The translations under genes and the position numbers were made by a program. A stretch of DNA of 64,000 nt, taken from positions 15,252,001 through 15,316,000 of the forward strand of contig NW_024704755.1 of the NCBI RefSeq assembly GCF_018977255.1, read 5' to 3'. Shown piece by piece: positions 1 through 64,000 of the stretch. Source of the stretch: Callorhinchus milii (taxonomy: Eukaryota). The notes under the pieces were generated by a model. The model was not told the DNA's origin and did not search any database. It saw nothing but the letters and a program-made list of their open reading frames with translations. The stretch's first letter is position 1. Each line of letters starts with the position of its first letter.

Positions 1-195
1 CGATCACAGTAGAGCTTTCAGGGGTTCGGTCACTGTGAGGTGAGCAATGGTAACAACTATCAAAGATGAATACAATCCTTATGTTAAGTGTATGTAACAA
101 AAATATAGAAAATATGGATTGAGAAAACAATATCAAATACCTGTGCGAATGGTGAGAATTACAAGCTACAGAAACACAATATGTTTCAAAATCAT
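1..195 (-). pseudogene. Leader (195-141) and start of V exon (56-1) of another copy of the B-type pseudogene
   Basis: Duplicate of 57826-58020 with the same TAG and frameshift. Confidence 0.8.
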
Positions 196-908
196 TTGCT
201 CAATGTCAGTTGACGCTTGCTCCAAATAAATTCGAAGCTCCGATGGGTTTAGAAAAACTCAGTTTGTGTTTAATCGGATGCGAATCATAACGCAATTACA
301 TGTGATATCACAGTAGTAAAACTGCGAAGCTGATGAATGAGTTTAAGAGGGTGAGATGCGCAGATGTAGATGTCCTTATTGGGCAATGTCCTTATTGTCC
401 CAAGGCACTGGACAACCAATGCTTGAGACCAATGTTCTGTATATTCTGATGCATACTCTGGAGGTTGAACAGAATACAGCATTGTTATCAGGAACTCTGT
501 ATTGCCTTAATCAACAACAAACAACAACAAAATTACATTTTTATAGCACCTTTCACGTCCCAAGGTGCTGAATCAGCTTAGTAGTCAGGATAATTGTGTT
601 CTTTTACTTGTTAGAGAGTCAAATAAACATGTTCTGGAAGCTCTAATCACATACCGGAAGTTCCTTGTTTCAAATCAATTGGGATTAGTAATGGTACTGT
701 TTATTATACTGACCGTAGCCCACAGAAGAAAGACATTGTAAGGTAAATCTGCTGCTCATATAATTCTCACATTGCCCAAGTGCCTTCCATAATCCTGAAC
801 TTTCATAATAATTATCCTTTGATTTGAAATTTTTCACATCATGAGAACATAACATCGCGCTTCAGGTGATTTTTTGAAAGGAACAGTAGGTAAACAGTGT
901 GTTATATA

Positions 909-1063
909 CAGTCAAACCAATCTTCATCAAACACCCAGGGGCCTAAATATAAGGGTTTCTTCTGAATTAGGGTTCATTGTTGAGTGAACCGGGTTGTTCC
1001 AGGGCAGTTGTTAACTGGGGGTGTTTGCTGAATGGAGGTGGTTGCTTGAACAGGTTTGATTTA
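909..1063. mobile_element. Decayed Tc1/pogo-type MITE (duplicate ~58734-58888)
   Basis: TA|CAGTCAAACC start and imperfect GGTTTGATTTA end, with internal inverted similarity. Confidence 0.4.
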
Positions 1064-1575
1064 CACAGAATGATAAATGCCAGTTATTGACTTCAACTGA
1101 ACCCTGATTACATTGGTACAATTGGGGCAATATATTTAGCGGATTAGTTGATGCCAAAAACTACAATAGGGAAGTCAGTGTCTTGGATAGAACCACATAG
1201 TTGATTGTAAAATTAGGAGACAATATATGTCCTAGATTACAATCATCACTGAGAGCTGTAAATATGGTATAATATAAGCTGTAAATAATGTATTGCCTAA
1301 CATGGCAAATGTAACATGTGTAATATTTAAAGAAAGAAATGGACAAGCTCCAAATCTTCTCCCCATGTTAAAGTGTACCCAAACCTGACTGAGGTTTCAA
1401 CATCTATACCACACCTAAGTATGGGAATTTTCCTGTGTCTGGAAAGGAAGGTATGCTGTCTCCCTTGAGGATCCTACACTGTTTACTTAATTCCATGGAG
1501 GTTTTAGCAGAGGTTGACAGAAGCCAGGATTTGGGGACCAGAATGAATGTTGGTTACTGCTGGAGATTAAACTGC

Positions 1576-2300
1576 TAAAACAACAACAACAAGATTGCAT
1601 TTATAGAGCGCCTTTCACATCGGGAGGACGTCCCAAGGCGCTGGACTGTTGGGTCGGGACACGAGCAGGGGGGGCAATGGTCAGGGTGAGGGGAGGGAAG
1701 GGAGGGAGCGAGGAGGGAGTAGAGAGTCGAGAGGGGAGCTGAAGGCACGGTTGAAGAGAAAGGTCTTGAGACTGGCCTTGAAGGAGGAAAGGGAGGAAGC
1801 GGCGAAGGCACTGGGGGATGGAGTTCCAGAGCCTCGGGGCTGAGAGGCTGAAAGGGTGGTTAGGGCGTGGGATGTGGAGCAGACTGGAACCAGAGGAAGG
1901 GAGGGTACGGGCAGGTAAGTAAGGGGATAGTAGGTCGGAGAGGTAGGAGGCCGTAAAGGGCCTTCTAGGTGAGGATGAGGATCTTGAGTTCGATCCTCTG
2001 GGGGATGGGGAGCCAGTGGAGGCGAGCGAGGGTGAGGGTGGGAGTGATGTGGTCGCGATGCCTGGTGCGGGACAGTACACGAGCTGCAGAGTTCTGAATG
2101 ACCTGCAGCTTGTGGAGGGAGGTGCCGGGAAGGCCGACGAGGAGAGAGTTCCCGTAGTCCAGCCTTGAGGTGATAAAAGCGTGGACCAGAGTTTCAGCAG
2201 CGTGAGGGTTGAGGTAGTGCCGTAGTCTGGCGATGTTCTGGAGGTGGTGGAAGGCGCATAGCTTTCCATTTATAGCACAATCTGGCAAACTTGCCACTGC
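1576..2300 (-). mobile_element. L2-clade LINE 3' fragment
   Basis: ORF2 C-terminus [44 protein letters not shown] followed by a (TTG)n tail. Confidence 0.88.
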
Positions 2301-3477
2301 TTATCCAACTAGGACGACCCTACTCAGTAGGGCTTTGACTTGCTGAGTTAACAGGAACTAAGTGGAAGAATCCCTTCTCCCAGGAGGAATATTCTCGACC
2401 AAATGAATACGGGAAAAGAATGCCTGGTCCAGTGTATTCACAAAGAGGTTGACTGGATGCATTAATGCTCTTTGTGGGTTTGAACTGGAAAGAGGCATAC
2501 ACAAAAATAGATCATATATTAGTAATAATCATAACGATATAGTACCTTTTCACATCCTTGAGATGTCTCAAAACACTTCACAGAATATATTGTAAAGTGA
2601 ATTCACTGTATTTCTGTACAAAAAGCGACAGCCAATTGCAGACAGCAGTTTCCCACAAACCTTCATGGATTTAGTGAGCAATTTTCTATCTATCCATAGA
2701 AAGGTAAGTCTCAACCTTCTATTCCAGTTGTTTTCCTATGTACATTCACACACAAAATGAATAAATATTAGAGATACGTTGCAATAATGTGTTGATAGAG
2801 CCATAGAAAGATATGATTTATTTTTTTAATGACATGCTAGTATGTAGGTTGCAGAATCAAACAGGGACCAAATGTTGCTTCGCATTTACCATCTCTGAAT
2901 ACGTGTTGGTCCAAACGTGAAAAACAATGTCAGTGATGTTAGTGTCTGTCACACACCAACTATATTAAGGTGCCTGGGGACCAATATGAAACCTGCTCCT
3001 TGCTCTAATCGCAGTGAATCGTTTCCTTAACTGAAGTGGTATCTGAGATACTCTATCAATCAGTTCCAGTGTATAATCATGTAACCATAATCCAAGTAAT
3101 GACCACTGGCTGTATTTGTTTATCTTGCTGAATACTTTGGGTGCTGTCACCCATCCTATGACTTTCATCTATCTTTAGATTTGGAGGATTCAACCTCCCC
3201 TCGGATTTCAGTGAAGACGGTTCACAGTGGGAGGGAGATTTATCCAAAGCTGTTTCAATCGCTGGGTAGGTTTTGGAGGCCAGGGCATTATAGTCCACTT
3301 GTGTTCAAATACTAAACCCCAATGAACAACAATGCACACCGATTAATACATATTTAATGATAAACCACGGAACTGGAGGAGAAAAACTATAATCTTCAGA
3401 TGCCACGGAGTTGACAGCACAGCCCCGTCAGCGGCAGCATGATTGGGGATTTACAAAGATTTACAAAGGGGACAAAA

Positions 3478-3710
3478 ACAGAAGTCGCTGGGAACACTCA
3501 GCAGGTCAGGCAGCATCTATAGAGAAAAGAAAGTGAGTCCTGTGAGTCAACGTTTCGGGTCCACGATCCTTTGTCAGAATCCTTTGTCAGACCCGAATCA
3601 TTGACTCTCTTTCCCCTCTCCAAAGATGCTGCCTGACCTGCTGAGTGTCCCCAGCGACTTCTGTTGCAGTTTCAGATTTCCGGCATCTGCAGTATTTTGT
3701 GTTTTGTTGA
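3478..3710. mobile_element. Palindromic Penelope-type terminal repeat element (duplicate 61299-61530)
   Basis: 41-nt inverted arms 3478-3518 and 3624-3664 with one mismatch; central CTGACAA..CGAAAC on the minus strand. Confidence 0.6.
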
Positions 3711-4922
3711 CAAAAGGGACATTGGATTGTGGAGAACATTCACCATTTGTGTCATTGAATTGGAGTCCCTTGAGATCAGCCTTGGGAAGTTATGTGCAAC
3801 ATACTCCACAAATCAATTTTGATAACATTTTAGGCAATTGTCCATAATAAGCAATACCACAGCGATCCTGCTTAAGTATTCAAGAGTTGACACAGTGAGT
3901 AGATACATAAGCACGTCGCTTATAAACGTTTTAAGATGGAACGATGCAGTGTAAAATATAGAAACAGATGAAAAAATGAAATGAGACACACAGGCTTTAC
4001 TGATGGCCAATAATAGGCTTTGTGGTGTGAGATTGTATCTGTGGTACACATATGTATATTTAGATATGTACGCTTACTTGTGAAATTGCTACAACATCCA
4101 CCGCTCGCACCATCAGCTGATGTGTTACATGAATTACCGGTGAAGGGAGATAATCGTGTTCTTCATTTATTGCCTTTACAGCAGAGAAATGGGTAAAAAA
4201 AGATTGTTGCCTCATTTTAACTGGAGTTTTTCCACATACTGCATAACGCCCACACAATAACCTTTTCATTGTGGCGGATCAATTGCATCGCATTTTCTTA
4301 GAATGTTTTTAAGGTAATTTATATCACTTTACTTCTAATTTGAGACTCTGTACATTACTGTCATCAGATGAGGTAACATAATATAAGTGAAACAAAACAT
4401 TACCCTCACAGCACACACTGAGCTGCTGAATATTTACTTGGCGCTGTGTGTAATGCAGAGGACCTGGTATTCAATCTATCAGATTCAGCCATGAAGGAGC
4501 CACCCTGAGCAGAGGCTTGCTAACTTTTAAATGTGACCGACTGAGAAATGGTTTTAGAATTGATCATGAAATCTACATACAAATGTTGTGGGTATTCAAC
4601 CGGATATTTGTTGTTGAAATTGGCTCCACGGTCAATGGAATGATGATAGCAGGAATCAACTAAAGGGGCAGCTCTTCGGCCAATCATTCAATTAGTGACT
4701 AATACATAAAATGTTTGGATTTCCCAGAGAGAGAGAGAAACATTACTGAACGTTAAAGAATCATCATAATCTATGTCTGAAGCCCAGCAGTAAGTACTTG
4801 GTTAAGCTCCATCTGAAACAACGCTTAAGAATTCCATTTTATAGTTATTTAATTTTATCCGATTCTATCGAAGATATAGATTGAACAAATCAATCCCAAC
4901 ACATTACGTTTCATAACTTTTG

Positions 4923-4928
4923 TTTATT
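4923..4928 (-). terminator. Candidate poly(A) signal AATAAA of A1
   Basis: AATAAA on the minus strand about 345 nt past the stop codon; use not demonstrated. Confidence 0.35.
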
Positions 4929-5271
4929 GAAAGTCGACAAAACCGCTTCACAGTCTTACAAACTATTAGAAACTGGTTCTAGATTTGTATTGGTATATTT
5001 TGTTCCAGTGATACAATAGCTTCTTAGCTTTTATAAACTATTATAGTTTATAGCTCAGCGACATTATCAGATTAGTATTATACAAATTTGAAGTTGAAAT
5101 TGCATTGACTTGATAAATGATAGGTAATACAAACTAATCAAACATTATGTCTTCCTGCAGTGTCAGAGCAGTGACACAATAACACACCACATTGATGTAC
5201 ACACTGTAACTAGTCTACATTAGAAGGGAACTGTGAGGAATCTGCATCGATAATTGTCTATTATTGTGACA

Positions 5272-5436
5272 TTATGCGGTTCCTGACTCCATGAAAGTGC
5301 CATCTTCGTAGTTTCTGGTCTTTACCTCGGAATACTCTGAATTCTTGTCGCTGTGTTTAGCTTTTCCTGTATTTTTGGAGCGAGGCAAATCCAGAGCAGC
5401 GTATGTCAGCTTGTTAGCGGCTGCTCCTCGCTTGGT
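5272..5436 (-). CDS. A1 terminal coding exon with ITIMs LTYAAL and SEYSEV
   Basis: ttgtttttgcag acceptor, 54 codons then TAA; paralogous to the preceding exon. Confidence 0.8.
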   Translation of the reverse strand, partial: TKRGAAANKLTYAALDLPRSKNTGKAKHSDKNSEYSEVKTRNYEDGTFMESGTA

Positions 5437-8400
5437 CTGCAAAAACAATGTTTGGTTTGTCTTTGTTACACAGAGAGATGTACATAGAATGGTACAGGAA
5501 CTGACCATCCGGTGTTTATACTTCACACGAGCTCCATCCCTTCCTATTTGCTCCTATAACTCTCTTATCTCTTCCCCTCATGTATGCAACACGTTTTAGG
5601 TTACATTATTCCAAACGCTTCACCCCATGGACGATTGGTAAATGTATTGCAAACTGCGATATGTAGCTGCAGATTTAAGGGTTTTAGATCTCAACGATGA
5701 GCTGACAACTGCTTTCATGGGTTGGCGAAGATCAGTTAGTGCTGCAATTCCTGATTGCTCTGTGGGACATTGACATCTCAGGACGTCTGGATTGTAATAT
5801 CTCTGATCCTCGTTAATTTATTTGCTGAATTGTTGACTCATTTATAAAGATAAAATCTAAGGACTATATAGCTCAGAAGACCAGACGGCCCATCGTACAC
5901 GTGCTGTATGTTTGAAAGAATTATCTATTGATTCCCATTTACCCGCCTTTTCGCCAACACTCCCTAAAATTGATCCGTTTTACATATCTTCATTATCTTT
6001 AGATAAATAAATGATATTGGTTGAATCCTGGAAAGCTGAAAATGTTCCACAACTAAATGCAGCATCGAAAACGAGGTAGAAGATTGGAGGAGGGGACAAA
6101 ATAATAACGATGAAAGTCAATGAACCCAATTTACCAAACCTGTCCAATACAAGGTTTCTCCATGCTGTGTACCTGGGCGTATACTGTCCTGTCTTCCTGA
6201 TGTTTAGTTCTTGGAGTTTTATTGGAACTTCTCAAATCCAATGTTACATAAGCCACGTTGTCACCCGCTGCTGCCTCCCCCGCCTGTAAAACAAAGTTAC
6301 GTGGTTGTTCCGTTGCCTTTCTTGGTCTGTCATCTTTGACCATGGAATTGAATAAGTGGAGGATTTAGGGGAAATAAACTGCTGTCAAGTTGAAATAGTT
6401 AAAGACATATCTTCATTAAGAAGATCGAGTTCTGTCTGGAGGCAGTGAAATTCATTTTTGCAACTGATGTTTTGCAATCTATGCCCGTGAAAATATGTTG
6501 CATATCTGATTAGATGGATCAAACAAGAATTATCACTTAAAATATTATCACTTAAAACATGCTTGGACTCCTCGTGTTCCAAGTCATATGGCTGACTCTG
6601 AAGGATTACTAGAAAATTAAATTACTGTCAGCAAACTTTATTTATTTATTTATTTATTTAAGTAACAGCTTAATCCTGAAAAGGGAAATAAATAGGTCTG
6701 TAATTCTGAAGGAATGATGTTAAGGTGGGAAACTTTCAGTTCACAGTCCAAGTGAACATGAGCTCTACCTTGTTGGAGGTTGGTTGTCAAACCAAGTTCC
6801 TGTATTCTTGTTAAGTTTACTTTAAAGATCATTTGAGAATCTTCTAACACAGAATGAGGTTTGTCCGGTGTCCTCGCGAATGGTAATCATGATAAATTGG
6901 CGAAACACTTCATGACAGTTTATCGGACCATATTGTGTGTAAGTTGGTTCGACCAAATAGAGTCGCTACAAAGACAACGATTGTTCATGAAGCATTTTAA
7001 GATGTTTGGAATGATACCGGCCACAATGATAATCACTGAATTGGTCCATTGGTCACCCAAATAATTTGGTGATAGACTTACCTGATCTTCAGGATTGCCC
7101 AATTGAGTCAGGTTTCCCTTTGATCCTAAATATAAATTAAATTTACTGAATGAAATATTTACTCAGTTTCAATATTAACACTAGAATAATATTATTGCTC
7201 TACATTTCAGGATGAGTGAAATAGAAATATTCGCCTGCACCCTTTTCCTTCTCTCTGAATCTCCCCTTCACTCATACTTTCCGAAATCCTCAAAACAGTG
7301 GAACTCTTTCCCTTGAACATTTTAAATTTCAAACTTGGCAACGCCTATCCACTATTCCTTAATCATTTTCATTTCTCCTCTTGGCCGAGGCCACTCACCT
7401 GGGACTCTCCATAATAAAAACATATTTTTTATGTCACAATTTCAATATAATATTTAACTGAATTCTATTGCTGATGTACATCTGCTGTGAGTCCCTGCAT
7501 TTATTTGATGCCATTCATCACTAGAGTTTCTTACAAATGCATGTAATTCATCGTATTTGAAGCCGATTGCAATAGGTTAGAGCAGATTTCAGACACTGGA
7601 TGTTGTAAAATGAGAAATTCTGGGATACTAAAGTTCACCATGTGAAATGATTACAGTCCCTAATCTGTTGCAATAACTACCAGTAATTGGCATTGTATAA
7701 CCGTAGCTTCTACCTTCGAATTTGAAGTAACAATCAAGACACTTTTTTCCATTTGCTAACCCAGTGGTGCTTTCTAAAGTTTTGTATCAATGTGTAATAT
7801 TTACAATTAATTGCAATGAAATCAGAATTTTCTTACCGTTTTTCTTTTTTAATTGGCATCGCTTCCCAAATATGATCACAAGCGCCAGAAATGCGAAACC
7901 ACCCGCTGCACATCCAGCCCACAATAAATAATGGGTTACCTTGCTACTACCTAGAGAAACTGTGAAAAGTGAGGTGAAGCATTGTGCAGCGCATCAATTT
8001 GGACTTCCACTCATCGCAGTAGAATACAAATGTTATGCATATCATTAATGAATTATATTCGCAGTGATTCAAACTGAGTATTAAGCCCAATAAGTTGTTT
8101 AAATATTATGACTAATCTTAATCTGTGCATTTATTGAAATAAGAAAAAAAATGACAGGAGCATCACCGAAAAGAGTTTGATATTTTGTAGTATAATTAAT
8201 GACATCTGATCGCGCGTATTTTTATTAATGCTCTTGATTTTATTACACAGGCGAGGTGACACCAAAACGTACCACTGATTTTCACAGGAATCCCCACAAA
8301 GTACAAACCATAAATTGTAGTTTAAGACGGCTGTACCCAGTGACATCTCATCACAAGCAATGAAACGTGCTCACTTGTTATTAATAAAACGAGGGAACAT

Positions 8401-10975
8401 TATGGAATAGAATTACATTTTGTGATCAAATGCCTTGTGTTAAAAAGAATTTGAAAATTAAGCAGTTTTAGGATGCTTCCATGTATATAATATCTGTTAG
8501 GTTTAGCAAAACCTTCACATCAAAAGATACAATATATTTTATGACCATCATCCACAACTCCCTCATCACCATTCTTAACACATTGGTCTCTCATCATATC
8601 AGCCATCGCTTCCTATCCCCTCAGGTTCCCCAGGACAACAGTCACACTCCATCCCTCAAGTCACAGTTTCTTGCTGCTGAACATTGGATGTTCCTCATGG
8701 CTCTATCCTCGGTCCTCTGCTCTTCACTATCTATATGCTCCCACTTGGCGACATCACTGTAGACATGTATTGCATATTCACATGTACAGTGATGAAACCC
8801 AACTCTCCCATCTTCCTCCACACTCGACCTCCAACTTCGACCCGATTGCTGTCAGACATCAAGTGATTGATCAGCTCTGACTTTCTTCAGCTGAATAATA
8901 ATAAAAATCCATGCATTTTATACTTCGACTTATATATCGAATGCAAGGATTAATATTATTATTATCTCGTTATTGTTGTCTCAAATCACTTCAGATGATT
9001 TACTTTATGAATCAATGCAACAAAGCATTCCTCTGAAAATTCAATTAATAACAGTTGACTTTTTAAAAATCTTTTAGCATCTTACCTTTAGATTTTGGGA
9101 AAGCGAAGGTGGCAAAAGCTGAAGTCTTGAGGCTGACGTGAGACACCAGACAGGTATAAACAGACCCATTCTGGCCAGGCTGTGTGTCTTCGATAGAGCT
9201 CGAGGCCTTCCAGAGATCCTCTGAGTTCTGCTTCTCAGTGGAACCTGACTCTTCCAGCTTTATTTCTGGTGTTGGCACAATTTTGGTGCCATCTTTATAC
9301 CAAGTGAGGGTGATTTCCTTTGGGTGAAACAAGGCAGTTTCACACACAAGAGTCTGAGGCTTAGGTGAATTTCTAGAGAAAATCTTCAGTGGAGTTGGGG
9401 GAGCTGTGGAACAGATAATGGAGGAGAATCGTGTTAATTTTGATCAACCGATGGGACAAACTTTATTTTGATTTATATCCGATACATTTCTTTGCAAACT
9501 CCTGACGCCTGAGTACAAATAGAGGTTTTCTAAGATACACAAATATCCCTTCTCACAGCAGCGTTGGCCTTACTCCTGCTTTAATTACTTTGTGCTTTTA
9601 TCAATTAATATTTTAAATTAATATTTATGGTTAAGTTTGTAATACATTGGAATTCATTTGGGAGTTTTGATATACCTACTCACTTTCCCTCAACTTACAG
9701 AGCTCAGAAACCATCCACATAAGGTGATATCACTGGTATATTTCCTTTATAATTTACTGCAGAAATATTCAAGATCTGAAACCATTTATAAATCAAAATC
9801 TGAATTTAATTTTGCTTCCACACTCCACACGCCTAATAATAATCCCTCAAGAAACAAAACAACAATAAATTGGTCACTTGAATCCACGACTGTTTGTGGG
9901 ACACTACTGTGCGCAATTGGCTGCCGCATTTTACCCACAAATACACAGTCAATTCACTTTACAGTATATTCTGTGAAGTGCTTTGAGACGTCGGGAAGAC
10001 GTGAAAAGCGCTATATCAAATGCAAGAATTATTATTATTATTATATTCATGTCCTTTATCTTTCATATTATTACTAACTTTGATGATTGGCAGGTAGAAA
10101 TGATCACTTAGAAATGCCTAACCAACATGTTGAAGCGTCGAACAGAGGTGATAGAGGATTCCTGGCAGAGGTGTGCACACTGTGTTAGTGTGGATCAGTT
10201 GGTTGTATTTTCACCTCTGCGTTAGAATTTTGCTCTGCTGACCACTGCTGAATGATGGTGATAAAATAATCATTGCATTTGAATATAGCGCCTTATCACA
10301 TCTTCGAGACAGCTCAAAGTACTTTAAAAGCCAGATTGTGAAAGTTATTAATGGACAAACGGTATAAATAACGATATAGCATTCACCGCATTTATTACTT
10401 GTTATGTAATTTCTAAACACCAATTTTGCTCTTCATTCACACTCACCGCGCACAGTTAATTGTGATCCAGGTCCTGTTCCAATTATTGATCCCTGACGGA
10501 CCACTAGACAGCGATAGACTCCAGAGTCCTGTAAACTCACATTCAGGAACTGGCAGAAGCCGCTTCCTTTAGTTTTTACACCAAATAGTTTCCTGCGATC
10601 CTCCTTTGTATCCAAATAGCCGCTCTCACCCTCCTTATGCCACTGCACCTTCACTCCTGAACCATCTTGAGGGAAGCGAAAGATACAGTGGAAGGTGACA
10701 TTTGTCCCTCTGATGACAGCCACATGGTCGGGGATTTGAGTCACTTTCAACGATGAATCGCCAGCAACTGTCAGAAAATAAAGTCAGAGTTCTTAGATGG
10801 TAAGCTATGGAGAAAACAAATGGGTAAAAGAGGAATAAATGTAACTATTTAAGATAAATGGCACACGGAAACAATTTGCACATGTTTCATAGAAGAACTG
10901 AATTATAGAATGAACATACACACCTGTTGAAATAATATATAAGGCAGACAGGCACAGAAAGACCACATTCCTCAT
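5272..10975 (-). CDS. Gene A1: complete VJ-C1 IgSF inhibitory receptor (SIRP/NCR3-like), 7 exons, 385 aa
   Basis: Exons 10975-10924 (leader), 10767-10447 (V), 9403-9086 (C1), 7950-7837 (TM), 7125-7082, 6283-6140, 5436-5272 all have AG/GT ends. Phases are compatible (1,1,1,1,0,0) and total 1158 nt with no internal stop. The small cytoplasmic exon and the 6140 donor are inferred. Confidence 0.85.
6140..6283 (-). CDS. A1 cytoplasmic exon with ITIM VAYVTL and ITSM TVYAQV
   Basis: tttgttttacag acceptor; phase-0 donor CAG|GTTTGG. An alternative donor lies at 6173, and read-through stops at 6131-6133. Confidence 0.78.
7082..7125 (-). CDS. A1 short cytoplasmic exon (SKGNLTQLGNPEDQ)
   Basis: atttag acceptor and CAG|GTAAGT donor; 44 nt converts phase 1 to phase 0, as the next exon requires. 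Confidence 0.7.
7837..7950 (-). CDS. A1 transmembrane exon (SSKVTHYLLWAGCAAGGFAFLALVIIFGKRCQLKKKN)
   Basis: About 22 uncharged residues followed by a basic stop-transfer; acceptor tttctctag, donor GTAAGA; 114 nt, phase 1-1. Confidence 0.88.
8540..8910 (+). mobile_element. L2 RT fragment in the post-C1 intron (paralogs ~21590-21960, 22560-22925, 36220-36570, 37180-37540, 50870-51220)
   Basis: VPHGSILGPLLFTIYMLPLGDI is an L2 RT motif. Confidence 0.75.
9086..9403 (-). CDS. A1 C1-set Ig domain exon
   Basis: LVC..FHPKEITLTWYKDG..YTCLVSHVSL are C1 hallmarks; 318 nt, phase 1-1, donor GTAAGA. Confidence 0.93.
9810..10045 (+). mobile_element. 5'-truncated SINE in the A1 V-C1 intron
   Basis: Family body plus (TAT)n tail; absent from the A2-A4 introns. 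Further partial copies at ~2520, 16500-16690, 20620-20920, 35210-35530, 49860-50190, 57260-57380. Confidence 0.8.
10447..10767 (-). CDS. A1 V-set Ig domain exon with germline-joined J-like strand
   Basis: LKVTQ..TFHC..VQW..QDSGVYRC..GPGSQLTV; acceptor ttttctgacag, donor GTGAGT; 321 nt. Confidence 0.93.
10924..10975 (-). CDS. A1 leader exon MRNVVFLCLSALYIIST
   Basis: ATG, hydrophobic core, 52 nt, phase-1 donor ACAG|GTGTGT; homologous exons precede A2-A4. Confidence 0.85.
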
Positions 10976-11049
10976 GTCTGTCTCTGGCTCTGATGGCTTG
11001 CAACAAGTGAACGTGTATTATTTTATACAGAGTGGGTTGTGTGACACTG

Positions 11050-11058
11050 ACTTCCTGT
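11050..11058 (-). promoter_or_regulatory. ETS-family site ACAGGAAGT in the A1 proximal promoter
   Basis: 75 nt upstream of the ATG; conserved at the same position in A2, A3 and the V-remnant promoters. Confidence 0.55.
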
Positions 11059-11289
11059 TTCTTTGGGTTTGTGAAATGTACAAGGTGTGGTAGACGCAAT
11101 TTGTAATCACACTTTTGCATTAAAATTGGGAAAGTAATAACCAAGAGCAGAAAAAAGCTAAGAATCTATAAACTTAAAACAAAACATTGTTTAGTGCCAT
11201 TAATACATTTTGGTGCTTTCTCCATCTGTAAATGTTGGTTTGAGCATCAACTTGTGAAACCAGTTATGTCAGAAACATTCCGAACTGAT

Positions 11290-11900
11290 GAAAAATGTCT
11301 TCTTTACTTTTATCCAGCTGTTCCCTATTGATAGAAATTAACTTTTCCCTCTCTTCTGGCATAGTTCTCCGCTTTAAAACCACAGTAACCACTCCATCAA
11401 AGAGTGTACTCCCATCCGTCTAAACTCTCCAATTACTGGTCCATCTCCAACTTGCCCTTGGTAACCAAAGTTCTGGCCACTCAAATTTGCTTCCACCTTT
11501 TTCTTCACTCGTTGCTGAAAACCATCCTCCTTGTCTCCTTCTAACATTTTCTTTCTCCAATGGCTTGCTGCATCCTCTCTGCATCACCATCAATGGCCGA
11601 AACTTTGGTTGCTTTGCCTACAAAATAAACACAGTCGCACCATTTCCCAATATATCCTGCAAAACCCTTTTAAACATCTCAACAACATAATAAGTTGAAA
11701 TATCAATCAACGATTGTACTGTAATTATTATTAGATTACTCTTTCCCAATCTGCCTTTGTCCTGATTCAATTCCTCCCTCTTGAAACATGTCTATGTCCA
11801 TCTCTCTCCCCGCTGCCTTTCCCTTGCTCAGTGTCCAACCCAAACGCTTTGAAGCCCACCAAGATTATAGGCTATGCGAAGGATGCCACAATGTAATAAT
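11290..11900 (+). mobile_element. Old L2 fragment upstream of each A gene (paralogs ~24880-25560, 39500-40170, 53190-53900)
   Basis: Decayed FKTTV.TP..K..L.P..LSNY..ISNLP.V.KVL motif. Confidence 0.65.
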
Positions 11901-13019
11901 AATCTTTGTGCCTTTTTATGTCTTCGAGACCTCTCAAAGCACTTCACAGAATATACTGTAAAGTGAATTGAATTGATGCTGTACAAATGTGAATTGGTCT
12001 TGTTAATAGGTAACAAATAATCTGAGCAATGCAGGAACTTTTCTTACACAAATATATGCAAATTATATATTGTAGGGACATTATGGAGGTCTGTCAAATG
12101 GTGATGCAGACTACATCATATTTATGCTATGAAAAGCAGTAATCTACACTTTTATTGCACTCGTTCGTCTGTTGCACTTTTGTTTGACTGGCTCAGGATT
12201 TCTATGTGTACCTGATGCCTTTGGCACCTTCAAGCTAATCCTGCCTCAATCCCTGTACCCCACAAACTTTTTAAGTGTCTTCAAATCACACTTGAAGATT
12301 TTCCACTTCGCCTGTACCTATGGTCAATTTGCCAGACAGGCATTTTTGCCCACAAAATGCACACCACTTCATGTACTAAGAATGCATATCTGTTGTTATG
12401 TAAATAATGATATACTGTGTAGGTACAGCCACTTTAAAACATTAGGCACAGCCTAAATAATGGAAAAAGTTAATAACCTGCGGTCTATTTATAATGTCAG
12501 AGAGCGAGACTCTTGCAATGGAATTATCCTTTGACATTTACAAATACAGCAGAATGATTGGTGTTTTAATGCTTAGTTGTTTCATGTTAGATATATTTGT
12601 AGCAGTTACATGAATAGTTCAACGCCCACGCTTCAACTTTTTCACTGCGTTGGGTGAATTGTGTCTGCTTTTAAGTTAGCCATGTGTATAAGGAGTACCC
12701 TGGAACTTAATGCAGATGAACCAACATTGCAGGATCAGTCATAGTATGAGATCCTCTTGATGTGTTTGGATGGCAAGATGTGCTCAATAAGAAAAAAGCT
12801 TGTAGACTATTTGGGGTCCGTGACTTACGCCGCTGCTATAACAAAGCAATGATATTATTAGAAGTGTATATGAGAAAAAGAAGGCAGTACTGAAGGGCGA
12901 CATCAACCAACCCAACATAAACTGGGAATGTCCCAGTGTGAAAGATCAGAGCTTGCAAACATGTGCTTCCTTACTCATTTGATAAAGTACCACATGAAAG
13001 ACGCAGTGTTTGTATAGCA

Positions 13020-14460
13020 TCTACGCTTGTACAGCACCTTTCACGTCTGTAGGATGTCCCAAGGCATTGGATAGTCCGTGTATTGGACCCAAGCTGGGGT
13101 CGTGATTGGGGAGTGTGTAGGGCAGGGGTATGGAAGCAGGGTGATTGAAAGCATGGTTGTTAAGAAGGGTCTTGAGATGGGTGTTGAAGGAGGCAAGGGA
13201 CAGGGGGTGAGGTGGAGGTACTGTGGGATGGAGCACCAGAGGGTAGTGGCTGAGTGGCGGAAGGCCCGCCCGCCAATGGTTGTGGGCAAGGTGGAGAACG
13301 TGAAGCAGGCTGGAGCCCCTAAGCGGAGGAATCGGGCAGGATTGTAGGGTTTTAGGGAGTCACAGAGGTAGGGGCGGACATGGAGGGCTTTGAAGGTGAA
13401 CTCCAGGATCCCGAATGATGGGAAGCCAGTGGAGTTGGGCGACAATGGGGGTGATAGGGTCACGGAGCCTGGTGCGAGAGAGGACATGAACTGCAGAGTT
13501 CTGGATGATCTGCAGCCTATGGAGGGAGGATTGGGGAGGTTGAGTAGCAAGGAGTTTGCATAGTCAAACCTCGGTGTTATGAATGCATGTAAGAGGGTTT
13601 CGGCGTCCTGTGATGTGAGACAGTGGTGGAGCCGGGCGATACTGCAGAGGTGGGAGAAAGCAGAGTGGGTTGTGGTATGGATGTGGGATAGAAAGGATAG
13701 TTGAGGGTCAAAGAAGACGTCAAGGTTCTGGACTGGCTTAGTACGATGCAGTGTGCATCAATGGATGATGATGCTGTCAGCAGCTGAGGTGTGGAGGCAC
13801 TGAATGGAGCCTTCAGGAGGGTTTTAGTCTTGTTGATATTCAACTGAAGAAAGTTAGCTCTCATCCAGGACCGGAGTGTGACAGACATTCTGTTAGGACA
13901 GCAGTGGTCCTGGAGTCAAGGGCGGATGCAGAGACGTTCAGTAGCAAGCCATCTGCATCCATGGCAGTTGACCCCATGTCTGTGGATGATTTCACCAAGA
14001 GGGAGCATATAGATGTTGAAGTGGAGAAAGGACAGAACTCTAAGGAACGTCGCAAGAGATGGTGCAGAACTAGAGGAGAAACCGTTGGTGAGATGAAGTG
14101 TAGGTGGTGTGAGAGGTATGATCTGAACCATTCAAGGAAAGAACCATGAAGGTTGAGGTGAGAAGACAGGTGGTGGATGAGGATAGAATGGTCAACGGTG
14201 TCGATGGCAGCAGTGAGGTCAAGAAGGACAAGGAAGCAGAGTGAACCCTGTTCCCAGATGGACAGAATGTCATTTGTCACTTTGACCAGGGTTGTTTGTG
14301 TGCTGTGGGTATCACGGAAACCGGATTGGATGTGTTCATGAAGGGAATGGCGGGATGAGAGCTAACTTTCTTTAGTTGAACATCAACAAGACTGAGGCTC
14401 TCCTGATTGGCTCCTGTCAGCACTTCCACACCTCAGGTGCTGACAGCATCACCATCCATG
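13020..14460 (-). mobile_element. Decayed L2 LINE, RT region through 3' end
   Basis: LVLLDLTAAIDTVDHSIL, YMLPLGEII and WMRANFLQLNINKTK lie in broken frames. Confidence 0.87.
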
Positions 14461-14654
14461 GATACACACTCCACCTTACTTCAAGCCCCATATCTGGACA
14501 TGGAACGCATGTAGACAAAGAAAAATAATAATAATTCTTGTATTTGGGACAGCGCCAGATCACATCTTTGAGATATCTCAAAGCATTTTACAGACTACAC
14601 TGTTATGAAAATGACACTCCAATGTAGTACCGGAGGGTGTAGAATTTTTGGATA

Positions 14655-14790
14655 AACTGTCCTTCAGATGAGAAGCTGAACCAAGGACACGCCTGACTGT
14701 TTAGGTGGACATTAAAGATCCCATGGCACTCTTTAAAAACAGAAGGAAATTTTGCCTGGTTTGCTTGGCAACAGTCCCCCAAATTGATTA
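14655..14790 (+). mobile_element. Deu-domain SINE core fragment (another at ~56640-56765)
   Basis: tgtccttcagatgag..ggtggacattaaagatcccatggcact matches the DeuSINE core as I recall it; not database-checked. Confidence 0.55.
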
Positions 14791-15094
14791 TTTAATTCAT
14801 GGCTACTTTATTTATTCCAGGTCCAAGAGGCAGACTGTACCAATTGTTGTTTCATTAATACTGAAGAGACAGAGCGTCAACCTCGTCAATACGAGCTCAA
14901 AGTTATAACCTGGGCTTGAACCCAAACCATCTGATTCACCGTACATGTTATCAGGCATCATCCAACGGGAATTTTGATTGCACAGCATCCTCGGTCTCAA
15001 TTGTGGATAATGCTCATGGATAGTGTTCGGTAGCGGACAGCAAAAGCAAATGATCATTGTAATGGAGCCCTGGATTCAGCAATAGGCCACCTAC

Positions 15095-15510
15095 TTGGCA
15101 TTTAAGGCTGATCAACAATGAGTGCATGAGAAGCCAAGATTGTTCAATTGGAGAAAAGAAGAAGGGGATTATTTTCTTGGTGTTTTCTGAATCACACAGA
15201 GTATAAATAAACTGTCCTGAAATAATATGTTTGATGAAGGAAAGGAATGATGCAGAGGAAGGTGATGTTTGTCTCTGATGGCAATCACATATTCTGGGGT
15301 TAATGTTACTTTGACCGAAAAATAATCAATAACTATCAGAAAAAGAAGGCCAGATAGAGGCAGTAACATAACATCCCCGTCTCATGATTCTGAGCAGTTT
15401 TGACCCTGATCATCTGTAAAGAGCTGATCTGCAACAAGGCTGCATAAATGTTTTGCTGCGAAAAATGTTTCTGTGTCATTTGACTTCCTGTCTTTGAGGG
15501 TTCAGGAAGT
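15095..15510 (-). pseudogene. Degenerate promoter + leader + V remnant
   Basis: Acceptor ttttctgatag then SVKVTLTPEYVIAIR(E)TNITFLC with a frameshift, homologous to SLKVTQIPDHVAVIRGTNVTFHC. Decayed leader and ETS sites lie upstream. Confidence 0.62.
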
Positions 15511-16169
15511 TGAGTGTGTGTTGCAAGGGCAATTTGTAAGCACACGTGATCCCTAAAGCTATGATGAGTGTAACCCAATGGATATTGACAGACAAACGTA
15601 GCAAAACATTCGGGGGCAGGGGAGTGTGGAGAGAAATAAACATGCATGGTCCAGGACACTGTGCTCATCAAGATCTAAAATCCCATCTAGTCTTCGAGTG
15701 CCAGCACATTTTTAATGTGCATCAAGCAAAATTGTCAAAAGTTCTTAAAGTTAGCCTTAATTTGAAAGTCAGTTTTACACAGTAAAAACAAGTGAATATA
15801 GGTATTTTGCACAAATTAGTGTGACCATAAATACGAAGGGCTATTTATGGTCACACATGAAGAATGATGTCCAATTTGAAGATCCTCTTGGACGTGATAT
15901 TGGGGATAACCAGCAACAATGGCTAAAATCCCAGGATAAGGAGACTGTGGCCTAGGAGTGAAGGTGTATGCCAATCATAAAACATAATTTAGAAACAAAA
16001 ACTGTGTTTTGCCATCAAACATGGCAGCCAATTTTCACACAGCAATGACGCATGAGCAGCCATGAAAATAGTTGGGCGAGTGATTGAGAGAAAGAGAGAT
16101 AGTGATTGAGGAGAGAGAGAAAGAGAGAGAATGTGAGCCTCCGTCGGCCATCGCGTAGAGAAGAAGGAC

Positions 16170-16560
16170 AGACACCAAACCACGTGTCTGGCATTATCCT
16201 CACAGAAAGTTCCCTCTTTCCCCAGTGAGAAACTCCTCTATGTTCTTCATCCCCCCCCAATCCTACCTCTGCAGCCTACCCACCAGATGCTTCTGTTTGC
16301 AGTGCTCCCTATCCCTTCCACTCCATCTGCCGCAACATTGCCATTTGTCCCGGCTCTCAGGATCTCTATTTCCGGAGTCCCTCCCCTCTTCCAAGGCATA
16401 TCAAGAACTCTTGAACAGGGCTTTTGGTCATCGTTTCCCCTCCCCATTCCTTCCCTTGGCTTCCTCCTCTGGCTGAGGTGCTGAGATGAATGTGTCAAGT
16501 GTATTCTGTGAAGCGCATTGAGACATCGGTGATATGACAAGGCACCATATCATTTGCAAA
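16170..16560 (+). mobile_element. Old L2 3' fragment (paralogs ~30320-30730, 44935-45335)
   Basis: Pyrimidine-rich L2 3' region ending in the shared gcgc..atatgaaatgcaaggattattatt-type tail. Confidence 0.5.
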
Positions 16561-18531
16561 GATTATTATTATCCATTGCTCAGCAGCCAAAAGGTTGCAT
16601 TTGATGCAGCACTTTTTAAATCTTCTAGACATATTAAAGCACTTTAAAGAATATGCTGTAAAGTGAATTGACTGTATATTTGTGGGCGAAATGAGTTCCA
16701 AGTCCCGACATGGGGCTTAAATCGACAAACCTCTGGCTGGGAAGTGAAAGTGTGACCAAATGAGCCACAGCGCACTCATCTGATGTACTTGGATGTATTT
16801 TTAAAACGAATGGCTACATATCATAACAAATGCTCACTGAACAGATGCCATTGCAATACAGATAAAAGCTTAAATAATAATTAAACAAGCCACATTTTCT
16901 ACACCATAACATTAGTTTGATGCCATATCATCGAACCAAACTCGAATGAAGAAAATAAGTGTAGTACCAACCGCTCTGGGCGGCAATAAAAATGGAAGCT
17001 CTTAAGGCACAATAGCGCTTGGTGGCAATGAGTCTTCTTTTGGCTAACAAATTCTTATGTTCTTATTTTCTTAAGTTGTTATTGAAGCGTATTAAAGGTA
17101 AATTGGATAATATATCTAAAATACAGCTCAACACAAAGATTGGATGCATTTAACAGATTTCCGCTTGTCCTAGACATTGCTTTCATCTGGTGCAATGACA
17201 ATCAACGATTGACTCAATTACCACATTCAACTTCATTGAACTTTTTATTTATTGCAACTCAAAATGATGAAATCAAAGCTTTTATGTTCAATTATAATGC
17301 ACAATACAAAGAACTTCATTTGAGATTTTAGACAAGTGGTATTTCAAATATCATACAAAAATACAATAAAACCTTTATTCTTTGCAATATCCTCACCGTC
17401 ATCCTTACTAAACACAAATAGCTCTATTTTAACACAATAAAATATGTAATTTATGAGACTTGGTGATCAAGTCTCGGCAGTTCACACATGACAGTGTGTG
17501 CAATGTAAAAATTTATTTGAGCCTTGGAGGAGAATGAAAACTTGACTCAATTTCCTGGTGCAAAATTTGAAAGGTTTGCCAACTTGGAAACAAATAGCAA
17601 CAAATTGGATTGTTTTTTGAATTACGCTAAAATACTTTTTATTTTTAAAGAGCTGAAAAATGTGAATTGTTTAGGCTGGTCCAGTGAAATAATACAAAAG
17701 CAATATAGATCGAAGAGTAGACGCCTTCTGGATCCTTTTGTGGACAAGGCTCTGTGGCTACTGGTACATAGATTTCTTAACACCATCACCAACATCATTT
17801 TCAGCAGCAGTTGGAAAAATCAAAACACGTTCTACATTTGATGTACAGCTGGACTCCAGGGTATGTCCTGAAATTAAAAAACATTATATTTGATGCGTTT
17901 GGTTTATTTTATTATGTTAGTAAGTGTTGGTTTATTGGAGCCAAGTTGTCCAAGCTGATGTATTTTATTTTGACGTGGGTCTATGAAGAAAATTTGGGAA
18001 GTTACTCATATAAACGGGTGAAAAACAAATAAGAGGTGATATTTGAAATACATTCCAACTCCTAAATGGTATAAATCAAATGCACTCAAATATGTTTGAT
18101 ACAGAATACCAGTCCATAATTTATGATCTTCTGTTTCTTCCAGTCAGTGTAATTCCATCAGCACAATTCAATCACCTCTAATCGTTTCTTCCTTACTTCA
18201 TCTATAACAAAACAAGCAGTGCAAATGAGAATATCACCAATCCTTTGATTCTTTGATTAATTGTAATAATTACTGCTTTTCACCCAAACAAATTGATGTT
18301 TCAATCTGAAATGTTTACAACGAGACTGCAAACATAAAATGTTTAGTTTCATTCTACACGGTTGCTAAACTTATTCAGATAACATGATTTGCAGTTAGAT
18401 TGCACCTTTCATGTTGGAAGGATGTCTTAAATTGCTTGGCTCAGTTTGTTGGGCACCGGAGCTGGAGACGGAAGCCGAAATATTACATGTGACTGCCTGA
18501 TATCATTTGTCTCTAAGACAATATCAATTTA

Positions 18532-20355
18532 TTATAACACTGGATATATTTTCAACTTATCTTCAAGAATATTCAGCCTGAGGGATGCAGATCTCATGAA
18601 TGACGACATTAACATTAATATGATAACCAAGTAACAGATATGGAAGTTATTACATGAATATGCTGTTCAATATTGTTACAGATAACTGGAGAGTTGGATG
18701 AGATATTTATATAACCACTGATTATCAGAGAATCCTCCAACACAGCAAAACGTAATTCCCACATTTTGAACAATATTGTCCCGGTTACCAACAACAACAA
18801 CAACTTGGATTTATATAGTGCCCTCCATGCCGGACGGCTTGTCAGCGAACAACATAAACTTGTTTCCTCTCATTGATAATGTTAAGGCTTACGACATAAA
18901 CACAATAATTGTAAACGAAAGACAATGTCATTTTGAAACAAAGAAAGCCTTACCATTCAAGTGGTTTGGCTCTAATGCAGTCAACAATGAAGATTGTCAA
19001 CACTATCAGTAGGAAGAAACATAATACAAACCGAAAAACCATCACATCGTTGGACATTCCACGGTAACCTAGAAAACAAATATCGCACTGTAAAATGTTT
19101 ACATGAAATCTACTGAATAATTAGACTGTATTGGGAAACTGCACATGTTCTTAGATAATTGATATTGGAAGCTACAATGAGGTGGACGATTATTATAAAC
19201 TGCGCATTCAATTGATCCACAGCAAACAGTCGTGAATATCAGCAGGCAGTTTTTTTTATATAATAATATTAATAATAATCCTTGCATTTGATACAGCGCT
19301 TTTCACGTCTTCTAGACATCTCAAAACGCTTCACAGAATATGCTGTAAAGTGAATTGACTGTATATTTGTGGGAGAAACACGGCAGCCAATTACGCACAG
19401 CAGTGTCCCACAAACAGAAGTGGATTGAAAATGACCAATTTATTATTGTTTTGTTTTAGAGGGATTATTATTAAGTGTGTGAAGTTGGGAAAGTTGCGCA
19501 AGGTTTCGCCCTGCCTGCAATTGAACCCAGGTGTCTCGCTTGCAAGGCGAGTGCTCTAACCACTGAACTATAACATCACTGTGTTTAGTGAAGTTATAGA
19601 GAGACAGTTATATATTATGCGTTAGAAGTTCCCCTTAGACTGTTTGCTCAGCTTCAAATGTACCAAATATAACCGCTGTTCCAACCCGAGCCATTGAGAA
19701 GCGGATACCATCGTAATCAAAAATTATTGCATAGGACATCTGCTAAAAATCCAATTTCTGATTTCATGTGGAAATCGCATGTTGATTCCTGATTGCGTGT
19801 GGAACCCGCAGCACTATTGCACTTTAGAAGTTAGTAAATGACAAAAAATAACATTTTGTAGAAAACATATTTAGAATTTAATAACAAAACAAGAACATCC
19901 CCAGGTTTGAGGTATTCTTTGATTCAAAGACTATATATCTCCAGTTGATTGTGTTATATATAGACATATACACACATGGAGTTTACAGCGAGAAACTTGT
20001 ATGATTATCAATTGTAGCGTAAATAAATGTAAATACAATTTCCAGTAACAAGGTGTTTAACAACAAAAGACAGAAAGACAAGATGTTTCCTGCCATACAA
20101 TCCCGTGTCGGGTTTACAAACTGTGTCGCTGCGACTCCGGGAGTCCGGAGGCTGCCGTGAGATGTCAGACAGCAATAACCAGCCCCGCGCTGTCCCGGCG
20201 GTATCTCTTCTCTGTGGCTATAGAGCTCGAAACTTCATAAAGTCCCTTTGAATTCTTTCTTTATTACAATTTATCCCCGTTTTAACTTCACTGCCATCTT
20301 TATTCCAAGTGAGTTTGATATCTCCGGGTACAACCCACCCATATCACTCACAAAG
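18532..20355 (-). pseudogene. Degenerate C1 exon (~20355-20095) and frameshifted TM-like exon (18685-18532)
   Basis: Across frameshifts reads PGDIKLTWNKDG..GLYEVSSS..YCCLTSHGSLRTP. The TM-like exon start matches the fragment at ~54870. Confidence 0.62.
19260..19572 (-). mobile_element. Full-length SINE, same family
   Basis: Same head, body and tail as 27400-27737. Confidence 0.82.
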
Positions 20356-22096
20356 TGTTCACGTCTTCTATTCGGAATAATTCGTTCAGTTTAGGGCAAT
20401 GAACAGTTTGTGATCAGTGAGACATAACCTGAACATTGTGGCTAAACCTCTCAGAAGTGATGTGGAACCTTTCTCTTCACGTGGAATTTTGGAATCCACT
20501 CAAATAAAGAGCCTGAAATGTAGATTTAAGTGGGATATTTAAAAGCAAGATAGGTAATAGCTTTACGGGATTTGGAAAATGTTGGAGAGATTGTATTTGA
20601 AATTCTGCCACCATTTCAGAGCAACAACAACCTGCATTTATATAGCGTCCCTCAAGCAGGAGATTGTTCTGAAGAAGACAGGAGATTTCACTGTAATTAG
20701 AGATATAAGCAGAACCTCCCCGTTCACACCACAATTGCGCACAGCAGTGTCCTACAAACAATCGTGGATTGAGTGAGTAAATTATTATTATTATTTTTAA
20801 AAAAAAGTTTTGAAGTTATTATTAACCCTTGAAAAAAATCCATGAATCGACTAACATCTGGTTCGAATTTACCGCTCGCCCTGCCCGGGAACCGTAACCA
20901 GGTCCCCTCGCATTGCATTGGATTGTCAGTGACCTGGGATAATCACAATTAATGCATTCAGGATAGAATACAATATTAGATAAACATTCTGGTTACGGCG
21001 CTATGGAGGGATATACATGTTTGAAAGCATTGTTAACTTTAGACATTGATGTGCATAATTGATGAATACTGTTTTAATGTAAGTATTAAGCACAATAACC
21101 AGTTTAAATATTATATCTATTCTCAGTCTGTATTTTTATAGAATTCAGAATGAAAATCACAAGGTGATCAAAACTGAAAACACTTTGATATTTTGTATCT
21201 TAAGATAGGTGTAGCTAATGACAACTGATCACCTTTATTTTAATGATTGTTTTTGATTTTAATACACAGACGAGGGTGACACATGGGTTATCAAAATGGA
21301 CAATTGATATTCAGAGAAACCCCCACTAAATAAAATCCATGATTTGTAAAATAGCTCGGCTGTACCCATTGACATCTGATCACAGTGATGAAACATACTC
21401 ACTTGCTATTAATAAAAGGAGGGAACATGAGGGGATGGAAAGACATTTTGTGATCAAGTACATTGTGCTAAAATGAAGATTTTTTGAAAATAATGTGGGT
21501 TTAGGATGTTTCCACCTGGATACTAGTGGTTAGGTTTAACAAAACGTTTGGTGATTCACGTCAAATGTTTCACATTCAAACAGTATAATGCATTTTATCA
21601 CCACCCTGCACAACCCGCTCACCACCATTCACCGTACCCTTGGCTCCTATTGACTCTGGTATCGCTTCCTATCCCCTGAGGTTCCCCAGGACTACAGTCA
21701 CGTTCCATCCCTCAAGCAGTTGCTGCCGAAAAATGGATATTCCTCAGGATGTTCCTCTATCCTCGATCCTCTGCTCTTCACTATCTATATATGCTCCCAC
21801 TTGGCGACATCACTGTAGACATGTATTACATGTTCAAATGTACAACCATGAAACCCAACTCTCCCATCTTCCTCCACACTCAATCTCCACCTTCGACCCG
21901 ATTGCTGTCAGGCATCAAGTCCTTGATGAGCTCTAACTTCCTTCAGCTGAATAATAATAATAATCTTTGCATTTTATACAGCGACTTGTAGATCGGAAGC
22001 AACGATTATTATTATTATTAACTCGTTATTGTTGTCTCAAATGGCTTCAGATGATTTACTTAATGAATCAAAGCAACGAAACATCGCTATGAAAGT

Positions 22097-22182
22097 TCAA
22101 TTCACAATAGTTGACTTTTTAACTGCGAACCCACCCGCTGCACATCCAGCCCACAATAAATATCGAGTTACACTTTTACTGT
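22097..22182 (-). CDS. A2 half-TM terminal exon
   Basis: Intact acceptor gtttctccag; homologous to the A1 TM exon up to GGFA, then intron-derived sequence and TGA. Confidence 0.55.
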
Positions 22183-24562
22183 CTGGAGAAACAGTGCAAA
22201 CTGAGGTGAAACATTGTGCAGCACAACGATTTATAGTTCCAGTCATTGCAGTAGAAAATAAATGTTATGCATATCAGTTATGAATTATATTTTCCCCACA
22301 AAATACAAACCATAAATTGTAGAGCAAGACGGCGGTACCCAGTGACACCTCATCACAAGCAATGAAACGTGCTCACTTGTTATTAATAAAACGAGGGAAC
22401 ATTGTGGAATAGAATTGCATTTTGTGATCAAACGCCTTGTGTTAAAAAGGGTTTGAAAATTAGACCGCTTTATGATGCTATATTATGTTAAGTTATTATA
22501 CGTATATAATATGCGTTAGGTTTAGCAAAACCTTCACACCAAAAGATACAATATATTTTATGACCATCATCCACAACTCCCTCATCACCATTCTTAACAC
22601 ATTGGTCTCTCATCATATCAGCCATCGCTTCCTATCCCCTCAGGTTCCCCAGGACAACAGTCACACTCCATCGCTCAAGTCACAGTTTCTTGCTCCTGAA
22701 CATTGGATGTTCCTCATGGCTCTATCCTCGGTCCTCTGCTCTTCACTATCTATATGCTCCCACTTGGCGACATCACTGTAGACATGTATTGCATATTCAC
22801 ATGTACAATGATGAAACCCAACTCTCCCATCTTCCTCCACACTCGACCTCCAACTTCGACCCGATTGCTGTCAGACATCAAGTGATTGATCAGCTCTGAC
22901 TTTCTTCAGCTGAATAATAATAATAATCCATGCATTTTATACTTCGACTTATATATCGAATGCAAGGATTAATATTATTATTATCTCGTTATTGTTGTCT
23001 CAAATCGCTTCAGATGATTTACTTGATGAATCAATGCAACAAAGCATCCCTCTGAAAATTCAATTAATAACAGTTGACTTTTTAAAAATCTTTTAGCATC
23101 TTACCTTTAGATTTTGGGAAAGCGAAGGTGGCAATAGCTGAAGTCTTGAGGCTGACGTGAGACACCAGACAGGTATAAACAGACCCATTCTGGCCAGACT
23201 GTGTGACTTCAATAGAGCTCGAGGCCTTATAGAGATCCTCTGAGTTCTGCTTCTCAGTGGAACCTGACTCTTCCAGCTTTATTTCTGGTGTTGGCACAAT
23301 TTCGGTGCCATCTTTATACCAAGTGAAGGTGATTTCCTTTGGGTGAAACAAAGCAGTTTCACACACAAGAGTCTGAGGCTTAGGTGAATTCCTAGAGAAA
23401 ATCTTCAGTGGAGTTGGGGGAACTGCAGAAAAGATAATGGAGGAGAATCGTATTCATTTTGATCAATCAGCAGGAGAAACTTTATTTTAATTTGTATCCA
23501 ATACATTTCTTTGCAAACTCCTGATTCCTGAGTACAATTGGAGGTTTGTTTAGATACACAAATATCCCTCTCACAGCAGCATCGCCTTGCTCCTGCTTTA
23601 ACTACATTGTGGCTTTGTCAAGTAATATTTATTCATAATCTTTATCTTGCATATTATTACTAACTTTGATGATTGGCAGGTGCAAATGATCACTTAAAAA
23701 TGTCTGTTCAATAGGTTGAACCCGCGAACAATAGAGGATTCCTGGCAGAGGTGTGCACACTGTGTTAGTGTGGCTCAGTTGGTTGTACTTTCGGCTCTGA
23801 GATAGAATTTCGCTTCTGCTGACCGCTGCCGAACGGTGGTGATAAAATAATCATTGCATTTGAAAATAGCACCTTATCACATCTTCGAGATGTCTCAAAG
23901 CACTTTAAAAACTAGATTGTGAAAGTTATAATGTACAAACAATATAAATAACGATATAGCATTCACCGCATTTATTACTTTTCATGTAATTTCTAAATGC
24001 CAATTTCGCTCTTCATTCACACTCACCGCACACAGTTAATCGCGATCCAGATCCTGTTCCGATTATTGATCCCTGACGGACCACTACACAGCGATAGACT
24101 CCAGAGTCCTGTGAAATCACATTCAAGAACTGGAAGAAGCTGCTTCCTTTAGTTTTTACACCAAATAGTTTCCTGTTATCCTCCTTTGTATCCAAATAGC
24201 CACTCTCACCCTTCTTATTCCACTGCACCTCCACTTCTGAACCGTCTTGAGAGAAGGGGAAGATACAGCGGAAGGTAACATTTGTTCCTCTGATGGCAGC
24301 CACATGGTCGGGGATTTGAGTCACTTTCACGGAAGAATCGCCATCAACTGTCAGAAAATAAAGTCAAACACTGACTTCTCAGGTGGTGAGCCATTGAGAA
24401 AACAAATGAGTAAAAGAGGAATAAACGTAAGTATGTAAGATAAATGTCACATGGAAACAAGTTTGCAAGTATTTCATAGAATAACCGAACTATAGAATGA
24501 ACATATATACCTGTTGAAATAATGTGTAAGGCAGACAGGTACAGGAAGACAACACTCCCCAT
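22097..24562 (-). CDS. Gene A2: leader-V-C1 with truncated TM exon, predicted 258 aa, probably soluble
   Basis: Exons 24562-24511, 24347-24027, 23422-23105 are intact. The remnant exon 22182-22097 reads DSKSVTRYLLWAGCAAGGFAVKKSTIVN-stop. Confidence 0.72.
23105..23422 (-). CDS. A2 C1-set exon
   Basis: Open, 318 nt, canonical splice sites. Confidence 0.92.
24027..24347 (-). CDS. A2 V-set exon
   Basis: Both Cys, the Trp, DSGVYRC and GSGSRLTV are present; 321 nt, open. Confidence 0.92.
24511..24562 (-). CDS. A2 leader exon MGSVVFLYLSALHIIST
   Basis: 52 nt, donor ACAG|GTATAT. Confidence 0.85.
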
Positions 24563-24637
24563 GTCTGACTCTGGCTCTGATGGTCTGTCACAAGTGAACG
24601 TGGATTATTTGATGCAGAGTAGGTCGCTGTGACACTG

Positions 24638-24646
24638 ACTTCCTGT
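24638..24646 (-). promoter_or_regulatory. ETS site in the A2 promoter
   Basis: ACAGGAAGT 76 nt upstream of the ATG. Confidence 0.55.
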
Positions 24647-26679
24647 TTCTTTGGGTTCGCGAAATGTAACAGGTGTGGAGAACGCAATTTGAAATCACAG
24701 TTTGGCATTAAAATTATGAAAATAATAACCCATCCTGTTAAGAGCAGAAAAAAGCTAAGTGTATCAAAACTTTAAAAAAATGCTCTGTTTAGCATCATTA
24801 ACAGATTATGGTGCTTTGTCCAATCGTAAATGTTGGTTTGGGCATCAACTCGTGGAACCAGTTGTGTCAGAAACATTCCAATCTGACGAAAAATGTCTTC
24901 TCGTACTTTTATCCAGCTGTCCCCTTTTATAGAAATTAACCTTTCCTTCTCTTCTGGCATAGTGCTCTGCTTCAAAATCACTCCATCAAAAGGTGTACCC
25001 CAGTCCCTCTAAACTCTCCAATTATTGGCCCATCTCCAACTTGCCCTTGGTAGCCAAAGTTCTGGCCACTCAACTTTGCTTCCACCATTTTCTACACGCG
25101 GTCTAGAAACCATCCTCCTTGTCTTCTGCCAACATCTTCTGTCTCCAATGGCTTGCTGCACCCTCTCTGCATCACCATCAGTGGCTAAACCTTCAGTTCT
25201 TTGTCCACAAAATAAACACAATCATACGAGTTCACAATATATCCTGCAAAACTCTTTTGAAACATCTCAACAACATAATAAGGTGATATATCAATCAAGG
25301 ATTGTACTGTAATTATTATTAGATTCCTATACCCTATCTTTTGCAAATCCCTCCACCTCGCAATTTGTCTCACTCTTTCCCAATCCGTCTTTGTCCTGAC
25401 TCAATTCCTACCTCTTGAAACATATCTATCTCCAGCTCTCTCCCCGCTGCCTTTCCCTTACTTAGTGTCCCACCGAAATGCTTTGAAGCCCACCAAGATT
25501 ATAGGCTATGCGAAGGATGCCATGATGTAATATTAATCCTTGTGCCTTATTACGTCTTCAAAACGTCTCAAAACGCTTCACAGAATATACTGTTAAGTGA
25601 ATTGAATTGATGCTGTACAAATGTGAATTGTTGTTGTTCATAGGTAACAAATAATCTGATAAATGCAGGACATTTTCTTACACAAATCTATGCAAATTAT
25701 ATATTGTAGGGACATAATGGTGATTTGCCAGGTGGCGATGCAGACTACATCATATTTATAATATGAAAAGCTATAATCTATCCTTTTGTTTCCCTCGTTC
25801 ACTGTTGTACCTTTGTTTGACTCGCTCAGGATTTCTGTGGATTCCTGATACCTCTACTGCCCCTTCAAGCTATTTCTGCCTCAATCCCTGTACCACACTT
25901 TCTTTTTAAGTGTCTTCAAATCACATTTGAAGATTTTCCTCTTCGCCTGTGCCTATGGTCAATTTGCCAGACAGACACATTCACCCACAAAACACACACC
26001 ACTTCATGTAGTAAGAATGCATATCTGTTTTACATAAATAATGATATATTGTGTAGGTACAACCACTTTACTGCAAGATGCACAGCCTAATTGATGGCAA
26101 ATGTTAATAAGCCATGCACTATATATAATGTGAGTGAGCGAGACTCTTGTAATGGAATTATCCTTTGACATTTACAAATACAGCAGAACGATTGGTGTTT
26201 TTATACTGAGTTGTTTCATGTTAGGTGTATTTTTAGCCATTACGTGAAAAGTTCGACGTCCACGCTTCAACTTTTGCACTGTGTTGGACGAATTGCACCA
26301 CACTTTGTTGGCCTGCTTTTAAGTTAGCCTGTACCAAGTGTTGTTTCATTAGTACTGAAGAAACAATGCGTCAAACTGGTCGATATGAGCTAGTTGCTAG
26401 TTTGATTCACTGTACATGTCACCAGACATCATCTGATGGGAATTTTGATTGCACAGCATCCTCAGTCTATCTGTGGATAATGCTCATGGATAGTGTTCGG
26501 TGGTGGTCAGCAAAGCAAAATATATGTATGTTTTGGAGGATTAGACTTTAAATCCTAGAAGTTCCACACAAAATATTCAACAGGCTATGTTTCATGAATT
26601 GTGCACAACCTTGATGTTGCTATTAGTAGCGGAAATGGTCATAGTCATGGAGCCCTGGGTTGAGCAACAGGTCACTTAC

Positions 26680-27095
26680 TTGGCATTTAAGGCTGATCAA
26701 ACTTGAGCGCGTGAGAAACTGGGATTGTTCAATTGGAGAAAAGAAGAAGGGGTTATCTTCTTGGTGTTTTCCGAATACAAAGAGTATAAATAAACTGTCC
26801 TCAAATAATATGTTTGATGAAGAAAAAGAATGATGCAGAGGAAGGTGATATTTGTCTCTCTGATGGCAATCACACATTCTGGGATTAATGTTACTTTGAC
26901 CGAAAAATTACTAATAAGTATTAGAAAAACAAAGACAGATTGGTACAGTAACATAACATCCCCTCTCATGATTCTGAGCAGTTTTGACCGTGATGGTCTG
27001 TAACAAGCTGATCTGCAACAAGGCTGCACAAATGTTTTGCCGCAAAAAACGTTTCTGTGTCATTTGACTTCCTGTCTTTGAGGGTTCAGGAAGTT
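26680..27095 (-). pseudogene. Degenerate promoter + leader + V remnant
   Basis: SVKVTLIPECVIAIRETNITFLC; acceptor AG mutated to AC; premature TGA. Confidence 0.6.
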
Positions 27096-27399
27096 GTGTT
27101 TGTGTCTGAGGGCAGTTTGTAAGCACATGTGATCCTTGAAGTTATGACGAGTTTAACCCAATACAAGTTGACAGACAAATGCAGCAAAACATCGGGGGGA
27201 GTGCGGGAGAGAAATAAACATGCATTGTCCAGGATACTGTACTGACCAAGACCTAAAATCCCACCTATTATTAGAGTGAAAACACATTTTTAATGTACAT
27301 CAAGCAAAATTGTGAAAAGTTCTTAAAATTAGCCGTCATTTGTAAGTCAGTTTTACGCAGTAAACCAACAGAATAATAATAATAAATAAGCTGCCTACT

Positions 27400-27737
27400 A
27401 ATAATAATATTAATAATCCTTGCATTTGTTATAGCGCTTTTCACATCGGGAAGACGTCCCAAAGCGCTTCACAGAATATACTGTAAAGTGAATTGACTGT
27501 ATATTTGTGGGCGAACGCGCAGCCAATTGCGCACAGCAATGTCCCACAAACAGTCGTAGATTGAAAATGACCAATTTATTATTGTTTTTGGTTTTGGAGA
27601 GATTATTATTAGGCTCTGTGTGGAGTAAGGAAACTTGCCCAAGGTCTCACCCTCTGCCTGGAACTGAACTCAGGTCTCTCGCTTGCAAAGCGAGTGCTTA
27701 ACCACTGAGCTACAGGACTCCACTGAGCTACAGGACT
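27400..27737 (-). mobile_element. Full-length tRNA-derived SINE with L2-like tail (duplicate ~42015-42352)
   Basis: Head TAGCTCAGTGGTTAAGCACTCGCTTTGCAAGCGAGAGACCTGAGTTCAGTTCC (A and B boxes, TGC loop), conserved body, (TAT)n tail. Confidence 0.85.
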
Positions 27738-28904
27738 TAACTGACTAAATTCAGATAAGATGGTGTTCCTCGTTGATGAGAGCTGAGCCATGGGTTATGC
27801 ATTTGAGGCAATGAAGGACTTTAACCAACTAACACTGTGTTCTGTACCATTGAAAACGCTGTTTGGAAGCTACATATTGTTTGTTTAGTGAGGAACATCC
27901 TATCACTTAGGGATTTTCTCTTGTAGGAATAAATGGTCGTCGAATAGGAAGGATCCCTGTCACCAGACTGACCTTCCAAATCCCACTCTGAGACAATAAA
28001 AATGGTCTTAGAGACCTGATGGGATTTTTCGCCTCTGATGACCACACAAATGCAGTTTTTTTGGCAAGAGTCAGTGGGTAATGATGAAGAGAAGGCACCC
28101 TGACTTATTATCCCCTCACTATCCCAGGTGGTGAACGCAAAATGCACACTCTGGGGTCCACAAGTCTTGCATACTAGCACTTAAAGCACCTAATATTCTC
28201 AGGAACTGAGTAAACAGAACGCCTCTCGCCGAGGAGAGTGTGCATTCTATTGCAGGCAGAGATTTCCATGTGTAGGTGGAGCTCCAAGTCTAGTTTTGAT
28301 ATCCTAAGCATGCAATTGAGATTCTGCATGTGTATGATGGCTAACTGACCAAAAAAAATTGGTAATGGCAGCCAGATGAGGAGATACCTTGTGATGTCCT
28401 ATGCAGTCCAGTAGGATGTCGATACTCATTGCCAGTGCTTACAAAAGAATAAGGTCCACTTTGGGCATGATATTGGGGAAAACCAGCAACAATGGACGCA
28501 AATCCCAGAATGAAGAGACTGTGGCTTAGAAGTGAAGATGTATACCAATCATAAGGTAATTTTAAAACAATGAAACCATGAAAGGTTTGTTCCAGTAGGT
28601 GTGAATTCTCAATCTTCAGTGCCATAGAAGTAGTTTCTCTGTTTTATCTGGAGACAATATGCTCACTGTCTCTATGTACATTTGAATATAGTTGCACAGT
28701 AACAACATAATGAATGCAATTGAAAATTTAAAGGAAAGCCCAATATAATACGTTGAAAATACTGAAGGGAGATTTTTGGTATCCCAACTCCCAGTGTTCG
28801 AGTCAAAAGACCAGACAATAAAGTTTTGTGGCTAACTCAGTTTATTCAAATATAATGTTAGAATATAGAAGTTATAGTCTAGTAATAATGAAATATTAAA
28901 CAAG

Positions 28905-29679
28905 TGTAGAATGGAGAAAATAGTGACAGTCATGGGGTAGGACACATCTGTTTTTCTCTGTTTCTGAAGACAGCCTTGGGAAAGAGCAGGAGGTCACCAC
29001 TTATCAGTAAATAACAACAAAACCTACAGAGGTAACAGTCCAAGGTACAGGTCGACACAGTATCTCAGCTTAGCAATAAGTCTCTAGATTCTGACAGGGC
29101 CTACCAAGCGAGAGAAGGCAACCCTCAAGAATAACGAACTAACGAGCAAGTTGTTCAAACTGGAGGCCTTTGGTACCATCCCGGGATACTGATAAGAAAT
29201 AACCATTCACTTAAAAGGAAGACAGTAATGATCCCACATATCAAAATAACAAGCACCAGATACAGCCCTAAACTGAACAATCTCCTATCTTAGACAGGAG
29301 AAAGGGAAGACCTCGTGGAGACTCAGTCAGGCTGGCACCAAGCCAAATGATTGATTAACCTGAGTACGTGACTGTATCAGAAGTAGTTAGAGGGGCCCAA
29401 GGAAGGCCACTTGGAGAAAGGGTATAACTACTGTACCTCTAGGTGAGAACGGTTAAAAAGACAGGAAGGCCAGAGAGAGAGAGAGACCAGTGTGGAGAGG
29501 TCCCTTTCAGAATTACAGGGACGGTGATCTCTGACGTTCTGTGACTGTCTACAAAGCCTGGTGGTATAATTTGTTAGACATTTGTAGTAACTTGTCAATG
29601 CATGTTGTGTTCACTCTGATCAGAATAAACCTTGCTACACCATATTGTGATTGTCGTGTCATATTTCGAACTTTTCCCA
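28905..29679 (+). mobile_element. Possible solo LTR (duplicate 43520-44293)
   Basis: TG..CA ends, TATAA near 29425, AATAAA near 29624; absent from the A1 unit; no TSD found. Confidence 0.28.
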
Positions 29680-30079
29680 GCTCTCTCTGTTTTTGTGTCA
29701 GATTTCCAGCATCTGCAATATTTTGTGTTTTGTTTATGTTATTAACAGATGTTGAGTGATGGTTTGAGTACAAAATCGTGTTATCTGCCATTTTGATTCA
29801 TATCAACAAGATTAAAAACTTAACGTTTACAATTTTATGCAGCTCTGCCTCATAGTGCTTCATTAGATATATCATATTCTAACAAGATCTAGAGAAAATA
29901 TAAAATAATGATTTAAATGTAAAAACAACAATCGCTAGATGTGGTATTGTGCCTTTCAAGTCGGGAGGACATCTCAATCACAAGACAAATTGTAAAGGGT
30001 AGTGACTGTGTGTTTTGTCGTCGAATATGGCAGCCAATTTGCAAACAGCAATGATGCACAAACAGTCATGAAAAGAGTT

Positions 30080-30280
30080 GAGCGGATGATTGAGAGAAAG
30101 AGAAAGAGTGACTGAGGAGAAAGAAAGAGAGAGAGAGCGGAGGGAGCGGGGGAAAGAGAGATAGTGATGGAGAGAGAGTGTGCGCGAGTGATTGAGGGGA
30201 AAGAGAGAGAGTGATTTTGGAGAGAAAGAGGGGAGAGAGAGGGAAGAAAATTAGTGATTGAAAGAGAGAGAGAGAAATTG
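30080..30280. repeat. GA-rich degenerate minisatellite (duplicate ~44695-44895)
   Basis: Repeats of GAGAGA(A)AGAGAG(AT)AGTGATT; a shorter ancestral form lies at ~16075-16130. Confidence 0.75.
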
Positions 30281-31204
30281 TGTGAGCCTCCCTCGGCCAC
30301 TGCGGAGGGACCGAGGACAGACACCAAATGACGTGCTGTGCAGTTCCCTCACAGAAAGTTACCTCTTTCCCCAGTGAGAAACTCCTCTAGGTTCTTCATC
30401 CCACTTCCAATCCTACCACTTCAACCTGCTGACCAGGCTGTTCTATTTGCAGAGCTCCCCCTCCCTTTCCACCCCATCTGCCCCAACATCGCCATTTGCC
30501 GCTGCTCTCAGGATCTCCATTTTCGGAGTCCCTCCCCTCTTTCAAGGCACATCAAGAGATCTTGGATACGCTTTCGGTCATCGTTTCCTCTCCCCACCTC
30601 CTCCCTTAGTTCCCTCCTCCGGCTCAGGTGCCCAGACAGTAGTGTCGAGTGTATTCTGCAAAGCGCATTGAGACATCTTGGTGACGTGATGAGGCGCTAT
30701 ATGAAATGCAAGGATTATTATTATTATCCAGTGCTCAGCAGCCAAAAGGTTGAACCACCCAGTCTTAGATTATGATTTCTAAGTCCCGACACTGGGCTTG
30801 AATTGACAAACTTCTGACTCAGAGGTGGGAGTGCTACCAAATGAGCCAGTCTGATACACAACACATGGTTCACTTCGCATTCCTCAGCGCACTCCTCAGC
30901 GCACTCACTTGAGCTATTTGGATGTATTTTTAAAATGAATGGCTACAAATATAACAAATAGTCACTGAACGGATGCCACTTCAATTCAGATAAAAGCTTA
31001 ACTAGTAGTTTAATAAATTACATTCTCAACATCTTAACATTAGCTTTATGCAATATCATCGAATCTAACTCGAATGAATGAAATAAGTGGAGTACCAAAC
31101 ACTCTGAGTCACAATATAAATGCAAGCTGGTAAGGCACAATAGTGTTTGGTAAATATGAGTAAGGCAAACCAGAATGTATTAAAAGAGCAATATTGAACC
31201 AAAA

Positions 31205-31930
31205 TAGTGGGGTAATTTTGCCACTTTATAAGTCACTGGTGTAACCGCACTTGGAATACTGTATGCAGTTCTGGTCACCACAATATAAAAAGAGTATTGT
31301 AGCAATTGATAGGACCCATAGGAGGGCAACCAAAATAATTGAGGGGATGGAGGAACTGGACGACAATTAGATAAACTGTGTGTGTTCACGCTGGAGACGA
31401 GAGGGGGCAATATGATTACGGTCTTTAAGATTCTGAAGGGGCGAGATAATACAGACCATGATAAGCTGTTTTATCTTATAGTGAACAGTAGAACGAGAGA
31501 ACTAAGCCTGTGATTGAAGTGGGGAGGGGGTAAATTCAAAACAAGTCAATAGAAACACTACTTCATTGAGCGAGTGATAATAATAATAATAATAATCCTT
31601 GCATTTGATATAGCGCTTTTCACGTCTTCTCGATGTCTCAAAGCGCTTCACAGGATATGCTGTAAAGTGAATAACCGTATATTTGTGGGCAAAACGCGGC
31701 AGCCAATTACGTACAGCAAGTGATAAAGTGATGAGCGAGTGATAAACTTATGGAACAGGCTACTAATGGAGACAGTGGGGGCAGAAAGCATAGTTTGTTT
31801 CAAGCAGAAATTAGATAGATTTCTGCAGGAAAACACCACCTCAGGATATATGTAGTTTGTAATTTGGCACATATACCAAGGAATGCTCGGGTGGTGGAAG
31901 GAAGATATACCTTGGGCTTCTTTCGCCTTG
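31205..31930 (+). mobile_element. CR1 LINE 3' fragment interrupted by a SINE (duplicate ~45810-46540)
   Basis: LYKSLV.PHLEYCMQFWSPQYKK..RGDMITVFKILKG is the CR1 ORF2 end. Confidence 0.82.
31581..31731 (-). mobile_element. 5'-truncated SINE with 14-nt target-site duplication
   Basis: TGAGCGAGTGATAA at 31567-31580 and 31732-31745. Confidence 0.82.
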
Positions 31931-33349
31931 CAACTTCTTATCTTCTTAAATTGTTGTTGCCAATATTAAAGGTACATTGGAAAATATACCTAAAAATATT
32001 TCTCAATGCAAAGATTGGAAGCATATAATAGAAATCCCCTTGTCCTAGACATTGCATTCCCCTGAGGCATGGAAAACCGATGATTGACTAAATTACCACT
32101 TTAAACCTCATTGAACACTTTATTTAATGCAATTCAAAATGATGAAATCAAAGCTGTTATGTTCAATTATACTACACGATACAATGAACTTCATTTGTGA
32201 TTTTAGGCGAGTGATATTTGAAATATCCCACAAAAGTACAATAAGACCTTTATTTGTTGCAAAGTCATAGCTGTCATGCTTGCTGAACACCAATAGCTTT
32301 ATTTTAACATAATAAAATATGTTATTTATGAGACTTGGCGATCAAGTCTCTGTCGTTCACACACGCAATGCGAAATGTAAAAACAAAAACTTTAAATTTG
32401 GGGTAGAATGAAAACTTGACTCAGTTTTCTGGTGCCAAATTTGAAAGTTTGCCAATCTGGAAACAAATAACATAATAATCCGGGATGCTTTAAGCTAAGA
32501 GAGACAAATATTTTATTTTTAAAATGCTGAAAAATATGAAGTGTTCACAGTGAAATGAACAGTGAAATCACGCAAAGGGAATATAGCTCGAAGTGCAGGT
32601 GCTTTCTGGATCCTTTTGTGGATAAGGTTTTGTGGCTTCTGATACATAGATTTATTGAAACCATCAACATCATTTTCAGCAGCGGTCAAAAAAATCAAAA
32701 CATGACTTACTATTGATGTACAACTGACTTGATGATATGTCCCACAATTATTTAAAAAACATTATATTGGTTGCGTTTGATATATTAGTAATTGTCATTT
32801 AATTGGAGCCAAATCGACCAAGCTGAAATTGCTAATATTTAACGTGTGAAAAACAAGTAAGAGACGATATTCTAGGTATATGCCAACACCTTAATGGTAT
32901 AAATCAAAGGCACTCAAATATGTTTGATACAGTATACCAGTTCATAATTTACAATCTTCTGTTTCTTCCTATTTCCATCAGCACAATTCAATCACCTCTA
33001 ATCTTTTCTTCCTTATTTCATCTATAACAAAACAAGTAGTGCAACTGTGAATATCACCAATCCTTCGATTCTATGATAAATTGTAATAATTGCTGATTTT
33101 CACACAAACAAATTGATGCTTCAATCTGAAATGTTTACCACGAGACTGCAAACATAAAATGTTTAGTTTTATTCTAAACGGTTGTTAAACTTATTCAGAT
33201 AACACGATTTGCAGTTAGATCGCCTTTCACGTTAGAAGGACGTCTGAAAGCGCTTGGCTCTGTTTGTTGGGCACCGGAGCTGGAGACGGAAGTCAAAGTA
33301 TTCCATGTGACTGTCTAACATCATTTGTCTCTAAGACAATATCCATTTA

Positions 33350-34950
33350 TTATAACACTGGATATATTTTCAACTTATCTTCAAGAATATTCAGCCTCAG
33401 GGAAGCAGAGCTTATGAATGACGATATTAACGTTAATATGATAACCAAGTAACAGATATGGAAGCGATTGCATGAATATATTGTTCAATATTATTCCAGA
33501 CACCTGGAAATTTGGAGGAGATATTTATATAACCATTGATTACTTCGGAATCCTCCAACACAACAAAACGTAATTTCCCCCTTCTAAACCATTCTATGTC
33601 CTGGTTACCAGCGAACAACATGAACTAGTTTCCTGTTCATTGATAATTTCATGGATTACGATATCAATACAATAATTGTAAATGAAACAGTATTATTTTG
33701 AAACAAAGAATGTCTTACCGTTCAAGTGGTTTGATTCTAATGTGGTCAACAATGAAGACTGTCAACACTATCACTACCAAGAAACATAAAATAAACCGAA
33801 AAATCATCATATTGTTGAACATTGGACTGGAATCTGGAAAACAAATATCGGACTGTAAAATGTTTACGTGCAATTTACTGAATAACGACTGTATTGGGAA
33901 AATCCACACATTCTTCATCAATTGATATTGGAAGCTACAATGAGACGGACGAATATTATAAACTGTGCATTCAATTGATTGGAAAATAGCAGCGAATTGT
34001 TGTGAATGTCATCGAGCAAACACTTTATTAGTGATGTTAAAGATGTACGGTTATATATGTTATGGTATCTGTTCCCCTGAGACTGTTTGCTCAGCTTCAA
34101 ATGTACCAGATTTAACACCTGTACCGACCCGAGCCATCGAGAGGTGGACACCATCGTCATCAAACTCATCGCGTTGGACATCTACTATTGTGTGGAAAAC
34201 TCTATAAAACAACTAAACGAGTTTTATTTTAAGTGCAGTAATTGTTGTTATAAAGGAAAAGCAGCAGAAGATTGGCTCCAAAATGTCCCGAGTAAATGGA
34301 ACGGATTAATGAACGAATATTATTTGTGTTTTATTTGTGAACATTCATCAATCCAAAAGTCCAATTTCTGATTTCAAACCTAATTGCGTGTGGAACCCGC
34401 AGCACTATTGCACTTTAGAAGTTAGTAAATGACAAAAAATAACATTTTGTAGGAGACATATGTAGTATATAATAACAAAACAAGAACATCCCCAGGTTTG
34501 AGCTATTTTTCGATTCAAAGACTATATATCTATAGTTGATTGTGTTGTATATATAGATATATACACACATGGAGTTTACAGCGAGAAACTTGTATGACTA
34601 TCAATTGCAGCGTAAATAAATGTAAATACAATTCCAGTAACAAGGTGTTTAACAACAAAAGACAGAAAGACAAGATGTTTCCTGCCATACAATCCCGTGT
34701 CGGGTTTACAAACTGTGTCGCTGCGACTCCGGGAGTCCGGAGGTGCCGTGAGATGTCAGACAGCAATAACCAGCCCCGCGCTGTCCCGGCGGTATCTCTT
34801 CTCTGTGGCTACAGAGCTCGAAACTTCATAAAGTCCCTTTGAATTCTTTCTTTATTACAATTTATCCCCGTTTTAACTTCACTGCCATCTTTATTCCAAG
34901 TGAGTTTGATATCTCCGGGTACAACCCACCCATATCACTCACAATGTGTT
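33350..34950 (-). pseudogene. Degenerate C1 (~34950-34685) and TM-like exon (33503-33350)
   Basis: Paralog of the 18.5-20.4 kb remnant; a possible stalk exon lies at ~34185-34077. Confidence 0.62.
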
Positions 34951-36714
34951 CACGTCTTCGATTCGGAATAATGCTTTCAGTTTAGGGCAATGAACAGTTT
35001 GTGATCAGTGAGACATAACCTGAACATTGTGGCTAAACCTCTCAGAAGTGATGTGGAACCTTTCTCTTCACGTGGAATTTTGGAATCCACTCAAATAAAG
35101 AGCCTTAAATGTAGATTTAAGTCGGATATTTAAAAGCAAGATAGGTAATAGCTTTACGGGATTTGGAAAATGTTGGAGAGATTGTATTTGAAATTCTGCC
35201 ACCATTTCAGAGCAACAACAACCTGCATTTATATAGCGTCCCTCAAGCAGGAGATTGTTCTGAAGAAGACAGGAGATTTCACTGTAATTAGAGATATAAG
35301 CAGAACCTCCCCGTTCACACCACAATTGCGCACAGCAGTGTCCTACAAACAATCGTGGATTGAGTGAGTAAATTATTATTATTATTTTTTAAAAAATGTT
35401 TTGAAGTTATTATTAACCCTTGAAAAACAATCCATGAATCGACTAACATCTGGTTCCTATTTACCGCTCAGTAAACAGATGCCAAGCGTTTCGCCCTGCC
35501 CGGGAACCGTAACCAGGTCCCCTCGCATTGCATTGGATTGTCAGTGACCTGGGATAATCACAATTAATGCATTCAGGATAGAATACAATATTAGATAAAC
35601 ATTCTGGTTACGGCGCTATGGAGGGATATACATGTTTGAAAGCATTGTTAACTTTAGACATTGATGTGCATAATTGATGAATACTGTTTTAATGTAAGTA
35701 TTAAGCACAATAACCAGTTTAAATATTATATCTATTCTCAGTCTGTATTTTTATAGAATTCAGAATGAAAATCACAAGGTGATCAAAACTGAAAACACTT
35801 TGATATTTTGTATCTTAAGATAGGTGTAGCTAATGACAACTGATCACCTTTATTTTAATGATTGTTTTTGATTTTAATACACAGACGAGGGTGACACATG
35901 GGTTATCAAAATGGACAATTGATATTCAGAGAAACCCCCACTAAATAAAATCCATGATTTGTAAAATAGCTCGGCTGTACCCATTGACATCTGATCACAG
36001 TGATGAAACATACTCACTTGCTATTAATAAAAGGAGGGAACATGAGGGGATGGAAAGACATTTTGTGATCAAGTACATTGTGCTAAAATGAAGATTTTTT
36101 GAAAATAATGTGGGTTTAGGATGTTTCCACCTGGATACTAGTGGTTAGGTTTAACAAAACGTTTGGTGATTCACGTCAAATGTTTCACATTCAAACAGTA
36201 TAATGCATTTTATCACCACCCTGCACAACCCGCTCACCACCATTCACCGTACCCTTGGCTCCTATTGACTCTGGTATCGCTTCCTATCCCCTGAGGTTCC
36301 CCAGGACTACAGTCACGTTCCATCCCTCAAGTCACAGTTGCTGCCGAAAAATGGATATTCCTCAGGATGTTCCTCTATCCTCGATCCTCTGCTCTTCACT
36401 ATCTATATATGCTCCCACTTGGCGACATCGCTGTAGACATGTATTACATGTTCAAATGTACAACCATGAAACCCAACTCTCCCATCTTCCTCCACACTCA
36501 ATCTCCACCTTCGACCCGATTGCTGTCAGGCATCAAGTCCTTGATGAGCTCTAACTTCCTTCAGCTGAATAATAATAATAATCTTTGCATTTTATACAGC
36601 GACTTGTAGATCGGAAGCAACGATTATTATTATTATTAACTCGTTATTGTTGTCTCAAATGGCTTCAGATGATTTACTTAATGAATCAAAGCAACGAAAC
36701 ATCGCTATGAAAGT

Positions 36715-36800
36715 TCAATTCACAATAGTTGACTTTTTAACTGCGAACCCACCCGCTGCACATCCAGCCCACAATAAATATCGAGTTACATTTTTACTGT
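36715..36800 (-). CDS. A3 half-TM terminal exon
   Basis: DSKNVTRYLLWAGCAAGGFAVKKSTIVN-stop; same breakpoint as A2. Confidence 0.55.
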
Positions 36801-39177
36801 CTGGAGAAACAGTGCAAACTGAGGTGAAACATTGTGCAGCACAACGATTTATAGTTCCAGTCATTGCAGTAGAAAATAAATGTTATGCATATCAGTTATG
36901 AATTATATTTTCCCCACAAAATACAAACCATAAATTGTAAAGCAAGACGGCGGTACCCAGTGACACCTCATCACAAGCAATGAAACGTGCTCACTTGTTA
37001 TTAATAAAACGAGGGAACATTGTGGAATAGAATTGCATTTTGTGATCAAACGCCTTGTGTTAAAAAGGGTTTGAAAATTAGACCGCTTTATGATGCTATA
37101 TTATGTTAAGTTATTATACGTATATAATATGCGTTAGGTTTAGCAAAACCTTCACACCAAAAGATACAATGTATTTTATGACCATCATCCACAACTCCCT
37201 CACCACCATTCTCAACACATTGGTCTCCCATCATATCAGCCATCGCTTCCTATCCCCTCAGGTTCCCCAGGACAACAGTCACACTCCATCCCTCAAGCCA
37301 CAGGTAGGTGCTGCTGAACATTGGATGTTCCTCCTGGCTCTATCCTCGGTCCTCTGCTCTTCACTATCTATCCCACTTGGCGACATCACTGTAGACATGT
37401 ATTGCATGTTCACATGTACAGTGATGAAACCCAACTCTCCCATCTTCCTCCACACTCGACCTCCAACTTCGACCCGATTGCTGTCAGACATCAAGTGATG
37501 AGATCCGACGTTCTTCCGCTGAACATTAATAATAATCCATGCATTTTATACTGCGACTGATATATCGAATGCAAGGATTAATATTATTATTATTATCACA
37601 TAATTGTTGTCTCAAATTGCTTCAGACAATTTACTTAATGAATCAATGCAACTGAACATCCCTATGAAAATTCAATTAACAACAGTTGACTTTTTAATAA
37701 TCTTTTAGCATCTTACCTGCTTTAGATTTTGGGAAAGCGAAGGTGGCAATAGCTGAAGTCTTGAGGCTGATGTGAGACACCAGACAGGTATAAACAGATC
37801 CATTCTGGCCAGACTGTGTGACTTTGATAGAGCTCGAGGCCTTATAGAGATCCTCTGAGTTCTGCTTCTCAGTGGAACCTGACTCTTCCAGCTTTATTTC
37901 TGGTGTTGGCACAATTTCGGTGCCATCTTTATACCAAGTGAAGGTGATTTCCTTTGGGTGAAACAAAGCAGTTTCACACACAAGAGTCTGAGGCTTAGGT
38001 GAATTCCTAGAGAAAATCTTCAGTGGAGTTGGGGGAACTGCAGAAAAGATAATGGAGGAGAATCGTATTCATTTTGATCAATCAGCAGGAGAAACTTTAT
38101 TTTAATTTGTATCCAATACATTTCTTTGCAAACTCCTGATTCCTGAGTACAATTGGAGGTTTGTTTAGATACACAAATATCCCTCTCACAGCAGCATCGC
38201 CTTGCTCCTGCTTTAACTACATTGTGGCTTTGTCAAGTAATATTTATTCATAATCTTTATCTTGCATATTATTACTAACTTTGATGATTGGCAGGTGCAA
38301 ATGATCACTTAAAAATGTCTGTTCAATAGGTTGAACCCGCGAACAATAGAGGATTCCTGGCAGAGGTGTGCACACTGTGTTAGTGTGGCTCAGTTGGTTG
38401 TACTTTCGGCTCTGAGATAGAATTTCGCTTCTGCTGACCGCTGCCGAACGGTGGTGATAAAATAATCATTGCATTTGAAAATAGCACCTTATCACATCTT
38501 CGAGATGTCTCAAAGCACTTTAAAAACTAGATTGTGAAAGTTATAATGTACAAACAATATAAATAACGATATAGCATTCACCGCATTTATTACTTTTCAT
38601 GTAATTTCTAAATGCCAATTTCGCTCTTCATTCACACTCACCGCACACAGTTAATCGCGATCCAGATCCTGTTCCGATTATTGATCCCTGACGGACCACT
38701 ACACAGCGATAGACTCCAGAGTCCTGTGAAATCACATTCAAGAACTGGAAGAAGCTGCTTCCTTTAGTTTTTACACCAAATAGTTTCCTGTTATCCTCCT
38801 TTGTATCCAAATAGCCACTCTCACCCTTCTTATTCCACTGCACCTCCACTTCTGAACCGTCTTGAGAGAAGGGGAAGATACAGCGGAAGGTAACATTTGT
38901 TCCTCTGATGGCAGCCACATGGTCGGGGATTTGAGTCACTTTCACGGAAGAATCGCCATCAACTGTCAGAAAATAAAGTCAAACACTGACTTCTCAGGTG
39001 GTGAGCCATTGAGAAAACAAATGAGTAAAAGAGGAATAAACGTAAGTATGTAAGATAAATGTCACATGGAAACAAGTTTGCAAGTATTTCATAGAATAAC
39101 CGAACTATAGAATGAACATATATACCTGTTGAAATAATGTGTAAGGCAGACAGGTACAGGAAGACAACACTCCCCAT
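36715..39177 (-). CDS. Gene A3: leader-V-C1 with truncated TM exon, predicted 259 aa, probably soluble
   Basis: Exons 39177-39126, 38962-38642, 38037-37717, 36800-36715. V protein is identical to A2; C1 differs (IKV, SHI, extra Ala). Confidence 0.72.
37717..38037 (-). CDS. A3 C1-set exon
   Basis: Open, 321 nt, ends PKSKA-G, donor GTAAGA. Confidence 0.92.
38642..38962 (-). CDS. A3 V-set exon
   Basis: Same translation as the A2 V exon; canonical splice sites. Confidence 0.92.
39126..39177 (-). CDS. A3 leader exon
   Basis: Same sequence as the A2 leader. Confidence 0.85.
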
Positions 39178-39252
39178 GTCTGACTCTGGCTCTGATGGTC
39201 TGTCACAAGTGAACGTGGATTATTTGATGCAGAGTAGGTCGCTGTGACACTG

Positions 39253-39261
39253 ACTTCCTGT
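39253..39261 (-). promoter_or_regulatory. ETS site in the A3 promoter
   Basis: ACAGGAAGT 76 nt upstream of the ATG. Confidence 0.55.
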
Positions 39262-41294
39262 TTCTTTGGGTTCGCGAAATGTAACAGGTGTGGAGAACGC
39301 AATTTGAAATCACAGTTTGGCATTAAAATTATGAAAATAATAACCCATCCTGTTAAGAGCAGAAAAAAGCTAAGTGTATCAAAACTTTAAAAAAATGCTC
39401 TGTTTAGCATCATTAACAGATTATGGTGCTTTGTCCAATCGTAAATGTTGGTTTGGGCATCAACTCGTGGAACCAGTTGTGTCAGAAACATTCCAATCTG
39501 ACGAAAAATGTCTTCTCGTACTTTTATCCAGCTGTCCCCTTTTATAGAAATTAACCTTTCCTTCTCTTCTGGCATAGTGCTCTGCTTCAAAATCACTCCA
39601 TCAAAAGGTGTACCCCAGTCCCTCTAAACTCTCCAATTATTGGCCCATCTCCAACTTGCCCTTGGTAGCCAAAGTTCTGGCCACTCAACTTTGCTTCCAC
39701 CATTTTCTACACGCGGTCTAGAAACCATCCTCCTTGTCTTCTGCCAACATCTTCTGTCTCCAATGGCTTGCTGCACCCTCTCTGCATCACCATCAGTGGC
39801 TAAACCTTCAGTTCTTTGTCCACAAAATAAACACAATCATACGAGTTCACAATATATCCTGCAAAACTCTTTTGAAACATCTCAACAACATAATAAGGTG
39901 ATATATCAATCAAGGATTGTACTGTAATTATTATTAGATTCCTATACCCTATCTTTTGCAAATCCCTCCACCTCGCAATTTGTCTCACTCTTTCCCAATC
40001 CGTCTTTGTCCTGACTCAATTCCTACCTCTTGAAACATATCTATCTCCAGCTCTCTCCCCGCTGCCTTTCCCTTACTTAGTGTCCCACCGAAATGCTTTG
40101 AAGCCCACCAAGATTATAGGCTATGCGAAGGATGCCATGATGTAATATTAATCCTTGTGCCTTATTACGTCTTCAAAACGTCTCAAAACGCTTCACAGAA
40201 TATACTGTTAAGTGAATTGAATTGATGCTGTACAAATGTGAATTGTTGTTGTTCATAGGTAACAAATAATCTGATAAATGCAGGACATTTTCTTACACAA
40301 ATCTATGCAAATTATATATTGTAGGGACATAATGGTGATTTGCCAGGTGGCGATGCAGACTACATCATATTTATAATATGAAAAGCTATAATCTATCCTT
40401 TTGTTTCCCTCGTTCACTGTTGTACCTTTGTTTGACTCGCTCAGGATTTCTGTGGATTCCTGATACCTCTACTGCCCCTTCAAGCTATTTCTGCCTCAAT
40501 CCCTGTACCACACTTTCTTTTTAAGTGTCTTCAAATCACATTTGAAGATTTTCCTCTTCGCCTGTGCCTATGGTCAATTTGCCAGACAGACACATTCACC
40601 CACAAAACACACACCACTTCATGTAGTAAGAATGCATATCTGTTTTACATAAATAATGATATATTGTGTAGGTACAACCACTTTACTGCAAGATGCACAG
40701 CCTAATTGATGGCAAATGTTAATAAGCCATGCACTCTATATAATGTGAGTGAGCGAGACTCTTGTAATGGAATTATCCTTTGACATTTACAAATACAGCA
40801 GAACGATTGGTGTTTTTATACTGAGTTGTTTCATGTTAGGTGTATTTTTAGCCATTACGTGAAAAGTTCGACGCCCACGCTTCAACTTTTGCACTGTGTT
40901 GGACGAATTGCGCCACACTTTGTTGGCCTGCTTTTAAGTTAGCCTGTACCAAGTGTTGTTTCATTAGTACTGAAGAAACAATGCGTCAAACTGGTCGATA
41001 TGAGCTAGTTGCTAGTTTGATTCACTGTACATGTCACCAGACATCATCTGATGGGAATTTTGATTGCACAGCATCCTCAGTCTATCTGTGGATAATGCTC
41101 ATGGATAGTGTTCGGTGGTGGTCAGCAAAGCAAAATATATGTATGTTTTGGAGGATTAGACTTTAAATCCTAGAAGTTCCACACAAAATATTCAACAGGC
41201 TATGTTTCATGAATTGTGCACAACCTTGATGTTGCTATTAGTAGCGGAAATGGTCATAGTCATGGAGCCCTGGGTTGAGCAACAGGTCACTTAC

Positions 41295-41710
41295 TTGGCA
41301 TTTAAGGCTGATCAAACTTGAGCGCGTGAGAAACTGGGATTGTTCAATTGGAGAAAAGAAGAAGGGGTTATCTTCTTGGTGTTTTCCGAATACAAAGAGT
41401 ATAAATAAACTGTCCTCAAATAATATGTTTGATGAAGAAAAAGAATGATGCAGAGGAAGGTGATATTTGTCTCTCTGATGGCAATCACACATTCTGGGAT
41501 TAATGTTACTTTGACCGAAAAATTACTAATAAGTATTAGAAAAACAAAGACAGATTGGTACAGTAACATAACATCCCCTCTCATGATTCTGAGCAGTTTT
41601 GACCGTGATGGTCTGTAACAAGCTGATCTGCAACAAGGCTGCACAAATGTTTTGCCGCAAAAAACGTTTCTGTGTCATTTGACTTCCTGTCTTTGAGGGT
41701 TCAGGAAGTT
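41295..41710 (-). pseudogene. Degenerate promoter + leader + V remnant
   Basis: Duplicate of 26680-27095. Confidence 0.6.
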
Positions 41711-44700
41711 GTGTTTGTGTCTGAGGGCAGTTTGTAAGCACATGTGATCCTTGAAGTTATGACGAGTTTAACCCAATACAAGTTGACAGACAAATGCAGC
41801 AAAACATCGGGGGGAGTGCGGGAGAGAAATAAACATGCATTGTCCAGGATACTGTACTGACCAAGACCTAAAATCCCACCTATTATTAGAGTGAAAACAC
41901 ATTTTTAATGTACATCAAGCAAAATTGTGAAAAGTTCTTAAAATTAGCCGTCATTTGTAAGTCAGTTTTACGCAGTAAACCAACAGAATAATAATAATAA
42001 ATAAGCTGCCTACTAATAATAATATTAATAATCCTTGCATTTGTTATAGCGCTTTTCACATCGGGAAGACGTCCCAAAGCGCTTCACAGAATATACTGTA
42101 AAGTGAATTGACTGTATATTTGTGGGCGAACGCGCAGCCAATTGCGCACAGCAATGTCCCACAAACAGTCGTAGATTGAAAATGACCAATTTATTATTGT
42201 TTTTGGTTTTGGAGAGATTATTATTAGGCTCTGTGTGGAGTAAGGAAACTTGCCCAAGGTCTCACCCTCTGCCTGGAACTGAACTCAGGTCTCTCGCTTG
42301 CAAAGCGAGTGCTTAACCACTGAGCTACAGGACTCCACTGAGCTACAGGACTTAACTGACTAAATTCAGATAAGATGGTGTTCCTCGTTGATGAGAGCTG
42401 AGCCATGGGTTATGCATTTGAGGCAATGAAGGACTTTAACCAGCTAACACTGTGTTCTGTACCATTGAAAACGCTGTTTGGAAGCTACATATTGTTTGTT
42501 TAGTGAGGAACATCCTATCACTTAGGGATTTTCTCTTGTAGGAATAAATGGTCGTCGAATAGGAAGGATCCCTGTCACCAGACTGACCTTCCAAATCCCA
42601 CTCTGAGACAATAAAAATGGTCTTAGAGACCTGATGGGATTTTTCGCCTCTGATGACCACACAAATGCAGTTTTTTTGGCAAGAGTCAGTGGGTAATGAT
42701 GAAGAGAAGGCACCCTGACTTATTATCCCCTCACTATCCCAGGTGGTGAACGCAAAATGCACACTCTGGGGTCCACAAGTCTTGCATACTAGCACTTAAA
42801 GCACCTAATATTCTCAGGAACTGAGTAAACAGAACGCCTCTCGCCGAGGAGAGTGTGCATTCTATTGCAGGCAGAGATTTCCATGTGTAGGTGGAGCTCC
42901 AAGTCTAGTTTTGATATCCTAAGCATGCAATTGAGATTCTGCATGTGTATGATGGCTAACTGACCAAAAAAAATTGGTAATGGCAGCCAGATGAGGAGAT
43001 ACCTTGTGATGTCCTATGCAGTCCAGTAGGATGTCGATACTCATTGCCAGTGCTTACAAAAGAATAAGGTCCACTTTGGGCATGATATTGGGGAAAACCA
43101 GCAACAATGGACGCAAATCCCAGAATGAAGAGACTGTGGCTTAGAAGTGAAGATGTATACCAATCATAAGGTAATTTTAAAACAATGAAACCATGAAAGG
43201 TTTGTTCCAGTAGGTGTGAATTCTCAATCTTCAGTGCCATAGAAGTAGTTTCTCTGTTTTATCTGGAGACAATATGCTCACTGTCTCTATGTACATTTGA
43301 ATATAGTTGCACAGTAACAACATAATGAATGCAATTGAAAATTTAAAGGAAAGCCCAATATAATACGTTGAAAATACTGAAGGGAGATTTTTGGTATCCC
43401 AACTCCCAGTGTTCGAGTCAAAAGACCAGACAATAAAGTTTTGTGGCTAACTCAGTTTATTCAAATATAATGTTAGAATATAGAAGTTATAGTCTAGTAA
43501 TAATGAAATATTAAACAAGTGTAGAATGGAGAAAATAGTGACAGTCATGGGTAGGACACATCTGTTTTTCTCTGTTTCTGAAGACAGCCTTGGGAAAGAG
43601 CAGGAGGTCACCACTTATCAGTAAATAACAACAAAACCTACAGAGGTAACAGTCCAAGGTACAGGTCGACACAGTATCTCAGCTTAGCAATAAGTCTCTA
43701 GATTCTGACAGGGCCTACCAAGCGAGAGAAGGCAACCCTCAAGAATAACGAACTAACGAGCAAGTTGTTCAAACTGGAGGCCTTTGGTACCATCCCGGGA
43801 TACTGATAAGAAATAACCATTCACTTAAAAGGAAGACAGTAATGATCCCACATATCAAAATAACAAGCACCAGATACAGCCCTAAACTGAACAATCTCCT
43901 ATCTTAGACAGGAGAAAGGGAAGACCTCGTGGAGACTCAGTCAGGCTGGCACCAAGCCAAATGATTGATTAACCTGAGTACGTGACTGTATCAGAAGTAG
44001 TTAGAGGGGCCCAAGGAAGGCCACTTGGAGAAAGGGTATAACTACTGTACCTCTAGGTGAGAACGGTTAAAAAGACAGGAAGGCCAGAGAGAGAGAGAGA
44101 CCAGTGTGGAGAGGTCCCTTTCAGAATTACAGGGACGGTGATCTCTGACGTTCTGTGACTGTCTACAAAGCCTGGTGGTATAATTTGTTAGACATTTGTA
44201 GTAACTTGTCAATGCATGTTGTGTTCACTCTGATCAGAATAAACCTTGCTACACCATATTGTGATTGTCGTGTCATATTTCGAACTTTTCCCAGCTCTCT
44301 CTGTTTTTGTGTCAGATTTCCAGCATCTGCAATATTTTGTGTTTTGTTTATGTTATTAACAGATGTTGAGTGATGGTTTGAGTACAAAATCGTGTTATCT
44401 GCCATTTTGATTCATATCAACAAGATTAAAAACTTAACGTTTACAATTTTATGCAGCTCTGCCTCATAGTGCTTCATTAGATATATCATATTCTAACAAG
44501 ATCTAGAGAAAATATAAAATAATGATTTAAATGTAAAAACAACAATCGCTAGATGTGGTATTGTGCCTTTCAAGTCGGGAGGACATCTCAATCACAAGAC
44601 AAATTGTAAAGGGTAGTGACTGTGTGTTTTGTCGTCGAATATGGCAGCCAATTTGCAAACAGCAATGATGCACAAACAGTCATGAAAAGAGTTGAGCGGA

Positions 44701-47700
44701 TGATTGAGAGAAAGAGAAAGAGTGACTGAGGAGAAAGAAAGAGAGAGAGAGCGGAGGGAGCGGGGGAAAGAGAGATAGTGATGGAGAGAGAGTGTGCGCG
44801 AGTGATTGAGGGGAAAGAGAGAGAGTGATTTTGGAGAGAAAGAGGGGAGAGAGAGGGAAGAAAATTAGTGATTGAAAGAGAGAGAGAGAAATTGTGTGAG
44901 CCTCCCTCGGCCACTGCGGAGGGACCGAGGACAGACACCAAATGACGTGCTGTGCAGTTCCCTCACAGAAAGTTACCTCTTTCCCCAGTGAGAAACTCCT
45001 CTAGGTTCTTCATCCCACTTCCAATCCTACCACTTCAACCTGCTGACCAGGCTGTTCTATTTGCAGAGCTCCCCCTCCCTTTCCACCCCATCTGCCCCAA
45101 CATCGCCGCTGCTCTCAGGATCTCCATTTTCGGAGTCCCTCCCCTCTTTCAAGGCACATCAAGAGATCTTGGATACGCTTTCGGTCATCGTTTCCTCTCC
45201 CCACCTCCTCCCTTAGTTCCCTCCTCCGGCTCAGGTGCCCAGACAGTAGTGTCGAGTGTATTCTGCAAAGCGCATTGAGACATCTTGGTGACGTGATGAG
45301 GCGCTATATGAAATGCAAGGATTATTATTATTATCCAGTGCTCAGCAGCCAAAAGGTTGAACCACCCAGTCTTAGATTATGATTTCTAAGTCCCGACACT
45401 GGGCTTGAATTGACAAACTTCTGACTCAGAGGTGGGAGTGCTACCAAATGAGCCAGTCTGATACACAACACATGGTTCACTTCGCATTCCTCAGCGCACT
45501 CCTCAGCGCACTCACTTGAGCTATTTGGATGTATTTTTAAAATGAATGGCTACAAATATAACAAATAGTCACTGAACGGATGCCACTTCAATTCAGATAA
45601 AAGCTTAACTAGTAGTTTAATAAATTACATTCTCAACATCTTAACATTAGCTTTATGCAATATCATCGAATCTAACTCGAATGAATGAAATAAGTGGAGT
45701 ACCAAACACTCTGAGTCACAATATAAATGCAAGCTGGTAAGGCACAATAGTGTTTGGTAAATATGAGTAAGGCAAACCAGAATGTATTAAAAGAGCAATA
45801 TTGAACCAAAATAGTGGGGTAATTTTGCCACTTTATAAGTCACTGGTGTAACCGCACTTGGAATACTGTATGCAGTTCTGGTCACCACAATATAAAAAGA
45901 GTATTGTAGCAATTGATAGGACCCATAGGAGGGCAACCAAAATAATTGAGGGGATGGAGGAACTGGACGACAATTAGATAAACTGTGTGTGTTCACGCTG
46001 GAGACGAGAGGGGGCAATATGATTACGGTCTTTAAGATTCTGAAGGGGCGAGATAATACAGACCATGATAAGCTGTTTATCTTATAGTGAACAGTAGAAC
46101 GAGAGAACTAAGCCTGTGATTGAAGTGGGGAGGGGGTAAATTCAAAACAAGTCAATAGAAACACTACTTCATTGAGCGAGTGATAATAATAATAATAATA
46201 ATCCTTGCATTTGATATAGCGCTTTTCACGTCTTCTCGATGTCTCAAAGCGCTTCACAGGATATGCTGTAAAGTGAATAACCGTATATTTGTGGGCAAAA
46301 CGCGGCAGCCAATTACGTACAGCAAGTGATAAAGTGATGAGCGAGTGATAAACTTATGGAACAGGCTACTAATGGAGACAGTGGGGGCAGAAAGCATAGT
46401 TTGTTTCAAGCAGAAATTAGATAGATTTCTGCAGGAAAACACCACCTCAGGATATATGTAGTTTATAATTTGGCACATATACCAAGGAATGCTCGGGTGG
46501 TGGAAGGAAGATATACCTTGGGCTTCTTTCGCCTTGCAACTTCTTATCTTCTTAAATTGTTGTTGCCAATATTAAAGGTACATTGGAAAATATACCTAAA
46601 AATATTTCTCAATGCAAAGATTGGAAGCATATAATAGAAATCCCCTTGTCCTAGACATTGCATTCCCCTGAGGCATGGAAAACCATGATTGACTAAATTA
46701 CCACTTTAAACCTCATTGAACACTTTATTTAATGCAATTCAAAATGATGAAATCAAAGCTGTTATGTTCAATTATACTACACGATACAATGAACTTCATT
46801 TGTGATTTTAGGCGAGTGATATTTGAAATATCCCACAAAAGTACAATAAGACCTTTATTTGTTGCAAAGTCATAGCTGTCATGCTTGCTGAACACCAATA
46901 GCTTTATTTTAACATAATAAAATATGTTATTTATGAGACTTGGCGATCAAGTCTCTGTCGTTCACACACGCAATGCGAAATGTAAAAACAAAAACTTTAA
47001 ATTTGGGGTAGAATGAAAACTTGACTCAGTTTTCTGGTGCCAAATTTGAAAGTTTGCCAATCTGGAAACAAATAACATAATAATCCGGGATGCTTTAAGC
47101 TAAGAGAGACAAATATTTTATTTTTAAAATGCTGAAAAATATGAAGTGTTCACAGTGAAATGAACAGTGAAATCACGCAAAGGGAATATAGCTCGAAGTG
47201 CAGGTGCTTTCTGGATCCTTTTGTGGATAAGGTTTTGTGGCTTCTGATACATAGATTTATTGAAACCATCAACATCATTTTCAGCAGCGGTCAAAAAAAT
47301 CAAAACATGACTTACTATTGATGTACAACTGACTTGATGATATGTCCCACAATTATTTAAAAAACATTATATTGGTTGCGTTTGATATATTAGTAATTGT
47401 CATTTAATTGGAGCCAAATCGACCAAGCTGAAATTGCTAATATTTAACGTGTGAAAAACAAGTAAGAGACGATATTCTAGGTATATGCCAACACCTTAAT
47501 GGTATAAATCAAAGGCACTCAAATATGTTTGATACAGTATACCAGTTCATAATTTACAATCTTCTGTTTCTTCCTATTTCCATCAGCACAATTCAATCAC
47601 CTCTAATCTTTTCTTCCTTATTTCATCTATAACAAAACAAGTAGTGCAACTGTGAATATCACCAATCCTTCGATTCTATGATAAATTGTAATAATTGCTG

Positions 47701-47954
47701 ATTTTCACACAAACAAATTGATGCTTCAATCTGAAATGTTTACCACGAGACTGCAAACATAAAATGTTTAGTTTTATTCTAAACGGTTGTTAAACTTATT
47801 CAGATAACACGATTTGCAGTTAGATCGCCTTTCACGTTAGAAGGACGTCTGAAAGCGCTTGGCTCTGTTTGTTGGGCACCGGAGCTGGAGACGGAAGTCA
47901 AAGTATTCCATGTGACTGTCTAACATCATTTGTCTCTAAGACAATATCCATTTA

Positions 47955-49555
47955 TTATAACACTGGATATATTTTCAACTTATCTTCAAGAATATTCAGC
48001 CTCAGGGAAGCAGAGCTTATGAATGACGATATTAACGTTAATATGATAACCAAGTAACAGATATGGAAGCGATTGCATGAATATATTGTTCAATATTATT
48101 CCAGACACCTGGAAATTTGGAGGAGATATTTATATAACCATTGATTACTTCGGAATCCTCCAACACAACAAAACGTAATTTCCCCCTTCTAAACCATTCT
48201 ATGTCCTGGTTACCAGCGAACAACATGAACTAGTTTCCTGTTCATTGATAATTTCATGGATTACGATATCAATACAATAATTGTAAATGAAACAGTATTA
48301 TTTTGAAACAAAGAATGTCTTACCGTTCAAGTGGTTTGATTCTAATGTGGTCAACAATGAAGACTGTCAACACTATCACTACCAAGAAACATAAAATAAA
48401 CCGAAAAATCATCATATTGTTGAACATTGGACTGGAATCTGGAAAACAAATATCGGACTGTAAAATGTTTACGTGCAATTTACTGAATAACGACTGTATT
48501 GGGAAAATCCACACATTCTTCATCAATTGATATTGGAAGCTACAATGAGACGGACGAATATTATAAACTGTGCATTCAATTGATTGGAAAATAGCAGCGA
48601 ATTGTTGTGAATGTCATCGAGCAAACACTTTATTAGTGATGTTAAAGATGTACGGTTATATATGTTATGGTATCTGTTCCCCTGAGACTGTTTGCTCAGC
48701 TTCAAATGTACCAGATTTAACACCTGTACCGACCCGAGCCATCGAGAGGTGGACACCATCGTCATCAAACTCATCGCGTTGGACATCTACTATTGTGTGG
48801 AAAACTCTATAAAACAACTAAACGAGTTTTATTTTAAGTGCAGTAATTGTTGTTATAAAGGAAAAGCAGCAGAAGATTGGCTCCAAAATGTCCCGAGTAA
48901 ATGGAACGGATTAATGAACGAATATTATTTGTGTTTTATTTGTGAACATACATCAATCCAAAAGTCCAATTTCTGATTTCAAACCTAATTGCGTGTGGAA
49001 CCCGCAGCACTATTGCACTTTAGAAGTTAGTAAATGACAAAAAATAACATTTTGTAGGAGACATATGTAGTATATAATAACAAAACAAGAACATCCCCAG
49101 GTTTGAGCTATTTTTCGATTCAAAGACTATATATCTCCAGTTGATTGTGTTGTATATATAGATATATACACACATGGAGTTTACAGCGAGAAACTTGTAT
49201 GATTATCAATTGCAGCGTCAATAAATGTAAATATAATTCCAGTAACAAGGTGTTTAACAACAAAAGACAGAAAGACAAGATGTTTCCTGCCATACAATCC
49301 CGTGTCGGGTTTACAAACTGTGTCGCTGCGACTCCGGGAGTCCGGAGGTGCCGTGAGATGTCAGACAGCAATAACCAGCCCCGCGCTGTCCCGGCGGTAT
49401 CTCTTCTCTGTGGCTACAGAGCTCGAAACTTCATAAAGTCCCTTTGAATTCTTTCCTTTATTACAACGTATCCCCAATTTAACTTCACTGCCATCTTTAT
49501 TCCAAGTGAGTTTGATATCTCCGGGTACAACCCACCCATATCACTCACAATGTGT
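47955..49555 (-). pseudogene. Degenerate C1 (~49555-49285) and TM-like exon (48108-47955)
   Basis: Third copy of the same remnant. Confidence 0.62.
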
Positions 49556-49621
49556 TCACGTCTTCTATTCGGAATAATTCGTTCAGTTTAGGGCAATAAA
49601 CAGTTTGTGATATACCAGCCC

Positions 49622-49644
49622 GGGGGGGGGGGGGGGGGGGGGGG
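49622..49644 (+). repeat. G23 homopolymer
   Basis: 23 consecutive G inside a ~40-nt insertion absent from the paralogous sites near 20413 and 35003. Confidence 0.9.
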
Positions 49645-51380
49645 CTACAAACAGTGAGACATAATCTGAACATTGTGGCTAAACCGCTCAGAAGTGATGT
49701 GGAACCTTTCTCTTCACGTGGAATTTCGGAATCCACTCAGATAAATAGCCTTAAATGTAGATTCAAGTGGGATATTTAAAAGCAAGTTAGGTAATAGCTT
49801 TACGGGATACAGAAAGTAGCACAGAAATGGTAATGAAAATTCTGCCACCATCCTCCATCAACAACAACCTGCATTTATATAGCATCCCTCAAGCAGGAGA
49901 AGACAGGACATTTCACTATAAGTAAAGATATAAGCAGAACCTCCCCATTCGCACCACAATTGCGCACAGCGGTGCCCCACAAACAGTCGTGGATCGAGTG
50001 ACCAAACTACTATTATTATTCCTTATTATTATTATTATTATTCCTTAAAAAGAAGATGTTTGAAGGAATTATTAACCTTGGAAAAGCGATCCGAGAATCA
50101 ACTAACAACTGGGTTCCTACTTACTGCCGGTAAACAGATGCCCAGCGTTTCGCCCTGACCGGGAATCGAACCCAGGTCCCCTCGCATTGCATTGGATTGT
50201 CAGTGACATTGGGGTAATCGCAATAAATGCATTCAGGATGGAATAAAATCTTGGGTAAACATTCTGGTTACGGCGCTATGGAGGGATATAAATGTTTGAA
50301 AGCGTTGTTAACTTTAGACATTGATGTATACATTTGATTGATACTATTTTAATGTACGTATTAAGCACAATAACTGGTTTAAATATTATATCTAATCTCA
50401 AGCTGTGTATTTATTTATTGAAATCAGAATGAAAATTACGAGGAAATCAGAACTGAAAACACTTTGATATTTTGTAGCTTAAGATAGGTGTAGCTAATGA
50501 CATCTGATCACATTTATTGTTATGATTACTGTTGGTTTTAATACACGGACGAAGGTGACACACGGGAAACCAAAACGGACACCTGATATTCAGAGGAAAC
50601 CCACAAAATAAAATCCATAATTTGTAGAGTAAGACGGCTGTACCTATTGATATATGATTGCAGCGATGAATCATACTCACTTGTTATTAATAAAAGGAGG
50701 GAACATTATGGGATGGAAAGTCATTTTGTGATCAAGTGTATTGTGCTAACACCAAGGGTTTTGAAAATGATGCGGGTTTAGGAGCTCCCACTGAGATGAT
50801 ATCGGTGAGGCTGAACAAAACGTTTGGTGATTCACATCAAATGTTTCACTTTCAAACAGTATAATGCAGTTGATCATCACCATGCACAGCCCACTCACCA
50901 CCATTCACCGTACCCGTGGCTCCCATCAAGTCTCGCACCGCTTCCTCTCCCCTCAGTACCCCCAGACCCGCAGTCACATTCCATCCCTCAAGTCATGGGT
51001 AGTTGCTGCTAAACATTGTATGTTCCTCAGGGCTCTAATCTCGATCCTCACTATCTATATGCTCCCAGTTGTTGATACCATCCGTAGAATGTCGACATTT
51101 ATAATTATGAAACCCAACTCTCCCATCTTCCCCCACACTCGACCTCCACCTTCGACCCGATTGGTCTCAGGCGTCAAGTTCTTGATGAGCTCTGACATTC
51201 TTCAGCTGAATAATAATTATCCTTGCATTTCATATAGTGACATACATATCAAATTCAAGGATTAATATTATTATGATTATTAACTCATTATTGTCATCTC
51301 AGATCACTTCAGACAATTTATTATATGAATTAATGCAACTGAACATTCGGATGAGAATTCAGTTGACAACAGTTGACTTT

Positions 51381-52873
51381 TTAAAAATCTTTCAGTACCT
51401 TACCTGCTTTAGGTTTTGGGATTGTGTACATGGTGATAGCTGAAGTCTTGAGGCTGACGCGAGAAACTTGACAGGTGTAAACAGACTCTATCTGTGCATC
51501 TTCAATAGAGCTCGAGGCCTTATAGAGATCCTCTGAGTTCTGCTTCTCACTGGAACCTCTCTTTTCCAGCTTTATTTCTGTTGTTGGCGCAATTTTGGTG
51601 CCATCTTTATACCAAGTGAAGGTGATTTCCCTTGGGTGAAACAAGGCAGTTTCACAAAAAAGAGACTGAGACATAGATGAATTCCTAGAGAAAATCTTCA
51701 GTGGAGTTGGGGGAACTGCAGAACAGATAATGGAGAAGAATCGTATTAATTTTGGTCAATGGGCAGGACAAACCTGATTTTGACTTTATTTTGATTTGTA
51801 TCTGACACATTTCGTTGCAAACTCCTGAATTCTGAGTGCAAATGGAGGTTTGTTTACATACACAAATATCCCTTTCACAGCAGCATTGGCCTTCCTCCTG
51901 CTTTAAATACATTGTGGTTTTATCAAGTAATATTTATTCATAGCCTTTATCTTGCATTTCATTACTAACTTTGATGATTGGCAGGTGGAAATGATCACTA
52001 AGAAATGCCTATTCAATATGTTGAACTGTCAAACAGAGGAGATAGAGGATTCCTGGCAGAGGTGTGCACACTGTGTTAGTGTAGCTCAGTTAATTGTATT
52101 CTGGCCTTTGTGTTAGAATTTCTCTTCTACTGACCGCTGCCGAACGATGGTGATAAAATAATCATTGCATTTGAATGTAATGCCTTACCACGTTTTGGAG
52201 ATGTCTCAAATCATTCTAAAAACTGGAATGCAAAAGTTATTAATGAACAAACAATACAAATGACAATATAGCATTCACCACTTTTATTAATTTTATGCAG
52301 TTTCTAAATGCCAATTTCGCTCTTCATTCAAACTCACTGCACACAGTTAATCGTGATCCAGATCCTCTTCCAATTATTGATCCCTGACGGACCACTACAC
52401 AGCGATAGACTCCAGAGTCCTGTAAACTCACATTCAGGAACTGGAAGAAGCCGCTTCCTTTAGTTTTTACACCAAATAGTTTCCTGTGATCCTCCTTTGT
52501 ATCCAAATAGCTGCTCTCACCCTCCTTATCCCACTGCACCTTCACTCCTGAACTACCTTGAGGGAAGGGAAAGTTACAGTGGAAGGTAACGTTTGTCCCT
52601 CTGATGGCAGCCACATGGTCGGGGATTTGAGTCACTTTCACCGAAGAATCGCCATCAACTGTCAGAAAATAAAGTCAAACACTAATTTCTCAGATGATGA
52701 GCCAGTGAGAAAACAAATGAGTAAAAGAGGAGAAAACGTAAACGTATAAGTTAAATGTCACATGGAAACAAGTTTGCACATATTTCATAGAAGAACTGAA
52801 TTATAGAATGAACATATATACCTGTTGAAATAATATGTAAGGCCGACAGGTACAGGAAGACAACACTCCCCAT
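51381..52873 (-). CDS. Gene A4: leader-V-C1 with no local TM exon (235 aa if C1 reads through)
   Basis: Exons 52873-52822, 52658-52338, 51715-51404 are open with canonical sites. Read-through gives GKVLKDF-stop at 51381. No A-type TM exon was seen downstream before A3. Confidence 0.7.
51404..51715 (-). CDS. A4 C1-set exon
   Basis: Open, 312 nt; both Cys and the Trp retained, SH changed to SR, in-frame 9-nt deletion. Confidence 0.88.
52338..52658 (-). CDS. A4 V-set exon
   Basis: TFHC..VQWDKE..DSGVYRC..GSGSRLTV; 321 nt. Confidence 0.92.
52822..52873 (-). CDS. A4 leader exon
   Basis: MGSVVFLYLSALHIIST, donor GTATAT. Confidence 0.85.
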
Positions 52874-53984
52874 GTCTGGCTCTGGCTCTGATGGTCTGTA
52901 ACAAATGAACGTGGATTATTTGATACAGAGTAGTTTGCTGTGACACTGACGTCCTGTTTCTTTGGGTTTGTGAAATGTAGCAGGTGTGGAGAATGCAATT
53001 CGAAATCACACTTTTGCATCACAATTATGAAAATAATAACCCATCTTATTGAGGGCAGAAAAAAGCTAATCATATATAACCTTAAAAAAAACACTGATTA
53101 GCGTCATTAATCATTTGATGCTGCTTTCTCCCAACCTAAATGTTGGTTTGAGCATCAACTCGGAGAATCAGTTATGTCAGAAACATTCCAATCTGATGAA
53201 AAATCTCTTCTTGTACTTCTATCCAACTGTCCCCTATTGATGGAAAGTAACATTTCCCTCTCTTCTGGCACAGTGCTCCCCTTTAAAACCACTGTCATCA
53301 TTCCATCAAAAAGTGTCTCCCCACGCCTCTTAACTCTCCACTTATTGGCTCATCTCCAACTTGCGCTTAGTATCCAAACATCTGGCCACTCAACTTTGCT
53401 CCCACCTTTTTCTCCACTCAGTGCTAGGAACCATCCTCGTTGTCTTCTGCAAACAGTTCCTTTCTCCAATGGCTTGCTGCACCCTCTCTGCATCATCATC
53501 AGTGACCAAGCCTTCAGTTCCTTACCCAGAAAATAAATACAGCCGCACCATTTCACAATATATCCAGCGAAACTCTTTTGAAATGTCTTAACAACATGAT
53601 CTATCAATATATCAATATATATGCTATATCAATCAAGGATTGTAGTGTAATTATTATTAGATTCCTACATCCTAACTTCTGCAAATCCCTCCACCTACCA
53701 CTTTGTCTCACTCTTTTCCAATCTGTCTTTGTCCTGACTCAATTCCTACCTCTTCAAACACATCTCTGTCCACCTCCCTCCCCCTTCCTTTCACTTGCTC
53801 GCTGTCCAACACAAACTCTTTGAAGCCCACAAAGATTATAGGCTATGAGAAGGATGCTATTATGCTAGTAATAATGATTGTGCATTGTCAGGTTTTCAAA
53901 ATGTCTCAAAGTGCTTCACAGAATATACTTTAAAGTGAATTGAGTTGATGCTATAAAAATGTGAATTGTTGTGATTAATAGAGA

Positions 53985-54400
53985 ACAAATAACCTGATCA
54001 TAAAATGACTTTCTAAGTGCCCCAAGATGACATCCCTAATTATAGACTCTAGAATTTTCACTACCACCAATGTCAGGCTAATTGTTCTATAGTTCCCAAT
54101 TTTTTGTCTCCCATTCTTCTCAAATAGCGGTGTAACATTTGTGACCTTCAACCGTAATGCCGATTCATTCCAAAATCCAGGGAATATTGGAATATCAAAA
54201 ACAATGCATCCACTATTTCTGCAGCCACCTCTTTCAAAACCCAAGGATGCAGGCCATCAGGTCCATGGGATTTATCAGTTTTTAGTCCCATCAATTGCTC
54301 TAGTACAAATACTTTACTGATATTAATTTCTTTATATTCCTCACTAACATTAGTCTCTTGGTTCCCCACTATTTTTGGGAAGAAATTGGTAAGAAGTAAG
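53985..54400 (-). mobile_element. CR1 LINE RT fragment
   Basis: GPDGLHPWVLKE and GNYRTISLTLVVVKILESIIRD. Confidence 0.8.
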
Positions 54401-54849
54401 TTGTTGATAGCGGATGTATCAAAAGCCCAGAGGACCATTTTTGCTCTGACACATGCAGAAATCATTTACTACGCTTACGAGTATCCAAACAAACTGATAT
54501 ATTTATGTCACCGACACAAGGAAATTTCTTGTGTCTGGAATGGAATGTGCACTTTCTCCTGGGAGGGAAGCATGCTGCTTATCTGATTTCTGAGAAGGTT
54601 TGGCAGAGTTGTTGAGAAGTAGATTTGGAGGGGTGAAGGGGGCCTTGCTGTAGTAGGTAAAAAAGAACTCTGGCCTGCTGATCACGAGAAGAGACCGGTC
54701 AAAACCATAATAGACCAGAAAATAGGGGATGTAGCTAAATTGGGAATACAAGAATCACAAAAAGCACCATAGAGCAACACGAGGGAACAGGGATCAGACA
54801 GAAAGATTAAACTGGAAAAGAGTACAATTAGGTACTAGAAGCATCATTA

Positions 54850-57800
54850 TTACATGAATATATTGTTCAATATTGTTACAGACACCTGTTCCTCCAGGAT
54901 AACAGTTATATTCCATCCCTCAAATCACAGGAAGATGCTGCCGAACATTGGATGTTCATCAGGGCTCTATTCTCGGGCTTCTGTTCTTCACTATCTATGT
55001 GCTCTCACTTGGCGACATCAACTTAAAACGTCGACATGTATAATGATGAAACCGACCACTTATAGCGCCTTGTGACTTCCTTCTGCCGTGAAAAGTGCTA
55101 TACAAATGTAATTTGTTTTTGTTGTTGTTCTATTTATCAATTGAGAATAACTACCATTTTAGTAATTCTGAGGGAAAAGCAAAAGATTGCAGTTTAGGGT
55201 TGTGGTAAAGGAATATCATCAGACTGGGAAAATGTTACCAGTGGAGTTCCACAAGGTACTGTTTTGGGACCTATTTTGTTTAATATTTGTAAAAATAGTC
55301 TGCAATTGGATTCGCAAGTTCAGTGGCTATATTTACAGACAAAACCAAGGTAATGAAGGTGGTAGATTGTGAAGATGAATAAGGTAGGTCACAGGAGGTT
55401 TTGAACATTCTTGGCAATTGGGTGGATCGGTGGCAGATGAACTTCAATGTGGAGACATGTAAAGTACTTCACAGATGGACAAAAAATCTGTAAGGGAAAT
55501 GGAAAGGACCTGGGGTTCCTGATTGACAGTACCTTGAAGCTCTCCCAACAATACTCAGTGGCATTGAGTGAAGCAAACCAGTTGTTGATATGTATGAAAA
55601 GGTCAATATGAAGTGGAAATCCTGCCACTGTATAAATCAGTGGTGAGATCATACTTAGCGTACTGTGTACAGCTCGGGTCACCGCAGTACAAAAAAGATA
55701 TTAGAGAAATCGAGAAGAGACAGAAGAGGGCAACAAAAATGATTGAGCGAATGGAGGGACTTGACTATGAGGAGTGACTAAGTAAATTGTACATGTTCAT
55801 GCTGGGTAAGAGAAGATTGAGAGGTGATATGATTGGTGTCTTTAACAGTCTAAAGGGGAAGACAATATAGATCAGGACAGGCTGTGGAACAGGCTCCCTT
55901 GGGAGACTGTTGAAGCAGGAAATGTTGATCCTTTCAAACACAGATTAGATAGTTTTCTTTTTTTTCTTTAACATTATGGGACATCGCATATATGTAGTTC
56001 AGGACATATGTGCATGCGATCACCAGGAAGGTGGAAGGCGAACCAGATGGACCTTGGTCTTTTTCCATCTAGCATCTTTTATTTTCTTATATACAATGGT
56101 AGCAATGAATCTACGCGTCAAACCAAGTTGTTTATCGGATGAGGAGATTTATTTTGAATCCAATGCGGGGGAAGAGGGATAGGAGGAATGCGATTTCTAA
56201 TATGAATCATCATAATTTGAATTTATTAAATTAGTTTAAATTAATCCCACAGAATATGCACATTGGGCAGATTGCTTTCTTTGTAATTGTTTACCTGTTG
56301 CAGTGTTAGCACTCTGGCCTCTGAGTCACAACATTGTGGGTTCAAGCTCCAGGTTGCTTGAGAATCTCAACCAAGCTGAGATTTCCATTCTTCCTACCAA
56401 CACACGGAAATCCCTGAGATTGATTGTTGGAGTGGAATGTGCACTCTCAGAGTATGCATTGGGTTAAATGCTGAATTCTAATCAACTAAAACCACATAAC
56501 TTGCCATTGATATTGCTGTCTGGCCAGCTTTCTCGCTGCTCTTCCATCTAAGATGACATTCTATTGCCAGGAATATCACCTTGGAGTCAGTTCAGCTCTA
56601 AGGATACCCTGTTTAGAAGGTGTTGCATTGTTAGAGTTGGCATTCTTCAGATGAGATGTTAAACCAAGTTTCCATCTGCCTGTTCATTTGGCTGCTGAAG
56701 ATTAGTGGCATATTTGAAAAGAGAATGGAGTTTCTCTCAGTGTCCTGACCATCTTCCAATGGCAATGCAACACACCACTTAGTGAGGTCTCCTTGGAGCT
56801 GAACTGGCCTCAATATGACATGCCTGGCAGTGGAATGTCGGAATCGTGTCCGCCCTCGGTGGAAGCCTCGTTAGTCCGGTTCTTGATCCAGGCGGGTTCT
56901 CAGTATTCCAGGCCACTGCTCACCCCAGTATTGCACTGAATTGAGCCTAGGCTGTTAGCCCAAAGGTTCAATAGACATCTATACTTAGAGAAATAAAACA
57001 ATCATACCTTGTTTAGCATCAGATACAGGGTAAATCGCGATATTGGAGTCTTGAGGCATATGTGAGATACCAGACAGGTGTAAACAGCCCTACTCCAGAC
57101 AGGTTGTATCTCTTCCAAGGAGCTTGAAGCATTATAAACTCTCCCATCTCTCCCAAGTTGCTTGCTTGTATTGACAAACAAATCATTTTTATCATCTTTA
57201 TACCAAGTGGCAATGATATCCTCTGGGTAAACACTGCTGTGCTGCCTCATTTCACTCACAAAGTATGCAGTCAATTCACTTGACAGTATATTCTGTGAAG
57301 CAGTTTCAGACGTCTCAAAGATGAGATTAGGCAATATACCAAATGCAAAGATTATTATTATTATTAAATATTATTATTATTATTTAGGGAATTTCATTTA
57401 CATTAACACTAAAAGATATAGTGCAATAATAAATGCAGATTGGCTGCAAATACTTATGATATTTAATTTATGCTGCGGTATTGAAAAAAAGTAGGATTGA
57501 AGACCCCTGTCATCTGGTTATTTAAGTTGAGATATATGTGGAAGAATAGGAGCCGTCACTTACTTACCATGGATAAGTGGTTATGATCCAGTTCCATTTG
57601 TAATTTCTCTTCTTCGATATGTCACTGCACAGTAATAGGCTCCTGAGTCCTGGAGGTTGACACTAAGGAACTGCAAGAAAGCTTTCCCACTCTGGGTAAG
57701 GTATCATTTCCTGCTGTCTGAGCCCGGCTGGAGAAATTCATTCTCGCCCAGTTTCCACCATTCAACAGTCACACCAGAATTATCAGAAGGGGATAAAAAG

Positions 57801-58020
57801 TATCTGAAGGTAACATTGGCAGCTACGATCACAGTAGAGCTTTCAGGGGTTCGGTCACTGTGAGGTGAGCAATGGTAACAACTGTCAAAGATGAATACAA
57901 TCCTTATGTTAAGTGTATGTAACAAAAATATAGAAAATATGGATTGAGAAAACAATATCAAATACCTGTGCGAATGGTGAGAATTACAAGCTACAGAAAC
58001 ACAATATGTTTCAAAATCAT
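54850..58020 (-). pseudogene. B-type VJ-C1 receptor pseudogene (leader 58020-57966, V 57881-57568, C1 ~57240-57008, TM fragment ~54890-54850)
   Basis: Leader has an in-frame TAG. V has a 1-nt frameshift after LTVTEP, first Cys->Tyr, and TGA and TAA stops, but keeps QDSGAYYC..GTGS. The C1 5' end is replaced by a SINE but keeps YPEDIIATWYKD..YTCLVSH. Confidence 0.85.
55170..55960 (+). mobile_element. CR1 LINE RT and 3' fragment
   Basis: Decayed [14 protein letters not shown] and LYKSVVRSYLAYCVQ..KRATKMI motifs. Confidence 0.78.
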
Positions 58021-59400
58021 TTGCTCAATGTCAGTTGACGCTTGCTCCAAATAAATTCGAAGCTCCGATGGGTTTAGAAAAACTCAGTTTGTGTTTAATC
58101 GGATGCGAATCATAACGCAATTACATGTGATATCACAGTAGTAAAACTGCGAAGCTGATGAATGAGTTTAAGAGGGTGAGATGCGCAGATGTAGATGTCC
58201 TTATTGGGCAATGTCCTTATTGTCCCAAGGCACTGGACAACCAATGCTTGAGACCAATGTTCTGTATATTCTGATGCATACTCTGGAGGTTGAACAGAAT
58301 ACAGCATTGTTATCAGGAACTCTGTATTGCCTTAATCAACAACAAACAACAACAAAATTACATTTTTATAGCACCTTTCACGTCCCAAGGTGCTGAATCA
58401 GCTTAGTAGTCAGGATAATTGTGTTCTTTTACTTGTTAGAGAGTCAAATAAACATGTTCTGGAAGCTCTAATCACATACCGGAAGTTCCTTGTTTCAAAT
58501 CAATTGGGATTAGTAATGGTACTGTTTATTATACTGACCGTAGCCCACAGAAGAAAGACATTGTAAGGTAAATCTGCTGCTCATATAATTCTCACATTGC
58601 CCAAGTGCCTTCCATAATCCTGAACTTTCATAATAATTATCCTTTGATTTGAAATTTTTCACATCATGAGAACATAACATCGCGCTTCAGGTGATTTTTT
58701 GAAAGGAACAGTAGGTAAACAGTGTGTTATATACAGTCAAACCAATCTTCATCAAACACCCAGGGGCCTAAATATAAGGGTTTCTTCTGAATTAGGGTTC
58801 ATTGTTGAGTGAACCGGGTTGTTCCAGGGCAGTTGTTAACTGGGGGTGTTTGCTGAATGGAGGTGGTTGCTTGAACAGGTTTGATTTACACAGAATGATA
58901 AATGCCAGTTATTGACTTCAACTGAACCCTGATTACATTGGTACAATTGGGGCAATATATTTAGCGGATTAGTTGATGCCAAAAACTACAATAGGGAAGT
59001 CAGTGTCTTGGATAGAACCACATAGTTGATTGTAAAATTAGGAGACAATATATGTCCTAGATTACAATCATCACTGAGAGCTGTAAATATGGTATAATAT
59101 AAGCTGTAAATAATGTATTGCCTAACATGGCAAATGTAACATGTGTAATATTTAAAGAAAGAAATGGACAAGCTCCAAATCTTCTCCCCATGTTAAAGTG
59201 TACCCAAACCTGACTGAGGTTTCAACATCTATACCACACCTAAGTATGGGAATTTTCCTGTGTCTGGAAAGGAAGGTATGCTGTCTCCCTTGAGGATCCT
59301 ACACTGTTTACTTAATTCCATGGAGGTTTTAGCAGAGGTTGACAGAAGCCAGGATTTGGGGACCAGAATGAATGTTGGTTACTGCTGGAGATTAAACTGC

Positions 59401-60120
59401 TAAAACAACAACAACAAGATTGCATTTATAGAGCGCCTTTCACATCGGGAGGACGTCCCAAGGCGCTGGACTGTTGGGTCGGGACACGAGCAGGGGGGCA
59501 ATGGTCAGGGTGAGGGGAGGGAAGGGAGGGAGCGAGGAGGGAGTAGAGAGTCGAGAGGGGAGCTGAAGGCACGGTTGAAGAGAAAGGTCTTGAGACTGGC
59601 CTTGAAGGAGGAAAGGGAGGAAGCGGCGAAGGCACTGGGGGATGGAGTTCCAGAGCCTCGGGGCTGAGAGGCTGAAAGGGTGGTTAGGGCGTGGGATGTG
59701 GAGCAGACTGGAACCAGAGGAAGGGAGGGTACGGGCAGGTAAGTAAGGGGATAGTAGGTCGGAGAGGTAGGAGGCCGTAAAGGGCCTTCTAGGTGAGGAT
59801 GAGGATCTTGAGTTCGATCCTCTGGGGGATGGGGAGCCAGTGGAGGCGAGCGAGGGTGAGGGTGGGAGTGATGTGGTCGCGATGCCTGGTGCGGGACAGT
59901 ACACGAGCTGCAGAGTTCTGAATGACCTGCAGCTTGTGGAGGGAGGTGCCGGGAAGGCCGACGAGGAGAGAGTTCCCGTAGTCCAGCCTTGAGGTGATAA
60001 AAGCGTGGACCAGAGTTTCAGCAGCGTGAGGGTTGAGGTAGTGCCGTAGTCTGGCGATGTTCTGGAGTGGTGGAAGGCGCATAGCTTTCCATTTATAGCA
60101 CAATCTGGCAAACTTGCCAC
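59401..60120 (-). mobile_element. L2-clade LINE 3' fragment (duplicate)
   Basis: Copy of 1576-2300. Confidence 0.88.
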
Positions 60121-63095
60121 TGCTTATCCAACTAGGACGACCCTACTCAGTAGGGCTTTGACTTGCTGAGTTAACAGGAACTAAGTGGAAGAATCCCTTC
60201 TCCCAGGAGGAATATTCTCGACCAAATGAATACGGGAAAAGAATGCCTGGTCCAGTGTATTCACAAAGAGGTTGACTGGATGCATTAATGCTCTTTGTGG
60301 GTTTGAACTGGAAAGAGGCATACACAAAAATAGATCATATATTAGTAATAATCATAACGATATAGTACCTTTTCACATCCTTGAGATGTCTCAAAACACT
60401 TCACAGAATATATTGTAAAGTGAATTCACTGTATTTCTGTACAAAAAGCGACAGCCAATTGCAGACAGCAGTTTCCCACAAACCTTCATGGATTTAGTGA
60501 GCAATTTTCTATCTATCCATAGAAAGGTAAGTCTCAACCTTCTATTCCAGTTGTTTTCCTATGTACATTCACACACAAAATGAATAAATATTAGAGATAC
60601 GTTGCAATAATGTGTTGATAGAGCCATAGAAAGATATGATTTATTTTTTTAATGACATGCTAGTATGTAGGTTGCAGAATCAAACAGGGACCAAATGTTG
60701 CTTCGCATTTACCATCTCTGAATACGTGTTGGTCCAAACGTGAAAAACAATGTCAGTGATGTTAGTGTCTGTCACACACCAACTATATTAAGGTGCCTGG
60801 GGACCAATATGAAACCTGCTCCTTGCTCTAATCGCAGTGAATCGTTTCCTTAACTGAAGTGGTATCTGAGATACTCTATCAATCAGTTCCAGTGTATAAT
60901 CATGTAACCATAATCCAAGTAATGACCACTGGCTGTATTTGTTTATCTTGCTGAATACTTTGGGTGCTGTCACCCATCCTATGACTTTCATCTATCTTTA
61001 GATTTGGAGGATTCAACCTCCCCTCGGATTTCAGTGAAGACGGTTCACAGTGGGAGGGAGATTTATCCAAAGCTGTTTCAATCGCTGGGTAGGTTTTGGA
61101 GGCCAGGGCATTATAGTCCACTTGTGTTCAAATACTAAACCCCAATGAACAACAATGCACACCGATTAATACATATTTAATGATAAACCACGGAACTGGA
61201 GGAGAAAAACTATAATCTTCAGATGCCACAGAGTTGACAGCACATCCGTCAGCGGCAGCATGATTGGGGATTTACAAAGAATTACAAAGGGGACAAAAAC
61301 AGAAGTCGCTGGGAACACTCAGCAGGTCAGGCAGCATCTATAGAGAAAAGAAAGTGAGTCCTGTGAGTCAACGTTTCGGGTCCACGATCCTTTGTCAGAA
61401 TCCTTTGTCAGACCCGAATCATTGACTCTCTTTCCCCTCTCCAAAGATGCTGCCTGACCTGCTGAGTGTCCCCAGCGACTTCTGTTGCAGTTTCAGATTT
61501 CCGGCATCTGCAGTATTTTGTGTTTTGTTGACAAAAGGGACATTGGATTGTGGAGAACATTCACCATTTGTGTCATTGAATTGGAGTCCCTTGAGATCAG
61601 CCTTGGGAAGTTATGTGCAACATACTCCACAAATCAATTTTGATAACATTTTAGGCAATTGTCCATAATAAGCAATACCACAGCGATCCTGCTTAAGTAT
61701 TCAAGAGTTGACACAGTGAGTAGATACATAAGCACGTCGCTTATAAACGTTTTAAGATGGAACGATGCAGTGTAAAATATAGAAACAGATGAAAAAATGA
61801 AATGAGACACACAGGCTTTACTGATGGCCAATAATAGGCTTTGTGGTGTGAGATTGTATCTGTGGTACACATATGTATATTTAGATATGTACGCTTACTT
61901 GTGAAATTGCTACAACATCCACCGCTCGCACCATCAGCTGATGTGTTACATGAATTACCGGTGAAGGGAGATAATCGTGTTCTTCATTTATTGCCTTTAC
62001 AGCAGAGAAATGGGTAAAAAAAGATTGTTGCCTCATTTTAACTGGAGTTTTTCCACATACTGCATAACGCCCACACAATAACCTTTTCATTGTGGCGGAT
62101 CAATTGCATCGCATTTTCTTAGAATGTTTTTAAGGTAATTTATATCACTTTACTTCTAATTTGAGACTCTGTACATTACTGTCATCAGATGAGGTAACAT
62201 AATATAAGTGAAACAAAACATTACCCTCACAGCACACACTGAGCTGCTGAATATTTACTTGGCGCTGTGTGTAATGCAGAGGACCTGGTATTCAATCTAT
62301 CAGATTCAGCCATGAAGGAGCCACCCTGAGCAGAGGCTTGCTAACTTTTAAATGTGACCGACTGAGAAATGGTTTTAGAATTGATCATGAAATCTACATA
62401 CAAATGTTGTGGGTATTCAACCGGATATTTGTTGTTGAAATTGGCTCCACGGTCAATGGAATGATGATAGCAGGAATCAACTAAAGGGGCAGCTCTTCGG
62501 CCAATCATTCAATTAGTGACTAATACATAAAATGTTTGGATTTCCCAGAGAGAGAGAGAAACATTACTGAACGTTAAAGAATCATCATAATCTATGTCTG
62601 AAGCCCAGCAGTAAGTACTTGGCTAAGCTCCATCTGAAACAACGCTTAAGAATTCCATTTTATAGTTTTTATTTAATTTTATCCGATTCTATCGAAGATA
62701 TAGATTGAACAAATCAAACCCAACACATTACGTTTCATAACTTTTGTTTATTGAAAGTCGACAAAACCGCTTCACAGTCTTACAAACTATTAGAAACTGG
62801 TTCTAGATTTGTATTGGTATATTTTGTTCCAGTGATACAATAGCTTCTTAGCTTTTATAAACTATTATAGTTTATAGCTCAGCGACATTATCAGATTAGT
62901 ATTATACAAATTTGAAGTTGAAATTGCATTGACTTGATAAATGATAGGTAATACAAACTAATCAAACATTATGTCTTCCTGCAGTGTCAGAGCAGTGACA
63001 CAATAACACACCACATTGATGTACACACTGTAACTAGTCTACATTAGAAGGGAACTGTGAGGAATCTGCATCGATAATTGTCTATTATTGTGACA

Positions 63096-64000
63096 TTATG
63101 CGGTTCCTGACTCCATGAAAGTGCCATCTTCGTAGTTTCTGGTCTTTACCTCGGAATACTCTGAATTCTTGTCGCTGTGTTTAGCTTTTCCTGTATTTTT
63201 GGAGCGAGGCAAATCCAGAGCAGCGTATGTCAGCTTGTTAGCGGCTGCTCCTTGCTTGGTCTGCAAAAACAATGTTTGGTTTGTCTTTGTTTGTCTTTGT
63301 TACACAGAGAGATGTACATAGAATGGTACAGGAACTGACCATCCGGTGTTTATACTTCACACGAGCTCCATCCCTTCCTATTTGCTCCTATAACTCTCTT
63401 ATCTCTTCCCCTCATGTATGCAACACGTTTTAGGTTACATTATTCCAAACGCTTCACCCCATGGACGATTGGTAAATGTATTGCAAACTGCGATATGTAG
63501 CTGCAGATTTAAGGGTTTTAGATCTCAACGATGAGCTGACAACTGCTTTCATGGGTTGGCGAAGATCAGTTAGTGCTGCAATTCCTGATTGCTCTGTGGG
63601 ACATTGACATCTCAGGACGTCTGGATTGTAATATCTCTGATCCTCGTTAATTTATTTGCTGAATTGTTGACTCATTTATAAAGATAAAATCTAAGGACTA
63701 TATAGCTCAGAAGACCAGACGGCCCATCGTACACGTGCTGTATGTTTGAAAGAATTATCTATTGATTCCCATTTACCCGCCTTTTCGCCAACACTCCCTA
63801 AAATTGATCCGTTTTACATATCTTCATTATCTTTAGATAAATAAATGATATTGGTTGAATCCTGGAAAGCTGAAAATGTTCCACAACTAAATGCAGCATC
63901 GAAAACGAGGTAGAAGATTGGAGGAGGGGACAAAATCATAACGATGAAAGTCAATGAACCCAATTTACCAAACCTGTCCAATACAAGATTTCTCCATGCT
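63096..64000 (-). CDS. 3' end of a second A1 copy (terminal ITIM exon 63260-63096; partial penultimate exon 64000-63974)
   Basis: Near-identical to 5272-6166; R->Q and P->S substitutions; runs off the window edge. Confidence 0.78.

Follow-up and report, generated by a model that had tools for sequence, protein, structure and literature searches.

Does a cartilaginous fish carry a non-rearranging receptor gene of the antigen-receptor type, and what is its nearest relative? Outside molecules of adaptive immunity, C1-set domains are hardly ever seen, and no living lineage with Ig, TCR and MHC is older than the cartilaginous fish. A sequence-only reading of 64,000 nucleotides (hereafter, the window) had placed such a gene between positions 5272 and 10975 and had taken the host for a cartilaginous fish. 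The window belongs to Callorhinchus milii scaffold MU249845.1 (about 15.25-15.32 Mb), and the interval coincides exactly with a minus-strand gene, here called gene 1, its two ends being the stop codon and the ATG. As listed in Table 1, the gene model (10975-5272, minus strand) consists of seven exons joined in frame with canonical splice sites and encodes a type I membrane protein of 377 amino acids. All of its introns are of the GT...AG type, the Ig exons are in phase 1, and the joined coding sequence (1134 nt) ends with TAA and has no internal stop codon. The junctions of exons 4, 5, 6 and 7 are those found in the RefSeq models P0001 and P0002. The exact 377-residue product was absent from the protein collection searched, and its paralogues and shark and ray homologues matched with E values from 1e-94 to 1e-30, far above chance. 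Judging from its sequence, gene 1 is a real and intact gene for a SIRP-like inhibitory receptor, as yet uncharacterised.

Table 1. Features of the receptor locus, with positions in the 64,000-nucleotide window
Feature	Position	Strand	Description
Gene 1, exon 1	10924..10975	-	ATG and most of the signal peptide (MRNVVFLCLSALYIIST); split leader; phase-1 donor GTGTGT
Gene 1, exon 2	10447..10767	-	End of leader and V-set domain with germline-joined J-like G strand GTGPGSQLTV
Gene 1, exon 3	9086..9403	-	C1-set domain
Gene 1, exon 4	7837..7959	-	Short stalk, uncharged transmembrane (TM) helix, basic juxtamembrane stretch KRCQLKKKNG
Gene 1, exon 5	7082..7125	-	Cytoplasmic spacer (SKGNLTQLGNPEDQ)
Gene 1, exon 6	6173..6283	-	Y298 VAYVTL (ITIM); Y321 TVYAQ/T (conserved, non-canonical)
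Gene 1, exon 7	5272..5436	-	Y335 LTYAAL (ITIM); Y358 SEYSEV (ITIM); Y366 RNYEDG; TAA stop
g2	22121..24562	-	Intact leader 24562-24511, V 24347-24027, C1 23422-23105
g2, remnant of TM exon	22200-22121	-	Acceptor AG changed to TG; broken off mid-helix; no cytoplasmic exons
g3	36739..39177	-	Near-copy of g2; V exon identical; same broken TM exon
g4	51407..52873	-	Leader, V and C1 intact; C1 exon 9 nt shorter
g5	57047..57847	-	Divergent V-C1 pseudogene; canonical B-strand cysteines gone in both domains; stop and frameshift in V exon
Last cytoplasmic exon of a further gene-1-like copy	63097..63261	-	Upstream exons beyond the end of the window

Both Ig domains score above the curated Pfam cut-offs (V-set, residues 30-123, E 7e-8; C1-set, residues 138-215, E 5.7e-9). 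The V domain has the pair Cys45-Cys104, N-glycosylation sequons at N39 and N93, and an extra Cys88. At its 3' end the V exon reads ...IIGTGPGSQLTVR. Since there is no intron between V and the J-like strand, and no RSS heptamer (CACAGTG or CACTGTG) was found in 10300-10900, V and J are regarded as germline-joined; in Ig and TCR genes, V and J are separate segments flanked by RSS. Thus, the V domain and a J-like GxGSxLTV strand do lie in one exon as had been claimed, the strand being GTGPGSQLTV. It aligns with SGAGTELSV / SGPGTQLTV of SIRP-alpha, and the V domains of the family to which gene 1 belongs (see below) end in a conserved J-like GNGTGSxLxV strand. According to Hatherley et al. 2009 (PMC2785349), the hallmarks of the C1-set are (F/Y)(F/Y/H)P at the BC loop, a spacing of exactly 13 residues between the B-strand Cys and the C-strand Trp, and xVxH following the Cys of the F strand. 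Gene 1 has all three, namely FHP, C145-ETALFHPKEITLT-W159 (13 residues), and C209-LVSH; its cysteine pair is Cys145-Cys209, and a 7-residue insertion is located around residues 170-185. The proposal of a true C1-set exon is therefore upheld by Pfam and by every hallmark. Only one C1 exon is present between the V and TM exons of gene 1, and the family consensus is likewise a V plus one C1.

An AlphaFold2 model was built with a 65-sequence alignment. The pLDDT of the ectodomain is mostly >90, with a dip at residues 179-184 in the C1 domain, and helices are predicted for the leader (residues 2-18) and the TM segment (235-270). The TM segment (HYLLWAGCAAGGFAFLALVIIFG) has no charged residues, in agreement with the earlier description. 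Searching the PDB with Foldseek returned V-C1 chains only (TCR-beta, Ig light chains, and SIRP-alpha), with TCR-beta and Ig light chains at the top, while the best rigid superposition was that on SIRP-alpha 2wng (TM-score 0.40/0.48, rmsd 4.6 A, 219 columns). The suggested architecture, a non-rearranging VJ domain followed by one C1 domain, an uncharged TM segment and a tyrosine-bearing tail, is thus consistent across the gene model, Pfam, AlphaFold and Foldseek.

Is gene 1 alone, and does it function on its own? It had been described as if it were a unique gene, and this did not hold: it stands in a tandem array with paralogues and gene fragments, and belongs to a large paired-receptor family. 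No other complete inhibitory copy lies within the window; g2, g3 and g4, which lie upstream of gene 1, keep leader, V and C1 exons but have lost those for the TM segment and tail, and no TM or cytoplasmic exon was seen downstream of g4. The g3 copy sits inside a 15.2-kb duplication with 99.1% identity. Moreover, positions 1-6166 of the window match 57826-64000 with 99.6% identity, constituting a 57.8-kb higher-order repeat that includes the exon of the further gene-1-like copy. One could suppose from these features that the locus does not function as a gene of its own, being either an unexpressed recent duplicate or a set of TM and tail exons serving read-through from the V-C1 cassettes of g2-g4. 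The intact leader, V and C1 exons of g2-g4 without usable TM or tail exons fit this supposition, as do the youth and repetitiveness of the array (duplications 99.1-99.6% identical) and the dN/dS values of 0.5-1.6 between paralogous V exons, where the substitutions in V and C1 exons are too few to call selection. The RefSeq model P0001 at this locus is also chimeric: it fuses gene 1 to g2, joining the V-C1 part of g2 to parts of the V, C1 and cytoplasmic exons of gene 1 and skipping the gene 1 leader and TM exons. However, P0001 looks like a prediction artefact because half a V, half a C1 and the whole TM segment are missing from it. In addition, gene 1 starts with an ATG and leader exon of its own, its splice sites are intact, its frame is free of stop codons and no structural Cys or Trp is missing, and many paralogues and shark homologues have full leader-V-C1-TM-tail models. 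I consider the dependent or silent locus unlikely and an independent, intact gene 1 the better reading.

The tail had been described as having four tyrosine motifs. In fact it has five tyrosines; four of them align one-to-one with those of SIRP-alpha, and three (Y298 VAYVTL, Y335 LTYAAL, and Y358 SEYSEV) fit the ITIM consensus. Y366 RNYEDG matches no motif. Y321 TVYAQT is non-canonical, lacking the hydrophobic +3 residue of an ITIM or ITSM, and in this it differs from the second motif of SIRP-alpha; no other tail motif is as well conserved in the family. Exon 7 is an internal repeat of exon 6. In 50 family tails, the most conserved positions are the four tyrosines that align with SIRP-alpha. 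Gene 1 and SIRP-alpha share the colinear order hYAxLxL ... xxYAxxQ ... LTYAxLDL ... sEYxxV, arranged in two pairs with similar spacing (23 and 23 residues within the pairs in gene 1, versus 24 and 25 in SIRP-alpha). A BLASTP search with the tail only aligned all four tyrosines with those of SIRP-alpha in a colinear manner (E 2e-5), and the family tail profile gave 48.5 bits against the tail of bat SIRP-alpha, while the maximum of 1000 shuffles was 14.9.

The resemblance to SIRP-alpha extends over the rest of the protein. The best PDB match by sequence is SIRP-alpha (4.8e-11). A HMMER search of 1.84 billion representative proteins gave 523 matches, and the best ones outside cartilaginous fish covering the C1 domain, TM segment and tail are SIRPs: bat SIRP-alpha is aligned over C1, TM and tail (E 2e-16), a rhinoceros SIRP-alpha isoform is aligned over query residues 15-362, and a lungfish SIRP-alpha-like protein is likewise among them. 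Thus, the likeness to SIRP-alpha noticed by the sequence-only reading is real, this being the nearest characterised protein by PDB sequence, by HMMER and by the colinear tail. In both SIRP-alpha and the family, the V domain at the N-terminus carries a germline J-like strand and leads directly into a C1-set domain, and the TM segment is uncharged. In contrast, SIRP-alpha has two C1 domains and the chondrichthyan family has one.

It was found that gene 1 belongs to a multigene family spread across Chondrichthyes (chimaeras, sharks, and rays). A profile search of a 5.8-billion protein collection with the family alignment found chondrichthyan proteins only, among the matches listed. Two Heptranchias members, P0185 with an Arg in the TM segment and an 8-aa tail and P0019 with an ITIM tail, share 86% identity across 228 aligned N-terminal residues, which correspond to the leader and ectodomain, and are fully divergent thereafter. 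This elasmobranch pair gives the family the activating and inhibitory forms of a paired-receptor system. Other members with an Arg in the TM segment occur in Hypanus, Hemitrygon, and Heterodontus; C. milii, the window included, yielded no partner with a charged TM segment. The SIRP family also includes activating twins with a charged TM segment, although the residue is a Lys in SIRP-beta and an Arg in the chondrichthyan family. Gene 1 is probably an intact member of a Chondrichthyes-wide, non-rearranging VJ-C1 family that acts as a paired-receptor system, its ITIM tail being predicted to inhibit via SHP-1/SHP-2 and its nearest characterised relative being SIRP-alpha.

From the motifs only, I infer that gene 1 signals in an inhibitory manner. 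The V domain may bind a cell-surface ligand, the most obvious candidate being a self marker of the CD47 kind. Src-family kinases would then phosphorylate Y298, Y335 and Y358 in the ITIMs, and probably Y321 as well. Each pair of tyrosines might dock the tandem SH2 domains of SHP-1 or SHP-2, and the docked phosphatases would damp the activation of the leukocyte on which the receptor sits. The elasmobranch members with an Arg in the TM segment and almost no tail may signal through an ITAM adaptor.

Does the likeness to SIRP-alpha reflect common descent? In domain-only PDB searches with the C1 and V domains, per-domain bit scores were used because multi-Ig proteins (titin, Robo, and IgM) dominated the whole-sequence E-values. 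The family C1 profile matches C1 domains of Ig, SIRP, MHC, TCR and beta-2-microglobulin; Ig lambda C is the best (47.7 bits), slightly above SIRP d3, and such scores fail to separate the C1 domains of SIRP, Ig lambda, MHC and TCR. In the C1 tree, the family forms its own clade (93/99) apart from Ig, TCR and UrIg2, with its position not resolved, and a joint clade with the SIRP C1 domains is neither supported nor rejected (p-AU 0.39). In the V+C1 tree, SIRP d1-d2 group with Ig light chains and not with the family, and a joint clade of the family and tetrapod SIRPs is marginally rejected (AU p 0.028, for a group named after seeing the tree). A kinship of SIRP with the antigen-receptor precursor has long been considered possible (PMC2785349). 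The relevance to antigen-receptor origins that had been proposed for gene 1 was not borne out by the domain trees, which leave the family as a separate clade.

I hold it possible, if somewhat doubtful, that the chondrichthyan V plus one-C1 family and the tetrapod SIRPs descend from one gene in the jawed-vertebrate ancestor, that the VJ-C1 ectodomain and the four-tyrosine tail were already present in it, and that the single C1 domain is ancestral. If so, the V-C1 unit behind Ig and TCR chains would have a living relative in the family, one that signals and does not rearrange, and the SIRP-type paired inhibitory/activating checkpoint would date to the gnathostome base, outside the MHC. Common descent of the tail would by itself make a SIRP-type inhibitory checkpoint about as old as jawed vertebrates.

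Similar genes were found in other vertebrates. Coelacanth P0143 and reptile P0130, P0116, and P0138, all uncharacterised, have a single VJ-type V domain, one C1 domain and a TM segment as in the family. Unlike gene 1, they have a Lys in the TM segment and short tails, and for this reason they are considered to be of the activating type. The C1 domain of coelacanth P0143 scores 53 bits with the family profile, the top C1 outside cartilaginous fish. In the V+C1 tree, this gene is on the chondrichthyan side while the reptile genes are with SIRP and Ig light chains. A homologue search from P0143 at E <= 1e-6, a threshold too strict for the database size, retrieved only P0143 itself.

B7-H6, a ligand, also falls on the chondrichthyan side of the main split in the V+C1 tree. 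Apart from antigen receptors and SIRP, it is the protein in which a V + C1 layout is seen, its name (NCR3LG1-like) has been given by NCBI to several members of the family, and its ectodomain match in the PDB is near that of SIRP-alpha (2e-9, 39.9 bits for one stretch). Gene 1 might then encode a B7-H6-like (NCR3LG1-type) V-C1 ligand on target cells and not a receptor. However, the B7-H6 branch is very long and its placement has weak support (91/48). The aligned B7-H6 sequence at the J position is KAQGTVQLEV, without the GxG of the family strand. Its tail is unrelated, whereas the TM segment and tail of gene 1 are colinear with those of SIRP-alpha, and the Arg-TM activating twins in the family are a receptor trait. 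The ligand interpretation is very unlikely, and a SIRP-like receptor is preferred.

In white shark and catshark, the family is not on the MHC chromosome; synteny to MHC paralogons had been put forward as a check. The chromosome of the family measures 193.5 Mb in white shark and 198.8 Mb in catshark, and the MHC chromosomes are different ones of about 116 and 163 Mb. This bears on NKp30 (NCR3), which has a non-rearranging VJ-type V domain as in the family. The ectodomain of NKp30 is known as V-only, its TM segment has an Arg, its tail is short and not known to contain an ITIM, and the gene is MHC-linked. It has been placed among the non-rearranging genes of the MHC-6 lineage (PMC10751288). Could gene 1 be a cartilaginous-fish NKp30 orthologue with an added C1 exon? 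The family V profile gives 28.6 bits with NKp30 (a sequence entered by hand) and 21.6-24.8 with SIRP V domains, but this difference is small. A GxGNGT/GNGTGS-type J strand is common to both, and the C1-skipping isoform P0018 is named 'NCR3-like' by NCBI. Since the C1 domain, the uncharged TM segment of gene 1 and the ITIM tail are not traits of NKp30, and the family is off the MHC chromosome in both sharks, such orthology is highly improbable.

UrIg and UrIg2 are, like the family, non-rearranging genes of cartilaginous fish with a single-exon VJ, a split leader and a true C1 domain. UrIg is MHC-linked and UrIg2 is linked to the antigen-receptor complex; UrIg2 forms disulfide-linked dimers and has nine C1-type domains in nurse shark and eleven in the epaulette shark model; both are expressed in liver and gill, and an ITIM is never mentioned in the paper describing them (PMC12227049). 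Ig light chains and TCR share the two-domain V-C1 fold with gene 1. Membership in UrIg/UrIg2, in full or as a fragment, or in the Ig light-chain/TCR type would agree with the best C1 profile score being that of Ig lambda C, with the 29-33 bits given by each of the UrIg2 C domains, and with TCR-beta and Ig light chains heading the Foldseek results. In contrast, gene 1 has V and J in one exon without an RSS, hence no V/J split or rearrangement, and a single C1 domain followed by its own TM segment and an ITIM signalling tail. The C1 tree separates the family from Ig, TCR and UrIg2 domains, and the family has no MHC linkage in the two sharks. There is next to no chance that gene 1 is of this kind. 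The UrIg/UrIg2, NKp30, B7-H6 and Ig light chain/TCR identities were rejected.

With regard to synteny with the SIRP region of tetrapods, no informative neighbour was found in the 10-kb flanks of P0177, P0001, P0096, P0183, P0178, and P0130, and there were no non-family neighbours around four family genes within such flanks. No published description of the chondrichthyan SIRP-like family was found in the literature searched, and a mention in reviews or in the elephant-shark genome supplement is possible. Because the search turned up no paper on the family, it was fairly called a poorly described lineage. Chimaeras, sharks and rays carry a large, fast-duplicating, non-rearranging VJ-C1 receptor family with a SIRP-alpha-type tail, and it offers a tractable system for asking what the original targets of such receptors were.

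Gene 1 and its relatives are already in RefSeq under automatic 'SIRP-alpha-like' names. Other automatic names in the family are tapasin-related, Ig lambda-like, CD276, NCR3LG1-like, MHC class II-like, or FcRn-like. A tapasin/TAPBPR identity was rejected, as it exists in the automatic name only; there is no tapasin N-terminal domain, and the Pfam matches are to the Ig superfamily only. The names from tapasin-related to FcRn-like are misleading and should be unified. Some relatives are called 'immunoglobulin lambda-1 light chain-like' by NCBI.

From its ATG to its stop codon, gene 1, which encodes a receptor with one V and one C1 domain, occupies exactly the interval marked in the sequence-only reading and lies on the minus strand (10975-5272). 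Its seven exons join into an uninterrupted CDS of 1134 nt encoding 377 amino acids. The signal peptide is mostly encoded by exon 1, with its final residues at the start of the V exon; such a split leader is a trait of antigen-receptor-type genes. The Ig exons are in phase 1. In Pfam, a V-set domain (residues 30-123) and a C1-set domain (138-215) both exceeded the curated cut-offs. The V exon continues through ...YRCLVVRQGSIIGTGPGSQLTVR, including the J-like G strand. Thus, this strand is germline-joined, and no RSS heptamer was found around the V exon (10300-10900 scanned). The C1 exon passes all three sequence criteria by which Hatherley et al. defined the C1-set (PMC2785349): the BC loop has FHP, Cys145 and Trp159 are separated by exactly 13 residues, and CLVSH follows the F-strand cysteine. 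The transmembrane (TM) segment has no charged residue. The exon model, Pfam, and the C1 hallmarks bear out the earlier description of a VJ unit in one exon, a true C1 exon, an uncharged TM, and a tyrosine tail. The count of four tyrosine motifs needs qualification. Four conserved tyrosines are present, but only three are canonical ITIMs (Y298 VAYVTL, Y335 LTYAAL, and Y358 SEYSEV); Y321 (TVYAQT) is non-canonical, and there is a fifth tyrosine, Y366 (RNYEDG). Exons 6 and 7 are internal repeats of one another. In an AlphaFold2 model based on a 65-sequence alignment, the two beta-sandwich domains are confident (pLDDT mostly above 90), residues 235-270 form the TM helix, and the tail is disordered. 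The V domain carries an extra and presumably unpaired cysteine, Cys88, which is Phe in the paralogues. The C1 domain has a 7-residue insertion (…PTPEIKLEESGS…, residues about 170-185), the sole low-confidence stretch of the predicted ectodomain, which is common to the paralogues g2-g4 in the window, whereas C. milii paralogues that are more distant lack it, as do the elasmobranch members.

Features of the V-C1 receptor array and its surroundings in the window
Feature	Position	Strand	Remarks
Gene 1, exon 1	10975-10924	minus	GT donors and AG acceptors in gene 1
Gene 1, exon 2 (V)	10767-10447	minus	
Gene 1, exon 3 (C1)	9403-9086	minus	
Gene 1, exon 4	7959-7837	minus	
Gene 1, exon 5	7125-7082	minus	
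Gene 1, exon 6	6283-6173	minus	
Gene 1, exon 7	5436-5272	minus	
g2	22121-24562	minus	V exon at 24347; leader, V, and C1 exons intact
g3	36739-39177	minus	V exon at 38962; leader, V, and C1 exons intact
g4	51407-52873	minus	V exon at 52658; leader, V, and C1 exons intact; TM exon absent
g5 V-C1 pair	57847-57047	minus	about 44% identical to gene 1
Last exon of another gene-1-like copy	63261-63097		
Degenerate half-V exons of another family member	15235-15342, 26790-26969, 41405-41584		
Frameshifted C1 exons of that same further member	20118-20343, 34748-34919, 49353-49525		
Long non-Ig ORFs	1601-2297, 13041-14280, 53978-54465, 59440-60120		retroelement remnants

The whole-protein evidence points to SIRP. 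In the PDB, the top sequence match of the gene 1 protein is SIRP-alpha (2wng, 4.8e-11), followed by IgM C domains, B7-H6, and TAPBPR. In the HMMER library search, the best matches of C1, TM, and tail beyond cartilaginous fish are SIRPs, namely a bat SIRP-alpha (alignment over C1, TM, and tail), a rhinoceros SIRP-alpha isoform that has V and one C1 (query residues 15-362 aligned), and a SIRP-alpha-like protein from a lungfish. When the tail alone was aligned to SIRP-alpha, all four SIRP-alpha tyrosines were in register (E 2e-5), and the chondrichthyan tail profile gave 48.5 bits for the bat SIRP-alpha tail versus 14.9 or less for 1000 shuffles. A Foldseek search with the predicted structure returned only V-C1 chains; the best rigid-body fit was SIRP-alpha (rmsd 4.6 A), with Fab light chains and TCR-beta at 9-13 A. 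For the TM and tail, homology with the corresponding parts of SIRP-alpha is very probable, a statement that applies to these parts and not to orthology of the gene. Judging from its sequence, the protein seems made to act as SIRP-alpha does. Two C1 domains are a defining feature of SIRP, whereas gene 1 has one.

The domain-by-domain scores and trees are non-specific. The C1 profile gave 47.7 bits for Ig lambda C, 44 for the lungfish SIRP-like protein, 41 for SIRP d3, 38 for Ig kappa C, 36 for HLA alpha-3, and 34 for SIRP d2, and the V profile, scored with human reference domains, gave 28.6 for NKp30, 22-25 for SIRP V domains, and about 19.6 for VL domains. Phylogeny, proposed earlier as a means of placing the gene, delimited the family: in the C1 tree, it is a single, long-stemmed clade (93/99) that shares a polytomy with all other domains. 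A joint clade with the SIRP C1 domains was not rejected (p-AU 0.39). In the V+C1 tree, tetrapod SIRP d1-d2 joins Ig light chains and reptile V-C1 genes, while the family lies beside a coelacanth V-C1 gene and a long B7-H6 branch; constraining the family and the SIRPs together costs 15.8 log-likelihood units (p-AU 0.028), for a group that was named after the tree was seen. Bony vertebrates also have uncharacterised VJ genes with one C1, whose TM contains an N-x-x-K motif and whose tails are short (P0143 of Latimeria, P0130 and P0116 of turtles, and P0138 of Rhineura), automatically named 'tapasin-related-like' or 'SIRP-like'. Beyond cartilaginous fish, the C1 that best matches the shark family is that of the coelacanth gene P0143. 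A 7TM receptor gene adjoins the turtle gene. The recently described non-rearranging shark VJ-C1 genes UrIg and UrIg2 are distinct from gene 1: nurse shark UrIg2 has nine C1-type domains, UrIg is linked to the MHC and UrIg2 to the antigen-receptor complex, and ITIMs are never mentioned in that paper (PMC12227049).

How widespread is the family? Among 1.84 billion cluster representatives, HMMER found 523 matches at E <= 1e-3 and 61 at E <= 1e-30. The nearest database proteins to gene 1 are all from Callorhinchus milii, and the named matches with the C1 signature of the family come exclusively from chimaeras, sharks, and rays (Callorhinchus, Heptranchias, Heterodontus, Scyliorhinus, Carcharodon, Cetorhinus, Chiloscyllium, Hemiscyllium, Mustelus, Mobula, Hypanus, Hemitrygon, Amblyraja, Leucoraja, and Narcine). 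Their automatic NCBI names disagree (SIRP-alpha-like, SIRP-beta-1-like, tapasin-related-like, Ig lambda-1-like, CD276 homolog, NCR3LG1-like, NCR3-like, MHC class I-like or class II-like, and FcRn-like), as one expects for a family without a characterised orthologue. The consensus architecture is that of gene 1: the V domain has a conserved strand, GNGTGSxLxV; the C1 domain opens with PPTPLKI; the TM contains a GCAGGGL motif; and the tail has the form v.YAaLdl ... RTVYAQTKQg ... KLTYAaLdL ... tEYAev. Among 50 family tails, conservation is highest at the four tyrosines.

Some elasmobranch members have an Arg inside the TM and ITIM-free tails of 8-40 residues (P0185/P0186 and P0025 of Heptranchias, P0045 of Hypanus, P0049 of Hemitrygon, P0081 of Heterodontus, and P0105 of Chiloscyllium). 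The Arg is often followed by ...IIVDH; the tails are very short. In Heptranchias, P0185, with the Arg, shares 86% of its residues with P0019, with an ITIM tail, across an N-terminal alignment of 228 residues (leader and ectodomain), beyond which the two diverge completely. At the sequence level, such a pattern typifies paired activating and inhibitory receptors, the short-tailed members being the putative activating partners. No Arg-TM member was identified in C. milii.

The sequence-only reading proposed a check of synteny to MHC paralogons; the chromosomes that carry the family were compared with the MHC chromosomes of two sharks. The family genes lie on CM029971.1 (193.5 Mb) at 104.55 Mb in the white shark and on LR744038.1 (198.8 Mb) at 91.8 Mb in the catshark. 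The MHC is on chr19 of the white shark, a chromosome on which the last gene ends at 115.6 Mb, and on chr13 of the catshark, on which the last gene ends at 163.4 Mb (PMC10751288 supplement). Since these chromosomes differ, the family is not MHC-linked in either shark.

The exon model of gene 1 establishes a predicted cell-surface topology with an antigen-receptor-like V-C1 ectodomain and an uncharged TM. The three ITIMs and the fourth conserved tyrosine form two pairs with SIRP-like spacing. By analogy with established ITIM biology and SIRP-alpha (PMC12975943), the V domain would bind a ligand, Src-family kinases would phosphorylate the tail tyrosines, and SHP-1 or SHP-2 would be recruited via tandem SH2 domains, and the cell bearing the receptor, probably a leukocyte of myeloid or NK-like type, would be inhibited. 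Because the invariant RTVYAQTKQ motif, unlike an ITIM, has no hydrophobic residue at +3, it may, speculatively, recruit a different SH2 protein.

In the full-text papers searched, no description of a chondrichthyan SIRP-like V-C1 family was found. The genes themselves already have entries in RefSeq under automatic SIRP-alpha-like names. SIRP-like paired Ig receptors are a well-known kind of system, of which I rate gene 1 an uncharacterised member; the family differs notably in having one C1 domain and an ectodomain clade of its own. The significance would be greater if synteny or denser phylogenies showed the family to be the ancestral one-C1 form of SIRP.

Every Ig exon in the window is on the minus strand, and gene 1 is the only complete copy of the array. 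The TM exons of g2 and g3 no longer have an acceptor (AG to TG) and stop in the middle of the helix, and none of g2, g3, and g4 has any cytoplasmic exon. These truncated copies may be pseudogenes, may encode secreted V-C1 forms, or may provide read-through transcripts with 5′ cassettes. With the C1 donor unused, a stop codon follows after 6-7 further codons, which would yield a secreted V-C1 protein. The V domains of all three finish with LTVC, an extra cysteine at the V/C1 junction. In the divergent g5, the B-strand cysteines are gone from both domains and the V exon has a stop and a frameshift; it is a pseudogene from a second lineage of the family. The half-V and frameshifted C1 fragments lie between the tandem copies, one set per repeat unit.

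A 15.2-kb duplication holds g2 and g3 (19788-35005 versus 34379-49611, 99.1% identical). The sequence at 1-6166 recurs directly at 57826-64000 (99.6% over 6.2 kb, ending at the window edge), and therefore there is a 57.8-kb higher-order repeat, with a 14.6-kb unit nested inside. These large near-identical repeats could have arisen by segmental duplication in the very recent past or by duplication in the assembly. Further family genes lie at 15.55 and 15.64 Mb of MU249845.1, so that the cluster, with the window, extends over at least 400 kb.

The RefSeq model P0001 (MU249845.1:15,257,272-15,276,562) spans 19,291 bp, a length that matches exactly the stretch between the start codon of g2 (24562) and the stop codon of gene 1 (5272). 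Thus, the window corresponds to about 15,252,001-15,316,000 of MU249845.1. P0001 joins the V and C1 exons of g2, the upstream paralogue, to half of the V domain of gene 1, half of its C1 domain, and its three cytoplasmic exons; it omits the leader and TM exons of gene 1, and its protein has no TM. It is almost certainly a mis-predicted chimera of g2 and gene 1. Tandem copies look to be fused in a similar way in P0061 of the catshark and P0035 of the thorny skate.

The remainder of the window is LINE/SINE debris. The long non-Ig ORFs comprise LINE reverse-transcriptase fragments and proline/serine-rich tails and explain the GC-skew peaks of the composition profile.

Follow-up and report, generated by a model that had tools for sequence, protein, structure and literature searches.

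Two young tandem copies of a 3′-truncated SIRPalpha-like V-C1 gene in the elephant shark as probable products of gene-family turnover

Introduction

LAIR-2 and LILRA3 are soluble paralogues of LAIR-1 and of LILRB1 and LILRB2, respectively, that arose by duplication and loss of the anchor, and their secretion, competition for ligand, and conservation or polymorphism are documented. In the SIRP family, SIRPalpha (PTPNS1) is accompanied by paired relatives (SIRPbeta, SIRPgamma, and a predicted soluble SIRPdelta) and by D1-only splice forms. Holocephalans (chimaeras) are among the earliest-branching living jawed vertebrates. Domains d2 and d3 of SIRPalpha are C1-set domains (PMC2785349), and soluble variants of SIRP consisting of D1 only have been described (PMC12975943). 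A search of the literature on shark or chimaera SIRP-like receptors returned no specific report.

The window analyzed here, a gap-free stretch of 64,000 nucleotides from Callorhinchus milii (elephant shark) scaffold MU249845.1, contains SIRPalpha-like V-C1 receptor genes clustered on the minus strand (Table 1). Two of these, A2 and A3, are truncated at the same point of the transmembrane (TM) exon, and the original prediction held them to be soluble decoys for the neighboring receptor A1, created by one unequal crossover and then duplicated. We consider it fairly probable that A2 and A3 are instead two very young tandem copies of a 3′-truncated SIRPalpha-like V-C1 gene, likely neutral by-products of birth-and-death evolution. 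Like LAIR-2 and LILRA3, they are duplicates of an ITIM receptor gene in which the ectodomain is kept and the functional TM segment and tail are gone; unlike them, they differ from their relatives by only about 0.1–0.3% and are known here from sequence alone.

Results and discussion

The V domain of the family matches Pfam V-set (E=2.3e-8) and Ig_3 (E=4e-14), and a J-like G-x-G-x-x-L-x-V motif, here GTGSGSRLTV, can be read in it directly. There is only one C1-set domain (Pfam E=2.5e-13; match to SIRPalpha in PDB entry 2wng, E=2.4e-7), and a second C1 is present solely as a frameshifted pseudo-exon adjoining A2, A3, and A4. Matches of the family in the PDB are IgM constant domains, UrIg2, B7-H6, and SIRPalpha. 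NCBI names the C. milii models 'tyrosine-protein phosphatase non-receptor type substrate 1-like' (PTPNS1-like); the family's other automatic names disagree with one another and include tapasin-related, NCR3LG1-like, and MHC class II beta-like. A full-length gene, as represented by A1 and by A0, which lies outside the window 16 kb to its left, consists of leader, V, C1, and TM exons followed by three ITIM-bearing cytoplasmic exons. The four tail tyrosines (VAYVTL, TVYAQT, LTYAAL, and SEYSEV), presumably laid out as in human SIRPalpha, where such ITIMs dock SHP-1/2, are confined to A1 and A0, and the tail is absent from A2, A3, and A4. The N-terminal V-set domain with its J-like motif, the C1-set domain, the single TM segment, and the tail of A1 and A0 are shared with the SIRP family, as is the existence of members with common ectodomains that differ in anchoring and signaling; unlike SIRPalpha, which has two C1-set domains, the shark family has one. 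On this likeness of sequence and names, the family can be described as one of cartilaginous-fish SIRPalpha-like V-C1 receptors. No activating member with a charged TM segment was seen within the window, and the putative retroelement ORFs of the window gave no matches in Pfam.

Table 1. Features of the A genes in the window and the repeats in which they lie (a slash marks a splice or fusion boundary).
Feature	Positions	Strand	Remarks
A1 gene	5272–10975	-	Full-length, seven exons, 374 aa
A1 leader exon	10924–10975	-	
A1 V exon	10447–10767	-	
A1 C1 exon	9086–9403	-	
A1 complete TM exon	7837–7950	-	YLLWAGCAAGGFAFLALVIIFGKRC
A1 cytoplasmic exons	7082–7125, 6173–6283, 5272–5436	-	
A2 leader exon	24511–24562	-	MGSVVFLYLSALHIIST; donor CAG/GTATAT
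A2 V-set exon	24027–24347	-	Same nucleotide sequence as in A3 and A0; germline J-like motif GTGSGSRLTV
A2 C1-set exon	23105–23422	-	VPPTPLKIFSRNSPKPQ...FPKSK; donor AAG/GTAAGA
A2 C1-TM intron (intA)	22183–23104	-	
A2 truncated TM exon, including stop	22097–22182	-	(D)SKSVTRYLLWAGCAAGGFA/VKKSTIVN-stop; acceptor TTTCTCCAG intact
A2 intB	21082–22122	-	Post-C1 intron copy from +22; A4-type lineage
A2 downstream C1-like pseudo-exon	20118–20328	-	Degenerate second C1; frameshifts and stop
A3 leader exon	39126–39177	-	
A3 V-set exon	38642–38962	-	
A3 C1-set exon	37717–38037	-	Extra Ala codon ahead of donor, as in A0
A3 truncated TM exon, including stop	36715–36800	-	Junction between 36741/36740
A3 intB	35697–36740	-	99.9% identical to A2 intB
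A3 downstream C1-like pseudo-exon	34748–34919	-	Degenerate
A4	51404–52873	-	Leader, V, and C1 intact; TM and cytoplasmic exons absent
A4 downstream C1 pseudo-exon	49353–49525		Preceded by an intron-like stretch
A1-to-A2 gene-conversion tract	22553–23210	-	3′ half of C1 exon and first ~550 bp of intron
Tandem array	19788–49611	.	2.04 units, period 14.6 kb; 19788–35005 corresponds to 34379–49611 (99.06%)

In both A2 and A3, the leader, V, C1, and truncated TM exons are joined through canonical GT/AG sites in phase 1 into frames of 258 aa (A2) and 259 aa (A3). None of these exons contains a stop or frameshift or has lost a splice site, in agreement with the original prediction that the acceptor and the upstream frames remain intact. 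The splice junction between the C1 and truncated TM exons reads TCTAAAG/ACAGTAAAAGTGTAACTCG in A2 and TCTAAAGCAG/ACAGTAAAAATGTAACTCG in A3, and A0 continues at the same position with ACAGTAAAAATGTAATCCG. The translated tail of A2 is D-SKSVTRYLLWAGCAAGGFAVKKSTIVN-stop, the stop codon lying at 22097–22099, and that of A3 is the same save for one Ser-to-Asn change. A tblastn search with the tails of the family for other TM or cytoplasmic exons 3′ of A2, A3, and A4 found nothing family-like, and a scan for phase-1 acceptors with hydrophobic ORFs from the A2 stop to A1 gave three chance ORFs that have no similarity to the family. An AlphaFold2 model of A2, built on an alignment of nine sequences, reached a mean pLDDT of 57.7, which is too low for a meaningful fold search.

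Alignment to A1 delimits the lesion. Positions 22121–22291 of A2, comprising the TM acceptor and the 5′ part of the TM exon, are 84% identical to A1 7889–8059, and 36739–36909 of A3 align likewise. As had been noted, ...GGTGGGTTCGCA (GGFA) is the last part in which A2 and A3 are homologous to the A1 TM exon, the break lying at 22123/22122 in A2 and at the equivalent place in A3. Beyond this point, 21082–22122 aligns to the post-C1 intron of A1 (8077–9066; 77.6%, E=3e-163), as does 35697–36740, and the matches to both TM exon and intron are far above chance. The aligned part of the intron begins at TTAAAAAGTCAAC, 21 nt past the C1 donor (intron position +22); the junction reads GGGTTCGCAGTTAAAAAGTCAACTATTGTGAATTGA, and the product of the exon ends in ...GGFAVKKSTIVN-stop. 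The predicted fusion to a post-C1 intron, with its VKKSTIVN-stop tail, is therefore real, but the fused piece (intB) was not copied from the gene's own intron, to which it is only 79–80% identical. It is 81% identical to the A4 intron and 79–82% identical to other post-C1 introns, and its grouping with the A4 intron (100/100 support) places it in an A4-type lineage.

These data argue against the unequal crossover that had been proposed, since the junction shows only 2–3 nt of microhomology and joins two lineages that are about 20% diverged. A crossover within one gene was rejected on the same two counts, intB being about 20% divergent from the gene's own intron and the junction lacking homology. 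Because microhomology is so limited and the fused intron derives from an A4-type lineage, the fusion is non-homologous, and a deletion of 12–14 kb, rather than unequal crossover, would best explain it. In the ancestor of A2 and A3, codon 20 of the TM exon was joined to a post-C1 intron at its position +22, the intron being that of another, A4-type paralogue. With this join went the TM helix's hydrophobic core, the stop-transfer motif GKRC, the three ITIM-bearing cytoplasmic exons, and the native 3′ end, all of which are absent from A2 and A3. The inferred interstitial deletion would have taken with it the 3′ half of the TM exon, the cytoplasmic exons, a B-type gene, and, from the A4-type gene that came next, its leader, V, and C1 exons. 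The resulting layout, A2trunc-intB-C1psi-unit-A1, mirrors that of A1-psiB'-A4'-intron-C1psi'-unit-A0. Relative to A1, A0, A4, and intB, the C1-TM intron of A2 and A3 additionally lacks 235 bp at about 22292/22293, a separate deletion beside the fusion.

A2 and A3 lie in a tandem array (Table 1) in which a 627-bp segment is present three times (19788–20414, 34379–35005, and 48984–49611), and the 14.6-kb unit may have been duplicated by recombination between these repeats. The two copies are 99.06% identical overall and about 99.9% identical outside a single conversion tract, which bears out the predicted order of one truncation event followed by duplication. Across 12.3 kb, A3 has 3 unique sites and A2 has 45, 38 of them within 22297–23999; the conversion tract holds about 32 (>30) A2-unique sites, and every one matches A1. 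A divergence of about 0.1% outside the tract falls within the allelic range, as it would if two haplotypes of a single truncated gene had been assembled in tandem. However, the window is free of gaps and the threefold 627-bp segment is expected of a real recombination-mediated duplication, and we consider an assembly artefact of this kind highly unlikely; in either case the truncation would stand.

The relationship to A0 is closer still at the 5′ end of the genes. The V exons of A0, A2, and A3 show 0 differences in 327 nt, the C1 exons of A2 and A3 differ from that of A0 at 2–4 nt (mostly owing to the conversion tract), and the 5′ part from the upstream sequence through C1 is 99.7% identical to A0, an identity produced by a segmental duplication that was recent and spanned at least 27 kb. 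At about 22450 and across the TM piece, identity to A0 falls from 99.7% to 94% (158/168). Because of this drop, the truncated 3′ end is older than the homogenization of the 5′ part, and a truncation after the duplication of A0 and A3 was rejected, as the TM piece would then be 99.7% rather than 94% identical to A0.

Fourteen hydrophobic residues (YLLWAGCAAGGFAV) are left in the truncated TM exon of A2. For the best 19-residue window, the mean Kyte-Doolittle value is 1.14 in the A2/A3 remnant versus 2.28 in A1; summed on the Hessa scale, the values are +7.0 and −1.4 kcal/mol, respectively. This supports the view that about 14 such residues are probably too few to anchor the protein. Since the remnant is probably too weak for a TM anchor, any product of A2 or A3 would probably be secreted. 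Shortening of the TM segment and tail can, however, render a TM protein GPI-anchored, as in FcgammaRIIIB compared with FcgammaRIIIA, and the small residues D-S-K-S in A2/A3, followed by 13–14 moderately hydrophobic residues near the C-terminus, could in principle form a GPI-attachment signal or a weak tether for a surface receptor that has no signaling tail. The seven hydrophilic residues (KKSTIVN) after the hydrophobic stretch are atypical of GPI signals, and we judge this fate to be very improbable.

Because A2 and A3 share promoter, exons, and splice sites with A0, they are probably transcribed wherever A0 is, and a transcript, if it used a cryptic 3′ end, would encode a V-C1 ectodomain of 258 or 259 aa with no TM helix to anchor it. 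The original prediction that the stop would fall in the terminal exon, so that nonsense-mediated decay is not expected, finds no support in a nearby poly(A) signal: neither AATAAA nor ATTAAA, the canonical poly(A) signals, occurs in the 833 nt after the A2 and A3 stops, and the first ATTAAA/AATAAA cluster lies within intB (21239–21263 in A2 and 35854–35878 in A3). The VKKSTIVN tail and the junction of C1 with the truncated TM exon were found in no protein among 5.8 billion clusters, a weak negative, because the collection seems to be without transcript-derived C. milii proteins of the family. The NCBI (Gnomon) models P0001 and P0002 are chimeric or exon-skipping; P0001 links leader, V, and C1 of A2 to exons of A1 and passes over the truncated TM exon. 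Taken at face value, this model and the distance of the stop from any poly(A) signal would fit a scheme in which the A2 and A3 exons contribute solely to read-through or chimeric transcripts running from C1 into the next A gene, the truncated TM exon being skipped or serving as a poison exon. P0001, however, looks like a modeling artefact, since it relies on cryptic sites that lie within the V and C1 exons of A1 and includes neither TM exon. The TM acceptor of A2 and A3 agrees with that of A0 in the exon start and in 14 of the 15 intron positions, and the two are of equal strength. We regard exclusive use in read-through transcripts as improbable.

The proposal that A2 and A3 are decoys for A1 does not fit their V domains, which are nucleotide-identical to that of A0 and only 82.6% identical (amino acids) to that of A1; any decoy would therefore mimic A0. 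In its revised form, the proposal would make A2 and A3 functional genes whose secreted V-C1 products compete with A0 for its ligand, a paired inhibitory and soluble system like LAIR-1/LAIR-2 or LILRB/LILRA3. Such a role draws on a V domain 100% identical to that of the ITIM-bearing A0, on the intact signal peptide, V, C1, and TM acceptor, on a remnant probably not hydrophobic enough for a TM helix, on a stop located in the last recognizable exon, and on a truncated 3′ end that predates the last duplications. TM-less V-C1 models are, moreover, frequent in the family, recurring in C. milii and in Heterodontus, Chiloscyllium, Stegostoma, Scyliorhinus, and Cetorhinus. Set against it are the absence of a selection signal, with almost no substitutions to analyze; the 833 nt devoid of a canonical poly(A) signal; a tail that appears in no collected protein or model and an exon that Gnomon skips; the full-length gene that occupies the equivalent place in the neighboring higher-order repeat; and the many decaying fragments in the surrounding cluster. 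On balance we think competition for the A0 ligand unlikely, though it deserves to be taken seriously. The fuller proposal, an elephant-shark paired system made up of A0 and two secreted copies of its V-C1 ectodomain that share one ligand, with the number of decoy copies tuned by tandem duplication, is a little less likely again.

Intact frames might be read as a sign of function. Each exon differs from an intact parent by 0–4 substitutions, and at that distance neutrality predicts open frames; because A2 and A3 differ by about 0.1%, both the shared truncation and the intact frames are expected by chance; an identical lesion and open frames in copies that are 99.9% alike carry no functional information. 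The dN/dS analysis of V and C1 that had been suggested could be computed (0.5–1.7 between paralogues) but is without power for A2 and A3, which have almost no substitutions to compare and share an identical V exon with A0. The most likely status of A2 and A3 is that of nascent pseudogenes or incidental soluble products, the outcome of ordinary gene-family turnover and too young to show use, and a decoy role is possible. Three observations temper a view of these genes as mere relics. Their exons, splice sites, and proximal promoter are identical to those of the presumably functional A0, making expression quite possible; their 3′ end, about 6% divergent from the TM region of A0, may have persisted for long beside an intact 5′ part; and the TM-less V-C1 models in several shark genomes hint that soluble members might be a real feature of the family. 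If expressed, A2 and A3 would be an early-vertebrate case of one deletion giving rise to a soluble partner for an inhibitory receptor of the Ig type, and would aid the study of how paired and decoy receptors originate.

What the locus mainly illustrates is the fast turnover of a shark SIRP-like cluster through non-homologous deletion, duplication both in tandem and in 58-kb segments, and conversion tracts. In this respect, it resembles the pseudogene-bearing KIR, LILR, and NITR clusters, with their tandem recombination-prone repeats, conversion tracts, fragments of V and C1, and copies that contain stops or have lost exons. Unlike the unprocessed truncated pseudogenes of those clusters, A2 and A3 are free of disabling mutations in the exons they retain, which is not informative on pseudogene status because the copies are too young. 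Decay is plain in their vicinity, where C1 pseudo-exons, V fragments, and psiB with stops are found, and to the left of the window the V exon of A4' is gone.

A cluster of SIRPα-like receptor genes

The window, free of N runs, holds a cluster of immunoglobulin-superfamily receptor genes, all on the minus strand, and its bases 1-34,562 are identical to the Callorhinchus milii NCBI scaffold MU249845.1 (GCA_018977255.1), placing it at 15,252,001-15,316,000. Every gene combines a leader exon, a V-set exon bearing a germline J-like motif (Pfam E=2.3e-8) and a C1-set exon (E=2.5e-13). By sequence, the closest structures solved are those of IgM constant domains, UrIg2, B7-H6 and SIRPα, and NCBI labels models here as SIRPα-like ('tyrosine-protein phosphatase non-receptor type substrate 1-like'). 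At E<1e-30, an exhaustive HMMER search returned 61 representative clusters; every one of the 12 matches whose source was checked comes from a cartilaginous fish, and automatic names of the relatives disagree (SIRPα-like, tapasin-related, NCR3LG1-like, MHC class II beta-like).

A1 encodes a full transmembrane (TM) segment, YLLWAGCAAGGFAFLALVIIFGKRC, and the tail motifs VAYVTL, TVYAQT, LTYAAL and SEYSEV. A0, to the left of the window, is likewise full-length, with complete TM and ITIM exons. Apart from A1 and the truncated TM exons of A2 and A3, no TM or cytoplasmic exons of this V-C1 family were found in the window. The V-C1 hinge carries an unpaired Cys in A2, A3, A0 and A4, whereas A1 has Arg, and disulfide-linked dimers could form in those four.

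Coordinates of receptor genes and associated elements (window positions unless marked L001, a fetched neighboring locus)
Feature	Position	Strand	Description
A1	10975-5272	minus	complete, seven exons, 374 aa, canonical splice sites
A2 exons	24562-24511, 24347-24027, 23422-23105, 22182-22097	minus	258-aa ORF, canonical sites
A3 exons	39177-39126, 38962-38642, 38037-37717, 36800-36715	minus	259-aa ORF, canonical sites
A4	52873-51404	minus	leader, V and C1 exons only
Locus L001	-31917 to -6372		contains A0
A0	L001 10001-15546 = MU249845.1 15,230,083-15,235,628		leader 16.4 kb left of window base 1
Hinge, A2 / A3 / A4	24027-24035 / 38642-38650 / 52338-52346		LTVC
Hinge, A1	10447-10455		LTVR
Second C1 pseudo-exon, A2 / A3	20328-20118 / 34919-34748		frameshifted, downstream of the fused intron copy
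C1 pseudo-exon, A4	49525-49353		trails A4
B-type pseudogene	57047-57847		V-C1, more divergent
Intact B-type gene	L001 21139-24927		own TM exon
V-exon fragments	15240-15318, 26823-26903, 41438-41518		short, degenerate (SVKVTLIPECVIAIRETNITFLC...)
ORF-like stretches	1601-2297, 13041-14280, 59440-60120		between receptor genes
Model P0001	5272-24562		489 aa, 'PTPNS1-like'

Truncation of A2 and A3

The structure of A2 and A3 is real: they are young, 3'-truncated, tandemly duplicated derivatives of an inhibitory SIRP-like receptor gene. As originally noticed, homology to the A1 TM exon ends after GGFA and passes into a copy of the post-C1 intron, where the frame reads VKKSTIVN and stops. A2 22121-22291 and A3 36739-36909 align at 84% with A1 7889-8059 (the TM acceptor region and 5' part of the TM exon); the following 1,041 bases (A2 21082-22122, A3 35697-36740) match the post-C1 intron of A1 (8077-9066, 77.6%, E=3e-163), starting 21 nt past the C1 donor. 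Both copies have also lost 235 bp of the C1-TM intron. Fourteen hydrophobic residues remain of the TM segment, probably too few to anchor the product, as first suggested: on simple scales the best 19-residue window averages 1.14 (KD) and sums to +7.0 (Hessa), against 2.28 and -1.4 for A1, making a stable TM anchor unlikely.

Origin of the fusion

The junction reads GCA-G-TTAAAAAG, where the TM exon has GCA-TTTCTG and the intron GATTTT-TAAAAAG, a shared sequence of 2-3 nt at most. The fused intron copy (intB) matches the C1-TM intron of its own gene at no more than 79-80% identity and groups in a maximum-likelihood tree with the A4 intron (support 100/100, identity 81%); it therefore derives from a different, old paralogue lineage. 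The single unequal crossover first proposed is contradicted by the short junction overlap, the A4-type lineage of intB and the A4-like layout of the C1 pseudo-exon downstream. The fusion most probably arose by interstitial deletion, the simplest reconstruction. Such a deletion, of ~12-14 kb, would have one breakpoint midway through the TM exon of a full-length A gene and the other at +22 in the post-C1 intron of the A4-type gene that follows, taking out the 3' half of the TM segment, the ITIM exons, a B-type gene and, from the A4-type gene, its leader, V and C1 exons. The present order across the left window edge, A1 - psiB' - A4' - intron - C1psi' - unit - A0 (primes marking counterparts of the B-type pseudogene, A4 and the C1 pseudo-exon in the neighboring repeat), provides exactly the substrate that it needs.

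Duplication and gene conversion

A2 and A3 lie in a tandem array of 2.04 units with a period of 14.6 kb (19788-35005 = 34379-49611 at 99.06%). The array contains three copies of a 627-bp segment, as expected if the duplication came from recombination between older repeats. A three-way alignment with A0 over 12.3 kb gave 3 sites unique to A3, 34 to A0 and 45 to A2; 38 of the last fall within 22297-23999, and ~32 of these match A1. They mark an A1-to-A2 gene-conversion tract of ~650 bp (23210-22553) that spans the 3' half of the C1 exon and ~550 bp of intron, with more than 30 sites where A2 carries the A1 base and differs from both A3 and A0. Because of this tract, A2 is 93.5% identical to A1 in 22553-23210 and A3 only 90%. 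Outside it, A2 differs from A3 by ~0.1% and A0 from A3 by ~0.3%.

The identity of A0 and A3 belongs to a segmental duplication at least 27 kb long, in which 64000-36915 corresponds to the stretch from 6166 leftwards past the window edge into L001 and which ends within the C1-TM intron. From ~22450 on, identity to A0 falls to 94% (158/168), the 171-bp TM piece included, so the truncated 3' end is older than the homogenization of the 5' part. A higher-order duplication (99.6-99.9%) covers 1-6166 and 57826-64000, running off both ends, and extends left of the window (L002 34563-39291, L001 1-12263). Its left copy has a 1.9-kb deletion (equivalent to 55279-53331) and is missing the greater part of the A4-type V exon (equivalent to 52603-52183).

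Function of A2 and A3

A2 and A3 are probably neutral relics or incidental products. Their ORFs and splice sites are intact, as originally noticed, but in copies so young neutrality itself predicts an identical truncation and open frames. The proposed dN/dS check on V and C1 has no power, the V exon being the same in A0, A2 and A3, nucleotide for nucleotide. Nor would they be decoys for A1, since their V domain is 100% identical to that of A0 and only 82.6% (aa) to that of A1; A0 would be the receptor mimicked, if they are decoys.

A secreted decoy under selection seems unlikely. A soluble product is favored by the equality with A0 of 135 bp of promoter-proximal sequence, all exons and all splice sites, and by the failure to find an alternative anchor exon for A2 or A3. 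TM-less V-C1 models are also annotated in C. milii and five shark genera, alongside ITIM-bearing and short-tailed members, although some of the TM-less models may be annotation artefacts. Separate genes also encode soluble paralogues of inhibitory receptors in the case of LAIR-2 and LILRA3. Soluble SIRP variants have been discussed in mammals (PMC12975943). Against selection for secretion, no AATAAA/ATTAAA signal occurs until 833-857 nt past the stop, in sequence that serves A1 and A0 as ordinary intron, leaving the proposed terminal exon, and with it escape from nonsense-mediated decay, putative; and the surroundings are decaying, with V fragments, a B-type pseudogene with stops, C1 pseudo-exons and, left of the window, an A4' lacking most of its V exon. 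As weak negatives, no protein with the VKKSTIVN tail occurs in a 5.8-billion-cluster collection, and the NCBI model P0001 skips the truncated exon, using cryptic sites to connect leader, V and C1 of A2 with exons of A1. Chimeric transcription of this kind, GPI or weak anchoring, and a haplotype-duplication artefact jointly take up the remaining probability.

Neighboring elements and annotation

The B-type pseudogene has two in-frame stops in its V exon, and its C1 exon retains a Pfam C1-set match (E=1.7e-5). The V-exon fragments lie upstream of A1, A2 and A3, at a colinear position in each unit. The A4 exons are still open, with 15-20% divergence from the other copies; its TM exon is absent, and its C1 exon has a 3-codon deletion and a His-to-Arg change in the C-x-V-x-H motif. 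The long ORF-like stretches resemble decayed remnants of repeats or retroelements; the two tested (1965-2297, 13861-14280) gave no Pfam match.

Annotation of the receptor cluster is unreliable. P0001 is chimeric: it fuses leader, V and C1 exons from A2 to partial A1 V, partial A1 C1 and A1 cytoplasmic exons, relies on cryptic sites within exons and omits the TM exons of both genes. At its end, the A4-type Ensembl model P0003 runs on into the intron (..AGKVLKDF), and the A0 model P0002 (268 aa) skips an intact C1 exon.
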